Position numbers and translations under genes: made by a program | NCBI GenBank assembly: GCA_965240325.2 | Contig: OZ251227.1 | Location: forward strand, 2,914,001 to 2,978,000 | Length of the DNA: 64,000 nt | Direction of reading: 5' to 3' | Origin: Rebecca billardiae RCC1528 | Taxonomy: Eukaryota; Protista; Haptophyta | The notes under the pieces: generated by a model | Told to the model about the DNA's origin: nothing | The model's input: only the letters and a program-made list of their open reading frames with translations | Database searches by the model: none | In this document: in pieces, positions 1 through 64,000 of the stretch | Numbering within the stretch: the first letter of the stretch is position 1 | Layout: every line of letters starts with the position of its first letter

Positions 1-2
1 GG

Positions 3-819
3 CTACTGGGCGCGCTGCAGCCGTACTCGCTCGCGTGGACGGCCTTCTCGTGGGGCGTGGGCGCGGCCGCCGCGCAGCTCGCGTGCGGCCCGGCGCCCGC
101 GCTGCGCGACGCCCTCCTCGGGCCGAGCGCCGCGCCCCGCCGCGCCCTCGCCGACCTCTGCGTCGCCGGCGCGCTCGCGTGCGCGCTCGGCACGCTCGTG
201 CTCACGCGCGAGGTCGGGGAGAAGGGCGTGCGCGCGCACACGGCGCTGTACGCGTTCCACGTGGCGGTGTGGACGGCGGGCGTGTGCGTCGCCTCCCGCC
301 TCGACTGCGCGGGCGCGCCGCCGCCCGAGCAGCACGCCGAGCTGCCCACGTGCGCGCCGAGCCGCGAGCACGGCGCGCCCGACGCGCCGCGCGCGCCGCA
401 CCCGCTCGGGTCCCTGCCAGCGGCGGCGGCGCGCGCGCTGATCGGCAGGTCGGCGCTGATGCAGGTGGCGCAGGTGTGGCTGCGCCGGCTCTCGCGCTGC
501 ACGCGCGCGCCGCGCTCGCCGGCCGCCGCGCCCCGCCGCGCCGCCCACGGCCGGTGCTGCGGCGCGCCGGTACCGCTGAGCGCGCTGTGCGCGGCCGCTC
601 TGTGCTTGTACGGCTGCGCCGTGCGGCTTGTCGCGGGCGCGCCGGCGGTGCTGTGCTCGGCGGTGGCGTCGGAGGGCGACGCGGCCTGCGCGGCGGGGCG
701 CCCGCTCCACGCCATCCGCCTTGCCGACCCCAGCCTCCTCGGCGGCGCGCACCGCTGGCTGTACGGCGCGCCCGCCGTCGACGCGCCGCCGTGGTCCGCG
801 TGGCGGCCGCGCGCCGAGG

Positions 820-858
<39 letters not shown>

Positions 859-2772
859 GCGGGCGCGCGGGCGCGGGCGCGCCGTCGCGCGGCGTGGTGA
901 TCGCGGCGCGCGGCGACGCGTGGAAGTACGCGCAGCCCGTCATCGCGTGCGTCCACGTCCTCCGCGCCTCGCTCGGCTCCGCGCTGCCCGTCGAGGTGCT
1001 GCACGTGGGACAGCGTGAGGCGTTCACGCCGGGCGCGGCCGCGCTGCTCCGGGGCTACGGCGGGGTGAGCGTGGCGGACATGCTGCCGAGGCTGCGGCTG
1101 CCGGCGGGCGTGGACGAGCGCACGCTGCGCTCGTTCGCCGCGAAGCCCTTCGCGCTGCTCGCCGCCTCGTGCGAGCTCTGCGTCCTCGTCGATGCGAATG
1201 TGCTCTTCTTCGCTCCGCCCGAGCGGCTGCTTGCGAGGCTGGCGCCCGCGGCCGCGCCGGAGGAGCGCGCGGCCGCGGCCGGCGCGGAGGGTGGGGCGGC
1301 GGCCGACGACGGGGGGGAGGGCCCGGCGCCGCTGCAGCTCGTGCGCGACTACGTCGAGCCCTTCCGCACGACGGACCCCCTCTACGTCCACGGCTACCTC
1401 CGGCTGGACGCGGACGCGCACGCGCGCGCGCTCGGCGACGCGGAGTGTGACTCGAGTGTGGTGGTGGTGGACCGGAGGCGCGCCGCGCGCGCGCTGGCCG
1501 TGGTCGCGGCGCTCAACGCGCTCAAGCCCGCGACGTACCGGCACATGCACGGGGACAAGGACACGTGGTGGCTCGGCGCGGCGCTCGCGGGCGTGCGCGC
1601 CTCCGCCGCGGGCACGGAGGTCGGCTGGCTCGTGCGGGCGGACGAGGGCGGGCTGAGCGGCGGCGGCGACGGCGGCGGCGGAAGCGGCGGCGGCGCGCCG
1701 CACGGCCAGAGCGTGTGGGGGCACGTGCAGTTCGTCGGCGGCGAGGCGGCGACGTTCAACTGGCAGCCGCACTACCCGCGCGGCCACGTGCCCTTCGACG
1801 CGGCGGCGGGCGAGGCCGACGCCGCAGCCGGCGCGGAGCTGCGCTGCTGCGCCATGTGGGCAGAGCACCACAGCGGTGCGCGCCCGCTCGGCGCGCGCCC
1901 CGGCGGAGCGCCGTGCCGCGCCGCCCAGCGCCACCGGCCGCGCCGCGCGGGTGCGCGCGCGCGCTCACCGTGCCCCGCGGCGCGAACTCGCACCGCCGCG
2001 CGCCTCGGCCGCGCCAGGTCCGCACGACATGCCGCGCGTGCCGCTGCCGCCGCGCGCCGAGCCATCGGCCGGCGGCGCGGCCGGCGCGCTCCCAGCGCGG
2101 ATGCGCGAGACGTTCGCAGCGGCGCGCGCGGGGCTGGCGCTGGCGGCGCGCGCGGAGCGTGCCGAGGCGGGCGCGCCCGGCGGCGAGGCGGCGGGCTCGG
2201 CGCAGCCGCGCGCGCTCGCGCGCGCGAGCGCGTGGGCGGACGTGGCCGTGCGCACCGCCGTGATCTACGGCTGCCTGTGGGCGGGCGCCGCGCTCGCCGC
2301 GGCCGCGCGCGTGCGCCCGGCCGCGCGCGCCGCGCGCGCCGAGCTGCACGGCTGGCGCGCGCGCGCGGGCGGCGCGGGCGGCGGCGGCGGCGCGGCGCGC
2401 GGCGGCGCGCCGCCCGGCGCGCGCGCGCCCCCCGCGGCGCGCGCCGCGCTGCTCACGCTGCTGCTGCTGTGCGCCGCCGCGGCCGCGCTGCTCGCGGCCG
2501 GCGGCGCGTCGGGCGCGCGCGTTCCTCTTTTCCTCGACGCGCCGCTCGGCGCGCTCGCGCGCGCGGGGGCGCCGTTGCTCGGCGGCGCGGCGCGCGGGGG
2601 CGGGATGGTGCGCGCGATGGCGGAGCTCGAGGCGGGCGGCGGCGGCGGCGCGGCGCCGCCGCCGCTGCTGGTGAGCACCGTGCATGTCACGGCGCGCGAC
2701 GCGTCCGCGGCCGCGCAGCAGATGGCCCCTTGGTGCGCGCCACGCCGGCTGCCGCGCGCCAAGCCTCCTCCT

Positions 2773-2805
<33 letters not shown>

Positions 2806-3686
2806 CGGCCTCGCGCGCGCGCGCACGTGCATCGCACGGCCCGTCCGCGCGCTCGCTCAGCCGCGCCCGCCGCCCGCCACCCGCCGCGCCCGCGCTTGGC
2901 GCAATGCTGCGCAGGCGCTCGCTCGGGCTCGAGGTGCGCGTGGCGGACGACGCGCAGTGCCGGCGCGACGTGGAGCGCGCCGCGGCCGCGCTCGCCGAGC
3001 CGCGGCTGGTGCGCGCGTACGACAGCCTGCCCACGCCCGTCCTGCGCGCCGACCTGTGGCGGTACTGCATCGTGCTGCTCGAGGGCGGGCTGTACGCGGA
3101 CGCGGACGTGGTGCCCACGCCGAGGCTGCGCACCGCGCTGCAGGCGGCGGGCGCGGAGCGCGCCGCCGGCCGGTGCGAGCTGCTGCTGTTTGTGGAGAAC
3201 TGGTCCTTCATCCCCACGCGCGTGGGGCGCGCGGCGATCGGCCTCGGCCTCACCGACTTCTCGCGCTTCCCGCAGTTCCGCAACTGCATCTTCGGCGCCG
3301 CGGCGCCGGGGCACCCGCTGCTCGCGCGCGCGATCCGCGCCGCCCTCGAGCGCGTGCTCGCCGAGCGCCTCTCCGCGCCGCCGTCCAACGCGCGCGTGCT
3401 CGAGCTCACCGGCCCGGGGCTGCTCACCGACGTGGCGGAGGGCTTCCTCGCCGAGCGCGGCGCGGACGCGCGCGTCGCCTTTGTCGACCGCGGCACGGGC
3501 ACGTCGCTCTTCGCGCACGCGGGCGTGGGCAGCTGGAAGGCGGGCGCGGTCACGACCGGCCACTCGGAGCGCTGGCTGCTTCTCGGCCTCGGCGTCGCGC
3601 TCGGCGGCGCCGGGCTCGCGAGCGCGCTGTCGGCCGCGCGCGCGCGCGCGCGGCTGCGCAGCAAGGGCGCGCACAGCAAGGAGTAG
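3..3686 (+). CDS. 5'-truncated multi-TM glycosyltransferase: GT71 (Mannosyl_trans3/MNN-like) fused to a GT32 (DXD, Och1/Sur1-like) domain; exons <3-1875, 2018-2732, 2915-3686
   Basis: GT71 motifs FAAKPFALL, VLVDANVLF, ECDSSVVVVD, MHGDKDTWW. GT32 motifs ADLWRYCIVLLEGGLYADAD, GHPLL, TGPGLLT. Introns 1876-2017 and 2733-2914 (GTGCGC...CAG) restore one frame (HSG|PHD; APW|RSLGLEV). Confidence 0.75.
2780..2806. repeat. (CT)n microsatellite in intron
   Basis: tctctctc... run seen directly. Confidence 0.9.
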
Positions 3687-4403
3687 CGGCGGGGCGCCAA
3701 GCGCGTCCGCCGGCAGCGCCGCGCCGCCGTGCAGCATCGTGCCCAGCGCGAACACGGCCGCGGCGTCTCCCGCCGCGGCGGCGGCGCGCAGCACGCGCCC
3801 GCGCTGCGCGGCTCGGCCGACGCGCGGCGCGGCACGGGCTCGGCGCCAGCGGGTTTGGGGCGCGCCAGCGTCAGCCGAGCCGCGGCGTGACAGAGCGCTC
3901 GAAGCAGGGCTGCGCGGGCAGGCCCGCCGGCCAAGCGGCGGTCCCGGCGGCGCGCCTCGCTCAGATCGCGCTCGACCCCTCAATCTCGAGGCCCGGCCCA
4001 CACAGCCGCGCCAGCGGGCGGCACGCGTCGGAGACTGAGTGCCCTGCATGCGGTGTCCGCGGCCGCGCCGGAAATTGAGTTCAAAGTCAGAGTCAGTTAG
4101 TAAGATCGATATAGAGCGCTCTATCTGTACATAAGGCTGCTCAGGGATGCCGTGCCGCCACCGTAGCAGGAGTAACCGTGAGTCGCGACGCGCGCGAAAC
4201 TAGCGCCAATGAGGAGTGCTGAGCCGCCCACCGCCAGTCCCGCGGTGAGCGCCGACAGGCGACATCGTGTCAATCGTGACGTGCTTGAAGTCTCGGCGCG
4301 CCACGACATATCCTCCGACCTGCTCGAAGACTTGAACTGGTGATGCCACCTCCAAACGATATCTGATAGCACGGCATCATCGCGGCCGGAGGGTGCAGCC
4401 ATC

Positions 4404-4661
4404 TCATGATAGGGGCCTGGCTGGCGGCAGCGTGTCCGTTCCTTCGCCTGCAGATCGCTCGCGCGAAAAGTGCAAGTATCTGATGACGACAGGCTGAGCA
4501 AAGACGATGGAAGCCAATGTCCACAGCGTTGAGCCAAGCAAGTAGAGCCAGCTCTGCGCAAGGAGCGCATCCACGCAGTAGACTAAACCGGCCATGATGA
4601 AGAGTGCCCAGCCTACCAGCTCGTTCCACAACCCGTGCGGCATTGGTGTGGTCCCCATCAT
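4404..4661 (-). CDS. small two-TM hypothetical membrane protein (85 aa)
   Basis: ATG-initiated ORF with two hydrophobic helices (LVGWALFIMAGLVYCV; WLYLLGSTLWTLASIVF); no family recognised. Confidence 0.35.
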   Translation of the reverse strand: MMGTTPMPHGLWNELVGWALFIMAGLVYCVDALLAQSWLYLLGSTLWTLASIVFAQPVVIRYLHFSRERSAGEGTDTLPPARPLS

Positions 4662-5171
4662 ACGACGCGCGGCACAGCCGTGCTCGCGTGGTGCAGGGGT
4701 TGTGCGAAGGAAGTCCTCGGCTCAGGAGACGCCTTCGAGGGAGCGGCCTGTCACTGCAGGGCGACTAGCCAGGGGCAGCCCAAGGGAACTTCGGGCAGCC
4801 GCGTGCTTTGTCCACGACCGGGGCCCCGGCGGCCCGGCCGGGACGACAGGCTGGCTCGTGCGAGAAAACCGCGGCTTGGAGTGCACTCCTGTGCAGAGCC
4901 GCCGTGCTGGACGACCGAAGAAAATTGCGTGGGCTACAAACACGGTAAATTGAAAATGCGCACGCCAAAATCATGGCTGCTGAGTGCTGTCGAGTGCTCT
5001 GTGGCTGTCTGTCACTGCTGACCCAAAGAATGTCGTGAATGTCAAGCTGACCGTCGTTTACTCGTCGATGACAGGCTTGTCAGTGTCGTCTGAGCCGGGC
5101 TGTCGATGGTAACGACTCAAGAACTCGATCGCCATGACACTGGCGATGCTTATGCCACTAAGAATAAGTCG

Positions 5172-5312
5172 TATATATATATAATATTATATATATATAT
5201 ATATATATATAAGTGACTTGCCCCGGAGATGCCGGGCCCGTCCCACTAAGATCGCACGACTACGAAGCTAGATATGTCACGTAACAAGTGGTATTATATA
5301 TATATATATATA
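5172..5312. repeat. (TA)n microsatellite tracts
   Basis: TA runs at ~5172-5211 and ~5296-5312. Confidence 0.85.
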
Positions 5313-5813
5313 ATACTGATGTTAAGTGTTAGAATAAGTCAGAAGAGCGTGCACTACGACTGCATGCACTACGCAGGCGCAGCGCGGCAGCGTCGCAGGC
5401 GGATGAGCCCTCCGTACTCCCGGGAAGGGGCTGCTGCCCCAGTGCCGGCTGATGAGTCACTCCTGACCATGGAGGGCCCCGCCTGCCTCGTGCCGGCCGC
5501 GCCTGCTGAGTGTTGGGACCGTGCTGTGCCTGAGGAGTAGCGGTGCCGGTGGTCGGCGGCGCGGCGCGCTCACGGCCGGCCGCCTTGTGGCTCATGCGCC
5601 GAGGAGGTGGCAGATACCCCGGCACATGTAGCCGAAGCCCTTGAGTAGCCCGACATGCTGCCGTGAATGGTGCTGTACGCTTAGTATGTCGCACGCTTGG
5701 CCCGGTGCCCTTGGCCCGATGAGCTTGGCGCCGGTGACTGCGATGGGGCTGACGGGCCAGGGCGCGGCGGCCGTCCCGGTGCCAGGGCCCAGGCCGCTGG
5801 CCCGCTCCGCACA

Positions 5814-6534
5814 TCATGCACGTGGGTCGAGCGACTTGTTCATGAACCGACGCTTGCTGAAGGACAGCCACCATTTGCTGGGCACTGTCCCGTCGGCGCC
5901 GTAGCACTTGTCGATGACTCTCCGACCCGTCTCCTCGCGCAGCTGCTTCAAGTAGCTGCGGATGAAGTCTGCGCGGCAGCGACGGCCGGCCGGGAGGCGC
6001 GGGCCTTGAGTGGCGCGTTGACCGGAGAAGGTGCTGCGGAGGGTGTGTGCGCGCGCATACCGGCCTCCTGCTTGTTCGCGGGAGCGGGAAAGAACGTGCC
6101 CAACGGAAAGCCCGGATCACCAGGGATCATGAAGGGCTCGAGAGCCATTGTTGTGAGTGATCGCGTGGCCTCTGCACGGGACGGCGCAGACTCGATGCGC
6201 TTGAGGCACTCGGTGATGTAGAGCGTGAGATACACGAGTATCCGGTCAGCCGGCCCCTTGACCTCGAAATTTCTGAACAGAACATTCGCCTTGAAGAAGT
6301 AGAGCGTCTCGTCGATGATGTCCTCCTCGTCTGCACGCGCGCGTGCGCGAGTGAAACGCATCAGCGTCATCGGCCGGGCACACGCCGGCCCGAGGGGGAG
6401 GGGGGGGGGAGGCGACACGTACCAGCTTTCCCGGCAGGCGCGGGCCCTCGGCACGTCGTCTTGATCGGCAGAACGGCACATCCGCACGCCAAGGTTGCTT
6501 GGTCCTCCTCCTTGAAAGCGCTATGGTACGCCAT
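5814..6534 (-). CDS. ARPC3: Arp2/3 complex subunit 3 (p21-Arc); introns 6331-6422 and 5969-6060
   Basis: MAYHS..., RGPAP, DIIDETLYFFKANVLFRNFEVKGPADRILVYLTLYI, IPGDPGFPL, YLKQLREE, PSKWWLSFSKRRFMNKSL. Confidence 0.96.
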
Positions 6535-6630
6535 GCTGAACGCCACACAAACGCGGGGCTTTGTTTGCAGTTTGCACGCGGAGTCGCAGAGCTGTCGCTT
6601 GACCAACGGTCCGCCCGTGAACGTGAGTTA

Positions 6631-6835
6631 CAGTTTACTAAGAATAAGAGACGCACACAGCTCAGGCAGGCGAGATGGATACTGCTAAGAATCCGTAAGA
6701 GACGCACACAGCTCAGGCAGGCGAGATCGACGCCCGCCAACTGTCACCGCCCATGAAGCCGTCGCCGATGGTAGCGCCGTCGGAAGAGTCGTTCAGCCGT
6801 CCGCCTGCGAGGCCTGGATGAGGGCTGCGGCCGCC
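6631..6835 (+). mobile_element. Dispersed repeat family R1 (TA|CAGTTTACTAAGAATAAGAG...), probable DNA-transposon end
   Basis: Homologous to 12584-12629, 25241-25251+27151-27296 and an inverted degenerate copy at 11739-11795; begins TA-CAGT; internal duplication of the first ~45 bp. Confidence 0.7.
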
Positions 6836-7776
6836 AACAGACAGTTACTGTGTCCCGGCGGAGCGTTGCTCTGGGCCGACACAGGGCGACGGAGCCTGCG
6901 CTCTGCAGACAGTGCCGAGGGTTCTCGCTGAGCCGCCTCACTGTCATCATTCTCATGCACCGACTTCACGCTGTCATCCACTCATCCACCGTGGGCATTT
7001 AGGTTCAACTGCTCGGGCGGTTCCGCGGCGGTTGGTGCTGAATCATACTGCACCGACCTGACAGTGACACCTGTCCTGCAGCACGCCCATGCTTCCACGG
7101 ACAACCAGAGAGAGAGCCACCTACCTGCTTGCACGCTGACTGCATGAGTCACAGGCCTACGCCGATGACCACCAACCTCTCCCTATTTGCGGGCGAAGCA
7201 AGCGGCGTCAAGAGCCGTCAGGAGCGGACCTCAGTAGACGACGGAGAGAGGAGTGGTGTCAGGAGAATCATCTCCTTGCCGGGCGAGGCCGAACGTTGAA
7301 AGATGTACATCATACTGTACCTCATGCGCAGCATGCGATGTGACGTGCCAGCTTCTGTGCATCCGTGCGGGAGCCCCATCTGAAGAGTTGACTCTCATCA
7401 ACTCGTCGCCGGGTCACGTCCGCCATGACTGACGAGTTTGGTGGCGTCCAGTGCATGCAGTGGCGGCAAGTATTGTACTTGTACTTGCAACGTCCTCATA
7501 CATAATCAATAAGCTACAGTAAAATCTGGCAAGTGTGGATACCGATCTGGGAGGCTAGACATTGGCAGTGCGCCACTCTCAGATTTCGGCGACAACAAGC
7601 TCCAAACCGTTGCGCATGCGCGTGCGCGGGGCACGCTGCGCACCCGCACCGGCTCAGCCACCATCCACAGATTCATCGCAAACCGTGTAATTCCTGCATC
7701 ATCGCACGCCTGCCCACCGCCAGGCGCCCACCGTTGTACTCCCCCTCCGCGCATCTCCCTGCTCTGGCGGCTGGTA

Positions 7777-8793
7777 ATGACAGCGATGGCGCAGCCGCCG
7801 GATCACCGGCGGCAGCAAGCGACGGCTGCGCAGGCAGCGGAGCCGCCGATCCTCGACCTCCCGCGCGAGTGCATCGCGCACATCTTCCTGCACCTCCCCC
7901 CCTCGGACATTGCCGCGCTGCGGCTTGCGTGCTCCGAGTGCGCCGCGGTGGCGCGGCTGCCTTGGCTGTGGCACGAGCTGTGCGTGCGCGTGTGGCGAGC
8001 GCGAAGCAAAGGATTCGACATCGATCCCACCTCGGTCTTCATGCAGCGCCTCCGGCGATACCGCCAGCTCGTCCGGCTCGGCCCGGCGGTGTGGTCGCGC
8101 TGGCTGCGGCCGGCGACAGAGGACGGTCACATCTGCTACGCTGGCAGCGACGCAGACACGGCGTTCAGCCGCACGGTCGGCGTAGCAGTGCCGTCGGCCC
8201 CGCTCCCGGCGTGGCCGTTCGGCGAGCGCGACGCGCACACCGTGCAGTACTTCGAGGTGCGCGTGCTCTCCGGCGGCGCCCTCTCGCGCATCGGCGTCGG
8301 CTGGTGCACGCGCAGCTTCCCCGAACGGGGCAACCAGCTGGGCTGGGAGGCGGGCTCGTACGCGTACATCGGCGCGACGGGCCACGCGCACCACCACAGC
8401 GTGGTCGGGGCGCCCTTCGGGCCCACCTTCTCCACCGGCGCCGTGATCGGCTCGGGCCTCGTCTCGGTGTGCGGCGTGGGCGCCATCTTCTACACGCTCA
8501 ACGGCAAGCTGCTCGGCACAGCCTTCTGCAGCGTGCGCCAGCCGGAGGCGCTCTTCCCGGCAGTGAGCCTGCACTCGGCGGGGGAGGCGTGCCAGTTCGA
8601 CTTCGGGGTGGAGCGCTCGGAGGAGGCGTACCACCTGAGCAAGCCGCCACACTGCACCTTCGCCTTCGACCTCGAGGCGCACGTGCGGCTGCTGCACGAG
8701 CACGCGCGCCGCTCGGCCGCCAAGGCGGATGAGGCGCTAAGCACAGCCGGAGCCGAGCACAATCATCAGCATGGGGACACCGCGCCGGACTGA
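7777..8793 (+). CDS. F-box + SPRY (B30.2, RanBPM-type) domain protein
   Basis: F-box LDLPRECIAHIFLHL...LRLACS...LW. SPRY motifs YFEVRV, IGVGW, LGWEAGSYAY, FGPTFSTGAVIGSG, FYTLNGKLLGTAF, LFPAVSL. Confidence 0.9.
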   Translation: MTAMAQPPDHRRQQATAAQAAEPPILDLPRECIAHIFLHLPPSDIAALRLACSECAAVARLPWLWHELCVRVWRARSKGFDIDPTSVFMQRLRRYRQLVRLGPAVWSRWLRPATEDGHICYAGSDADTAFSRTVGVAVPSAPLPAWPFGERDAHTVQYFEVRVLSGGALSRIGVGWCTRSFPERGNQLGWEAGSYAYIGATGHAHHHSVVGAPFGPTFSTGAVIGSGLVSVCGVGAIFYTLNGKLLGTAFCSVRQPEALFPAVSLHSAGEACQFDFGVERSEEAYHLSKPPHCTFAFDLEAHVRLLHEHARRSAAKADEALSTAGAEHNHQHGDTAPD

Positions 8794-9619
8794 GTCGCAC
8801 CGCTCACGCATCCCTCGCTGGCGACCGTATGGCTCTCGCTGAATTCTGCGCACTGGCCCACTGATGTACACAACCCGCCCGCCGGTCGCCGGCTGAGTTG
8901 CCCGCCGCGGATCGACGCGCCGCGCTCCGGCTCGAACTCGAAGTCGAACGGCCTGAAGTCTTGGCACTCTCACTCATCAATGGAATCTGTCTCTCAGTCT
9001 GAACGCTGTCCGCGCTGACGCGGCTGCTGACGGTTCCGACAGCAGCGCACTACTACTGATGCTTCATCAATATCTGATATATATATATATATATTAATAT
9101 ATATATATTAATAGTAATAACGCTAAACGGAAATACCTCCGGATTAGTCCGAATATATCGTCCGAAAATACATTTTTAAAATATTGATATAACTAACTTA
9201 TATTTACTATAAGTCATGTCGTCCGATTATAGGCGATGATCATGATGTCAGTCACTGATATGACGAATATAGTATAATTATATATACGACTATATATATA
9301 TATAATTGAATCATATAAATTATTCCGTTTAACGTCGTTGACTGCTAAATCTAACGGGTCGACGCGAATCAAGCAGCAGTGTCAGAGAGAGAGAGAGAGA
9401 TCGTCAAGTGCACAGCGTCTCCGAGCCGACAGTGTGTACGGACGCCGTCACGCCGACGACACTCGTTTTCAGATCCACACCGAGTCCGATGGGCGATGGT
9501 CGCTGCCCGCACAAGCCGCGCACAGTGCGAAGAGCCGCGCAGTGTAGAGTGCACCCGTGGCCAGCAGACGGGATGGCGTGCGGGTGTGCGGCAATGCCGA
9601 AAGCGATGGCGACGACGGC

Positions 9620-11617
9620 TCACGTCGTGCGGATCACGTCTGACGGGAACTGTGTCGACCAGTGGTTTCTGCGCGGCGCGGCGTGGCGTTGGGCGAGTCG
9701 GTTGCACTGCGTGTCAGGCGGGGCACACCGGCAAGCGACCCGCGGGCGATTGCTCACGCACCGGTAGATCTCCATCTCTTTGTCGTCGAGCAAGCACGCG
9801 TCGAGCTCCTTCACCATCGCCGACTCGTCCAGGTTGATGCCAATGAAGACGATCTCCTGCCGCCGGTCGCCGTACTCGCCCTGCATCTCGGCGCTGATGT
9901 CGGCCGCGTCCTCGTCTGGCCAGTCGGTCGGGTCCGTGCTCGCCCACCACAGGCCCTGCTTCTTCACCTCGAAGGCGCGGCCGGCGTGCGCCCAGTAGAA
10001 GCACTCCAGGTGGTTGTTGGAGAGCCACAGGAAGCCCTTCGAGCGCACCAGCGCCGCGAACGGCGACTTCTGGTCCGCCTTGCCCTGCAGCTGGTCAGAG
10101 AGCGCGAGGTTGTCCTTGGCGGGCAGGTGCTGGATGCACCGGTCGACCAGCCGCTGTGGGTGGAACGGCCGGCGGCGCGTGTACACAAACGACGAGATGC
10201 CGAAGCGCTCGGCGTGGCGGACGCTCGCGGACTTGCCCTGCGCGCCGGGGGCGGCAGCGGCGGCGGCGCGCGGGGGCGGTGCGTCGAGCGATGATGAGCC
10301 GGGGGGCAGGCCGCGAGCTTGGGCGCTGCTTGGCACGTCGCGTCGCGACGCGTGCCGCGGGGCGCGCACGTGGCTGTGGCTGTGCTCGTGGTCATGACTC
10401 GGGTCCTTGCACTCCTGGTCGGTGCATGCCTTCTCGTCGTGGCCGTGCTCGTGGCCGTGGCCGTGGCCGTGGCCGTGGCCGTGCTCATGGCTCGCGTCCT
10501 TGCAGTCCTTCTCGGTGCACGGCTTCTCGTCGTGGCCGTGGCCGTGGCCGTGGCCGTGGCCGTGCTCGTGGCTCGCGTCCTTGCAGTCCTTCTCGGTGCA
10601 CGGCTTCTCGTCGTGGCCGTGGCCGTGGCCGTGGCCGTGGCCGTGGCCGTGGCCGTGCTCGTGTGTGCCATCCGTGCAGTTCTGATCGGTGCACTTGCTC
10701 GCTTCGCCCTCGCCGTGCCCGTGCTCCTGCCCGTCGTCACTGGCGTGCCCGTGCTCAGGCTCATGCCCGTGCCCGTGCCCGTGCTCGGTGTCGGCCTCGC
10801 CCTTGGCGCTCGCATTCCCGCGCAGCCGCTTCACCTGCTGCCGCAGGTCCGACTCGGCGTCGCGCTTGGCCGCGCGCGTGCCGTCATCCTGCTTGGCGCC
10901 GATCACGTCGGCGAGGTTAACGCGGCCCCACTCCGAGGTGTGCACGGCCGCGAGCGGGTTCATCGCCGCCACCATGGACTTGAGCGCCTTCAGCTCGTCC
11001 GCCATCTTGAGCTGGTCCGCCTTGTTGAGCACGACCACATCCGCCGTCTCCACCTGCTCGACGAGCAGCTCGACCACCTTGCGCTGCGTGTTCGAGATGC
11101 CGTCGTCCTCGCCGAGCTCGGGGCGCTCCATCACCTTGCCCTTCTCGTCGAAGAGGCTGACGAACGTGCTCGCGTCGACGACGGTGACGAGGGTGTGCAG
11201 CTCGACCTTGTTCATCAGCTCCTCGCCCGCGTCCACCGCCGCCTGGAAGGTGCCGCGGATCTCGCTCGGCTCCGCGACGCCGGTCGACTCGACGACGATG
11301 TGGTCGTACGGCACGCCGCGTCGTTCGGAGAGCTCGACGAGCTTGTCGATCGACTGCATGAACTCCTCCGCCATCGAGCAGCACGCGCAGCCGTTCTGCA
11401 GCTCGACCGTGTCGTCTGCAGCGGACGCTCCGCCGCCCACGCCCTTGATGAGCTTCGCGTCGATGTTGACCTCGGCCACGTCGTTCACGACGACACCCAC
11501 TTTGAGGCCCTCCTTGTTCTCGAGCAGGTGACGCAGCAGCGTCGTCTTCCCAGCCCCCAGGAAGCCCGAGAGCAGTGTGATCGGCACCGGCGCGCCTTGC
11601 GGGCGCGAGGCCTCCAT
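9620..11617 (-). CDS. COG0523/CobW-family G3E GTPase metallochaperone (Zn) with His/Cys-rich insert; probable in-frame introns 10238-10369 and 9669-9761
   Basis: [42 protein letters not shown]; CobW_C motifs [28 protein letters not shown]. Confidence 0.95.
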
Positions 11618-11796
11618 GGCAAGGGGATATTCCCGGCACCTTGGCTCTGCATCCGCGAGTGGACCCTTGCTGCGACTTGATTGGTGGAGAACAGGCTTGC
11701 GGGGTTCTGCGACGCACAATCTGAGATCCGAATGACATATCTCGCCTGCCTGCGGCTGTGTGCGTGCAAAGGAATAATAGGTGCGTGAGTAAACTC

Positions 11797-11961
11797 CAGG
11801 GGCGTTCCCCGCATCGGTCATACGCCAAATTGAACCGTCTTCCTATTGGAAGGGGCTTCGTCCATTTGAAGCGGGTACATTGAATACGGAAAAAGGCAAA
11901 GCCCCCCCAGGGGGGGCTTTGCTTTTCGGGAGCGTGTGGCAGGATCCCGGGAACGCCCTTG
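11797..11961. mobile_element. MITE-like element family A (copy 1)
   Basis: Imperfect TIRs CAGGGGCGTTCCC/GGGAACGCCCTTG; internal palindrome gcaaagccccccc-a-gggggggctttgc; homolog at 58320-58510. Confidence 0.65.
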
Positions 11962-11969
11962 AATGTAGG

Positions 11970-12582
11970 AGTATGGAGCGCTCGTTGGAACTTGACGCCG
12001 GTTTGGCGCCCGCGCGGCGAGGGCGACGACGGGCGTACACGGGGCCAGCGGCGGCGGGAAGCGCGCGGGCGCGGCCGAGAACGGCACGGTCCGGACGCCT
12101 CTCGCCAGCCGCGGACGCGCACCGCGCCTCCTCCTCGCACGCTGCTAACTTGATCCGGGTTAAACGGTGGTTTTGCTGCCGACCAGCTCAAGTTCCACGG
12201 CTGGTCAATGTTCGGCTTGCGACCTCGCCGCTGGTGCTAGCAAGAAGGTACACGAGTTGGTCGAACTCCCACGCACCCGCTCTGCGCTCGTCGACGCCCT
12301 CTGAAGGTGACTTGGGGTGCATGCGGGGCAGTGGAATGCAGTGGTTCGGCGTTGCCTCTCAGTCGTCCAGCGCGCAGGCCATGTGGCGCGGGTGTGGTGC
12401 GCGCATGGCCCGGTAATTCGGTCGCGGCATGTCTGTCTGGGCTGCCCAAGGCCTGCCGCACCGCGAAGCGAGCGCTCAGGAGCGTGTGCCGACCGTGCCA
12501 GCCCCGCCGAGATGGGGCACTTCGCTGGGAAATGCGGTGTCAAGTTCCAAGCCCCGCCAAGTTCCAACGAGCGCTCCATACT
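11970..12582. mobile_element. MITE-like element B with 25-bp perfect TIRs
   Basis: AGTATGGAGCGCTCGTTGGAACTTG at 11970 and its reverse complement at 12558-12582; extra CAAGTTCCA motifs inside. Confidence 0.7.
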
Positions 12583-12915
12583 ACAGTTTACTAAGAATAA
12601 GAGACGCACACAGCTCAGACAGGCGAGATACAGGTGTGGATGCACGCGTTTCCGCCATCGTGACCGGATGGCAAATTGAAGATTCTGGCGGACGTTGGCC
12701 CTGCGCTGCGCACGCACGCACGTGTGCACCGGCGGGGGTTGCGAATGGCGGAAACTGAGCAGCAGAGGGGTCGAGGGGACTACTGAGTCGGCTCATGAGT
12801 GAACGAACAGGCTAACAGGGCCTCCTCATTTCGGCATTTCGGCCAGCAGCCGAGGCCGTCACCGCCATCAGCTAGACGGCAGCCGCCCCGCGGCCACGCG
12901 GTCCGGCTGACGCGG

Positions 12916-13728
12916 TCAGAGGCAGAGCACGTTGGCCGGCTTGAGCCGCCACCGGCTGCCGTCCGGCTTGCTGAGCACCTCGTACCGCCCGACGGCCGCG
13001 TCAAAGCTGAGCACCTTGACGCGCACGCCGTTCCGGCTCGCATCGCTCAGGTGCGCCGTGGTTGCGCGCGTGCCGGGCGGCAGCAGCACGACTTCCGGCG
13101 GGAGCGTCCGCGAGCTCTTCGTGGGCTCCTCCACCACGGCGTACTCGTTCGCGCCTTCGTCGTACGACATGAGCGTGCCTGCGCCGCCCGGCGCCACGCC
13201 GTATGGCTGCGCGCCGTCCAGGAACTGCACCGGCACGAGCGTCTGCCTGGCGTTGGCAGGCTTGAGGGCGATGACGTCGCCCGATTCGAGGCGGCACTGG
13301 TAGCGAGCCCCATCGAACGACACGACGGACACCGTCTTGCCGTTGTGCTGGGTGGCGCTCTGCAGGCCGGCCACGAGCGCGCGCGTGCGTGGCGGGAGCA
13401 CGTCAAAGTGGCGGTACCGGTTCGCGGCGACGATGGCGCGTAGCCGAGCCTCGTCCGCGCCACTGAACTTGTCGACCAGCGCCTCAGACTGATAGAAGTG
13501 GAACGTCGGCATTGACGTGATCCCGCAGCGCTGCGCGACGTCCTGCGCCTCATCCACGTCCACCTTGACAAAGACGCAGTCGGGAAACTCGCTCGCGAGC
13601 GCCGCGAAGCGCGGCCCGATCATCTGGCAGGGACCACACCACGCGGCAGTGAAGTCGACGCACACGAGCGCGTCGCCCGCCTCGCGTAGCGCCGCCGAGA
13701 ACTCATGCAGGTCGGCGAGCTGCCGCAT
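12916..13728 (-). CDS. Thioredoxin (WCGPC) with C-terminal tandem SH3-like repeats
   Basis: VDFTAAWCGPCQMIGP, FVKVDVDE, ITSMPTF; tail repeats of the form GL...NG..V.V.SFD...RY......LKPAN. Confidence 0.9.
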   Translation of the reverse strand: MRQLADLHEFSAALREAGDALVCVDFTAAWCGPCQMIGPRFAALASEFPDCVFVKVDVDEAQDVAQRCGITSMPTFHFYQSEALVDKFSGADEARLRAIVAANRYRHFDVLPPRTRALVAGLQSATQHNGKTVSVVSFDGARYQCRLESGDVIALKPANARQTLVPVQFLDGAQPYGVAPGGAGTLMSYDEGANEYAVVEEPTKSSRTLPPEVVLLPPGTRATTAHLSDASRNGVRVKVLSFDAAVGRYEVLSKPDGSRWRLKPANVLCL

Positions 13729-13922
13729 GCGCGTCCGTCGCGTGTCTCGATGCCCTTGATCCGAGAGTAGACGGCGAACACTGTCGGCCAAGTCGCACCG
13801 GGGCGGGACTCACAAGTGCAGCAGCAGGGAGCCACGATGGCGAGCGACCGCGGGTCCACGCCTGCTGCCCTGCAGCAGGTGGACCCGCGGTCGCTTGCGA
13901 GACTATCTGACGAAAGACGGCC

Positions 13923-16900
13923 TCAGGACGCGCGATCCCACATGCGCGCCTGGAGCAGAGTGCTGCCGATGGCGATGACGAGCACAAGCGAGCCAAGGTC
14001 AACGAGCGGCCCAAAGCGGCATGAAGCCGAGGCGATCGCGCCGCCTTTGATCGCGGCCGAGAGCGCGATGTTGGCGTAGATGACGAGGCGCGCACGGCGG
14101 CACAGCTCAATCGCCTGCGGTATCCGCTCGAGGTTGTCGGTCAGCATGACGACGTCTGCCGACTCGCTCGCGAGCGCCGTGCCGGACGCGCCCATCGCCA
14201 CACCGACCGTCGCCTCGGCAAGCGCGGTCGCGTCGTTGATGCCGTCGCCGACCATCGCCGTCAGCTGCGACGCGCCTCTGCCGCCACCGTTCGCGGCCAC
14301 GCCGCCCAGCGCGCGAACCGCCTCGCGCTTATCCGCAGGCAGTAGCCCGGCGCGCACGGAGCCAATGCTCACGGCGCGCGCGACTGGCGCCGCCGTCGCG
14401 TGCGCTGAGCCCGTGAGCATCGTGAGGCCGCAGCCGAGCCGCTCTCGAGCCGGCGCACGGCCGGGCGCGCCTCCGCGCGCAGCTCGTCGTTGAGCGCGAG
14501 CGCGAGGACGAGCTCGCCATCGAGCAGAACGGCCAGGCACGTGTCGTCGGCGCGCGCGGCGCAGAACGCGGCGAACCACTCGACCGCGCGCTGCGGAGCG
14601 CGCACGGTGGTAAGGGCGCGCGCGTTGCCCACGGTGATGAGAGCGGTGGCCGACGGCGACGGCGGCACAGCGCCGCCGGCGTCAGCGCCGCCGCCCGCGG
14701 CCGCCGCCGGCACGGCCGCGCTCACCGCGACACGCCCTTCGAGCCCCACTCCCTCGACCTGCCGGAAGCCCGCCACGTCGGGCAGCACGTGCACCCCAGC
14801 GAGCGCAGCCTCGCCCACGCAGCCCAGCGCGCGCGCCACCACAGCGTGCGCCAGCGGGTGCGACGAGCGCGCCTCCACGGCGGCGGCTGCGCGCAGCGCG
14901 GCGTGCGCAGCGGGGCTGAGCGCCACCGGCTGAGCCGAGCGCGGCGGCGCCGCCCGCGGCCTCCCGCGCTCGCCGTCGCCGTCGTCTCCGCCGCCGTCCG
15001 CGCGCGCGGCATCCGCGCCGATGCGCGCGGGCTCGACGGCCTCGGCCTCGGAGGGAGCCGCGTGCGAGCGCCCCGGCGCAGGGCACTCCTCGACACGCGT
15101 GACGGTGAACTCGCCCGTCGTGAGCGTGCCCGTCTTGTCCACGCCGAGCTGGCGCACGGCGGCCAGCTCCTCGACAGCGTCCGCGCGCTTGAACAGCACG
15201 CCGTGCCGCGCGGCGCTGGCGATCACGGCCATGGTCGGGACGGGCGACGCAACGACGAGCGCGCACGGGCACGCGAGCAGGAGCAGCGAGAGCGCGCGCG
15301 TGCTCCACGCGTCGCGCCCGCCTTTGGCGAGCGCCGGCCCGAGCAGCGCGACCGCCGCGGCGAGCGCGAGCGTGGCGGGCGTCCACCAGCGCGCAAACTC
15401 GTCGACGGCGCGCTGCGAGCGCCCGCGCCCCGCCTGCGCGCGCCGCACGAGCTCGGCGATCTGCGCGAGCTCCGACTCGGCGGCGGCGGCGGTGAGCTGT
15501 ACGGTGGCGAAGCCGTGCAGCACGATGCTCCCCGCGGAGACGCGAGCGCCCACAGGCTTGGGCACGGGCGCGTGCTCCCCTGTGAGCGAGGCCTCGGAGA
15601 CGACGACCGAGCCCGCCGCCACCTCGCCGTCCACGACGCACTGCTCGCCCGCGCGCAGCTCGATCGCGTCGCCCGCGCGCAGCGAGCTGAGGGGCACGGG
15701 CACGCCGGTGGCGTGCAGGACGGCCGTGGTGGGCATGGAGAGGTGCGTCGCGACCGAGAGCGAGCGGTTGACGCGCTCCATCATCGAGCTGCGCAGGGGC
15801 AGCGCACGCGCGGGCGGTGGGGCGGCGCGCGTTGAGCGACGCGCCTCGCCGTGCGCGCAAAGGGCGCAAGCGCGCATGACGCGGCCCGCCTCGCCCACTG
15901 CATTTATTGGCCAAGGTGCGCATCGCGTGGCGGCGAGTGCCGAACGTACCGCTCGACACACTTGGCAGTGGCGTAGAACGCGACGAGCAGCGCCGCCTCG
16001 ATCCACTCGCCCAGCGCGACCGCGCCGCCGATCGCGATCAGCATCAGCAGGCGCATCTCCAGCCGTGGCGCGCGCGCTGCCAGCCACTCGCGCGCCAACT
16101 CCAGCAGCATCGGCAGCGCACCGACGCACACGCACGCGCACAGCAGCGCAAAGTAGGCCACGTCGAGCGGAGAGCTTGCGGCCTGCTCGTTGTGTGCGTG
16201 CAGGTGCGCGTGCAGGTCAAACTCGTCCCCGGCGCGCGCGTGTGTGCACGCAAACGCCAGCACGGCCGCCCTGAGCAGCGCCCACAGCAGAAGCGCGTGC
16301 GATGGCAGCACGAGCGCGCGCGCGCTGGGCGAGGCCGGCTGGCTCGGTCGGGTCGTCGTCGACGTCACCGGCCGAGACGAGCGAGGCGCCGAGGTTCGCG
16401 CTGTTCAGCTTGTCCACCACCGCGTTGGGCGGCAGGCACGCGCTGTCTGCGCAGTGCCGGACGTGCGCGGTGCGCGAGACCACGTTCACGTCCGCCGAGA
16501 GCACGCCGCACACGGGGCCGAGGAGTGCGCGCACGAGGCGCACCTCCGCCTCGCAGCACATGTTGCGCACGCGGTACATCGACGTGACGACGCTGTGCTT
16601 GTGCGCCGCGCGCTCCTTCACCAGCGAGCTGATGGGGACCACGGTGGCGCCCGCGCTCGGCGCCACGCCCGAAGGCGCGACACGAGGTGTGGCGCCGCGA
16701 GCGCCAGCGGTGCACCCGTCATCGGCGCAGGTCACGCAATGCCGACGGCCTCGAACGAGACCACGCCCTTGCACGCGCATGCGCTTCGCGCGCTCGTCGG
16801 TCAGGAAGGGGTCTCCGCGCCCGTCCGCTGCGCATGCGCCGCAGAGGTCCTCACCCGACAGCGCTTCCTCGAGTCTGGCATCGGCGAGGCGTGCGCGATC

Positions 16901-16978
16901 GTGATCGAGCTGACATTGACAGTGGGCGGCTTCTTGCTCGCACGTCTGCGCCTCGACGCCCTCTTCCACTGCCAGCAT
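13923..16978 (-). CDS. P1B-type heavy-metal ATPase (Zn/Cd, P1B-2-like), with two apparent frameshifts; intron 15789-15949
   Basis: HMA-like MCCEAE, SLTGE, ACPCALVVASP, DKTGTLT, SSHPLA, MVGDGIND, TM K and DxG; frame breaks at ~16320 and ~14443. Confidence 0.85.
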
Positions 16979-17250
16979 CTTGCCGTTCAGCGGAGATCGC
17001 GCCGGCGGCGCGCGTTGGGCGTGGTCTCTGCGCGGCCGCCGTTGTGCCGATCACCGATCTGAGATCACAGGTCACTGGCCGGCCGGCTGGTTTATTTGTT
17101 TTTTAACGTGCGTAAACGGCTCATCACGGTGGCAGGTTGCCGCGCCATCCTTCATCGCACGCTCTCCGAAGAGAGACCTGGAAGCGCACTACCGTCGTCG
17201 TCCCTCCATGTGCGCAGCTGCGCAGCAGCCGCTGATGAGCGCAGCAGCCG

Positions 17251-18279
17251 TCACAGCGCCTGGCCCCAGCGACTCATGCGCACGACGAGCGGCACCATCC
17301 ACACCGTCCACGTGTCCTCGTGCCACCGCACCGCGCTCGCAAACCTGCCGAGCATGCGGTATGCGCACAGGTGCAGCGCGAGGCCGTTGGCGAGCGCGGA
17401 GGTGACGAGGAAGAGCAGCGGGTACACGTTGACCACGTCCGTCATCACGCGCGGGTTGCAGTAGAAGTGCCACAGCCCGAGCGGCAGCGCGCCGCCGACG
17501 AGGCAGGAGGCGTACGCCAGCGGCTTGTGCCACTCGAGCAGCGAGCTGTACAGGTCGTACACGGCCACGCCGACAAAGTCGAGCTCGAGCCAGAGGTGGA
17601 GCACGTACAGCAGCGGGGGGAAGAAGAGGAGAGGCGCGTCGCCGAGCTGGCACAGCGAGATCAGCTCCCCGGCCGACTCGCCCCAGCGCTCCCACAGCGT
17701 GGTCGGGCTGAAGCCGCCGAAGAAGATCTGGAATGGCAGCGACCACGCCAGCCCGTGGCACGCGGGCAGCACCCAGAAGGTGACCCACGCCTCAGCCCCG
17801 CTGTTCGGCCACAGGCGGAAGCACAGCAGCACGGCAGCTGTGACGCCGTGTATCAACCTGGGGGCGAGCGCGCGCGGCGGGGAGGCCGTGGCCGATCAGC
17901 GGCTGGTCGCAGGCTCGCAGGCCCGATATGGAAAGGCGGTGCGCGCACGGCGCGTGTGCGCGCGGCCAGCGCACCAGCAGGTCGTTGTGAGCAGGCAGAG
18001 CCTCCCCGTGCCGTGCCATGCGAGCGTGCCGAGCACGAACAGCGTCCACAACGCGTACAACCCCGTCACAAGCTCGGGCCTCTGCCGCGTCTGCACGCAC
18101 AAGCTCGGTCCTGAGATGCCGAACGGGAAGGTCTCCATCCGGCCCTTCCGCCGGTCTACGACCGAAAACATCTCGCCGGGGGCATGCTCCTCCTCACTCC
18201 GGCCGTACTCGGCGCGACCACGGCTGCGCTGCCCCTTCCCCTCCGATCGGGGCTCGCCGCGACGTCGTGCCTTGCCCAT
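17251..18279 (-). CDS. Hypothetical polytopic membrane protein; intron 17858-17974
   Basis: Several hydrophobic helices; GTGCGC...CAG intron joins TTTCW|LIHGV in frame. Confidence 0.65.
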
Positions 18280-18844
18280 GGCGCGCGACCGGCTGGCGGC
18301 CGCGCAGCCCGCGCTGGCGCGACCGCGCGAAGCCGGAGTCGGGTGCTGATGATGGCGGCGGAATTACGGAAATCGCCGCAGCAAATCGGGCGTAATCGCG
18401 CTGCTGGATCAACCACGATGGCGCCGCCGTCCTGCGTCATCCGCGCAGATTGAGATTGCCACTCAAGACAGTACCAAGAATCAGAAGAGCGCGTGCTGGT
18501 GGTAGCACGTCGCGCTTCTAGCAGATGCTGCATCGGCCCTGGCCTCCGGGCCCTTGCTCGCGCCATCAGCGCCCACAAGCGCTCGATTGCATGTGCCCTG
18601 AGCCGAAGAGTGCCCAGCTCAGGCCGCGCCGTGTGCCATCGGACGGAGTCACGTCAGGACGGCTGAGAGACTGTGCTGCGACAAGGGTACGGGTGTGAGT
18701 GAAGACAGATCGCGACCACGCGCGTACTCGCGTGGCCACGTCGCACGGATGTGCCCCACTGGTCGGCTGCGAGCGATCGCGCCGCCGCCCCGACCGAGAC
18801 AGCGCACGGCCTGGCCTGCAAGGCGGAAGGCCGCGGGCGCGAGT

Positions 18845-21576
18845 CTAGTTGGGCAAGTGCAGGAACTGCCACATGCCGAGCCCAAGCACGGCGACGGAGG
18901 TGATCGCAGCGAGTGGCGTGCTGACCAGGCCGGCGAAGTAGATGAGGGCGGAGACCTCGCCGATCGAGTCCACCTTGTACGCGCAGCGCCACAGCCCGCC
19001 GTGCACGGCCTGCGTGCGGAAGAGCTCGAGCGTGTTGTCGATCCCAAACTGCTTCCGGTTCTTCGGGTTCTTGGGCGACGCGCCATTGAGCACGTCGTGC
19101 CTGCGGGCGCGCGTGGCGCGGGGTGGGGCTCAGCCCGTGCGCGCCTCCGCCTCCGCGCGCTCTCTGCGGCGCGTGGCGCGCGCGCGCGCGTGCGCGCGCG
19201 CACATGAGGAGGGCGGCCATCACCGCGTTGGTCGTCTCCTGCTTGAAGATCTCGTAGCCGAAGTAGGGCATGCCGCCGTACGCCCACGCGAAGGTGCGGT
19301 TGTGGATGACAGAGATGGTGGCGGTGGACGGCGCGACCATCGTCGAGACGGCGTGCCCGCCCTCGAACGCGATGCACGCGCGCCAGTGCTGCATGCGCTT
19401 GGCGAGTGCGTAGTTTGGCCCCTGCGCCACCGACAGCCCGTCCACCAGGTTGATCGTCTGCGCAGTGGGGGCGCGCGGGGGCGGGCGAGATGGGCGCGGG
19501 GCCGGGGCGGAGAAGGCGCGGGCGCCCCCCCCCCCCCCACCGCGCCGCGCCACACCGCCACGCCGCGCGTGCCGCGGCACCTTGTCGGTCGCCTTGACGG
19601 GCGGCAGCGCGTTCTTCACGAGCTTGGTGCCGGCGGTGAGCACGTTGATCGCCTTCTCCAGCCCGAGCGAGCCGAAGCCCGAGCCGTACGCCGTGGCCGC
19701 GGCGGCGTGCGCGGCGTCGGTGCACACGTGGATGTCGGTGGGCGTGCAGAGGAACGCGACGGCCGTCGACGAGCGCGCCTCGCACAGCCGCTGGATGCAG
19801 TAGTCCGCGCACAGCGCCAGCTTGACGTGCAGGTCGCCGTCCAGGTACGTGTAGTTGCCAATCACCACCTGCGCGGAGGCGGGGATCGTCTTCTGCCACG
19901 CGACGAGCCAGTTGGCGATCTCGCCGGGCTGGTTCATCAGGTCGCAGCCGCTGGACTGCGCGCGCGCGGCGGGGGCGGAGGGGGTGCGGGGCGCGCACGG
20001 GCCGCCGCTGATCAGGCCGTCGCCGCGGTGCCGCGGCCGCCGCGCTGCGGTGCCGCGGCGCGCCGCCCCGCCCCGTGGCGCGGCGCGGCGCGGAGAAAGC
20101 CGCGCGGGGGGCACGCACCTCGTACATGTCGTCGTCGTCCGCGCACTTGTCCATCTTCTTCGAGAGCGGGAAGATGAGCTCGCCCGGCGAGTTGCGCGCC
20201 GTGTCGCACAGCCGCTTCCACAGCCCCTTGGTCGGGCGCGGGCCGCCCTTGCCCCAGCTGCCCGGGATGTCGATGGCGACGACGGTCGCGCCCAGCTCGA
20301 GCAGCTTGGGGAAGGGGCCCATGGCCGAGCCCGCGCCGATCATGACGAAGTAGACGCCCTGCAGGCTCTTGCCCGAGGCGAAGTAGTCGGACGTCCAGCA
20401 CAGCGCCTGCGCCGCGTCGGGCTCGACGATGCCGCGCTCCGCCCACTTGGTCGCCTGCTTCTTGAGCGCGTCGCCGCTCAGCGCCGCGTCCGCGGGCGGC
20501 GGCTTGGGCGAGCTGGGGTGCCAGCCGCCGTTGTACGGCACGCGGTACGCGAGCCCGCTCGCGGACTTGGTGCCCTTGACGCTGCCCGTCTCGAACGAGC
20601 CCTTCGCCGCCGCCACCATCTTGCCGAACGGCCCCTTGCTCCCGTCGGGCGCGATGAACTCCATGTTGGCGTACATCCACTCGAGCCCGGCGCGCGCGAT
20701 GCCGAGCGCGGCCGCGGGGGACTCGCAGCCGAGGCGGACCATCGCCATGTAGTGCTTGTTGTACGCGAAGCGCCAGTTCTTCTCCTTCGCCGCGCGCGCC
20801 GCCGCCTTCGCGCCCGCCTCGCCCCCCGCGCCCTCGAGCGCCTTGGCGATCACCGTGCGGCCGGCCGTCGACGTCGAGCGGCCGCCCTTGCCGTCCGGCG
20901 GGAACTGCGTGCCGCGCTCGGGCGGCTTGGGCTTCTCGGGCGGCGGGTAGCGCTTCTTGAAGGCGGACTTGCGGTTCTTGACCATGTTCATGTACATGAA
21001 CGGCGAGAGCGGCACGTACAGCGCCAGGTTGATCTTGAGCAGCAGCGGCGCGAGCCCGGCGGGCAGCGCGGCCGCGAGCCCGGCCGTGCCGAGCGCCGAC
21101 CACATCGTCACGCACTCGCCCGTGATGCCCGTGGGGTACAGGATGGCGAAGAGGGTGTACCGCAGCCAGAAGACGGGGTAGAGCGTGCCCTCGGTGCCCT
21201 TCGGCGTGAGCAGCGCGTTCAGGTAGAACGAGTAGCGCACGACCTCCACCAGACCCCACGAGAGCACCATCATGCCGCACGCCCACTGCCGCTGCGCCTC
21301 GGGCGACACGAGCGCGACGACGAGGACGACGATGCGCGACATCACCTGGATGAAGACGGTGAAGGCCGGGCTGCGCACCGCCCCCGTCACCGCGTGCACG
21401 ATCTCGAGGCACATCGCCCACTGCACGGGCACGAGCGGCCCGCTCGCCGCCGCCCACACGCGCGTGAGGTCGCCACCCGTCTCGGCGAGCGAGAGGCAGC
21501 CGAGCAGCAGCGCGTAGCCCCAGCCCGCGAGGCAGGCCGCATTGTAGAGGATCAGGTACGGCGTGAGCGCACCCAT
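18845..21576 (-). CDS. Very-long-chain 3-hydroxyacyl-CoA dehydratase (PTPLA/HACD/PHS1) fused to a large Rossmann/SDR-like domain; introns 19956-20118, 19458-19580, 19101-19203
   Basis: HACD motifs YLILYN, LEIVH..GAVRS, QVMSR, SWGLVEVVRYSFY, WLRYTLFAILYPTGITGE. C-terminal domain has MIGAGSAMG and NYALAK. Both domains begin in the same exon. Confidence 0.9.
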
Positions 21577-21908
21577 CGAGTGCAAGCGAGGCGCGCGCGA
21601 CAAGCGGCGGACGAGCGCACTGGACAGGTAATGACGGGGATGCTGCGCAGATGCGCGCTGCTGATTGGCTCGGTCGTTCGTCGTCGTGAAAAATGAAAGG
21701 CGCGCTAGAAAAGCTCAGAATGAAAAAAAGTCCCGTCGTCAAGATGGCGGCCGACCGCGCGATGGCGCCCGCAAGCTTGGCCTTGGAGGCAGGGGCATGT
21801 GTGAAAGCACCGCGACCGTGCCGCTAACGTCGTCGTCAGCACCGCGTCGGGTGCAGTGTTGTGAGCACCTACGGCGCCGACACTGTCACAGTGAGCGCCG
21901 CTGCGTGC

Positions 21909-24900
21909 TCACGACGGCGTCGGCGGCATCGGCCGCGGCGACGGGACCGCCGAGCCCGGGCGCGAGAGCACTGCGGCGCGCTCCTCGTCGCGCACCGGCC
22001 GCGTGAGCTGCAGGTGAAGCAGATCCACGTGCCGACGGAGCGTCTCCTCGTCTGCGTCCGACGCCGGAGAGGCCGCGCGCACTGCCCTGGCTTGGCCGAG
22101 CACGCGCGGCGCGGCGCTGCTGTCGGGCACGCGCGCGGCAGTCGCTGCGCTGAGGGCGGGCGAGGTCGCGGAGAGCGCCGGCGCGGTCGGCGTGCCCTGC
22201 GAGCGCCGCGCGAGTCGGCTCTGCGCGCGGCCCTCGAAGTCGAGCCGCGCGGAGCGCGCGCTGGAGGAGGGCAGCGAGCCCGGCGACGTGGCCGCGCTCA
22301 GGCTGGGCGAGGCGCACGCGGACCCGCCCGTGGGCCCGCAGGAGCAGGGCGCGCCCAACCCGCCCTCCGCGGCCGGGTGCCGAGGTGGCCACCGCGCGCG
22401 CGCGCGGCCGCGCGAGCCGCCGGTGCCGGCGTCGCTAGCGCTGGCGCCGACGAGGCTCTGCCGCTCCTCCTCGCTCACCGGCCGCGTGAGCTGCAGGTTG
22501 AGCAGCTGCAGGTGGCGCTGCAGCGTGTCCGTGTCCGCGTCCGCGCCTGCGTCCTCGTCCGCACGCCGCTCGGCGCCGCCGCTCGGCGCCGAGCCGCCCA
22601 GAGCGAGGCGGCCGGGCGAGATGACGGCGGTGCCCGCCGCGGTGGGCGGCGCGGCGCAGAGCGCGACGCGCGGCGAGCGCCGGCCGCTCGCGCCGGTGCG
22701 CGCGCTGCTGCTCGCCACGCTCGCCGTGGACAAGCGCGCCGGCCGCGCGCCCTGCCGCTCCGGCGTGTGCGCGCCCGCGCCCACCGCCGTCGCGAGCGCG
22801 GCCGACGGCTGCGCGGGCGGCGCGCTGATCTCGAGCGCCGGCCGGCTGTGCCGCCGCAGCAGTGCCTGCACGGCGCCGCTCTGCGCGGGCCGGCCGGCCG
22901 GCGCGGCGCCCTCGGCGCCGGGCGGCGCGGGCGGATGCGACGCCGAGTGATCCGGCGCGCACGCGCCGCACGGCGCGCCGCAGCCGTGCGCGCGCGCCGA
23001 CAGCCTCGCCGGCCGTCCGGCCGCTCCGAGCGCGCGCAGCTGCTCGTCCGCGTCGGCGAGCGCGGCCGCGAGCGTGGAGCTGTGCACGCGCGCCGCGCCG
23101 CCCTCGGTGATCTCGCTCCGCGCGAGCTCGCGCGCGCGCCTGCGCACGTGCACCTCGCGCGCCCAGCAGCCCACCGCCCAGAGCAGTGTCGTGCGGCGCG
23201 CGCTGCGCACGCCGAGCGCGTCCGCGACGCTCGCCGCGCGCGCGAGTGCGGCCGCCTCCGCGGCCGCGCGCGCCTCGAGCTGAGCGGCCGCGCGGTGGGC
23301 CTGCTCCCAGCCCACTGCGGCCGCCTCGCGCTCGGCCTCCGAGTCCGCGAGACGCGCCTCGAGCTCGCCCAGCGCCGAGCGCAGCGACGCGGTCGCGACC
23401 GCCACGACCGCCGAGTCCGCCGCCGCCCGGCGCGTGTCGCGCTCGAGCGCGCGCACGGCCGCCGCCCACGCGCCGAGGGCGTGCGCGAGGCTGGCGCGCA
23501 CGTGCGCGCCCGCGTGCGCGCCGAGCAGCGCGCGCAGCGCATGCGCGTGCCACGCGCGACCCTCGCGCTCGCGCGCCTCGGCCTGCACAGCAGCGACGGC
23601 GCGCGCCCAGCGCGCGAGCGCCAGCGTCGCCGCGCCGCGGTCGATGTCGAGCGCGCGCGCCGCCGCGCTTGCGAGCGGCGTGGCCTGCGTGCCGGCGGCG
23701 CGGCGCTGCGTGCCGGCCGCGTCGGCGAGGGCGGCGTGCACCGCGCTGGCCGCGTCGCCTACCGCGGCCCCGAGCACCCCGAGCTCGGCTCGAGCCTCGT
23801 CGAGCTCGGCGGCCGCGTGCGAGGCCGCCGCCGCCTCACGCGCGCGCGCCTGCTCGATCGCGCGCGCGGCCGCGTCGAGCTCGTCCTCTGCAGCGGCGCG
23901 CGCGGCGCGCTCGGCGCCCAGCGCGTGCTCGAGCTGCTGCTCCGAGCGCTGGCGCTCCGCCTCGGCGCTGGCGCGCGCGGCGCGCTCCGCTTCGAGCTGG
24001 CGCTGCGCCTCGTCAGCGCGCCGCCGCTCCGCCTCCGCGCCGGCGGCCGCGGCCGCGAACCGCTGCGCCGCCTCGTCCGCGCGCCGCCGCTCCGCCTCCG
24101 CACCGGCGGCCGCGGCCGCGAGCCGCTGCGTCGCCTCGTCCGCGCGCCGCCGCTCCGCCTCCGCACCGGCGCGCAGCTGCTGCGTCGCCTCGTCCGCGCG
24201 CCGTCGCTCCTCGTCCGCAGCCGCGTGCGCGCCGGCGAGCCGCTGCGCGCCCTCGTCCGCGCGCCGGCGCTCCGCGTCGGTCGCGGCGTGCGCGGCCGCG
24301 ACGAGCTGGGTGGCCTCGTCCGCGCGCCGCCGCTCCGCGTCCGTGGCCGCGTGTGCGGCCGCCAGCTGTTGCGTCGCCTCGTCGGTGCGCCGCCGCTCCG
24401 CGTCTGTGGCCGCGTGTGCGGCCGCCACCCGTTGCGCGGCCTCGTCCGCGCGCCGGCGCTCCGCGTCGACTGCGGCACCCAGCTGCTGCGCGAGCTCGTC
24501 GACACGCTTGCGCTCCGCCTCTGCCGTTGCGCGCTCCGCCGCCAGCTGCTGCGCGCGCTCCTCCGCGCGCATCCGCTCCGCGTCCGCGCCCGCGCGCGCG
24601 GTGCGCTCGAGGGCGAGCTCGCGCGCGAGCTGTGCTGCGCGCTCGCGCTCGGCCTCCGCGGCGAGGCGCGCCTCGCGCTCCACGGCGAGCTGACGTGCGA
24701 GGTCGTCCGCTCGCTTGCGCTCCGTGCCGATGGCCGCCTCGGCCGAAGCCGCCAGCTCGGCCTTGGCGGTCGTGTGCGCCTTGCGCTCCGCGCCGAGCTC
24801 GCGCGCGAGCGCGTCGGCGCGCGCGCGCTCGGCAGGCAGGCTGTCGGCCTCGGCGGCTCGGCCAGCGAGCTGCGAGCTGACGTGCTGCGCCTCTGCGAGC

Positions 24901-25130
24901 TCTCGCCTGCGGACCACCAGCTCGCGCAGCGCGTCCGTGTGGCGTGTCGCGAGGTCCTGCCCGAGCGCGCGCGCCTCGGCGAGCGCGGCGCCGAGCGCCG
25001 CGCACTCGGCGGCGGCGCCAGCCTCACACTCGGCGAGTGCGCGCCAGAAGACGGCGTGCTCACATGCCGCGCGTGCCAGCCGCGCGCCGAGCGACGTGCC
25101 CGTCGCGGCAGGGAGCGTCACCGTCGTCAT
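21909..25130 (-). CDS. Coiled-coil protein with tandem AERRRADEA repeats
   Basis: Long ORF with heptad-rich composition, ~9 repeats of AERRRADEA(T/A)Q, and two copies of LxRHxxLLxLQLTRPV.xEER. Confidence 0.7.
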   Translation of the reverse strand: MTTVTLPAATGTSLGARLARAACEHAVFWRALAECEAGAAAECAALGAALAEARALGQDLATRHTDALRELVVRRRELAEAQHVSSQLAGRAAEADSLPAERARADALARELGAERKAHTTAKAELAASAEAAIGTERKRADDLARQLAVEREARLAAEAERERAAQLARELALERTARAGADAERMRAEERAQQLAAERATAEAERKRVDELAQQLGAAVDAERRRADEAAQRVAAAHAATDAERRRTDEATQQLAAAHAATDAERRRADEATQLVAAAHAATDAERRRADEGAQRLAGAHAAADEERRRADEATQQLRAGAEAERRRADEATQRLAAAAAGAEAERRRADEAAQRFAAAAAGAEAERRRADEAQRQLEAERAARASAEAERQRSEQQLEHALGAERAARAAAEDELDAAARAIEQARAREAAAASHAAAELDEARAELGVLGAAVGDAASAVHAALADAAGTQRRAAGTQATPLASAAARALDIDRGAATLALARWARAVAAVQAEAREREGRAWHAHALRALLGAHAGAHVRASLAHALGAWAAAVRALERDTRRAAADSAVVAVATASLRSALGELEARLADSEAEREAAAVGWEQAHRAAAQLEARAAAEAAALARAASVADALGVRSARRTTLLWAVGCWAREVHVRRRARELARSEITEGGAARVHSSTLAAALADADEQLRALGAAGRPARLSARAHGCGAPCGACAPDHSASHPPAPPGAEGAAPAGRPAQSGAVQALLRRHSRPALEISAPPAQPSAALATAVGAGAHTPERQGARPARLSTASVASSSARTGASGRRSPRVALCAAPPTAAGTAVISPGRLALGGSAPSGGAERRADEDAGADADTDTLQRHLQLLNLQLTRPVSEEERQSLVGASASDAGTGGSRGRARARWPPRHPAAEGGLGAPCSCGPTGGSACASPSLSAATSPGSLPSSSARSARLDFEGRAQSRLARRSQGTPTAPALSATSPALSAATAARVPDSSAAPRVLGQARAVRAASPASDADEETLRRHVDLLHLQLTRPVRDEERAAVLSRPGSAVPSPRPMPPTPS

Positions 25131-25251
25131 CCCCGGCACGCTCAGTCGTCGTCGCTCAGGAGGCCATCATCTCATGGGAGTTCAAAAAGCGCGCGCGCAA
25201 TGCGGCCGCGGCGGCCCGTTCGCCCGTGTCGCCGCGCGTACAGTTTACTAA

Positions 25252-27150
25252 ACATAACCGTAAAGAAGAAATGGTCCGCGGCCGTCCGGCCGTGCTGCGC
25301 AAACGATGTCCTCGCCAGCACTCAGCAGCGCTCCCTCTGTCCATCCAGCGCCGTGACCATCCCGCAAGGTTCCGCCTCACCTTCTAGACGACGATCTCTG
25401 GTTCCAGCATAGGAGACACTCGAGGTCGGAGGTGTGGCCCATGCGAGTGACGGAGTGACCAGCCCGCAGCCGGCGAGTCCTCGTGTGCGGTGTGGCGCCA
25501 CCTGTGCAGCACGACTTGGTTCCGGCATAGCTTCCCCCTGGCTGTGCTCGTGCTGGCTAACCTCGGACTGTGACGCGCATCAATGGGCTGTGACGTCTGA
25601 CACGATCCGCGGTAAACTATAGGAATCTTACGAACACGCCCTGGTGCCGGCCAGGCGCCGCAGACGCAGTGCGAGCGAGCCAACCGCGCCGTGCACTGGC
25701 CGGTTGGCCCACAAGTGGCCATACGGCGAGACGTCACCAGGCACCTGTCGCACGAGTCGCAAGTTAATTAACGTGGTGCGCTCCCTCCGCCTCCCTGCCG
25801 ATTCAGGCTTGATGCCCGGCGTCACACCTGACACCAGCTCACTGCCCCAAGGCCCACTGATGTGAGAGGTAAAATGGAGTCTGGGCTGCCGGCCGGAGCC
25901 CATCAAGCAGACACGCCTGCGGCTGCTGCAGCCGCAAGGTACTGGCGACGAGACAGGGGACCAAGACCACCCCGTCCGCACCAAGCCATCCGCGATTGTG
26001 GTCATCTAGCCGCCCGAGGAGCGAGCCTCGCTCACCTGGCAGCACATGCCGCACAACGGTGGCGCAGCTGTCAAGGGCAAGGCAAAGCGGAAGGACGCAA
26101 TCGTGCGGCCAGCGTCGCAGCGGGCATCCATCCAACCCACACGGGAGGCCCGCAGCCGCCTAGCAGCCCAGCCCAGCCCGTCACAGAGAGTCACAGCACT
26201 GGCTCTCGTGCACGCACCCTGCGAGCACGGAGAGTTCAGGACGCAACGCAGGGCGGCGCGCGCGCGGCAGACGAGCCGGGCCGTCACCGCCCGCCTCCAC
26301 AAGCCGCCCCCGCCGGCCCGCGCGCGCGGCGCGCACCATCCGCCCCAGTGGACAGTGGTAGCGCGCAGCGGCGCGCGCCGCGACCCTGGTCGAACCGGGA
26401 CGCACTGCTCACGCCGTGGCGCGGCGCGACGGGCGCGGCGCGGCGAGGTCGCATGTGCTTCCCCCGGGGGCCTGAGCGTACTGGCTGAGGCCCCCACGCG
26501 CGGCGGACTCCGCGCGCGCCCCGCCTGATGTGCGCGCGGCGCGCGGCCACAGCGCGCGGCGGGCTTCCATGTGCCGGTGCCGGTGCGTATTCGATTTCGT
26601 CAGCACCGTGCTCGGTCTCGTCAAGCGTTACGGCCCCCAGGCGGCCCCCTTTAGCGCGGTCCTCGACAGCGAGGCCAACCATCGACGCTTGGACGCCTAC
26701 GGCCGCGCCAAGCGACGGCGCCGAGCGGGCGCGCGCGCGCGGCACGAGAGGTAGACTCCCGTAGCGTGCCTCCACACCCCGCCCGCGCCAGCGCACCCGC
26801 TCCCGGCTCTCTTTCCGCTCCGTGGCGGCGCGCGGCACCCTTGCCGCACTGAACGCGTGCACGGCGCACGCCGTGGCGCGGCGCGACGGGCGCGGCGCGG
26901 CGCGCTCGGAGTGAACTCGCCCGGGGCTCCGAGCGTACGGGCCGACGCGCCCGCGCGCGGCGCGCTCCGCGCGCGCCCCGCCAAATGCGCGTGTTATCAC
27001 GAGGCGCGGGTCGCCACCCTTACGCGCGGCGGCGCGGCCGTCGCGAGGGGTCCCCGCACTTGGCGGCGACGAGAGAGCGTCCGGACTCTCCTTGATGTTG
27101 CACAAAGCCGCGGGGGCGGCACGGTTAAATCCGGGCGTGCCCCCCCCGCG
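25252..27150. mobile_element. 1.9-kb insertion without TSD splitting a R1 element
   Basis: Removing it restores CAGTTTACTAA|GAATAAGAG; GC hairpin at one end; TAACCGT/ACGGTTA asymmetric inverted repeat; internal degenerate direct repeat (~26410 and ~26867). Confidence 0.6.
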
Positions 27151-27296
27151 GAATAAGAGACGCACACAGCTCAGGCAGGCGAGATTGACGCCCGCCAACT
27201 GTCACCGCCCACGAGCCGTCGCCGACGATGGTAGCGCCGCCGGAAAAATTCGTTCAGCCGTCCGCCTGCGAGGCCTGGATGAGGGCTGCGGCCGCC
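27151..27296 (+). mobile_element. R1 repeat (continuation of the copy starting at 25241)
   Basis: High similarity to 6642-6835. Confidence 0.7.
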
Positions 27297-27469
27297 TCGC
27301 GGCGCGCCATCGCCCGTCGTCCTCGATCGCCCCACCGTCGTCCACAAACAGTATTCGGTGATGACAATGCCGGTGCATCACGCATCAACTTCCAAGTACT
27401 AAGTACTCAAGTAGTACTGTAACTGCTGCTATCTGCTGTACAGTAGGCTGTACACTGTCATCAATACTA

Positions 27470-28115
27470 CAGGCAATCGCGGGCAATAAGGAGCTGTCAC
27501 GTTAAGAAACTGGGGCTTGCTATCTGCGGATCTGGCCTAGAAACTGAGGCTAGCGATTGGCTGGTTCGCTATACGCATAGTCACACTAAGAAACCGAGAC
27601 TACGTCGCGGCTCGGGTCCGAGGCGCGTGGGACGCGTGGCGCGCCGCGGCGCCGCCCGCGCGTGACTACTGTCATACTAGTCAACTTGGTCGTCTGCTTG
27701 CTAACTACGACCTGAGTAAGTCACTCATCAGTGCCAGTGGCGGAGTCATGCTGCATGACCGTGTTAGATGACTACTGTACTGCTGATGAGCGCCGCGTCG
27801 GGATGCTAATAAGCAGGCTGTGCTGATGAGCGCGCTATACTACTGTCTACTCGTCTACATCCGCTACACATGCCTGAGTACTACTGACATGCTGCTCTTC
27901 CGGACGATTTGCTCCAAAAAGGCCCAAAAAATTTCTTCGGCCTCGCCGGCCGGGCCTAAAGACTCAGCGGGGGGCTCTGCCCCCCTGCGCCCCCCGCGCC
28001 TGCGCGGCGGGCGGACCTAAGAAACTGAGGCTCCGTAGGCGCTCGGGCTACCGAACAGCTAAGAAACCGAGGCTAGCCGGCAGATCTCTGACTTCTTATT
28101 GCCCGCGATGGCCTG
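27470..28115. mobile_element. Tc1/mariner-type MITE (646 bp) with TA target duplication
   Basis: TA|CAGGCAATCGCGGGCAATAAG ... CTTATTGCCCGCGATGGCCTG|TA; AGAAAC(T/C)G(A/G)G motif repeated five times. Confidence 0.85.
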
Positions 28116-30559
28116 TAGATATAGTTAATAGTATCTAATGCACGTACGTACATACTACATGACGTCGTAGTATTATGGCCCGCGGTGCAGGGCGGAGCGC
28201 GCTGCGTTTTTCCACGGGCCGGTCCGCCAGACCGCGAAACAATTCACGCATTTTCAGAGCGAGTCGCGGCTCCGCCTTCCCATTGGTCGGTTGGGGGGGG
28301 ATCGAAAAATGAGCGGTCGCCAAAGTGAGACATATTATCTCAATACCATCAGGCGAAAGACTGGAATCAGGAAGAAAACGAGCCAATGGTCGTCCCGGAA
28401 GGCATGATGGCTTGGCCGCAATCTCCTTAGCATCTCAGCAATCTTCGCTCCTTTTTTGTGTCCTTCTCCACCTCCACGAGGCCTGGACGAGATCGCTTGC
28501 GAGCGGAAGGGCTTCGGGTCGAGACTCGAGTGCGTCAAAGCGAGGGGAGCCGCTGGCTCGCTGGCTCCGTGAGGTTCAAGGCAGCTAGCCGCCGACGCTG
28601 ATGGCGAAGACGGCGGCTGGCCAAGGGCCGTAAGGGCACCCAACTCCCAGTGCGGCCAGCTCGGAGGTTGAGGTGCCTCTGTCTGTCTCGTGGCCTCGCG
28701 ACTCGCGTCCGGCCGGCGTGCTTCAAACGCTGCGCGAGGGCGCGACGTCGAGCGCTCTGCCTGGATGACTGGCGGCGATGCCGAACCCGGACGGCTCGCC
28801 GCTGAGCGGCGCGGGTCAAGGCTCTCCTGACACGCGCGTGAGTCCGCCAGGCTCGCCTCTTTCGCCTCTCGGCCCGTGCAATCGGCAGTTGCCAACGCGG
28901 CGCGCGAGCTCACTCGTGCCGTGCGCGCCAGCAGCAAACGGAGCGCTCGGGCTGCTTGCACCGGGCACGCAGGGGCAAGCGTGGGCGCCCGCCCGCACTT
29001 TGGCTTGCAGGCCCCTACGGGCAGCCTCCATGTCCGCCTGACTCACTTCCGTTCCCGGCGGTCGGCTGCTCGACTCGTCGCGCGTCCGGTGGCCTCAGCC
29101 GAGCTGCGCTCGGCTCGCCCCCACCTCCGCCTCCACCTCCGCCTCGCCATCAGCACTGTCCGCCTCGCCCGCCGCGCGCCGCCCGCCGCGCGCCGCCCGC
29201 CGCGGCGCCCCGTCATGCCCGCACCCTCGCCTCCCGCGTCTTCGGCGACGGGCCACTCACCGCGGGCACTCACGGAGGCGAGCACAACAGAGGCGCCCCA
29301 ACCTCCGCACTGGGAGTTGGGTGCCCTTACGGCCCTTGGGCTGGCGATGGTCGCAACTCAAGTGGGATTGGGGATTGGAAGATGGGCTGAAAGACCAGGC
29401 ATCGTATTCAACTCCAGCCGACCAACACTGCAGCTCTGTGATGCGGGCCCGGCCACTGGTCTGTACACGGCAGGCCCCGGGCTTGCGTCGCGCCGCAGGT
29501 TGGGGTCGCCGGCCTTCCTATAGGCGCTCACCACGGCTCTTGCGACGGTGACGGTGACATGGATGAAGACGATGGCGACGCCTTTCACGACGCTGCCTCT
29601 GCGTGGCCAGACTCGCTGCGCAGTCGATCGGCCGGATGCACATCAAAAGGGTGGTGGCGGGCCGGTCCGCGGCGGGCAAGCTCATCATGTCGTTAGGGCC
29701 TGGCGTCCGCGGCATGTGCCGTTTTCACCTCCCGCAGGTCGCATTTGAGCTGATGGAGTTATGCGGCGACGTCCTCAAGACCGGGCCAGAGGATCACAGC
29801 GTGGAGTGCAACGCTTGTTTTGCCGGGCGGTGAGCCGCGCGTGTTGATTCGCCGCGAATGATCGCTCGGCGACGACGACTACCGGTCGTCGACTATACGG
29901 GATTACGGCCGCGTACGTACTGCTATAATAACGGCGGTATAACTATCGGACCGTGTAGTAGTACCGGCGGGCCGTGGCGCGCCGCCGAGTCGTGCCGATT
30001 CCAGGACGTTATTCCGCCTATTATTCGTTCCGACGACTCATCCGACGTCGGGCCGCCGCGCGCGCATGTTAGCCCGTTATTATTATACTCGTCGTTGTTC
30101 ACCTACTTCCTGAATTCCTCATCCCGATCCGAGTCCGACTCAGAAGTCAGTGTCAGATCCGGGCGCTGCGCCATCAGTGCGGGCGGCGTCACCACTTCTG
30201 TCGCCGCCGGCGGAACGTCTCCGCCGCCGGTCGGACCGGCGCTAGAAGTCGTATAGATGAATTGCTGGCGCTATTGCTAGATCCGAGTATCCGTCAGACG
30301 TGATGGCACCGTGTCCCGTGATGGGACATGAGTCTGGTCCGGCGGCGGCACTCGCCAATCGCGATAGTTCGACACGCGGTGACTGCATGCTCTGATGATG
30401 ATCGTCATCTGTATATTGAGTGACTGGCGGGCAGCAGAGTGACGACGACGCCCACCGCGCTGTCGTCCGTCTAGTGCCAAGCTCCCAAGAGTCGTCGCGG
30501 GCCTTTGACGCGGGGCGCCGTGCGCACCGGCGCTGCAATAACTCGCCAACTCGGCATCG

Positions 30560-30940
30560 TCACGAGTCTGCACGGGCCTCGGCCGATTTGGTGAACCCAG
30601 CGGCGTGCACTGCCGCGAGCGTGCTGCCCGGGCTGACCTTGGATTCGATGCCAGAGTGATAAGACATGACAATTCCATAGTCTGTGCTTGCCCTCCCCAC
30701 TACCCGCGTACGCCGCGAGTGCCTCCGTACGAGTTCATGGCCGCGTAGAACGGCGCACCGTGCGGCGGGCGACGAGGCCGCACTCGTGAGCTGCATGCTG
30801 CATCCAGGCAACGCCTTGGACGCGTACCTGTGCTTCCTGAGAAGGCGGGCCTCACGCCTGGCTGCGCTGGTGTCGGTGGACGCCCTGAGCTTCACCGCAG
30901 CCAGCCCACCCTGGGCGTCGACAACCTTGTTTACAAACCG
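30560..30940 (-). pseudogene. Degenerate protein-kinase-like fragment
   Basis: AAVKL...ARREARLLRK, YGIVMSY and LAAVHAAGF appear in kinase subdomain order; no HRD/DFG. Confidence 0.35.
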
Positions 30941-31139
30941 TGCCGTGCAGGAGCCCGCTCCCACAAGCTGCTCTCACAGTGAGCCGCAGCTGGGACATCC
31001 ATCTGTTCGGCCTCCTCGCTGGGGAGCGTCAGGTCGAGCGCCGGAACTTCCGACTTGCGCGAGCCCAGCAGCCGGCCGAGCGGCGCCCAGCCGCGCGCGC
31101 TCTCCCCCTCCGCGCGGCGCAGCGTGAATGAAGGCGGGC

Positions 31140-31300
31140 GCGCACGACGTTGATTGAGAAAGAGCTCCTCCTCCCGCACGCGCAGGCTCCACAGCACAAG
31201 CGCGCCCGATGCGAAGAGGAAAGCATCGAAGGGTGCGGGCAGCGCGTGCTCGTCGCGCTCCCACTGAGAGCGCGACGTGGGCAACGTGAACGTCACGTGC
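31140..31300 (-). pseudogene. Possible DUF155/RMND1-like gene fragment
   Basis: DAFLFASGALVLWSL...EEELFL resembles the F.F..G..V.W motif; short and without a start codon. Confidence 0.3.
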
Positions 31301-31974
31301 CGACGGGCGTCGGTCAGACGACGTGGACTCCGGCGGGAGGCGAGCAGCGCGGCGGAGGAGACGTGGGTGCCAGTGAGCGTGCACGGCGCGGACGGCTCCC
31401 CGCCGCAGGGCGGCGTCGTGTGCTCGCCCGCCGGCCGCCTGCTCCAGGATCCTCAGAATCCTCAGAAGTCCGCCTCGCCGGGCCGCGTTGAGAGCCCCAA
31501 CTGAAAACTCCCAAGGGGGGCTTCCAGGTCTTGCATCTGAAGACCACGATCTCCGTCCGATCTTCGTTTAGTCTATTGGTGCGACGAAGCAGGAATATGA
31601 TTTTCTTTTGTCCTCCGCGTGTCGATCTCGCCGGCTCGCAAGCCAAGCCTTTCAGAAACGCGGCGCGTAGCGTGGAGCCCCGCCGGGGGCCCTCACTACG
31701 TTGTCAAAAAGATCTTTTGATCAAAGAAAAGGGCACAGTGGGGGACGATTTTGAGGGCTGTTGGAGGGTGAGTTTTCGACTTTTTGAGGGGGGGTATGCT
31801 GTCCATCACAGCTTAAAAGGCCGCGCCCGCTGCAATTCTTGTATCTACTATGGACGGACGTGGGATCAGATACCGAGGGTGAAACAAGTGAGTATTTTTG
31901 TCCTTCTTGTATGCTGGAGTACGAGTTTGCCGAGCGACGTTTGATTGTTTTGGGTCGAAAACAGCTATGAGGCC

Positions 31975-32255
31975 AGATTCTTTTGAATAGCGCTTGCGAA
32001 AAGAAGTTACCCGCATGTCTCGATGGATGAACTTCCTCATGGCATTGAAAGAGATTCTTTTGAATGGCGATTTTTAACCAAGTTACCCACCTGTCTCGTT
32101 GGATGAACCTCCTCATCATATTGAAGAGATTCTTTTGAATAGCGCTATTTAAAGCCAGTTACCCGCTTGCCTCGATGGATGAACCGCCTTGATAATATTG
32201 AAAGATATTCTTTTGAATATAGCGCTTGTCACAACCAAGTTACCCGCCTGTCAGC
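31975..32255. repeat. ~76-bp tandem repeat, ~3.5 copies
   Basis: gattcttttgaat...aagttacccgc..gtctcgatggatgaac unit recurs at ~31976, 32053, 32128, 32206. Confidence 0.85.
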
Positions 32256-32479
32256 TGTCTCGTGCTCGCGAGCGGCGCGACGACATCGGCCCGAGCGAGG
32301 ATGCCGCCTTCAAAGGCGCGCACCGAGTGCGTGCGCGACGGGTGCCGGCCAGCCGCTGGTCTCGACCTATCGCCCTCGGCCCTCCCCGAGCGCGCCTGCA
32401 GGTACCTCCGGACGCGCATTCGGCTTGCTCACTCGATCAGCTCACTCACAGCTGCCGGTCACGCAGCCGCGCGGCGGCC

Positions 32480-32785
32480 CCGCGACCAGGTCCGCGGCCC
32501 AAAGTGTGTGTGCGCGCCGCGCCGGTGCCCTCGCGCCGGTGGCGTGGGCTGGCTGGCCGCTGGTCTCGCCCACGCGCCCCACTCGCCCCAAACGCGCAAC
32601 GCCTGCGGGAAGCGCCGGCACCATACCTAACTCCGCGACCAGGTCCGCGGCCCAAAGTGTGTGTGCGCGCCGCGCCGGTGCCCTCGCGCCGGTGGCGTGG
32701 GCTGGCTGGCCGCTGGTCTCGCCCACGCGCCCCACTCGCCCCAAGCGCGCAACGCCTGCGGGAAGCGCCGGCACCATACCTAACT
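32480..32785. repeat. 153-bp tandem duplication (2 near-identical copies)
   Basis: cgcgaccaggtccgcggcccaaagtgtg...ccatacctaact at 32481 and 32634. Confidence 0.9.
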
Positions 32786-34306
32786 AACCTGCGCGTCGAC
32801 GCCCGTCCCGCCGCGGCCCGCGCCTCGATCGATCGTCGATCGGACCGCGTGCGTGCGACTCCGTCCGCGCCCGCGCGCAGGGTGGGAGGGGCTGATGCAG
32901 GAGCAGATGCAGGACTACCTCGAAATTGCACGCGACGAGGAGGTGCCCAGCGCGCACTTTACGCTGCGCGCATCATCGAGTGGTCGCCCAGCGAGCGCGG
33001 CAGCTGGCCACCGGGCCGGCTGACGGCGGGCGCAGCTGCCAGCTGCGGACGCGCAGCGGGCGCGGAGTGGAAGCCGGCGCAGCGGCCGGGCAGCGGCGGC
33101 CGGCGCGGCAGCACGCTCGTATACATCGCGGCAGCTACCGCCGTCGTGCGGGGAAAGCACACGCTCTCGGCGGCTTCCAAGATGCCGGCCGACGGGCCAC
33201 GGCGTGGCACTGCAGTGGCTGTGTCGAGCTGCTGCGGCGTGTGCTCGAGGCGCGGCGCTCGCACGGGCTACGCGGGCGCAGCGGGTGCGCGCAGCTGGCG
33301 CACGCAGTGCCACGTCCTGCGGCGCCAGTTTGGCGGCCGTCCGCCCCCCCGAGCTCGAGTTCTGCGCGCTTTGCGACGGCGCGGCCGGCAGCGCCCATCT
33401 GCCTGCTTGCTTGGGCACGCCAGCATGTCCGCCGCCGGGCCTGCTGCGCGCGCCGAAGCTGGAGGGCGGAGGAGGGCGCTGGGCTGCTCCTATGGCGTGC
33501 TGCAGCCCGGGCAGGCTCTACCGCGGCGCGGCGAGGCCGTCGCGCCTGCTCGCCGCCGTCGAGTCGCCCGTGCTGCGTGACCCTCGGCCGCACGTGCTCG
33601 CTCGGCGGCACCGCAGCACTAGCAGGCGTCCCATACCAGTATACTCGAGCCGCTGTGCGCACCCAAGGCGCGAGCTGCTCGAGCGGGCCAGGTGGGCCCA
33701 GGGGGTGCGTGCAGCTGGCACACGCAGCCCCGGCCCGTGTCATGGGGTGTCGGTTTGACGGTCGCCAGCCCCTGTGGGCTCGAGCGCTGTGCGCTTCACC
33801 ACGGAGGTGCTGGCAGCGCCCCGCGGCGCGCAACGGCGGGGCAGCATGGCCGCCGCCGGCGCCGCCGCACATGCCGCCGCTTACGGGCAGTCGAGAGCTT
33901 GGGGCAGCACCACTCCACCAGTACGGCCGAAAACGGCGCATGCTGCAGCTCGGGGCGGGCTCTGCCAGCCTGCTGTGGCGTGATCGCGCATTTTCCAGAC
34001 CGTCGACTCGCCCGCGCTGCATAATATTCCATTATTCGTTTGCCGCGCGTGCTCGACGGCGCTCCGCGCTGCTGCTGCCGCTACGGCCGCGCGTTGGACG
34101 GACAGCATATGCCGACGGAGAGTGCACCGCGGGCCCCTAACTACGTTGGTTCTACGGAAGGACCGCGGAACGCGGTCATATACTACTACCATCATTGCAT
34201 ACCGCTGTATGCGAGCATACTGCGCTACTGTGGACGGCCGGGCCCATGTTGGACAAGCCATAGCAGTGCCAGCGGTTGCCAGCCCCGCTGCACAGTGAGC
34301 CGCGCG

Positions 34307-36755
34307 TCAGGCGTCATCCGATTCCGCACCTCGGTCATCATCGTCCTCGCTCGTGCTCTCGTCCGTCGTGGAGAGCTCCCCGGTGGAGCGCTGCAGCTGC
34401 CGGGCCGCCTCGCGCGCGCGCTCGTCTGTGTCGATGAGCGCTGCGCTGACGGACAGCAGGTGGTGGATTTCCCTCTCGGCCATGGCGCGGAACTCGTGCT
34501 CGGGCGATGTCTGCGCAGGCACACGCGCGGTTCGGGCGGGGGCGCGTGGCGCAGGCGCGTCGGCGCGCGCCGTCAGCTCTGCACTGCACGCCATCCGCGC
34601 GCGGCGCGCTGCCCGCGATCTCGACGTGGCCAGAGCGAGCCGGCGCGTGCGCGCACCCATTCCACTGCTCGCGGTGGCGCCGAGACCGCGTGCGACGACG
34701 CCTCGCTGATCGGAGGCAGCTCGGTCGGTGCCGTCTCGAGCTGCTGCCAGCCCGGCGCCGCGCGGGCCGCCTCCGCGTGCCCCAGCAGCGCGCGCTGTGC
34801 GCCCTGCAGCTGTGCGCGGATCTGCTCGACGTGGGGCCTGAGCTGGTAGTCGTCCTCCATGCACGACTGCGCGCGCGCGAAGGTAGGGAGCGCGTGGGGC
34901 CAGCGCGCCGGCGGTGGCCGTCAGCGACCGGCCGCGCGCCGCAAGGCCGCGCGCGCGCGCGCCGAGCGGGGCACGGCGCGCGTGCGCACCTCCGCGAGCG
35001 CCGTGACGCTCTGGACCACGGCCGCGGGGATGTCGGGGTCGCACTGGAGCAGGGCGGAGCGCACGTCCGGGCGCGACTGCTTGCCCGTGATCACGCCCAC
35101 CTCCACCTGCTGCACCGGCACGCCGTCGTACGGCATGCGCCGCGCGGCCAGCTCGAAGAGCAGCACGCCGAAGCTGTACGCGTCCGCGCGCTCGTCGTGC
35201 GGCTGCTGCCGCAGCACCTCGGGCGCGGTCCACTGGCACGTGCCCATGCGCGCGGTCTCGATGGCGATGTGCTCGCGGATGCGCGCCGCGCCGAAGTCGC
35301 CGATCTTCGCGACCCACGCGTCCGTGAGCAGCACGTTGCCCGGCTTGAGGTCGCGGTGCACGACGGGCGGCGTCTGCGCGTGCAGGTAGCCGAGCCCGAG
35401 CGCGATCTCCTCCGCCCACTTGAGCTGCACGCTCACCGGGATCACGAGCGAGCTGTGCACGGGCTGCGGCATGTGCAGCACCTCGTGCAGCGACGAGCGG
35501 CACAGCTCGTGCACCATGCTCACCTGCCCCTGCTCCAGGCAGCCGCCGAGGAAGCGCACGATGTGCGCGTGCTGCAGGCTCGCCATCATCTGCATCTCCT
35601 GGATGAACGAGTGCGCGCGCCGGCTGCCCTGCTCGTGCCCGCCGCCCGAGTTGTCCACACGCAGCTTCTTCACCGCGACGTCGTGCCCGCTCCACCGCGC
35701 CTTGTACACGATCCCGAACGTGCCGATGCCTATACGCTCGCGCAGCTGCATCGTCGCCGCGTCCACGGCCCAGCCGGGCGTGTCGTGCAGCAGCGAGAGC
35801 GAGCTCAGCGCTGCAGCACCACACCGCCAGACCGCCAGACCGCCACCGCACCACCGCACCGGCGAGCGCGCGCGGCACGGCGCGGCGCGGCGAGGAGAAG
35901 CGTGAGGGCGCCAGCGGACAGGGGGGGTCGCGGGCGCGCCGCGCGCGACGGCGAGCGCGCGCGTCGCACGGCGGGGCGCGCGCGACGCGCAGCGCGCAGG
36001 GGCGGTCGTCGGGTGCGGGTGTGCGAGCGCGCACCGTGCGCCTCGTCTTGCTCGCGCCTCGCGGGCACGCGGCTCAGGGGGAGGAGGGCGATGGGCCGGC
36101 GCGCCGGCGCGGGCGCCGCGCTGGGCGGCGCGGGCGGCGGCGCGCTCTCCGCCTCGTCGCCCGCCTCCCCGCGCGGAGGGCTCATCGACGCGCTGCGCCG
36201 CACCGGCAGCGTCATGCTCATCTGCGGCACGAGCGGCGAGGCGGCGTTGACCAGGCTGTTGCGCCGAGTCGGGATGCCCATCGAGAGCGCGAGCTGCGCC
36301 GCGACGGGCGTGCCCGTCGCCGACGTGAGCAGGGTGCCGCCGACGCGGCTCGCGTGCCGCGGCGGCAGACCGCCGCCGCCGCCCGCCCGTCTCGCGCCCG
36401 AGCCCTGCACGACGGACGCCCGCGGTCGCGCGCCAAGCGCGCCGGATGGCGTCTGCACGCGCGAGCGTGGCGTGGGCACCTGGAGCGTGGAGCGCGAGCG
36501 TGGCGTGGGCGTCTGGTTCCCGGCCTTCCGAGCGCGCGACGCGGTCGACATGCTGAGCGCCCCGCTCCCCTCGCTGTGGTTGCTGGCGGATCGCGCCAGC
36601 CCTTTGCCCGCGTGCGACGGGTGCAGGTGCACGTACGCCTCGATGGGCAGCGGCACTTGGAAGGCCTCCTCCATGCGGCCGGCCTCCTGGGAGGTGTGTC
36701 GGGGGAGGAGGCCACCTGTCCTCATCACGCCCGCAGGCTTGGTGGCCAGCACCAT
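34307..36755 (-). CDS. TKL/Raf-like (MAP3K-type) Ser/Thr kinase; introns 35811-36034, 34867-34989, 34511-34656
   Basis: IGIGTFGIVYKA, VAVKKL, HRDLKPGNVLL, IGDFGAAR, GTCQWTAPE, ADAYSFGVLLFEL. Confidence 0.92.
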
Positions 36756-37458
36756 GCCCGGCCGCCGAGCACCGCGCAGGGTGCACCGCGGTCTTGGGCG
36801 CCCCGCGCAGCTAGCGGTCGGCAGCTGGAGGCTCTGCTGGGCGGCTCTTTCTTTGATCAGGGAGCCAACCCCTTGCTTGGCGAAACGAGACGACGATGGC
36901 GGCGCGGCGCTTGACCTTTGTCCGGCCCGGGCGGTCAAAGGCTCGAGCGGAGCACTAGAAGAATTTCCCGGACCGAACCGAACGAAAGCCTGGCTGTATT
37001 GCTACGTGACGGGGTGACTCCACTAGCTGATGCCAGTCTACAGGCAGCATCGTCCACCACCTCGTCGTCCGCGGCCCGGTGCGCGCGCGCAGTGACGCGG
37101 GTCGGAGGCACGTCGCAGTCGGGCCCGCGGCCACGCGACGGCCGACGGCGGCGCGGTCGGACTCATTGTACTCGGTGAGTATTAGTCTACTAGTCGGTCG
37201 GCCGGTACAGTCACAGTGTGAGTTACTGTCGTACTGACTCGCCGGCGCTGTTAGTGTTACACTCGGTCACTGTACTCGCCGGAGTACGGTTAACCGTAAC
37301 GGTAGCGGTATGGCACCGGGCGGGCGGGTCTTCGAGATCCGCGCGGCCCGTGCCCGTGGGCGTGGGCGACGGCCACGGAGAGTTAATACTCGGGCCGAGC
37401 CCGAAGTCAAAGTGGCAGCTCTAAGTACTGTGACGCGGGACGCGGTCGACGCTAATAG

Positions 37459-38853
<1,395 letters not shown>

Positions 38854-39006
38854 ATAATACTAAGTTACTGACAGTCAGTCTCAGTGTCAAGAAACGCCAG
38901 TGGGGCGTGGCAGTACCCGCGACCGCGTCGCGGCGTCGTCAGTCGTGTCAGTCGTCGGTTCAGGTTGGCATCATCACGAAATTATGCTCGCAGCCTCGCA
39001 CAGCAG

Positions 39007-40167
39007 TCATCCCGCCACGGCCGCGCGTCTGCGGCTGCTGGTGCCGGCTGCGAGCGGCTTGCTGCCCGCTAGCAGACCACCTGCTCCTGCAGCAGCCATG
39101 CGCTCTGTGGGGGCCGGGCAGCAGTGTGCGTAGCGCGCGCACAGCGCGTGCTCCGCGTCTGGGCCCCAGTGCTTGTGCCGCGGCCAGCGTATGGGCTGGT
39201 GCTGCTGCGCCTTGGCCGACCCGCTCTTGGCCGCCGCAGATCCGTTCCCCCCGGCTGCACCCGGGCCCCAGTCTGGCTGCAAGAAGAGCTCGGGCGGGAA
39301 GACCGTCTCCAGCACGTCCTGCTCCGTGCGCGTGAAGGGCAGGAAGTGGCCCCGCAGCGCGTTCGCCATCAGCAGCGCAAACGTCTCGTGGCTCGGCCGG
39401 AGCAGCATCACTGGGCGAGGGGGTCGTGCCGCGCGAGCACGGTGGGGGGCGGATGGGCGGGGCGGGGCGGCTAGGCTGGGCGGGGCGGGGCGGAGACCGC
39501 ACCCCTCGAGCGCGCTGCGCGAGTGCCGCGCGAGTGCACGCGCCCCGCGCGCACTGTGCGTGTTGAGCCCCCAGTAGCCCCTGTACGCGCGCTCTGGCGC
39601 AGCCTGGAAGAGGAGCCCCGCTGAGCGCGCGCGCTGGAGCGTGGGCTCTGGCGAGGCGGAAAGCACGACGTCAAGGTCCGTGTGGAGCACCATGTCGTAC
39701 TCCACGAGCGTCCACGCGAAGAGCTTGTACAGTGTCGCCCAGCCGTCGTTGCGCGGCTGGACAATCTTGGGCTTCCGAGGCGGCAGCTGCAGCAGCGGCG
39801 TCGGCTGGCCGGGCAGCGTGCGGAAGAGCGGGCGCAGGTCGCGCGTAAGATTGCGCAGGTCCCAGCCCTGTGCGTGGAGCATCGCCATCGAGTCCTCGTC
39901 GTACTCGCCGTGCATCAGCAGCACCTTGGGCCCCGTGTACGCGTGCGCGCGCAGCTGGCAGCCCATCTTGTACGCGAGCGCCGCGATCTTGCGCGGCGTG
40001 TGGTGCGCGCGGCAGATGCGCTCCTTCGCGGGGTCGCATGCGCGCGAAACGACCGTCGACACGACGGCGTATGGGGCGCGTGCGCCCCCGTCACAACCGG
40101 CCACAGCCGCGAGCACGGTGCATGCAACAAGGCCGAGGCGATTCGCGCCGGGCGCTGCCGCCATCAT
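39007..40167 (-). CDS. GT8 (glycogenin-like) glycosyltransferase; intron 39411-39554
   Basis: N-terminal signal/anchor; TLYKLFAWTLVEYDMVLHTDLD, NTHMMLLRPS, EQDVL; C-terminus uncertain. Confidence 0.8.
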   Translation of the reverse strand: MMAAAPGANRLGLVACTVLAAVAGCDGGARAPYAVVSTVVSRACDPAKERICRAHHTPRKIAALAYKMGCQLRAHAYTGPKVLLMHGEYDEDSMAMLHAQGWDLRNLTRDLRPLFRTLPGQPTPLLQLPPRKPKIVQPRNDGWATLYKLFAWTLVEYDMVLHTDLDVVLSASPEPTLQRARSAGLLFQAAPERAYRGYWGLNTHSARGARALARHSRSALEGCGLRPAPPSLAAPPRPSAPHRARAARPPRPVMLLRPSHETFALLMANALRGHFLPFTRTEQDVLETVFPPELFLQPDWGPGAAGGNGSAAAKSGSAKAQQHQPIRWPRHKHWGPDAEHALCARYAHCCPAPTERMAAAGAGGLLAGSKPLAAGTSSRRRAAVAG

Positions 40168-40329
40168 CAAATGACAATCCGGCGCCAGTGCCCAGTGACG
40201 CCACGACCCGGTGCCTCCTAGGGTGGGTGGGGTGGCACCGGCTTAGCCGCTTACTGTCTCATCAGATGTCCATCATAGTTATCGACTGTTAACAGTATAC
40301 ACTTGTTACTGACTGCTAGCTACGTAGAT

Positions 40330-41164
40330 TATTGGGATTACCGCAAGCTCCGAGCGTCTCGAGCCCTGCTAAAAGCTCACCGCGCACGACAGGACGGACG
40401 CCACCGCGAGGATCACATGCCTCGCGATCTCATCAGCTCTCAAGCCTCTGAACCTGGCCCTTATTTCCGGCGCTCTTGCGCCGGGCCAAAACAGCGATCG
40501 AGCTCCGATCGCTCCTGGGCTCGGGGCGGTAGTATCATCGCCGTGCCGACTTACCCAGATTTTGCCGCGATCAGCCAATCGGCGATCGCACCGTCCGTCC
40601 TGTTGCCGCTCAACTTTGTACCACTGCTTCTCGTCCATGTCCGGTGCTGCTCACCTGCTTTCCTTGGACAAATCCAGTGTACCAGCATGACGCCCGCGCT
40701 GCTCCGCGCTGCTCCGCGCTGCTCCGCGCTGCTCCGCGCTGCTCCGCGCTGCTCCGCGCTGCTCCGCGCTGCTCCGCGCTGCTCCGCGCGCTCCGCGCTG
40801 CTCCGCGCGCCCCGCGCTGCTCCGCGCTCCCGCGCCGCTGCGCCCGCGCTGCTCCGCGCCCGCGCCGCTGCGCCCGCGCTGCTCCGCGCTCGCGCGTCTG
40901 CTGCCGCGCGCGTCCTGGACGCGCGCGCTGCCAGCCACTGCTCCGCAGCAGCTGCTGCCGCCGGCCCGCCTGATGCGGCGCCAGCCCTGACACCCCAGCG
41001 GCAACGCCATCTGCTGAGATGCGTGCCCCAGACTGTGCCAGTTCATCCGCACTGCTGCTCTGCAGCAGCTGCGCCGCCGGTCTGCCTGCTGCAGCACCGG
41101 CCCTGACTCACCGCCGGCGACGCCATCTGCTGAGATGCGCGCCCCTGGCCTCGTCAGCTCAACA
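40330..41164 (-). repeat. 3' LTR (835 bp) with (GCTCCGCGCT)8
   Basis: Direct repeat of 44280-45104. Confidence 0.95.
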
Positions 41165-44100
41165 CCCCCCCTCGACAGCCATAGCCGCGAGCGAGTAGCG
41201 CCGCTCATCGCGCGCGCGTCGGGTGTCGCACACCATGATGGCGTCGACGTGCCACTCAAACGTAGCAGCGTCGTCCGTCGCCTTCGTCATGATGTCGGCG
41301 TGGTACATTGACCTCACGCCACGTACTCCGCCTCCGTCGAGCTCAGCTGGGCCATAACCTGCAGCCCGCTGCTGTGCCACGACACCGGCAATCCATTGTA
41401 GAAGACAATGATGCAGCCACCCGTCGACCTCCACCCGGATTCCCCTGGGTTGTTAGACCAAACAGAGTCACCCAAAGTGAGCAAGTCGTCGAGCTCGTCA
41501 ATCTCCGCGCGCTGGACCAACGCCTTGTCCGCGTCGGTCAGCCTCGCGCGCGCCGCTGCCTCTGGCAGCCGTATCCGCGTGCTCGCGTTCGTGCCGAATC
41601 GCTCGAGCCCGCCATCGATCGCCTCTGCGACCCGCGGCAACCCGCCCGCATCTGCGCGGCGGTCCCGCGCCAAAGTTGCGCCGGTGGTATCTCATACCAC
41701 CAGTGCGACTGCGCCCATGGCGCGCCCGCACCGCCCCGATCGCCGGCCTGCGGCATCGGCGGCTGTGCGCCCGTGCGCCCGCGCTGCTGCGCCCGCGCTG
41801 ACCCGCGCCCGCGCTGCTGCGCCCGCGCACCTGTGCTACGCGGCGACCCGCCAGCATCTGCTGCGGCCCCGCGCCGGGATTCCGTCGGCGGGATCCGACC
41901 CTGCCGACCCAGGCTGTGTCGCTGACGCGCCTGCTCCGCCACGCCCGCCCTGCGGCGTCGGCGTCGACGGCTGTGCGCACGCGCTGCTGCGCCCGCGCGC
42001 TGTTCCGCGCCTGCGCTGCCGCGCCCGTGCGCTGTTCCGCACCTGCGCTGCCGCGCCTGCGCGCTCCGCGCCCGCGCTGCTGCGCTCGCGCGCTGTTCCG
42101 CGCCCGCGCTGCTGCGCCCGCGCGCTGTTCCGCGCCCGCGCTGCCGCGCCCGCGCGCTGTTCCGCGTCCGCGCTGCCGCGCTCGCGCGCCGACGCCGACG
42201 CATCTGCGTCGCCGTCGTTCCTGACGTCGAACTCCGTCGCGTCGTCGTCACCGGCGTCGGCCGGCGGCTCGCCGCCGTCGCCGTCATCGTCCTGCGCCGC
42301 GCGGCGGCCCGCCAGCATCTGCTGCGGCCCCGCGCCGTGATTCCGCCGGCGGTATCTGACCCTGCCGACCCGGCTGCGTCATCGACGCGCCTGTCCCGCC
42401 ACGCCCGCCCTGCGGCGTCGGCGTCGACGGCTGTGCGCCCGCGCTGCTGCACCCGCGCTGTCCCGCGTCCACGCTGCTGCGCCCGCGCCCCGACGTTGAC
42501 GCATCTGCGTCGTCGTCGTACCCGACGTCGAACTCTGTCGCGTCGTCATTCCCGGCGTCGGCTGGCTGCTCGCCGCCGTCGCCGTCATCCGCGCCCGCGC
42601 TGCTGCACCCGCGCTGTCCCGCGTCCACGCTGCTGCGCCCGCGCCCCGACGTTGACGCATCTGCGTCGTCGTCGTACCCGACGTCGAACTCTGTCGCGTC
42701 GTCATTCCCGGCGTCGGCTGGCTGCTCGCCGCCGTCGCCGTCCTCGTCCTCACCGTCGGCGTCACCGCCGACCGGACGATGTCCGCCGCTTACCGCGGCG
42801 CCGTCACCATCACCCACGTACGCGCCACCGTCAGGTGCGCCCAGCGACGAGTGCCCCCCCTCGACCAGGTCGGTCTCGTCGATGCGTACGTCACGCAAGT
42901 GAAGAGACGTCCGTCGTCTACACGACATACGTACCAGAGTACGTTGAAGCCACGGAGCTGCTCCGCGCGCGGCGCGCGCTGATCGCCGCCGCCGCTGCCT
43001 CCTCCGCCCTCGCAGCCAGTCGGTATCTCTCCGCCGTCTTGGCCGCCGCCACGATCCCCGCCGTCGCCACCGCCGCCTGAGCCAGGCGATGAGCTTCGTG
43101 CGTGGACGTGTGGGTGCCGCCGCCACCACCGGGCGTACGACCACCTGGTTCGGTGCGCCCAGCGCCGCCGAGCCACTGCCGCGCGCTGCTGCGCGCACAC
43201 ACGCCGCACCGGCGTCCTGCGCCGTGCGTGTGCTTCCACCGACGCCTCAGCGTCGGGTCCCCACCTGCCGCCGAATGATCTCGGCCCGCAGCATGGAATC
43301 GAGCTGAACCTCCCGGCGTAGGCCGAGTGCCATGCACTGCCCCGCCGTCACCCCGCACTCGCGCCTTGCGCGCGCGCGGATACCGCGACTCAAAGATCGC
43401 GCCAGCGCCGCCGTCTCGGCGGCACTGCCAGCTGCGCCTCGCGTCAGCTGCAGACGTAGTCTCGGCGCCGCTGCGCCGCCCCGTCATGATCCCGCGCTCG
43501 CGCCTCGCGCGCGCGCGATTCCCGCGACTCAACAGTCGCGCCAGCGCCGCCATCTCGGTGCGGCACTGCCAGCTGCGCCTCGCGTCAGCTGCCGGCGTAG
43601 GACCAGTGCCAAGCACTGCCCGCCGCCGTAACAGCGCTCGTGTCGCCAGATTCCACCCGGACGATTCCGATAGATCCGGGTGTGCCAACCGCCGGACCTG
43701 TATCCAGTCCGGTCGTGCCAGCCGTGCCAGCCGGACCGCAAAACCCAGTCCAGCTGCCAGCCGCCATCCGGTGCCCTAGACCACCGGACAGGTTGATGAG
43801 CCAGCCCCTCCGAGTAGATCGCCGAGCCCGCCGTCGCCGCCGTCAGCTGCCGTGCAGCCACCCGGCGCTCGGGGTGCGTGCTCGCGCCGATCGTGCCAGT
43901 AGCGCTGCTCAGTCATCCGCCGCTGCACGCAGTAGTTCTCCTGCACCAGCTGCATCCGCTCAGATCCAATCGTGAGCTTCCGGGAGGCTGTCGTGTCGGG
44001 CTCATCACCGACAGGTACTGTTCCTCCCAATCGACGCGAAGTTCCGCGTCCGGGCCATGCGCGGAGATGATGCCGATGATCCCTGGCATCGTAGCGCCAT

Positions 44101-44279
44101 GCCCCATCGAGAGCGTCGCCAGTTTGCCCGCGCTCTCGGCCAGGAACCTCTGCTGCATTCCATGCGACGCCAGAGTTCCTCGTTCCGCCCATCCTGCAAC
44201 CGCGGCCGCTCGTGCCCATCAGCCCAATCGATGAGAAAGGACAGTGCGGACAACTCCCTCCCTGGGGTTGCTGCGCGCA

Positions 44280-45104
44280 TATTGGGATTACCGCAAGCTC
44301 CGAGCGTCTCGAGCCCTGCTAAAAGCTCACCGCGCACGACAGGACGGACGCCACCGCGAGGATCACATGCCTCGCGATCTCATCAGCTCTCAAGCCTCTG
44401 AACCTGGCCCTTATTTCCGGCGCTCTTGCGCCGGGCCAAAACAGCGATCGAGCTCCGATCGCTCCTGGGCTCGGGGCGGTAGTATCATCGCCGTGCCGAC
44501 TTACCCAGATTTTGCCGCGATCAGCCAATCGGCGATCGCACCGTCCGTCCTGTTGCCGCTCAACTTTGTACCACTGCTTCTCGTCCATGTCCGGTGCTGC
44601 TCACCTGCTTTCCTTGGACAAATCCAGTGTACCAGCATGACGCCCGCGCTGCTCCGCGCTGCTCCGCGCTGCTCCGCGCTGCTCCGCGCTGCTCCGCGCT
44701 GCTCCGCGCTGCTCCGCGCTGCTCCGCGCGCTCCGCGCTGCTCCGCGCGCCCCGCGCTGCTCCGCGCTCCCGCGCCGCTGCGCCCGCGCTGCTCCGCGCC
44801 CGCGCCGCTGCGCCCGCGCTGCTCCGCGCTCGCGCGTCTGCTGCCGCGCGCGTCCTGGACGCGCGCGCTGCCAGCCACTGCTCCGCAGCAGCTGCTGCCG
44901 CCGGCCCGCCTGATGCGGCGCCAGCCCTGACACCCCAGCGGCAACGCCATCTGCTGAGATGCGTGCCCCAGACTGTGCCAGTTCATCCGCACTGCTGCTC
45001 TGCAGCAGCTGCGCCGCCGGTCTGCCTGCTGCAGCACCGGCCCTGACTCACCGCCGGCGACGCCATCTGCTGAGATGCGCGCCCCTGGCCTCGTCAGCTC
45101 AACA
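44280..45104 (-). repeat. 5' LTR (825 bp) with (GCTCCGCGCT)7
   Basis: Direct repeat of 40330-41164. Confidence 0.95.
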
Positions 45105-45257
45105 TAGATGTGTAATCATACGACGCGCGCTGTCTCAGTCTTCTCTGTCAACTACATACCGCTGGGTGACGGGTGTGCCGGAATAACAGTGTTCGCCGCG
45201 GACGATGCGATGATGTCGTATGATGCGTATACATTACATATAACATAGTATAACATT

Positions 45258-45299
<42 letters not shown>
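45258..45299. repeat. Compound (CA)n(TA)n microsatellite
   Basis: Seen directly. Confidence 0.9.
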
Positions 45300-45483
45300 G
45301 TATGTCATCACGCGATTTGATGTCACGATACTCACGATCGGCCGCATCGCCATCTAAAGTGATGACGCAGATTCTAAATGCGATTGATTCAGCAATAAGT
45401 GCGCGTACGTACACTTGATGCCCGGGATGGAACCATTGTCCGCAGGCCAGCGGGTCAAGCTCCGTCTGAAACTGGTGAAAGAG

Positions 45484-47100
45484 CTAGTCGAGCCGCGTGT
45501 GCCGCCGCGCGAGCTGCACAGGCAGCGCGCTCGAATTGTCGAGGAAGCGCAGCCCGAATGGGTGCGACCACGCCGAGTCGTCGAGCTTCTGCACGCGCCT
45601 GCCGCACGGCAAGGAGCGCAGCGTGTCCGAGAGCTGCATCGAGCCGGGCATCTCCGCGGTGAACGGGACGAGGCAGTGCGGCAGGACCTCCACCGCCGAC
45701 TCATAGTGGAACTTGCGCTGCCGGTCGGGGTGGAAGTACACGCCCCGGCGCGCGGACAGGGCGGCGGCTGTCTCGGAGAAGGACGACATGGGCGTGAGGA
45801 TGCGCAGGTCGCACCGCGCGAGCAGCATGAGCTCGACCAGCGAGTACACGGCGCCGGCGCGCGAGACTGAGCAGTTGTCCCCGCGACAGCTCTTGCCGTG
45901 TGCGAAGCCTGGGAAGATGACGACGCGCGACGCGCCGACAGCCTCGCCAAACGCAGCGCGCGCCGCATGCCGGCTCTCCTCCCCGTCGGTCGCCACGTAC
46001 CACACGGCCTCAGCCGCCCGGTGCGCGGGCACGGCGTCGCGCGCGCACTGCGCCAGCTGCGCCCACTGCTCGGGCGTCAGCTTGTTCGAGCGGAAGTCGC
46101 GTCCGTTGCGCACGTGCACGCCGACGATGAACGGCCGCGGGCTGCTCGGCGCGCCGGGCGGGCTGGCGCCGCCTGCCCCGCGCGCACCGGCTTGCGCGGC
46201 TGCAGCTTGGATCTGCGCGTGCGCGGCGCTCAGCTGCCCGGCGACATCGTCGCTGACGGGAAGCACGCGCGACACCACCGCCGCGAACAGGCCCTCCGCG
46301 CTCCCGAACGCGCGCGTGAACGCGTGGCGCAAGGACGGGTTGAGGTGCAGCACGTGCATGAAGCACGGCGAGCCGCTCAGCACGACGGTGGGCACGCTGC
46401 TCAGGCCCGGGCCGAGCGCGTCCGTGCACAGGAAGTCGTGGAGCATGTGCTCCCACGCGAGGCTCTTCTCCGGACGCGGCGTGCTGAACGTGGCGAGCTG
46501 CACGCGCGGAGAGAACATGTCGAGGAGCCGGCCGTAGTACCCGCCGTCAAAGTCCATCAGCACGGCGCGCGAGGTGAGCACGCCGAGCACGAGGGCGGAG
46601 ACGAGCACGCGCACGCGGTTGCAGAGCTGGCAGCACGGCCTCACGATGATGAAGCGGCGGGGCACCTGCTGGCCGCGCCACGCCACGTGGGAGCTGTCCC
46701 GCGGCGCGCTCACGATCGCGTTGTGGAGCTCCACGTACTCGTCGAGAGTGTCGTTGCGCAGCCGTGCGTGCTGCGCGCCATCGGCATCGCGCACTGTGGA
46801 CGCGAGCCACGACGCCGGCTCGAACGAGCCGCCCGTCGGCGACGACGCGTTCGGGGCAGCCGCGATCGCGGGTTCGGCGGGCGCCGGCAGCGGCTGCGCT
46901 CCGTCGGACGGTGGCTCGGGTGCAAGGGGGCGGATCACCGCATCGGCAGCCGACGCCCTGCTCAGGTGCGCGGCTGCACGCTCTCGAAGCCGGCCGACTT
47001 GAAGTGGGTGCCAGCGGCCGGAGGTCGTCGCCCAGTAGAGCAGACTCGCGCACGTGCAGCCGATGACGCACGCGAGGGACGCGCGCGCGTGGCTTGGCAT
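45484..47100 (-). CDS. Type II membrane fucosyltransferase-like protein (GT37/GT23/GT11 superfamily)
   Basis: N-terminal TM; QLCNRVRVLVSALVLGVLTSRA, VGVHVRNG, WYVATD, ELMLLARCD...SSFSETAA. Confidence 0.8.
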   Translation of the reverse strand: MPSHARASLACVIGCTCASLLYWATTSGRWHPLQVGRLRERAAAHLSRASAADAVIRPLAPEPPSDGAQPLPAPAEPAIAAAPNASSPTGGSFEPASWLASTVRDADGAQHARLRNDTLDEYVELHNAIVSAPRDSSHVAWRGQQVPRRFIIVRPCCQLCNRVRVLVSALVLGVLTSRAVLMDFDGGYYGRLLDMFSPRVQLATFSTPRPEKSLAWEHMLHDFLCTDALGPGLSSVPTVVLSGSPCFMHVLHLNPSLRHAFTRAFGSAEGLFAAVVSRVLPVSDDVAGQLSAAHAQIQAAAAQAGARGAGGASPPGAPSSPRPFIVGVHVRNGRDFRSNKLTPEQWAQLAQCARDAVPAHRAAEAVWYVATDGEESRHAARAAFGEAVGASRVVIFPGFAHGKSCRGDNCSVSRAGAVYSLVELMLLARCDLRILTPMSSFSETAAALSARRGVYFHPDRQRKFHYESAVEVLPHCLVPFTAEMPGSMQLSDTLRSLPCGRRVQKLDDSAWSHPFGLRFLDNSSALPVQLARRHTRLD

Positions 47101-48133
47101 GGGGGCTCACACCCCTTCAACTTGGAGGGGTGGGCGGCCGCGGCGATCGGGCGGCCATCGTTGCCGGCCACGGCGGACGATCACGATGGCGGCTGCGTAG
47201 TGCTTGCTGACTGACTCAGCCAGTCAGCCTTGATGAGTCGTGAATGATGAGTGTTTTAGCTAGGGGTTAAGCCACTATAACTGTCAGGCAGCGCCATCGT
47301 GCCGACGTGCCCACGGCCCACGTGCGCGAATTTGTGCGACGTTCACAGCGACGAGGTCGCGGTCCCCGGCCGCTCCGACGCGCTCTTGACTTCCGCGTGG
47401 GACGTGCGGAGGTCAAGAACCCATCCTACTCGTCGACGGTGCCGACCTCGCCGCCCTGAACGTCGCACAAATTTGAGATTGGCACCTCGCGCGTGCAGGC
47501 CGCGACACGCATGCCAGGTCCGCGCGGCGCTCTGTGGGCAAGCGAGCCAAGGGGCGCAGCGAGTCCGGTGCGGCTGTCGTACGGGTCGAGCGCGAGCGCC
47601 GAGTCGCAGCCGCGCGCGCGCCGCGCCGCTGGCGCCGGGTCGCCCGGGGGAGAAGGCGCAGCTGCAGTGCTCCTCTGCCATCACGCGATCCGCCGGCAGA
47701 AAGACCAGACTTTGCGCCCAGTTTTGACCAAAACGATGGGTTTTTAACTCCGCGCGATCTGGGTAACCTGACAGTTATAGTGGCTCGGCCCTTTATGTAT
47801 GCGTGTCGATGTAATATTGTGATTGCGCCCGTCGTATATGATGTATCCTAGCAAGTAGCATCGTCATTTAAATGCGAATCAGTAGCAGATCGAATAATAA
47901 GGAATGCCTACAGCTCAGTGCAGCCTCCACCGGAGCCGTTGCCATCTGGCCGATTGCCCGTCACCCGACACCCCCGGGTGTGATTGTCACATTGTGACTG
48001 TGAGTGTCCGGCCCCGGTCGACGAACCGCGCCGCGGCCGCGTGCGGACAGCGACCAGCTCCGCGGCGATGAGGGCACAGGCCCGCAACAGAGTCACTGCG
48101 GGCCTGCGGCGGACCCCGCGGTGTACAGTTGAC

Positions 48134-48799
48134 TCACTGGATCAGGCACTTTCGAAGCGGCCTCTTGCGATCGGGCGGCACCGGCTCGTTGCGTGGGTGG
48201 TTGATGATCTCAGCGGTGACAACCGTTGCCGTCGATTCGATCTCGTGCTTGTTGAGCGGCACGCCTGAGAGCTCGGCCGCCACACGGAAGAAGCAGGTGT
48301 TGATGTTCTCACCGTTCTTGGCGCTAACGAGGAAGGAGCGCGCGTCGTTCTCGTCGCAGAACTGATCGTGCTTGCTCTTCTTGACCGTCCGCAAGTGCGT
48401 AAGATCAGCTTTGTTGCCCACAAGGGCGACCACAGGCAGCGACGCGCCTACAAACGTGCGTCGCACGAGCCTGTACCAATCCTCGAGGTCTTGGAAGCTC
48501 TGATAGCTTGTGATGTCATAGCAGAGGAGAACAGCGTGGGCGCCGTAGATGTAGTTCCCGATCATCTTGCCCCCGATGCTCTGCCCGCCGATGTCCCAGA
48601 TCTGCAGTGCGACCTGCTGGCCACCTGGCAGCGAGATCCGCTTGATGAAGAAGTCGAGGCCGATGGTCTGCTTGTAAGATGCTGCGAAGTGGTCTTGTGT
48701 GAAGCGCATCGCGATGGACGTCTTTCCGACCGCGCCATCGCCCAGGAGGATCACCTTGTACTGCACCTGCTCAGGCTCGTCCTCCGCGGAGTCCTCCAT
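48134..48799 (-). CDS. RAB28: Rab28 small GTPase
   Basis: GDGAVGKTS, YKQTIGLDFF, WDIGGQSIGGKM (Rab28-specific), GNKAD, SAK, CaaX CLIQ. Confidence 0.95.
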   Translation of the reverse strand: MEDSAEDEPEQVQYKVILLGDGAVGKTSIAMRFTQDHFAASYKQTIGLDFFIKRISLPGGQQVALQIWDIGGQSIGGKMIGNYIYGAHAVLLCYDITSYQSFQDLEDWYRLVRRTFVGASLPVVALVGNKADLTHLRTVKKSKHDQFCDENDARSFLVSAKNGENINTCFFRVAAELSGVPLNKHEIESTATVVTAEIINHPRNEPVPPDRKRPLRKCLIQ

Positions 48800-48996
48800 C
48801 GTTCAAACCTGGCCGGCCCAAAATAAAATCTAAAAGACTGACGAGTGACGACTGCAGACGACGCCGAGAATTCGTCGGGGCGAGTTACCCGGTGCGCAGC
48901 AGCGCGGCTCGCTTCACTCTCAGCTGGCAAGCCGCCGCCGTCGACGAAGCTCAAGCGGCCCCGCGCGGCTGCTCCCGCGAGCCGCTCGTCGGCCTG

Positions 48997-50760
48997 ATGG
49001 CGCTGCTGTCGGGCCTGTCGGCCAGGCCTGTCGCCGCCACTCGGGCGGCGTTCGCGTGGTGGCCGCGGGTGGCACTCACGCACGCCCTCCCGCGGGCTCT
49101 CACGCCGCTGGCTGCTCTGCCAGCGCGCGCGCTGGCGGCCGATGCGCTTGCCGACCGCGAGCTTCCGGTCGCTGCAGCCACCCGGCGAGGCGAGTCCACC
49201 GCGCGGCGTCCGGGCAGCGGCTTCACGCTGCAGGTTTTCACGGGCGACCGGCGCGGGGCGAGCACGAACGCGAATGTCAGCGTCTCTCTTGTCGGCTCGC
49301 TGGCGGAGGCGGGCCCCTACCATCTCGTCGGCGACTTCAAGCGCGCGACAATGCAGAGCTTCTACGTGGAGTCTGAGCGCGCGATCGGCTCCCTGCAGCG
49401 CGTGCGCATCGGGCACGACGCCACGGACGTCGGGTCGGGTTGGTTTGTGGACAAGGTGGTCGTCGAGTCGCACGCCAACGGCCAAATAGCGGCGTTCCCG
49501 TGCGAGCGCTGGCTGGGCGAGTCTGACTCTGGGGGCGCGAGTGGGCCGTGCGTGCAGGAGCTTGAGGAGGAGTCGGAGGCGCTCGAGCTGGCCGTGTCGT
49601 CGCTGCGGCGCGGGGCCAAGCCGCAGGCGCTGAGCCTCGTCTCGGCGGCGGGGCTGTTACCGCGCTCCGACAAGCTGCGCGCCGGCAAGCGCGGGCGCAT
49701 CGGCGGGCGTGTGGGCTGGGGCGGTGAGGACGCGTACTTTTGCGCAAAGGCGCGGGACGGCCGCCGGCAGTGGGTGCTGGGCGTGGCCGACGGGGTGGGC
49801 AGCTGGGAGGAGAGCGGGATCGATGCGGGCCTGTACTCGCGCTCGCTCGTGGAGTATGCGCTCGCCTGCTTCGACGAGGGCACCCCCGACAGCCTCGCCA
49901 CCGCAGCGCAGCCGGAGGAGGACATTGCGCCGCTGCTCGTGCGCGTCGTGCAGGCGGCGGCCGACAAGACGCGCGCGGACAACGTGCAGGGCAGCAGCAC
50001 GCTGTGCGTGGTGCACCTGGACGGCGATCACGCGCAGCTGACGTCAGCCAACATCGGCGACTCTGGCTTCCTGATCATACGCGACGGCGTGATCGTGTAC
50101 AGGTCAGCACAGCAGGAGCACAGCTTCGGATGCCCCTACCAGCTGGGCCACCACGCGACCTCTGCGCTGCCGACCGATGCGCAGATCAGCAAGCTGCCCG
50201 CAGAGCCTGGGGACGCCATCGTCCTCGGGACGGACGGCCTTTTCGACAACCTCTCCGACGCGGAGATCGTCGATGGCGTGAAGCACGCGGCAAGTGCAGG
50301 GGGCTCGGTGCGCTGCTCCTGCGCGCGAGGGCTGAGGCGGCGCAAGGCACGGCGGCGCGCGTGACACCCCTCCGGCTCACGCGCGCTGTGCCCCTCTCAC
50401 GCGCGCCCGACGCAGACGGACAAGGAGGTGGCACGGACAATCGCCAACCACCTGGTGGAGATCGCCATCGCCGCGTCACTCGACGAGGGAAGAGACACGC
50501 CTTTTGCCAGAGCGGTGCGTTCAGCGCGCGTGCACCGGCCCCTCGGTAGCGTATCGCGCGACATGCATGCGCACGCGCTCCCCTCGGCGCACGCAGAGTG
50601 CGCGTGCGGCTTATCGCTCCACGCGTGCGCGACCCGCCTCTGCGGCCGGCCGCCCGGCCGGCGCACGCAGGCCACGGAGGAGTTTGGCATGGTGTACCGA
50701 GGGGGCAAGCAGGACGACGTCACTGTTGTCGTCGCATTGGTCACCAAGGCGTCGCCATGA
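48997..50760 (+). CDS. PLAT/LH2 domain + PTC7-like PP2C phosphatase; introns 50308-50415 and 50515-50670
   Basis: PLAT motifs VFTGDRRGASTNANV, RIGHD...GWFVDKV, FPCERWL. PP2C motifs GEDAYF, GVADGVGSW, NIGDSG, QQEHSFGCPYQL, GTDGLFDN, GGKQDDVTV. Confidence 0.9.
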
Positions 50761-51838
50761 CATCATTCGCGCGCACGAGCAGCGCCGCAGAGCAGACTAA
50801 GCAGAGGGTCGAGAACAAATAACGTCGGTCCCGTGGGCGTGGTGGCAGGCCGCCGCTGTGGCTGTTATTGACCCCGACTTCCTGTGACAGACTGCTTCGG
50901 ACCGTTGACAGTGCATGTCACTACTGCGGTCACTGTGGCGCGGCTGCGCCGCGACGAGTATATCTCTCTCTCTCTCTCGTCTAGTATATAGTGCAGCTAA
51001 TTATGCGCGTGCCGCCCGGGACCGTCGACTGAGCCCGTCGGCGGGGGCTCGCGGGACGTCTACGACTAGTACGAGACCGAGTACGAGTCGTGACGTCTTC
51101 TATATCTGTCGTCAGTCTAGGCAGACCGAGTTAGTGATGAGACTGAGTCGATTCGTCTGCTGTCACGACGTCTGCTATATACTATAATAATATATTATTA
51201 TAATACTCGGATCCGTCCGACAGGCGCGACGCAAGTCGAGTCCGAGTCGAGTGAGCATAGTACAGACAGTAAATAAGTAGTAGCAGTCGAGTGAGTAGTT
51301 ATTAGTGAGTCGCGACGACGCGACGACCCGCGACGTCGTCATCAGTGTGACTGTGAGTGTGACTCACTGTCTGTACTCTGTGAGCAGTGTGAGCTGTGAG
51401 GGCATGCATCAATATAATATAATATATATATATATATAATTAATTAAGCGCCGATCGCCATTGACGCGGATCGCCCGCGCAGTATGATTCATGATATGAC
51501 TCGACTCGACGAGGCTGAGCGCATCGCGGCATCAGTCGACATCGTAACGCCCACGGCCACGGCGGGTTCGGGGTTGTAATGCCGTCGTACCAATTGTGGC
51601 TGCGCCGCAAATTCTGTGCCCGGCAGCAATCAGGCGATATCGACGGAGAGTCACGGAGATGCCGCATGCATCGCGCGTCGATGGGCACCCGTCTTCCTGG
51701 TCCAACGGCATATCGTTCGCTGATGTGCTCGACTCCGACAACACGACTCGACAGGCGACGTAAGTCGTCGATACCCGCAGCACACCACGCCGCACGCCCG
51801 CGGCGGGACCACATTTCCCGCCCAAGACTCGCTGGAGT

Positions 51839-53385
51839 CTAGAGCAGGATGAGCCCCACTTCGTGCGACTCCATGGTCGGGCACTTCCAGTTGTAGATGT
51901 AGTACTGCAGCTTGCCGTCGCCGATGCCGAACTTGAGGTCCTTGAGGATCGTGCCGTTGTCCTGCAGGTCGAGCGCGTTATACACGTCAAACCCCAGCTT
52001 GACGGCCATGATCATGGCGTCCGTCATCAGCGACGCAAGCGACACCGTGCGCGCGACCGTGTAGTAGGAGTAGGCCGCGTGCAGCGTCTGCGGGGAGGGG
52101 TGCACGTGCCGATGCGGTCAACAGCAGAACACGGGCGCACTCAGGGTAGCTCAGCGCGAACGGGATCGGTTTCGCATGGGACGGGTGGGCGCGCACCTGG
52201 TGCTTCTTGTCCCCGAGGATGGACGAGGGCAGGCTGTAAAAGCTGATCAGGTCAGTCGGCGTGCCGTCCGACGAGTCGATCACGTACGAGTAGACAACGC
52301 CCTCCCGCGGCAGCAGCCAGTGCGCCAGCTCCTCGTCGCTGAAGTGCTGGTAGTACTTGAAGCGCTGCCGTGCGGATGGGCGCGCGCAGCCACGCGAGCG
52401 CGCGCGCGCGCGCGAGCGCGTGAGCCTGCGCCGCACGCGCCGCACGCGGGCAAGGGGGCGCAGCCGCGCGGTCGGCAGCGCGCGGGCACACCTGCAGGTG
52501 CTCGTTGAGCAGCTTGCAGCACGCGGGCACGTCTGGCGGGGCGAGGGGGCGGAAGCGCGAGTTCTGCGGCGCCTCGGGGAGCTTATTCATCTTGATCGTC
52601 CGGCTCATCGTCATGCGCGCCTTGAGCGGCGAGAAGCCGCACTCGATCAGCTTCTTCGGGTTGAGGCTGCGGTGGTAGTACGTGCACCGCCCCACCGGCT
52701 TGGGGATGACCACGCCCGCCGTGTACGCGGCCTGGAAGATGCCCTGCAGGTTGCAGCGACGAGTGACCTCGCGGATGAGCACGGGGGCCAGGCGCTTGGT
52801 GCGCAGCTTCTTGTGCACGCACAGGAAGTTCACCTCGACGCCCTTGATGCTGTCGCCGTGCGCCACCAGGTCGGCCGGCGTCGCCGCGATGAACGCCACG
52901 AGCTTTTTGGAGGTGCTGACGCGCACGCCGACGTGCAGGTCCTCCTTCCAGCCAGGCGGCGTCATGGCCCATCGGATGAACTCGCGCGAGTAGTCGAAGC
53001 GGAACGTCGCGTGGTTGTCCTCCACGTAGTTCTCGTTGAGCAGCGTGTACAGCTCGCTCAGCTCGCCGTCGTCCTCCATCCGCACGTTGGCCCACTCGAA
53101 GCCCGGCGGGAGCTTGAGCGGCTCCTTGGGCACGCTCGCTGGGTCTGCGGGCTGGATGGGCCCCCGCGGGTCGTCGGGCCCGAGCTCGGGCTCGTCCATC
53201 CTCGGCACGGGCTGCGAGTGCCAGAAGGCGTGGTCGTGCACCTCCTCGCCGCCCTCGGACGCGCGCTGCTTGAGGGCGCGCTTGAGCGACGTCATGTCGA
53301 GGCGCTCCTCCTTCGAGGCGGTTGCCGGCGCTCCTTGCTCCGCTTGGGCCGGAGCCTCAGCTGCGGGCGCGCCATCCTGACTCAT
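51839..53385 (-). CDS. NMT: Glycylpeptide N-myristoyltransferase; introns 52365-52491 and 52088-52196
   Basis: FWHSQPVP, NYVED, FRFDYS, EVNFLCVHKKLRTKRLAPVLIREVTRR, FDVYNAL, KFGIGDG, GLILL*. Confidence 0.97.
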
Positions 53386-55057
53386 CGGCCTCGGCGCTGC
53401 GCGCGCTCGATGGCGGCTGCAAAAGCCAGCGGCACCGCGCGTTCCGATGATGCGTGCGCGGCTCGCGCTGAATGACAATGGCTGCGTTGCTGCGCACGCG
53501 GCTTGACACGGTGTAGCACCACCCTTGGCTTGTGACTCAAACCCGTGAAAGGCGGCACCGTGCCCCCGGTGCCGCTGCTAGCGTACCTCGCGAGCGTCGG
53601 TGCGGACGAATACGGCCCGTGCGCGCGGACGCGACGAGGCTGGTAGTCGACCAAGGTCATACGTAGTCCCCAGGTACGCGTCGGCGGTCGCTCCTCGCCT
53701 CTCTCCGCCAACGCGAGCAGCGCGCGCAAAGGCGTCGCGGCTTGGATGCAACTCGCACCGCGCACGCACGTGCACTGCGCCCACCTGATGACCGTGCAGG
53801 ACCCAAAATCGTTGGTGTCGGGTAGGCCTGTGATTACTGCGACCAGGCGCGCGCGTGCGCCCGCAACCTGAGGACGTACACTGCCCACGCACGGGCATGA
53901 CAGAGTGCGTCGACACACGCAATTCAAACGCAGTCGTGTAGCAGAGCCAACAACTCACTCTAGAGACGCCTCGAGACAGACCACTGAGCGCGGGGAAGAC
54001 GCATAACATCCATGTGCACGCTGCCCACCGGGCGCACCAGGGGCTAGAGCGCAGCTCGGCCTCTGGGTGCAGCTTCTCATCCGGCGTGTGCAAGCTGAGT
54101 CACGTCGCCGGCGTCGCACGGCGCCCGCGCTGAGCAACGCGGGTGAGATGAGGTGACGAGCCGCGGCAGAGGGCGGCAGTACACGTGCTCTGGCTCGGCG
54201 CACCACGCGCCGCGCGCGGGGGGACGTCCTCGCGGCCTACGTCGCGTTCTCGCGCGGCGGCGCGACGTGGGAAGGGCGACCCGGACTCAAACCTCGCAGC
54301 GCCCGCGGCAGCGGCGGCCGCGTCCGGACTCCAGGCACTGCTTATTTTAGGAGCCCCCCCCCCCCCCTCCTAAGCAGTGCGCTTCACGCGTTTGTCTCAG
54401 AAGCCCTTGGTGTAGCCTGGCTGGCTGGGTGGAGCCTCAGCACCTGCCGTCATCAGCACGCTCGCTCTTGATCAAGTTGATCATCACGACGCGACCTTTT
54501 TTATTTGATTTTTTCTCCCCCTGCGGCTGTGGGAGTGTGGGAGCGCTGCGGGGCGATTTCAATTCCATTTGTCCACGCCTGATGAGTGAATTCTTGCTGA
54601 GTTGAGTGCTCATGCTGACTGCTGTACGACGCGCGTGCGGGTCGTTCCACCTCACGGGACCGGGTGGCTTCCGGGACACAGTCCCGCGAATCGCCGATTG
54701 AGCGATTCATCTCGGGGCGGACAGATTCACACGACTGATATATATATATCATTATTAATTATTGATATACTCGTCAGTTATATATGTACACCTGAGTGAC
54801 GATTTACGTCGTGGCCGGTTGCCAGGACCGCTGTGGCTGCCACGCTGGCGGCTGGACGTCAAGACTCAGCAAGACAACTCAACAAAGTTACGACGTCGTG
54901 TCTCGCCAGCTCGGCCGGGACTCCGCGGGTCGCTCGGCCGCGGGCATCGACCGGCAGAAGTACCGGGTGCGCGGAGCCGTGCCACTACGGCAACTCCCGG
55001 GACGTTCGGATATCGGGAGAAGGCGGCCAGCCCCGTGAGGGGCAAGGGGCATGCCGC

Positions 55058-55810
55058 TTAGAGCATCCGGCTCATCATGCCGCCTTTGCCCCCTTTGCCG
55101 CCCGACTTCTTCGGCCGACCAGCCTGACCCTGCTCGGCTCGGGATGCTGCGTCGTGTGCAAGGGTGTGCGTCTTGTCGCGGTTCATGCCCTGCTCAGAGA
55201 AGAAGATGCTGAGCGCGAGGCTGATCAACCCGAGCAGGATGCAGAGCCCACCAGCAGTCGCGAGGCCCACTTGGTTGATCGAACCCGACAGGCTCCCGCA
55301 GAAGATGAGGAGCGCGCCTCGGCCCGAGCGGTACGCCAGGAAGTGGAAGTACAGGCGCACGCGGAGCTGGTCGAGCTCAGCGAGCGCGATGAGGATGCCG
55401 AAGAGGGCGAGGTAGATCACGACGACGTGGTGGAGGAGCACGCCGTGCGTGCCGCAGCTGGCGGAGTCGGCGGAGGCAGAGCCCCAGCCCCCAGAGCCGA
55501 TGTTGAAGCCGATGAGCGAGCCGAGCGCCGAAATCGTCAAGAAGATTCCGAGCAGTGCCGAGGCCCATCGCAGGAGCTCGCGGCATTGCATCGCGCCTTC
55601 GACAGCTCGCCCACCGGCTGGCTGGTGCGGCTGCTGCTGCGGCGGCGGGGCGGGAGGCAGGTAGGGCGAGTTCACAGCGTACACAGCGGTGTTCGGTTGC
55701 TGCTGCGGGACAGGCTGGCCAACGGGGGTGGCCACGGGCGTGCTGGTCACGACCTGTGGCGCGCCCTTCTGCACGTTCTTGCTGGACTTTGACGGCTTGA
55801 GCAGACCCAT
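55058..55810 (-). CDS. COPI-associated Golgi membrane protein (TVP15-like)
   Basis: IYLALFGILIALAE...YFHFL...GRGALLIFCG motif; 3-4 TM helices. Confidence 0.75.
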   Translation of the reverse strand: MGLLKPSKSSKNVQKGAPQVVTSTPVATPVGQPVPQQQPNTAVYAVNSPYLPPAPPPQQQPHQPAGGRAVEGAMQCRELLRWASALLGIFLTISALGSLIGFNIGSGGWGSASADSASCGTHGVLLHHVVVIYLALFGILIALAELDQLRVRLYFHFLAYRSGRGALLIFCGSLSGSINQVGLATAGGLCILLGLISLALSIFFSEQGMNRDKTHTLAHDAASRAEQGQAGRPKKSGGKGGKGGMMSRML

Positions 55811-55996
55811 AGCGGCGCGGTTGACCTCTTGATTGAGCGGAGCGCAGGAGGCGCAGCGCCTGGCGGAGCTCCCGCCGCTTGGAAGTTGGCCAGCCAGGCG
55901 GTAGCAGTTCGATCGAGTTCGAGATCGCAAGCTCGGATCCGGGATCCCGCTCGCTGAGCTCATCGGAGAGTGGGGTGGGGGTTCTTGACGATCAGC

Positions 55997-58132
55997 ATGG
56001 CTGCGACACGCTCGGACTTCCCTGGATGGAGTCCTTCAAGGAAAGCCGCAGGGCCCAGCGTGGAGCAGGTGAATCAGGAGGAGAACGCCCGCGCATTCGG
56101 CGACATATTGCAGCTCCTCGTCGCGGCGGGGTACTTCCGCGCTCGGCTCGAGGCGCTCTCGCCCTTTGATCGCGTGATTGGCGGGCTTGCGTGGTGCATC
56201 GCGTGCAGCAGCGCCGATCTCGACGTGGACGTGGCATTTGTCGAGGACGCGACGATCGGGCAGAAGATACGCATGGGCGAAGGGATCGAGCGCTGCATCC
56301 AGCGTTTCAAGGCCTGCCCGTTCCGTCTGCAGGCGCACCAGATCCAGGGCCTCGACTACGCCGCCATCTTCCCCGTGATCCAGTGGCTCGTGAAGGAGGT
56401 CATCACCTCGCGCAAGGAGCGCGAGGCGAGCCTCCGGCGCGTGTCCGAGGAGTACCACGCGCGCAGCTTCGCTCGCGCGCGTGCCGCGTCAGCAGCCACC
56501 GCCGGGGAGCTGTCGAGCGCGCGAAGTGCCGCAGCGCGCATGGCGCACATGCACGGCCCGCGGCGCGCGTTCCGGCGCAAGCTCGGGCCCCAGCCGCCCC
56601 ACGAGGCGCGTGCGCGGCTGGTGCTCATGGAGTACGCGACGCCATCTGGGGCTGCGAGTGCAGCGCTGCCCCCAGCACGGCCGGCATCCAGCCATGGCTC
56701 TCCGAGGCGCGCCGGCACGGTCGGCAACGCGAGCGCTGAGCCCGAGGCCGCGCCAACCGGGGCCCTGGCGCCGCCAAACGCGGAGCTGATGGATGTCCGA
56801 CACGATCCGGCAACCAGCAGCGTCGGCGCGGCGCACGTTGGCGAGCTGGTCAGCCTCGGCGCGGACGTGATTCGCCGTGAGGGTGAGCGCTACCGCGCGC
56901 ACGCAGCCGACCTGGACGCATCCCAGGCAGCCGCTGCCTCCGGCGGAACAGAAGTCGCCCTGTCGGACAGACGAGCGGCCTTGCTCCGCCATGAGGCTGC
57001 GCAGGCTGAGCTGACCCATCGGGACCTGACAGCGGCGCTCTCGGAGGCGCGCGCAGCTCTCGACGCGGCCCGTCGCGAGCACGCCGGGGCAAGCCGGCAG
57101 CTGATGGATGCACTCGAGCGCCGCACCGCTGCTGATGAGCGGGCGCTCGCCACAGCGCCCGCAGAGGCCGCAGGCCTCAGAGCGCTCCTGGTCGAGTTGG
57201 ACGAGCTCAAGCGCGAGGAGCGGGGCTTCAAGGAGAAATGCCGCAACGAATTGCCGGGTCTTGAGGCGCGCGCTGCAGCAGCCGAGGCCCCCGCAGCGGA
57301 CACCGGGGCCGCAGCCGACGACGAGCTCGAGCGCATCGGCCACATCGAGCGCATCCATGCACAGGTGCGACGCCGGGCGCGCGCCATGACTCGCGCTCGC
57401 ACCGGGAGTGGGGCATCCATCCCATAGCGTGCCGTGGGTCAATCAAGCCCCTTCCTTGCGCCGCACGCGCCCCGATCTGCCCTGCCCGCCCGCCGCCTGG
57501 AGCGCGCAGGAGCTGTCCAACCTGTCGCAGCTCCGTGCTGCGCACGCGACCAAGTGCCTGCGCCTGGCGCATGCTCGGCGGGCGGTCGATGAGGTGCCAA
57601 CGCGCACAGAGCTCGTGCAATACGAGCGCCGATTCGTCGAGCTGCACGACGAGGTGAGCATATGCTTTGCCGTGCCGCCGTCCATCAACACTGCCTTGTT
57701 CGTGCGAGCAGCGCCACCGTGGTCCAGTCCTGACCACGCGCACGCCGCGCCTCATGCGCACGCCGCCCCGACCAGGTTGCTTCGAAGCACGCCGAGACAA
57801 AGCGCTTCTTTGCGCTGTACAACGGGCTGCAAGATCAGCAGACCCTTCTCGAGAAGGAAGCCTCCATCCTGACCTCAATTCACGATCGCTGCCCGACAGA
57901 CGGCGCGGCGCGCGAATCGAAGCTTCAGTTCGGCGAGTCCATCGAAGCTCTCCTCAGGAACGTGCACCAGAGCGTGAGCAAGTCGCAGGCGAAGGTCGCA
58001 CGGGAGGCAGCAGAGCGGTCCGCGCTTCAGCGGCGGCTGGATGAGCTTGTCGAGCTTCAGCGGAAGTACGCCTCCCTGGTACAGGAGCTGCAGACAGAGT
58101 GCCAGCAGCTGGCGCCTCCACAGCACGACTGA
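55997..58132 (+). CDS. CCDC93: CCDC93 (CCC/Commander complex); introns 57365-57509 and 57654-57775
   Basis: LLVAAGYFRAR...LSPFDRVIGGLAWCI, IGQKI, HQIQGLD..IFPVIQWLVK, DEVPTRTELVQYERRFVEL. Confidence 0.93.
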
Positions 58133-58319
58133 AGGAGCAGCTATGGTAGATAGCTAGTACAGCAACCTGCATGTTCAAGGTGACAAGACGACGAAGCTTC
58201 TTTTTGATCGCTGCGCCACCAGAATCGAACGTGTTCCCGTCCCCGTCATCTTATCAGCACACAGGCGGTGCCGCCCGCCTGCTCGTCGGAGAAGAGTCAA
58301 ATGCTGCATTCAGCAGAGA

Positions 58320-58510
58320 CAGGTGCGTTCCACACGCTGGCCACACGCCAAATCGAACCGCCTTCGTTCTCTATTGAAACGGGCTCCTTCCGTTTCAAGC
58401 GAGTACATTTGAATACGGCCCGTGCCAGTCCGGGAGGGCTATTATAGGCCTGTTGCCCCCGGGGGGCACGATCCCCAGCAGCGTGTGGCAGGGCCCCGGG
58501 AACGCCCTCG
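58320..58510. mobile_element. MITE-like family A (copy 2)
   Basis: Colinear similarity to 11797-11961 (cgccaaat.gaaccg, ctattg, gtacatt.gaatacgg, gcgtgtggcagg..ccgggaacgccct). Confidence 0.6.
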
Positions 58511-58775
58511 TGTGAAGACATCAGTAGCGAGCGCACACAAAACAACATATATGGTACGCGCTGCCGAACTTCGTTCGATCTGGGCATGCTTGGCGCTTGC
58601 CCCGACGTTCGTGCAGCACGACGTGATCTGATCCCCACGCAAGCGCTAAAAACAGCCACGTGGACCATGTGAATCCATCACACAAGCTCAACCTGAGGAC
58701 GGCCTTGATTACCGTACCAGCGGGCTCCGCGGCATCGTACTACCAACCACGGCAAGCAAGCGTTGCTGCTGGGAG

Positions 58776-61700
58776 TCAGCAGCGTACATTCCACCAATTC
58801 AACGCAGGTTGCGTCGGTGTCGCTCTCATGCCGACTGCTTCCTCCAGATCCCGCCCCTGGCCGGAGACTGGTTGGGATGGATGCGTAGATGGTCGTAAGC
58901 CGGACGCCTCCGACGACATGGCGGTGAGCGTGCGCAGGACATCCAATGCCTCCCGTGTGTGCGCGCCAGAGAAAAAGCCGCCGAACTCGAGGTTGTGGCC
59001 GCGGCGCTTGAGCACACGTAAGGTGCGATGGACGATGTGCGATGGGCAGAGCTCGGCGCTAACGACGTCGGTGAGTGGCAGAACGATGTCCAGAAGCGAG
59101 GCTCGCGACGTCGGTGTGGCATCTGCGTATTGCGAGGACGGCATGGGATCCACTAGTGCAGGGTTGATCGCGTGGCCAAGGGTGCTCGAGACGGCCCGGG
59201 CAGAGAGCGCAGTGAATGATCCGAGGGATGCCATGCCGAACGTGCTCGTCGCGCCCGTCCCGACGTATCGGAAGCGCAGCATGCCGCTTCCGAGCAACAG
59301 CTCGCCAGGGCCGACGGGCGCCCCCGGATCGCCACAGACGAGGACGCAGTCATACCGTTTGACAGCGGCGGCGTGCGCCCTGAGGGTACCCTCGTCCACC
59401 ACCCCCGCAGCGTCGGCTGTGAGCGCTCTTGCGCGCGCATGCTCGTCGCCCACGCTCTCAAGCGAGCTCCCTTGCGCTTGCCGGCGGGTTGATGCCGCCG
59501 CCAGACGTGCGGCATCTCCGTAGTTTGGATCGGACAGGGCGCGGTAGCGGCCAAAGGGCGGCCGCGCCCCTGGGCCGTCTGCGCTGCTCGCAGAGATCGT
59601 GCGAATGGCCTGGGGGGCGTAATCATCGGTGGCCTGATGATCGGCTGCAGGGGCAGGCTTGGTGGCGGCCGCGCGTCGCAGGTGCGTGACCCAATCGACC
59701 CGCTCGGCGTGAGAAGACGCGCAGAAGATGAGCTTCCGATCACCCACGTCGAGTCCGAAAGCGAACGGCGCCCCATCGTCGGAAAGGAAGTGCACGTGCG
59801 CCGTGTCGTAGCTGGACGAGGACCGCAGGGGCACCATGTCCGCAGCACATGTGGAGCCGAAGTCGTCGAAGAGGTTCAGCACGCTCTCGCCGTGCAAGAC
59901 AGCGTATGCGCGCTTCCAGCTGCCGGCACGCTCGCGCACGCCGACGAAGCCCTCCTTGGCCTCGGTGTGCCCACCCCACCGCACCACGCCCGATGGCGTC
60001 CAGGTCAGCCCGCCCGTGTGGAGCAGCTGCGCTGCCACCTGCTCGAAGGCGAAGTGCGGCACGCGCAGCTGCGCCCGAACCGACTTGGCCGAGGCGCCGC
60101 CGGCCACGTCGTCGGCCGTGAGCACTGACTCCATGCCCTCGTCGGCGGCGGCACTCGATGGGAAAATGTCGGGCGAGCCACGCGCGAGCGCGCCGATGTT
60201 GGCCACGAGGCGCTGAAAGAACTGCCGAAGCGCCAGCAGCTCCGACCCAAAGGCGAGCCGGAGCCCGCATGTCGGGCACTCGAGCGTCAGCATCCCGTCC
60301 TCACCATCGACGGTGATAGCGAGGCGCTGCAGCTCCAAAGCGACGTGCAGCGTGGCCGAGCTCGGAGCGGATGTGGCACGTGCTGTGCCCTTGCTGCCCG
60401 CAGCACTCGCAGCACGTCGGCCGGCGCTGCCAGCGTGCGCGAGCTGCACGTTGCCAACGGCAGTGTCATCCCCGCCGTCGATGATCGCGACTACGAGCCC
60501 GCCGAGGTGCAGGCCGACAGAAAAGCGCGCACGCAGGGCGTCGAGAAGCAGCAGGGCACCAAGCTGCACGATGAAGTAGTGAAAGCGCCACTCGAGCGCA
60601 AGCTCCATGACCGCGCGGGCGTTGCTCAGCCGTGCCACCAGACACGCTGCGAGCTCGAGCGGAGCTGCTGACAGCAGCACGGAGATGGGCGCAAGCCGAA
60701 GCTGCAAGTGCCACGCGATCGGTACTGACGATACAGCCGCAGAGCCCGCAGTGCTGCTGCCCTTGGGGCTCTCCGCCGCGGGCCGGCGACCAGCTGCCAA
60801 GTTGGCGTTGAGGGTCGAGGTTGCCGCCGCAGGCACATCGGGCCGCAGGTCCACGTGCGCCGTGGCGCAGCAGTCGCCCAGTGCCGCGGAGGGCTCGAGG
60901 GCGATGAGCGTGGTGATGTGCACGGACGCATCGCCACCATCGCTCGCGCTGCGCGCATGCGCCGCGTTGCCAAGGGCTGCACCGTCGCCAGCTGGCGCAG
61001 AGGCCACTGAGGGCCTGCAGTAGTGCGTGCGGCGCTCTCGGACGTGCAGCTCGAGAGCCGCATCGCGTGCTGCCAGATCAGCTGCGAAGAGCACTCCAGC
61101 GTTGAGCAGAGAACCGGAGCACTGCGCCTGCAGCGAGTGCACGCGCAGCTCGAGCGCATCGCCCTCCGCGAAGCCCAGGCGGACACAGACTGTCGGCAAT
61201 CGCATGCGCAGCGCTGCCGCGGCTGTCAGCGCGCCCCCCGCTGCCATCTGGATCGAGGCCGCGTTGCCGCCGCCGGCGCTCTCGACACTCGGCCGGCCAG
61301 CGAGGCGAGCGTGCTTCTCGAGCACGGCGTGCATGCGCCCCTGCGCGCGCTCCGCGTGGCCAGGCGCCGGTTCCGCAGTCGCGTGGAAGAGCTGCCTCCG
61401 TTCGTGCAGCGCTGGCTCGAGCAGCGCGTGAACAGCACGTGATCGCCAGAACTCGGCTGGCAGCTCCGACAGGCGGGCGAACAAGTGCTGGCGGACGCCG
61501 GCACTGGCGGTGGCAGCCAGCGGCGCGGAAGGCTGCGCGCGGCCGTCTGCGGTGGCGGCCACAGGCGAGGACGGCGCCAGGAGGCTCGCGAGCTCCCTGG
61601 CGGCCACGCTGTCGACCATGGGGAGCACGGTCACCAGGCACCGCTCCGCGGTGAGCTCGAGCTGCGCGTCGACGCGCGCGAGCAGGCGGACGAGCGTGCG

Positions 61701-62972
61701 CAGGGGCAGGGTGCGGTGCAGCTCGTCCAGCAGCTCGCGCTCCGCATCCTCCAGCGGCCGGAAGGCGTGGTGCCAGGGGCGCTGAGCGTGCGCGTCCCGC
61801 ACGGCGAGCCGGACAAAGTCGCGCTCGGCGCCGTAGGTGCGCCACAGCTCCGCCCATGCGTCGTAGCGCACGGCGCGCCGGGTGGCTCTCGCGCGCGCGC
61901 GCGCCAGCGCGCCCGCGTACGCCCACCACGCGCGCGCGCTGCCGGTGCCGGCGTGCGGCCGTTTGGCCGGGCGATGCGCGCACATCTGCGCCCAGTAGCC
62001 GATGTCACGCAGGCACATGAGCACGGCCAGCACGCGGAGGAGCTGCTCCTCGCTGACGCTCACGCGCAGCTCCGTCAGCCCGTCGAGCTCGAGCTGCAGC
62101 CGCGGCACGCCGCTCAGGCTGCGCGCGTTCGGCTTGGCGATCAGCCGGCACGCGAGCGTGAGCGGGTGCAGCACGCGCTCGAGCGTCGCCTCGTCGTCGC
62201 GCGGCTGGCGGATGCCCTCGCTCACGTGCACCGCGAGCCGGCTGAGCTCGAGCCGCTTGTCGACCAGCATATCCCACCCTGCCGAGCCCGCTGGGTTGGC
62301 ACCCGCGGCGCTCGCTCTGCCCGCAGCCGAGCGCAGCGCGAGCCCGTCGAGTGACACGCCGATGGTGAAGGCGGGAAGGCCTGCGCCGCCCGCGCCGCTC
62401 GGTGCGGAGTAGCTGATGTGCACACGCTGCACGTCCACCACGAGGTTGGTCAGAACAGTGGCGATCATGCGCCAGGACAGGAGCCGGCTGTCGCCAGAAC
62501 CCGCACCCGCGCTGTCCGGCGAGTCGGCAGCCGACGTGCTCTCCCCTGCGGGCGCGGCGGGCTCGTCCGAGGGCTTTGCGAGCGCGCGCACGAGCAGCTC
62601 ACGCGCGCGCGCGAGTGCCTCTGGTGTCCACGCCGCTCCGTCGGGGTGCTCGGCCTCGATGACAACTCCGTCGACGACGACGACGATAGGCGACGTGAGC
62701 AGCCGCTTCCACGGGATCTTGACGCGGAGCCGCCCGATGCGCGCGGCGCGCAGCGCGACGGGCAGGAGCAGCGCGTTGAACGCGGCCACGTTGACCGTCA
62801 AGTCCTCGAGGAGGAGGTCACCCTTCCACCAGCCGATGCTCAGCTGGGAGCGGTCGAGATTACGGATGAGCGGTACGCCACCGATCGTCAGCAGGCTCGC
62901 AAGCCTGCTCGCGATCAGGTGGGGCAGGCTGAAGGACGCCGCGCCGCCGGCCGAGGCCGCGTTGGCGGCCAT
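58776..62972 (-). CDS. Short VPS13-like (chorein-N) bridge lipid-transfer protein with PH and probable GRAM domains
   Basis: NLDRSQLSIGWWKGDLLLEDL, IGRLRVKIPW, PIVVVVDGV, ARAWWAYA. PH: KEGFV...WKRAYAVL...FCASSHAERVDWV. GRAM-like: GELLLG..LRF, IVLPLTDV. Confidence 0.85.
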   Translation of the reverse strand: MAANAASAGGAASFSLPHLIASRLASLLTIGGVPLIRNLDRSQLSIGWWKGDLLLEDLTVNVAAFNALLLPVALRAARIGRLRVKIPWKRLLTSPIVVVVDGVVIEAEHPDGAAWTPEALARARELLVRALAKPSDEPAAPAGESTSAADSPDSAGAGSGDSRLLSWRMIATVLTNLVVDVQRVHISYSAPSGAGGAGLPAFTIGVSLDGLALRSAAGRASAAGANPAGSAGWDMLVDKRLELSRLAVHVSEGIRQPRDDEATLERVLHPLTLACRLIAKPNARSLSGVPRLQLELDGLTELRVSVSEEQLLRVLAVLMCLRDIGYWAQMCAHRPAKRPHAGTGSARAWWAYAGALARARARATRRAVRYDAWAELWRTYGAERDFVRLAVRDAHAQRPWHHAFRPLEDAERELLDELHRTLPLRTLVRLLARVDAQLELTAERCLVTVLPMVDSVAARELASLLAPSSPVAATADGRAQPSAPLAATASAGVRQHLFARLSELPAEFWRSRAVHALLEPALHERRQLFHATAEPAPGHAERAQGRMHAVLEKHARLAGRPSVESAGGGNAASIQMAAGGALTAAAALRMRLPTVCVRLGFAEGDALELRVHSLQAQCSGSLLNAGVLFAADLAARDAALELHVRERRTHYCRPSVASAPAGDGAALGNAAHARSASDGGDASVHITTLIALEPSAALGDCCATAHVDLRPDVPAAATSTLNANLAAGRRPAAESPKGSSTAGSAAVSSVPIAWHLQLRLAPISVLLSAAPLELAACLVARLSNARAVMELALEWRFHYFIVQLGALLLLDALRARFSVGLHLGGLVVAIIDGGDDTAVGNVQLAHAGSAGRRAASAAGSKGTARATSAPSSATLHVALELQRLAITVDGEDGMLTLECPTCGLRLAFGSELLALRQFFQRLVANIGALARGSPDIFPSSAAADEGMESVLTADDVAGGASAKSVRAQLRVPHFAFEQVAAQLLHTGGLTWTPSGVVRWGGHTEAKEGFVGVRERAGSWKRAYAVLHGESVLNLFDDFGSTCAADMVPLRSSSSYDTAHVHFLSDDGAPFAFGLDVGDRKLIFCASSHAERVDWVTHLRRAAATKPAPAADHQATDDYAPQAIRTISASSADGPGARPPFGRYRALSDPNYGDAARLAAASTRRQAQGSSLESVGDEHARARALTADAAGVVDEGTLRAHAAAVKRYDCVLVCGDPGAPVGPGELLLGSGMLRFRYVGTGATSTFGMASLGSFTALSARAVSSTLGHAINPALVDPMPSSQYADATPTSRASLLDIVLPLTDVVSAELCPSHIVHRTLRVLKRRGHNLEFGGFFSGAHTREALDVLRTLTAMSSEASGLRPSTHPSQPVSGQGRDLEEAVGMRATPTQPALNWWNVRC

Positions 62973-63082
62973 CCCGCGCAACGCAAAATAAGCACGATTG
63001 CCACCGCCGCGCGTTCCGGCTGCGCGGGAAGTCGGTCCGGACTCCGGCGTCCTCTCGGGGCCGGCCCCGCGTCGTCTCGACG

Positions 63083-64000
63083 ATGGCGTACATTCTCGGC
63101 GCAAGACGGCACGTCGTTTCCGTCATGCGCGCGGGCTTCTGCCGCACGACGCGCGCCCTCGCGTCGGCGGCCAGCGTCACGCCGACTCGGCCATCCATGC
63201 AGCAGCGCGTGGCGACCGCCGCGGCATACGCCTTCTTTGCGGCCAACGTCGGCGCGCTGTTCACCAACCAGAACGAGTCACTCGTCGCGCTCGACACGTA
63301 CTCGGCTGTGATCGAGAAGCAGATCCTCGACACCAGTGGCGAGGCCGATGGCGCGAAGTTGGAGAAGGCACTCGAGGTGCTCGCCCGTGGGCTCCCGCTG
63401 TGCGACAGCTTGCGCGCCCGGGTCGCCGGCTCGGCCGACGTTTTGCAGCGGCTGCTCGAGCTGTGCGCTGCTGCGCCGACAGTGGCGGCGCGCTACAGCT
63501 CCGCCAAGGCGCTCGAGTCCACGTGCGCGCTCCCAAGCGCTCGCGCTGACATCCTCGACGCGGGCGTGCACATCGCCCTAGCTAAGCTCGCCAGCGACGC
63601 ACACATGCTCACGTACGTGCGCAAGTCGGCGGCCAGCGCGCTCGCCCAGCTGTCGAGTGATGCCGCGCGCGCCGCCGCTGCGGGCGATGCGCGCGGGGCC
63701 TCGGATGTCGCGCGCCTCGCGGCGGGCGGTGTGATTGGTGCACTCGACGTCGCCCTCCAAGACCCGGGCATCGCGCGCCAGCGCATGCGCGGCGCGCTCG
63801 TGCGCCTGTGCGACGCGCTCGACAGCGCAACGGACGGCTCGAGGGAGCTGGCGCCGCGGGAGCGGGAGGTCCTTGCAGCCCACCGCGCGGCCGTTGCGGC
63901 TGCCGCGGCGGGTGACGGAGCCGGGGCTGGCAGCGCGCTCCAGCCCGCGCTGGTCCTCGTTGACTCGGCGCGCACGGCGTTGGTCGAGGGCGGCGCGCTC
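63083..64000 (+). CDS. 3'-truncated helical/ARM-like repeat protein with possible organellar targeting peptide
   Basis: Open frame from ATG 63083 to the window end (MAYILGARRHVVSVMRAGFCRTTRAL...), with amphipathic helical repeats such as ILDAGVHIALAKL and AGGVIGALDVAL. Confidence 0.6.
   Translation, partial: MAYILGARRHVVSVMRAGFCRTTRALASAASVTPTRPSMQQRVATAAAYAFFAANVGALFTNQNESLVALDTYSAVIEKQILDTSGEADGAKLEKALEVLARGLPLCDSLRARVAGSADVLQRLLELCAAAPTVAARYSSAKALESTCALPSARADILDAGVHIALAKLASDAHMLTYVRKSAASALAQLSSDAARAAAAGDARGASDVARLAAGGVIGALDVALQDPGIARQRMRGALVRLCDALDSATDGSRELAPREREVLAAHRAAVAAAAAGDGAGAGSALQPALVLVDSARTALVEGGAL

Follow-up and report, generated by a model that had tools for sequence, protein, structure and literature searches.

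The window, the whole stretch of 64,000 nucleotides analyzed here, carries on its minus strand a gene that fuses a PTPLA/HACD domain to a second, large domain, which we call X; all window features described below lie on the same strand. The coding region (18845..21576) starts with an ATG at 21576, ends in a TAG stop at 18847-18845 and encodes 780 aa in four exons. Exon 1 (20119..21576; aa 1–486) is one uninterrupted open frame that runs from the complete HACD domain through a linker into X, of which it encodes the first ~260 aa with the Rossmann glycine motif. It is followed by exon 2 (19581..19955; aa 487–611), exon 3 (19204..19457; aa 612–695 plus two bases of codon 696) and exon 4 (18845..19100; the remaining base of codon 696, then the codons up to aa 780 and the stop). 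The three introns (19956-20118, 163 nt; 19458-19580, 123 nt; 19101-19203, 103 nt) all have GT-AG borders. The spliced product aligns with P0001, a 776-aa independently predicted protein of a JGI data set, with 89.8% identity across 776 residues and zero gaps, which confirms each of the three splice junctions. The original prediction had both domains in the same exon of a single gene. Exon 1 is indeed common to both, the remainder of X being encoded in exons 2–4, and relatives show the same HACD-X architecture in complete transcriptome-derived proteins (P0003 from MMETSP1464, P0100 from Neobodo and P0326 from Eucampia). Rfam and tRNA scans found no RNA genes in the window.

The PTPLA/HACD domain (20956..21423; aa 52–207) matches Pfam PF04387 with E=2.2e-40 and a score of 138 bits (cut-off 27), over profile positions 1–161 of 162, and this part of the protein also matches HPO-8 of C. 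elegans (PDB: 22of_B) with E=1.1e-21. Its catalytic motif Y147-P-T-G-I-T-G-E154 (21115..21138), predicted as LYPTGITGE and located at residues 146–154, aligns to YPMGVSGE of HPO-8. The catalytic pair, Tyr149 and Glu156 in yeast Phs1, is well kept among fusion proteins, with the Tyr present in 154/160 and the Glu in 159/160. The AF2 model shows a predicted membrane part at ~aa 4–209 with six long helices, of which simple hydropathy recovers only some. With the domain complete and its catalytic Tyr and Glu conserved, the HACD part looks active.

Fold and conserved motifs of domain X

Domain X (18959..20904; aa ~225–743, interrupted by three introns) was modeled confidently by AF2, with a pLDDT of 92 and a pTM of 0.91, and the full-length protein with a pLDDT of 91.4 and a pTM of 0.80. 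In the model, a helical/β subdomain at the N-terminus precedes a divergent SDR core, which carries large insertions and is followed by C-terminal helices. The best 33 Foldseek matches for X are all the α chain of fungal type I FAS, which carries a ketoacyl reductase (E 1.7e-6 to 2.5e-4). These are followed by SDRs including FabG, KduD, glucose dehydrogenase, a PKS KR and the peroxisomal trans-2-enoyl-CoA reductase PECR (PDB: 1yxm), the last being the second-best single-domain structural match; the Foldseek probability is 1.00 for the FAS region and for these SDRs. TM-scores normalized on SDR targets range from 0.45 to 0.59. As modeled, X has the SDR/Rossmann fold, and the prediction of an SDR-like second domain is borne out by the Foldseek placement.

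At the sequence level the description of this domain as unannotated holds: aa ~225–743 gave zero matches in Pfam or NCBIfam, and scans of the four exon products returned PTPLA only. The curated SDR profiles adh_short, adh_short_C2 and KR matched neither the window protein nor any of 45 homologs at a Pfam E<=10. Nor was there a Pfam match to PF02544, the family of TECR/Tsc13 and steroid 5α-reductase; X is a soluble α/β domain in the model and not polytopic. Profile searches of the PDB with 45- and 139-sequence alignments of X gave noise-level matches to the first ~45 SDR residues only, of which only those to the β1-Gly-β2 region of SDR-type 3-hydroxyacyl-CoA dehydrogenases came near significance without reaching it (~45 residues, E=0.017). 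Fungal FAS chains were not recovered by these searches, and matches to a glucosyltransferase and a carbonic anhydrase were set aside as chance. Since hhalign detected no signal between the X alignment and either FabG or FabI of E. coli, each used as a single sequence, residues were mapped to SDRs by the order of motifs and by predicted secondary structure.

Conservation of the mapped motifs was counted over 322 full-length X homologs. The glycine motif I-G-A-G-S-A-M-G-P (aa 413–421; 20314..20340) follows strand β1, aligns to TGAGSGLG of SDR-type 3-hydroxyacyl-CoA dehydrogenases and keeps G414 in 322/322, G420 in 308/322 and P421 in 320/322. It is followed, as predicted, by VVAID (aa 432–436), whose Asp436 (20269..20271) lies at the end of β2 by AF2 secondary structure and is kept in 304/322 homologs. 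By the usual SDR rules this residue predicts NAD(H); the signature for NADPH is a basic residue, placed either behind β2 or within the glycine motif, and X has neither. Canonical ER reductases, the KCRs among them, use NADPH.

At the end of β5, C-T-P-T-D (aa 556–560; 19734..19748) offers a candidate catalytic Ser/Thr at position 557, which is Ser or Thr in 321 of the 322 homologs; P558, T559 and D560 are kept in 315, 301 and 304 of them. Through an insertion this residue lies about 68–70 residues upstream of Tyr627, against ~13 in classical SDRs, and Ser620, seven residues before the Tyr, is not conserved. The SDR-type Y627-A-L-A-K631 (19398..19412), predicted as NYALAK and found at aa 626–631, stands at the start of helix αF, which spans 625–643 in the model. 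Its Tyr is present in all 322 homologs and its Lys in 320, and its QGPNYALAK context resembles GQANYAAAK of E. coli FabG. The Y-x6-K and Y-x8-K spacings of FabI and FabV/TER do not occur in X, which has Y-x3-K in 320/322 (E. coli FabI was the sequence compared). Finally, A-P-S-T-A-T (aa 653–658; 19317..19334) after β6 behaves as the proposed equivalent of the SDR 'PG...T' motif (VAPGFIET in FabG), with P654 in 319/322 and T658 in 320/322. Invariant or nearly so in 322 full-length homologs, the X motifs are therefore not a matter of chance.

Distribution, fusion partners and membrane attachment

X was found in a few bacteria and in nine or more protist lineages, in three architectures: HACD-X, the reverse order X-HACD, and stand-alone (161, 13 and 148 of the full-length members fetched). 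Diatoms carry the fusion, and the cryptophyte Rhodomonas has separate X (P0067) and HACD (P0446) proteins. The family extends to non-photosynthetic protists and bacteria, and to the anaerobic protists Carpediemonas and Stygiella. A search for a second, stand-alone HACD in haptophytes, restricted to short lengths, returned mostly truncated fusions, and the named stand-alone proteins came from one cryptophyte and one fungus only. HACD is the only fusion partner found for X; a 1381-aa protein with an ion-channel N-terminus joined to X looks like a merged gene model and was not counted as a partner. That the two domains are fused in either order is Rosetta-stone evidence of the classic kind for a shared pathway, and together with HACD as the sole partner it strongly supports a functional link between them. 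The recurrent pairing across many protist groups suggests a component of the elongation machinery that has not been described, and we found no paper on a HACD-X fusion in the literature.

Gene neighborhoods of X were also inspected. The six bacterial loci (L003–L008) share nothing in common and contain nothing lipid-related: X is a single gene there, with LysR or AraC regulators, transporters, a sulfatase and histidine kinases seen among the neighbors. Around the stand-alone X genes of Carpediemonas and of one metagenome contig, the surrounding genes are unrelated.

The protein ends in a hydrophobic helix (18860..18958; aa 744–776) with a hydropathy peak of 1.8 and an AF2 helix at 743–775, in line with the C-terminal anchor originally proposed, and we regard it as a predicted membrane anchor. 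This tail helix is present in stand-alone eukaryotic X homologs, absent from bacterial ones and replaced by HACD TM1 in the reverse fusions, so that X would face the same membrane side in either order. HACD termini are known to be cytosolic; X, which comes right after the last HACD helix, would therefore lie on the cytosolic face.

Proposed function and alternatives

In its textbook version the ER elongation cycle consists of four separate proteins. We propose, with about an even chance of being right, that the fusion is a bifunctional ER-membrane elongase subunit in which X is a putative 3-ketoacyl-CoA reductase feeding HACD. X would reduce ELO-made 3-ketoacyl-CoA to 3-hydroxyacyl-CoA, and the HACD part would convert (3R)-3-hydroxyacyl-CoA to trans-2-enoyl-CoA. 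As the first step directly precedes the second, two consecutive steps would be carried out on one polypeptide. X would be a very divergent, enlarged SDR with Ser/Thr557-Tyr627-Lys631 as its catalytic set and GAGSAMG plus Asp436 as its dinucleotide site, the Asp suggesting NADH over NADPH, and would be active at the cytosolic face, with its own C-terminal helix anchoring it in the membrane a second time. NAD(H) is probably the cofactor if X is such a ketoreductase. We infer the substrate, reaction direction, cofactor and membrane topology of this scheme, as well as any channeling. The original prediction named a 3-ketoacyl- or enoyl-CoA reductase and is partly supported: the SDR fold, the conserved motifs and the link to HACD agree with such a putative reductase. 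Two outcomes that would have spoken against it, a model lacking the SDR fold and homologs lacking the YxxxK, did not occur.

Several observations run against a ketoreductase. Sequence methods link X to no SDR family, and the spacing from Ser/Thr to Tyr is far above the classical value. Asp436 predicts NAD(H), yet known ER KCRs use NADPH. PECR is among the best single-domain structural matches, and the bacterial homologs have no lipid-related gene context.

In a transcriptome study of a diatom, canonical KCR and TER are listed besides HACD. No vacant step thus requires X, and because diatoms also carry the fusion, X is probably an addition to the canonical reductases and not a replacement of them.

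If X is not a ketoreductase, it could be a trans-2-enoyl-CoA reductase that performs the step after HACD. As an SDR-type analogue of TECR/Tsc13, it would receive the enoyl-CoA from the fused HACD. This step is likewise adjacent to HACD, so both fusion orders fit it equally, and the structural match to PECR speaks in its favor, as does the interaction of HACD with TECR reported in yeast, plants and mammals. Known SDR-fold enoyl reductases, however, do without a plain Y-x3-K: FabI has Y-x6-K, FabV/TER has Y-x8-K, and PECR/DECR are not known to have the motif Tyr. X has the invariant Y-x3-K plus Ser/Thr, and its nearest fold is a ketoreductase. The Y-x3-K, the Ser/Thr at the end of β5, the QGPNYALAK context and the nearest fold would all favor a ketoreductase over an enoyl reductase. 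With TER already annotated in a diatom as well, we consider an enoyl reductase unlikely.

We assign a similarly low probability to X being an oxidoreductase for another lipid carbonyl, for example 3-ketosphinganine, whose conversion requires very-long-chain acyl-CoA metabolism close by, or mainly a structural or regulatory subunit of the elongase. The lack of any family assignment from sequence would suit such a role, as would the bacterial homologs, which stand singly next to regulators and have no fatty-acid genes around them, and the apparent presence of canonical KCR and TER along with the fusion in a diatom. A sole fusion partner joined in two orders nevertheless points to a HACD-adjacent reaction, and cofactor and catalytic residues invariant over 322 proteins argue against a non-catalytic role.

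The chemistry of a ketoreductase can also be read in reverse, with identical active-site residues: X would then be an NAD+-dependent (3R)-3-hydroxyacyl-CoA dehydrogenase with HACD run as a hydratase, a membrane analogue of the peroxisomal multifunctional enzyme 2 serving very-long-chain shortening or retroconversion. The near-invariant Asp after β2, which predicts NAD(H), is consistent with this, and the only near-significant PDB sequence matches are to SDR-type 3-hydroxyacyl-CoA dehydrogenases. Those matches, however, span ~45 residues and fall short of significance, no oxidase or thiolase partner was seen, and X is present in Carpediemonas and Stygiella, anaerobic protists in which β-oxidation is not expected. 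HACD family members, moreover, are not known to act outside elongation, and we regard a dehydrogenase as improbable. An annotation or assembly artefact merging two adjacent genes has a negligible chance of explaining the fusion and is rejected because both domains sit in one exon, where one unbroken frame covers HACD and X up to its 260th residue; it also has against it the gapless alignment to P0001 and the forward fusions, 161 in number, whose sources are independent: genomes, metagenomes and transcriptomes.

Diatoms, haptophytes, pelagophytes and dinoflagellates make most oceanic EPA and DHA, and their fatty-acid elongation takes place in the ER. In those algal groups HACD is permanently joined to a large, conserved and catalytically intact-looking oxidoreductase that has neither a name nor a Pfam family. 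The suggested relevance to algal VLC-PUFA synthesis is too narrow a frame, as the X family is also found in non-photosynthetic protists and bacteria. Should X turn out to be a ketoreductase or enoyl reductase of the cycle, the make-up of the protist elongase would have to be revised, lipid engineering would gain a natural two-step fusion, the choice between NADH and NADPH in such cells would become a question, and a link to the origin of the fungal FAS ketoreductase would be possible. Some other activity of X beside HACD would be newer still.

Going further, and more tentatively, X may found an unrecognized family of enlarged SDR ketoreductases that is ancient, occurs in a few bacteria and most eukaryotic supergroups and is apparently missing from animals, fungi and land plants. 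The ER elongase would then have in X a second 3-ketoacyl-CoA reductase, linked to NADH and physically coupled to HACD, through fusion in many lineages and, where the two are separate, presumably through complex formation. The structural likeness of X to the KR region of fungal FAS would in that case mean that fungal FAS recruited its KR from the X family. We put this broader proposal forward as a possibility that is more doubtful than the ketoreductase function itself.

Comparison with known systems

The N-terminal 210 aa correspond to a full-length member of the HACD/PTPLA family (yeast Phs1, plant PAS2, human HACD1-4, HPO-8), with six helices in the model and a catalytic Tyr and Glu seven residues apart. 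Described members are stand-alone proteins of ~220–250 aa, whereas here an extra 570 aa follow.

Structurally, X comes closest to the fungal type I FAS α chain in its ketoacyl-reductase region (PDB: 6u5v, 8prv, 9d48; Foldseek E 1.7e-6), over ~420 aligned columns that include extra helical parts, with an rmsd of 7.7–8.6 Å in the compact alignments. Both have an SDR core enlarged by helical additions, and the FAS enzyme uses Y-x3-K chemistry on 3-ketoacyl thioesters. The two nevertheless share only ~10–14% sequence identity with no sequence-level signal, and TM-scores are low (~0.3–0.38 on the query). Unlike the FAS domain, X stands outside any megasynthase, is predicted to be membrane-tethered, would act on CoA and not ACP thioesters, and has an Asp that predicts NAD(H) instead of NADPH.

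With the classical SDR ketoreductases (FabG and the ER KCRs Ifa38/HSD17B12/KCR1), X shares the Rossmann fold, a glycine motif like TGxxx[AG]xG, the N-Y-A-x-A-K sequence, a VAP..T that follows β6 and, where β5 ends, a hydroxyl residue; with the ER KCRs it would also share the cytosolic face of the ER and the same elongation cycle. X is, however, twice as long, with a ~180-aa N-terminal subdomain and a ~60-aa insertion between β5 and αF, has no NNAG motif, is missed by the adh_short and KR profiles and has an Asp, not a basic residue, after β2. It is thus no ortholog of canonical ER KCR, a classical SDR of ~320 aa: X measures ~520 aa and has no classical-SDR profile match.

Peroxisomal multifunctional enzyme type 2 differs in that its hydratase is a soluble hot-dog fold, in its place in peroxisomal β-oxidation and in having no sequence relationship to the fusion. 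It nevertheless resembles the proposed arrangement in carrying, on one chain, an SDR that acts at the acyl-CoA C3 and an enzyme that interconverts (3R)-3-hydroxyacyl-CoA and trans-2-enoyl-CoA, together with an NAD-type cofactor signature.

Gene model and genomic surroundings

The minus-strand frame beginning at the ATG at 21576 encodes a complete 3-hydroxyacyl-CoA dehydratase (HACD) sequence and continues uninterrupted, 486 codons in all, to a GT donor at 20118. Four exons on this strand (21576–20119, 19955–19581, 19457–19204 and 19100–18845), separated by GT-AG introns (163, 123 and 103 nt), yield a 780-aa product. The spliced product aligns with P0001, a 776-aa protein from an independent JGI data set, at 89.8% identity over 776/776 residues with 0 gaps, which shows each junction of the gene model to be correct. 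The span 18845–21576 of the original prediction runs exactly from stop to start of the coding region, and every motif quoted there was located in the product: LYPTGITGE of the HACD (residues 146–154), the glycine motif IGAGSAMGP (413–421), VVAID (432–436), NYALAK (626–631), APSTAT (653–658) and the hydrophobic tail (744–776). Its proposal that the HACD runs within one exon into a second domain (X, residues ~225–743) holds for the HACD together with the first ~260 residues of X; the remainder of X is encoded by exons 2–4.

The window is very GC-rich (about 61–82%) and its genes are eukaryotic and intron-containing. Those around the fusion gene are unrelated to it: a CobW/HypB/UreG GTPase with a CobW_C domain (9623–11842), a thioredoxin-domain protein (12919–13809) and a Ras-family small GTPase (48137–48802), all on the minus strand with strong coding signatures and no link to lipid metabolism, together with a repetitive coiled-coil ORF. 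The latter (21909–25139, minus strand, 1076 aa) lies directly upstream, where GC content is about 82%, consists of many repeats of a coiled-coil-like Ala/Glu/Arg-rich unit (…AERRRADEA.QQL…) and has no Pfam match; since the opposite strand holds an open frame of 1183 aa, either of the two may be the coding strand, if there is one. Two further minus-strand frames without a Pfam match, at 17254–17895 (immediately downstream from the fusion gene and apparently hydrophobic) and 45487–47106, are probably real exons because of their very high third-position GC (0.95 and 0.91, respectively). Positions 1–4000 and 22001–24000 exceed 80% GC, far over the window average, and over 40001–46000 GC skew stays negative (−0.10 to −0.16) and AT skew is negative too, in contrast to the remainder of the stretch. 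Rfam and tRNA scans detected no RNA genes in the window.

An intact dehydratase joined to an SDR-fold domain

The complete PTPLA/HACD domain was borne out by a Pfam scan, in which PF04387 covers residues 52–207 over the whole profile (E = 2.2e-40). Residues 4–204 are matched by the solved Caenorhabditis elegans dehydratase HPO-8 (PDB: 22of_B; E = 1.1e-21), with YPTGITGE aligned to YPMGVSGE, and residues 4–209 form six long helices in the full-length AlphaFold model. In fusion proteins of other organisms the catalytic-motif Tyr is kept in 154/160 and the Glu in 159/160. By sequence and model, this part is an ordinary family member and looks like a working dehydratase. HPO-8 is chain B of PDB entry 22of, so its structure was probably solved together with a partner protein; that partner (3-ketoacyl-CoA reductase, KCR, or enoyl-CoA reductase, TECR/TER), if identified, would bear on which enzyme docks on HACD naturally.

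Residues ~225–780 have no match in Pfam or NCBIfam, and Pfam SDR profiles gave 0 matches to 45 homologous X domains even at E ≤ 10. A confident AlphaFold2 model of X from the 45-sequence alignment (mean pLDDT 92.0, pTM 0.91) bears out the Rossmann/SDR fold of the original prediction. Searched against the PDB with Foldseek, it has the α chain of fungal type I fatty acid synthase in each of the top 33 places (E 1.7e-6 to 2.5e-4; about 420 columns, with an rmsd of about 8 Å in compact alignments), several of these entries being explicitly titled “ketoacyl reductase domain and 4-helical bundle”; this chain bears the ketoacyl reductase of the fungal enzyme. Single-domain classical SDRs rank next (DhuD, peroxisomal trans-2-enoyl-CoA reductase, KduD, PKS A-type ketoreductase, FabG and glucose dehydrogenase; probability 1.00 each, TM 0.45–0.59 on target), and the ranking is unchanged with the full-length model as query.

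The predicted secondary-structure elements of X follow the SDR order: β1 (residues 408–414; YFVMIG, then G-A-G-S-A-M-G), β2 (431–435, then Asp436), β4 (515–520), αE (527–546), β5 (551–556, then T-P-T-D), an insertion of about 60 residues, αF (625–643, beginning N-Y-A-L-A-K) and β6, followed by V-A-P-S-T-A-T. Upstream of this core is a predicted ~180-residue subdomain with four helices plus a small sheet; downstream are helices and then the hydrophobic tail helix. Across 322 full-length family members G414, Q623, Y627 and S660 are invariant (322/322), position 557 is Ser or Thr in 321, P421, K631, W636, R637 and T658 are each kept in 320, N626 and P654 in 319 and D436 in 304. The YxxxK motif (Y627, K631) is thus conserved in homologues, as the original reading needed. 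Ser620, seven residues before Tyr627, shows no conservation among these members, which makes residue 557, where β5 ends, the more likely hydroxyl residue of the putative catalytic set. One polypeptide combines an intact HACD with an SDR-fold domain whose cofactor and catalytic residues are intact.

Distribution and domain order

An exhaustive profile search returned 2,601 cluster representatives at E ≤ 1e-3, of which 797 reach E ≤ 1e-30. The closest named relatives are haptophytes (62–76% identity), which makes a GC-rich haptophyte the most likely source of the window. Among named members, the forward fusion (HACD-X) occurs in haptophytes (Emiliania, Prymnesium, Chrysochromulina), pelagophytes (Pelagomonas, CCMP2097), many diatoms (Seminavis, Chaetoceros, Cyclotella, Eucampia, Odontella, Nitzschia, Trieres, Attheya) and the kinetoplastid Neobodo. 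Stand-alone X of about 500–575 aa is found in Rhodomonas (cryptophyte, in which X and HACD are encoded as separate proteins), Carpediemonas (metamonad, two copies), Stygiella (jakobid), Vannella and Pessonella (Amoebozoa), Creolimax (a relative of animals), a bicosoecid, the prasinophyte Pterosperma and Durinskia. Of the full-length members, 161 are forward fusions and 13 are reverse fusions, while X stands alone in 148, some of these being truncated models. No fusion partner of X other than HACD was found. P0157 (1381 aa), with a polycystin-type cation-channel N-terminus ahead of PTPLA and X, is probably two merged gene models.

Reverse fusions (X-HACD; P0131, P0137, P0139, P0145, P0164–P0166, P0290 and P0350 among them) include one protein that comes from a dinoflagellate transcriptome; another is encoded on metagenome contigs of up to 58 kb. 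Their X match ends where the tail helix would start and the HACD match begins at once, so the first HACD helix stands in for the anchor of X. In a quick FastTree tree, a rough method, 10 of the 13 rows of one well-supported clade are reverse fusions, and forward fusions are spread over several clades. That clade also includes two forward-order proteins, P0146 and P0185: either both orders arose in the lineage or some models are chimeric. HACD and X have become joined through two or more different junctions, and their pairing is maintained across very distant eukaryotes.

Full-length X with all motifs, at 32–35% identity and lacking the tail helix, is encoded in six bacterial metagenome-assembled genomes (L003, 7860–9374; L004, 7953–9545; L008, 7803–9458; also L005–L007). 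These genomes are unrelated and the neighbourhoods truly bacterial, with different genes in each, often a LysR or AraC regulator, and no common theme was found among the six. This patchy spread suggests horizontal transfer, in either direction.

Proposed function and comparison with known families

The HACD step is preceded by 3-ketoacyl-CoA reduction and followed by enoyl-CoA reduction. Because both HACD termini are reportedly cytosolic, according to topology work by Kihara and co-workers, X would lie on the cytosolic face in either domain order, where acyl-CoA and NAD(P)H are accessible. A pTM of 0.80 for the full-length AlphaFold model, a score that cannot show channelling, hints at a defined mutual arrangement of the two domains.

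We rank first, at roughly even odds, a 3-ketoacyl-CoA reductase that would act on the step before HACD, because X has a plain Y-x3-K, a Ser/Thr, FabG-like surroundings of the Tyr and a ketoreductase as its nearest fold. An enoyl reductase, serving the following step, ranks second and is unlikely, as SDR-fold enoyl reductases usually have Y-x6-K or Y-x8-K rather than the Y-x3-K of X. Less probable again is operation in the opposite sense, with X as a dehydrogenase and HACD as a hydratase; for it speak Asp436 after β2, the classical NAD(H) signature, and the only near-significant sequence matches to X, which are NAD-dependent SDR 3-hydroxyacyl-CoA dehydrogenases over the β1–β2/Asp region (E = 0.017). 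For the favoured keto-reductase, the cofactor may be NADH, judging from sequence. X is probably not a replacement for a missing canonical enzyme, since diatoms have the fusion and KCR, HACD and TER are all listed, by automatic annotation, in the transcriptome of the diatom Nitzschia laevis (PMC8401676).

Public records name these proteins “very-long-chain (3R)-3-hydroxyacyl-CoA dehydratase”, “tyrosine phosphatase-like protein” or “hypothetical protein” and carry no annotation for X, as had been predicted. No description of the HACD-X fusion was found in full-text literature that included few subscription journals, so an earlier report is possible. Membership tests led us to reject X as canonical ER KCR, TECR, FabI or FabV.

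At the positions of NYALAK and VAPSTAT in X, Escherichia coli FabG (MG1655 record) has GQANYAAAK and VVAPGFIET. X folds like an SDR ketoreductase and would, by inference, work like one; it falls outside every curated SDR family in the membership tests. We rate the enlarged SDR family and the bifunctional architecture as new, and the pathway, ER elongation, as already known.
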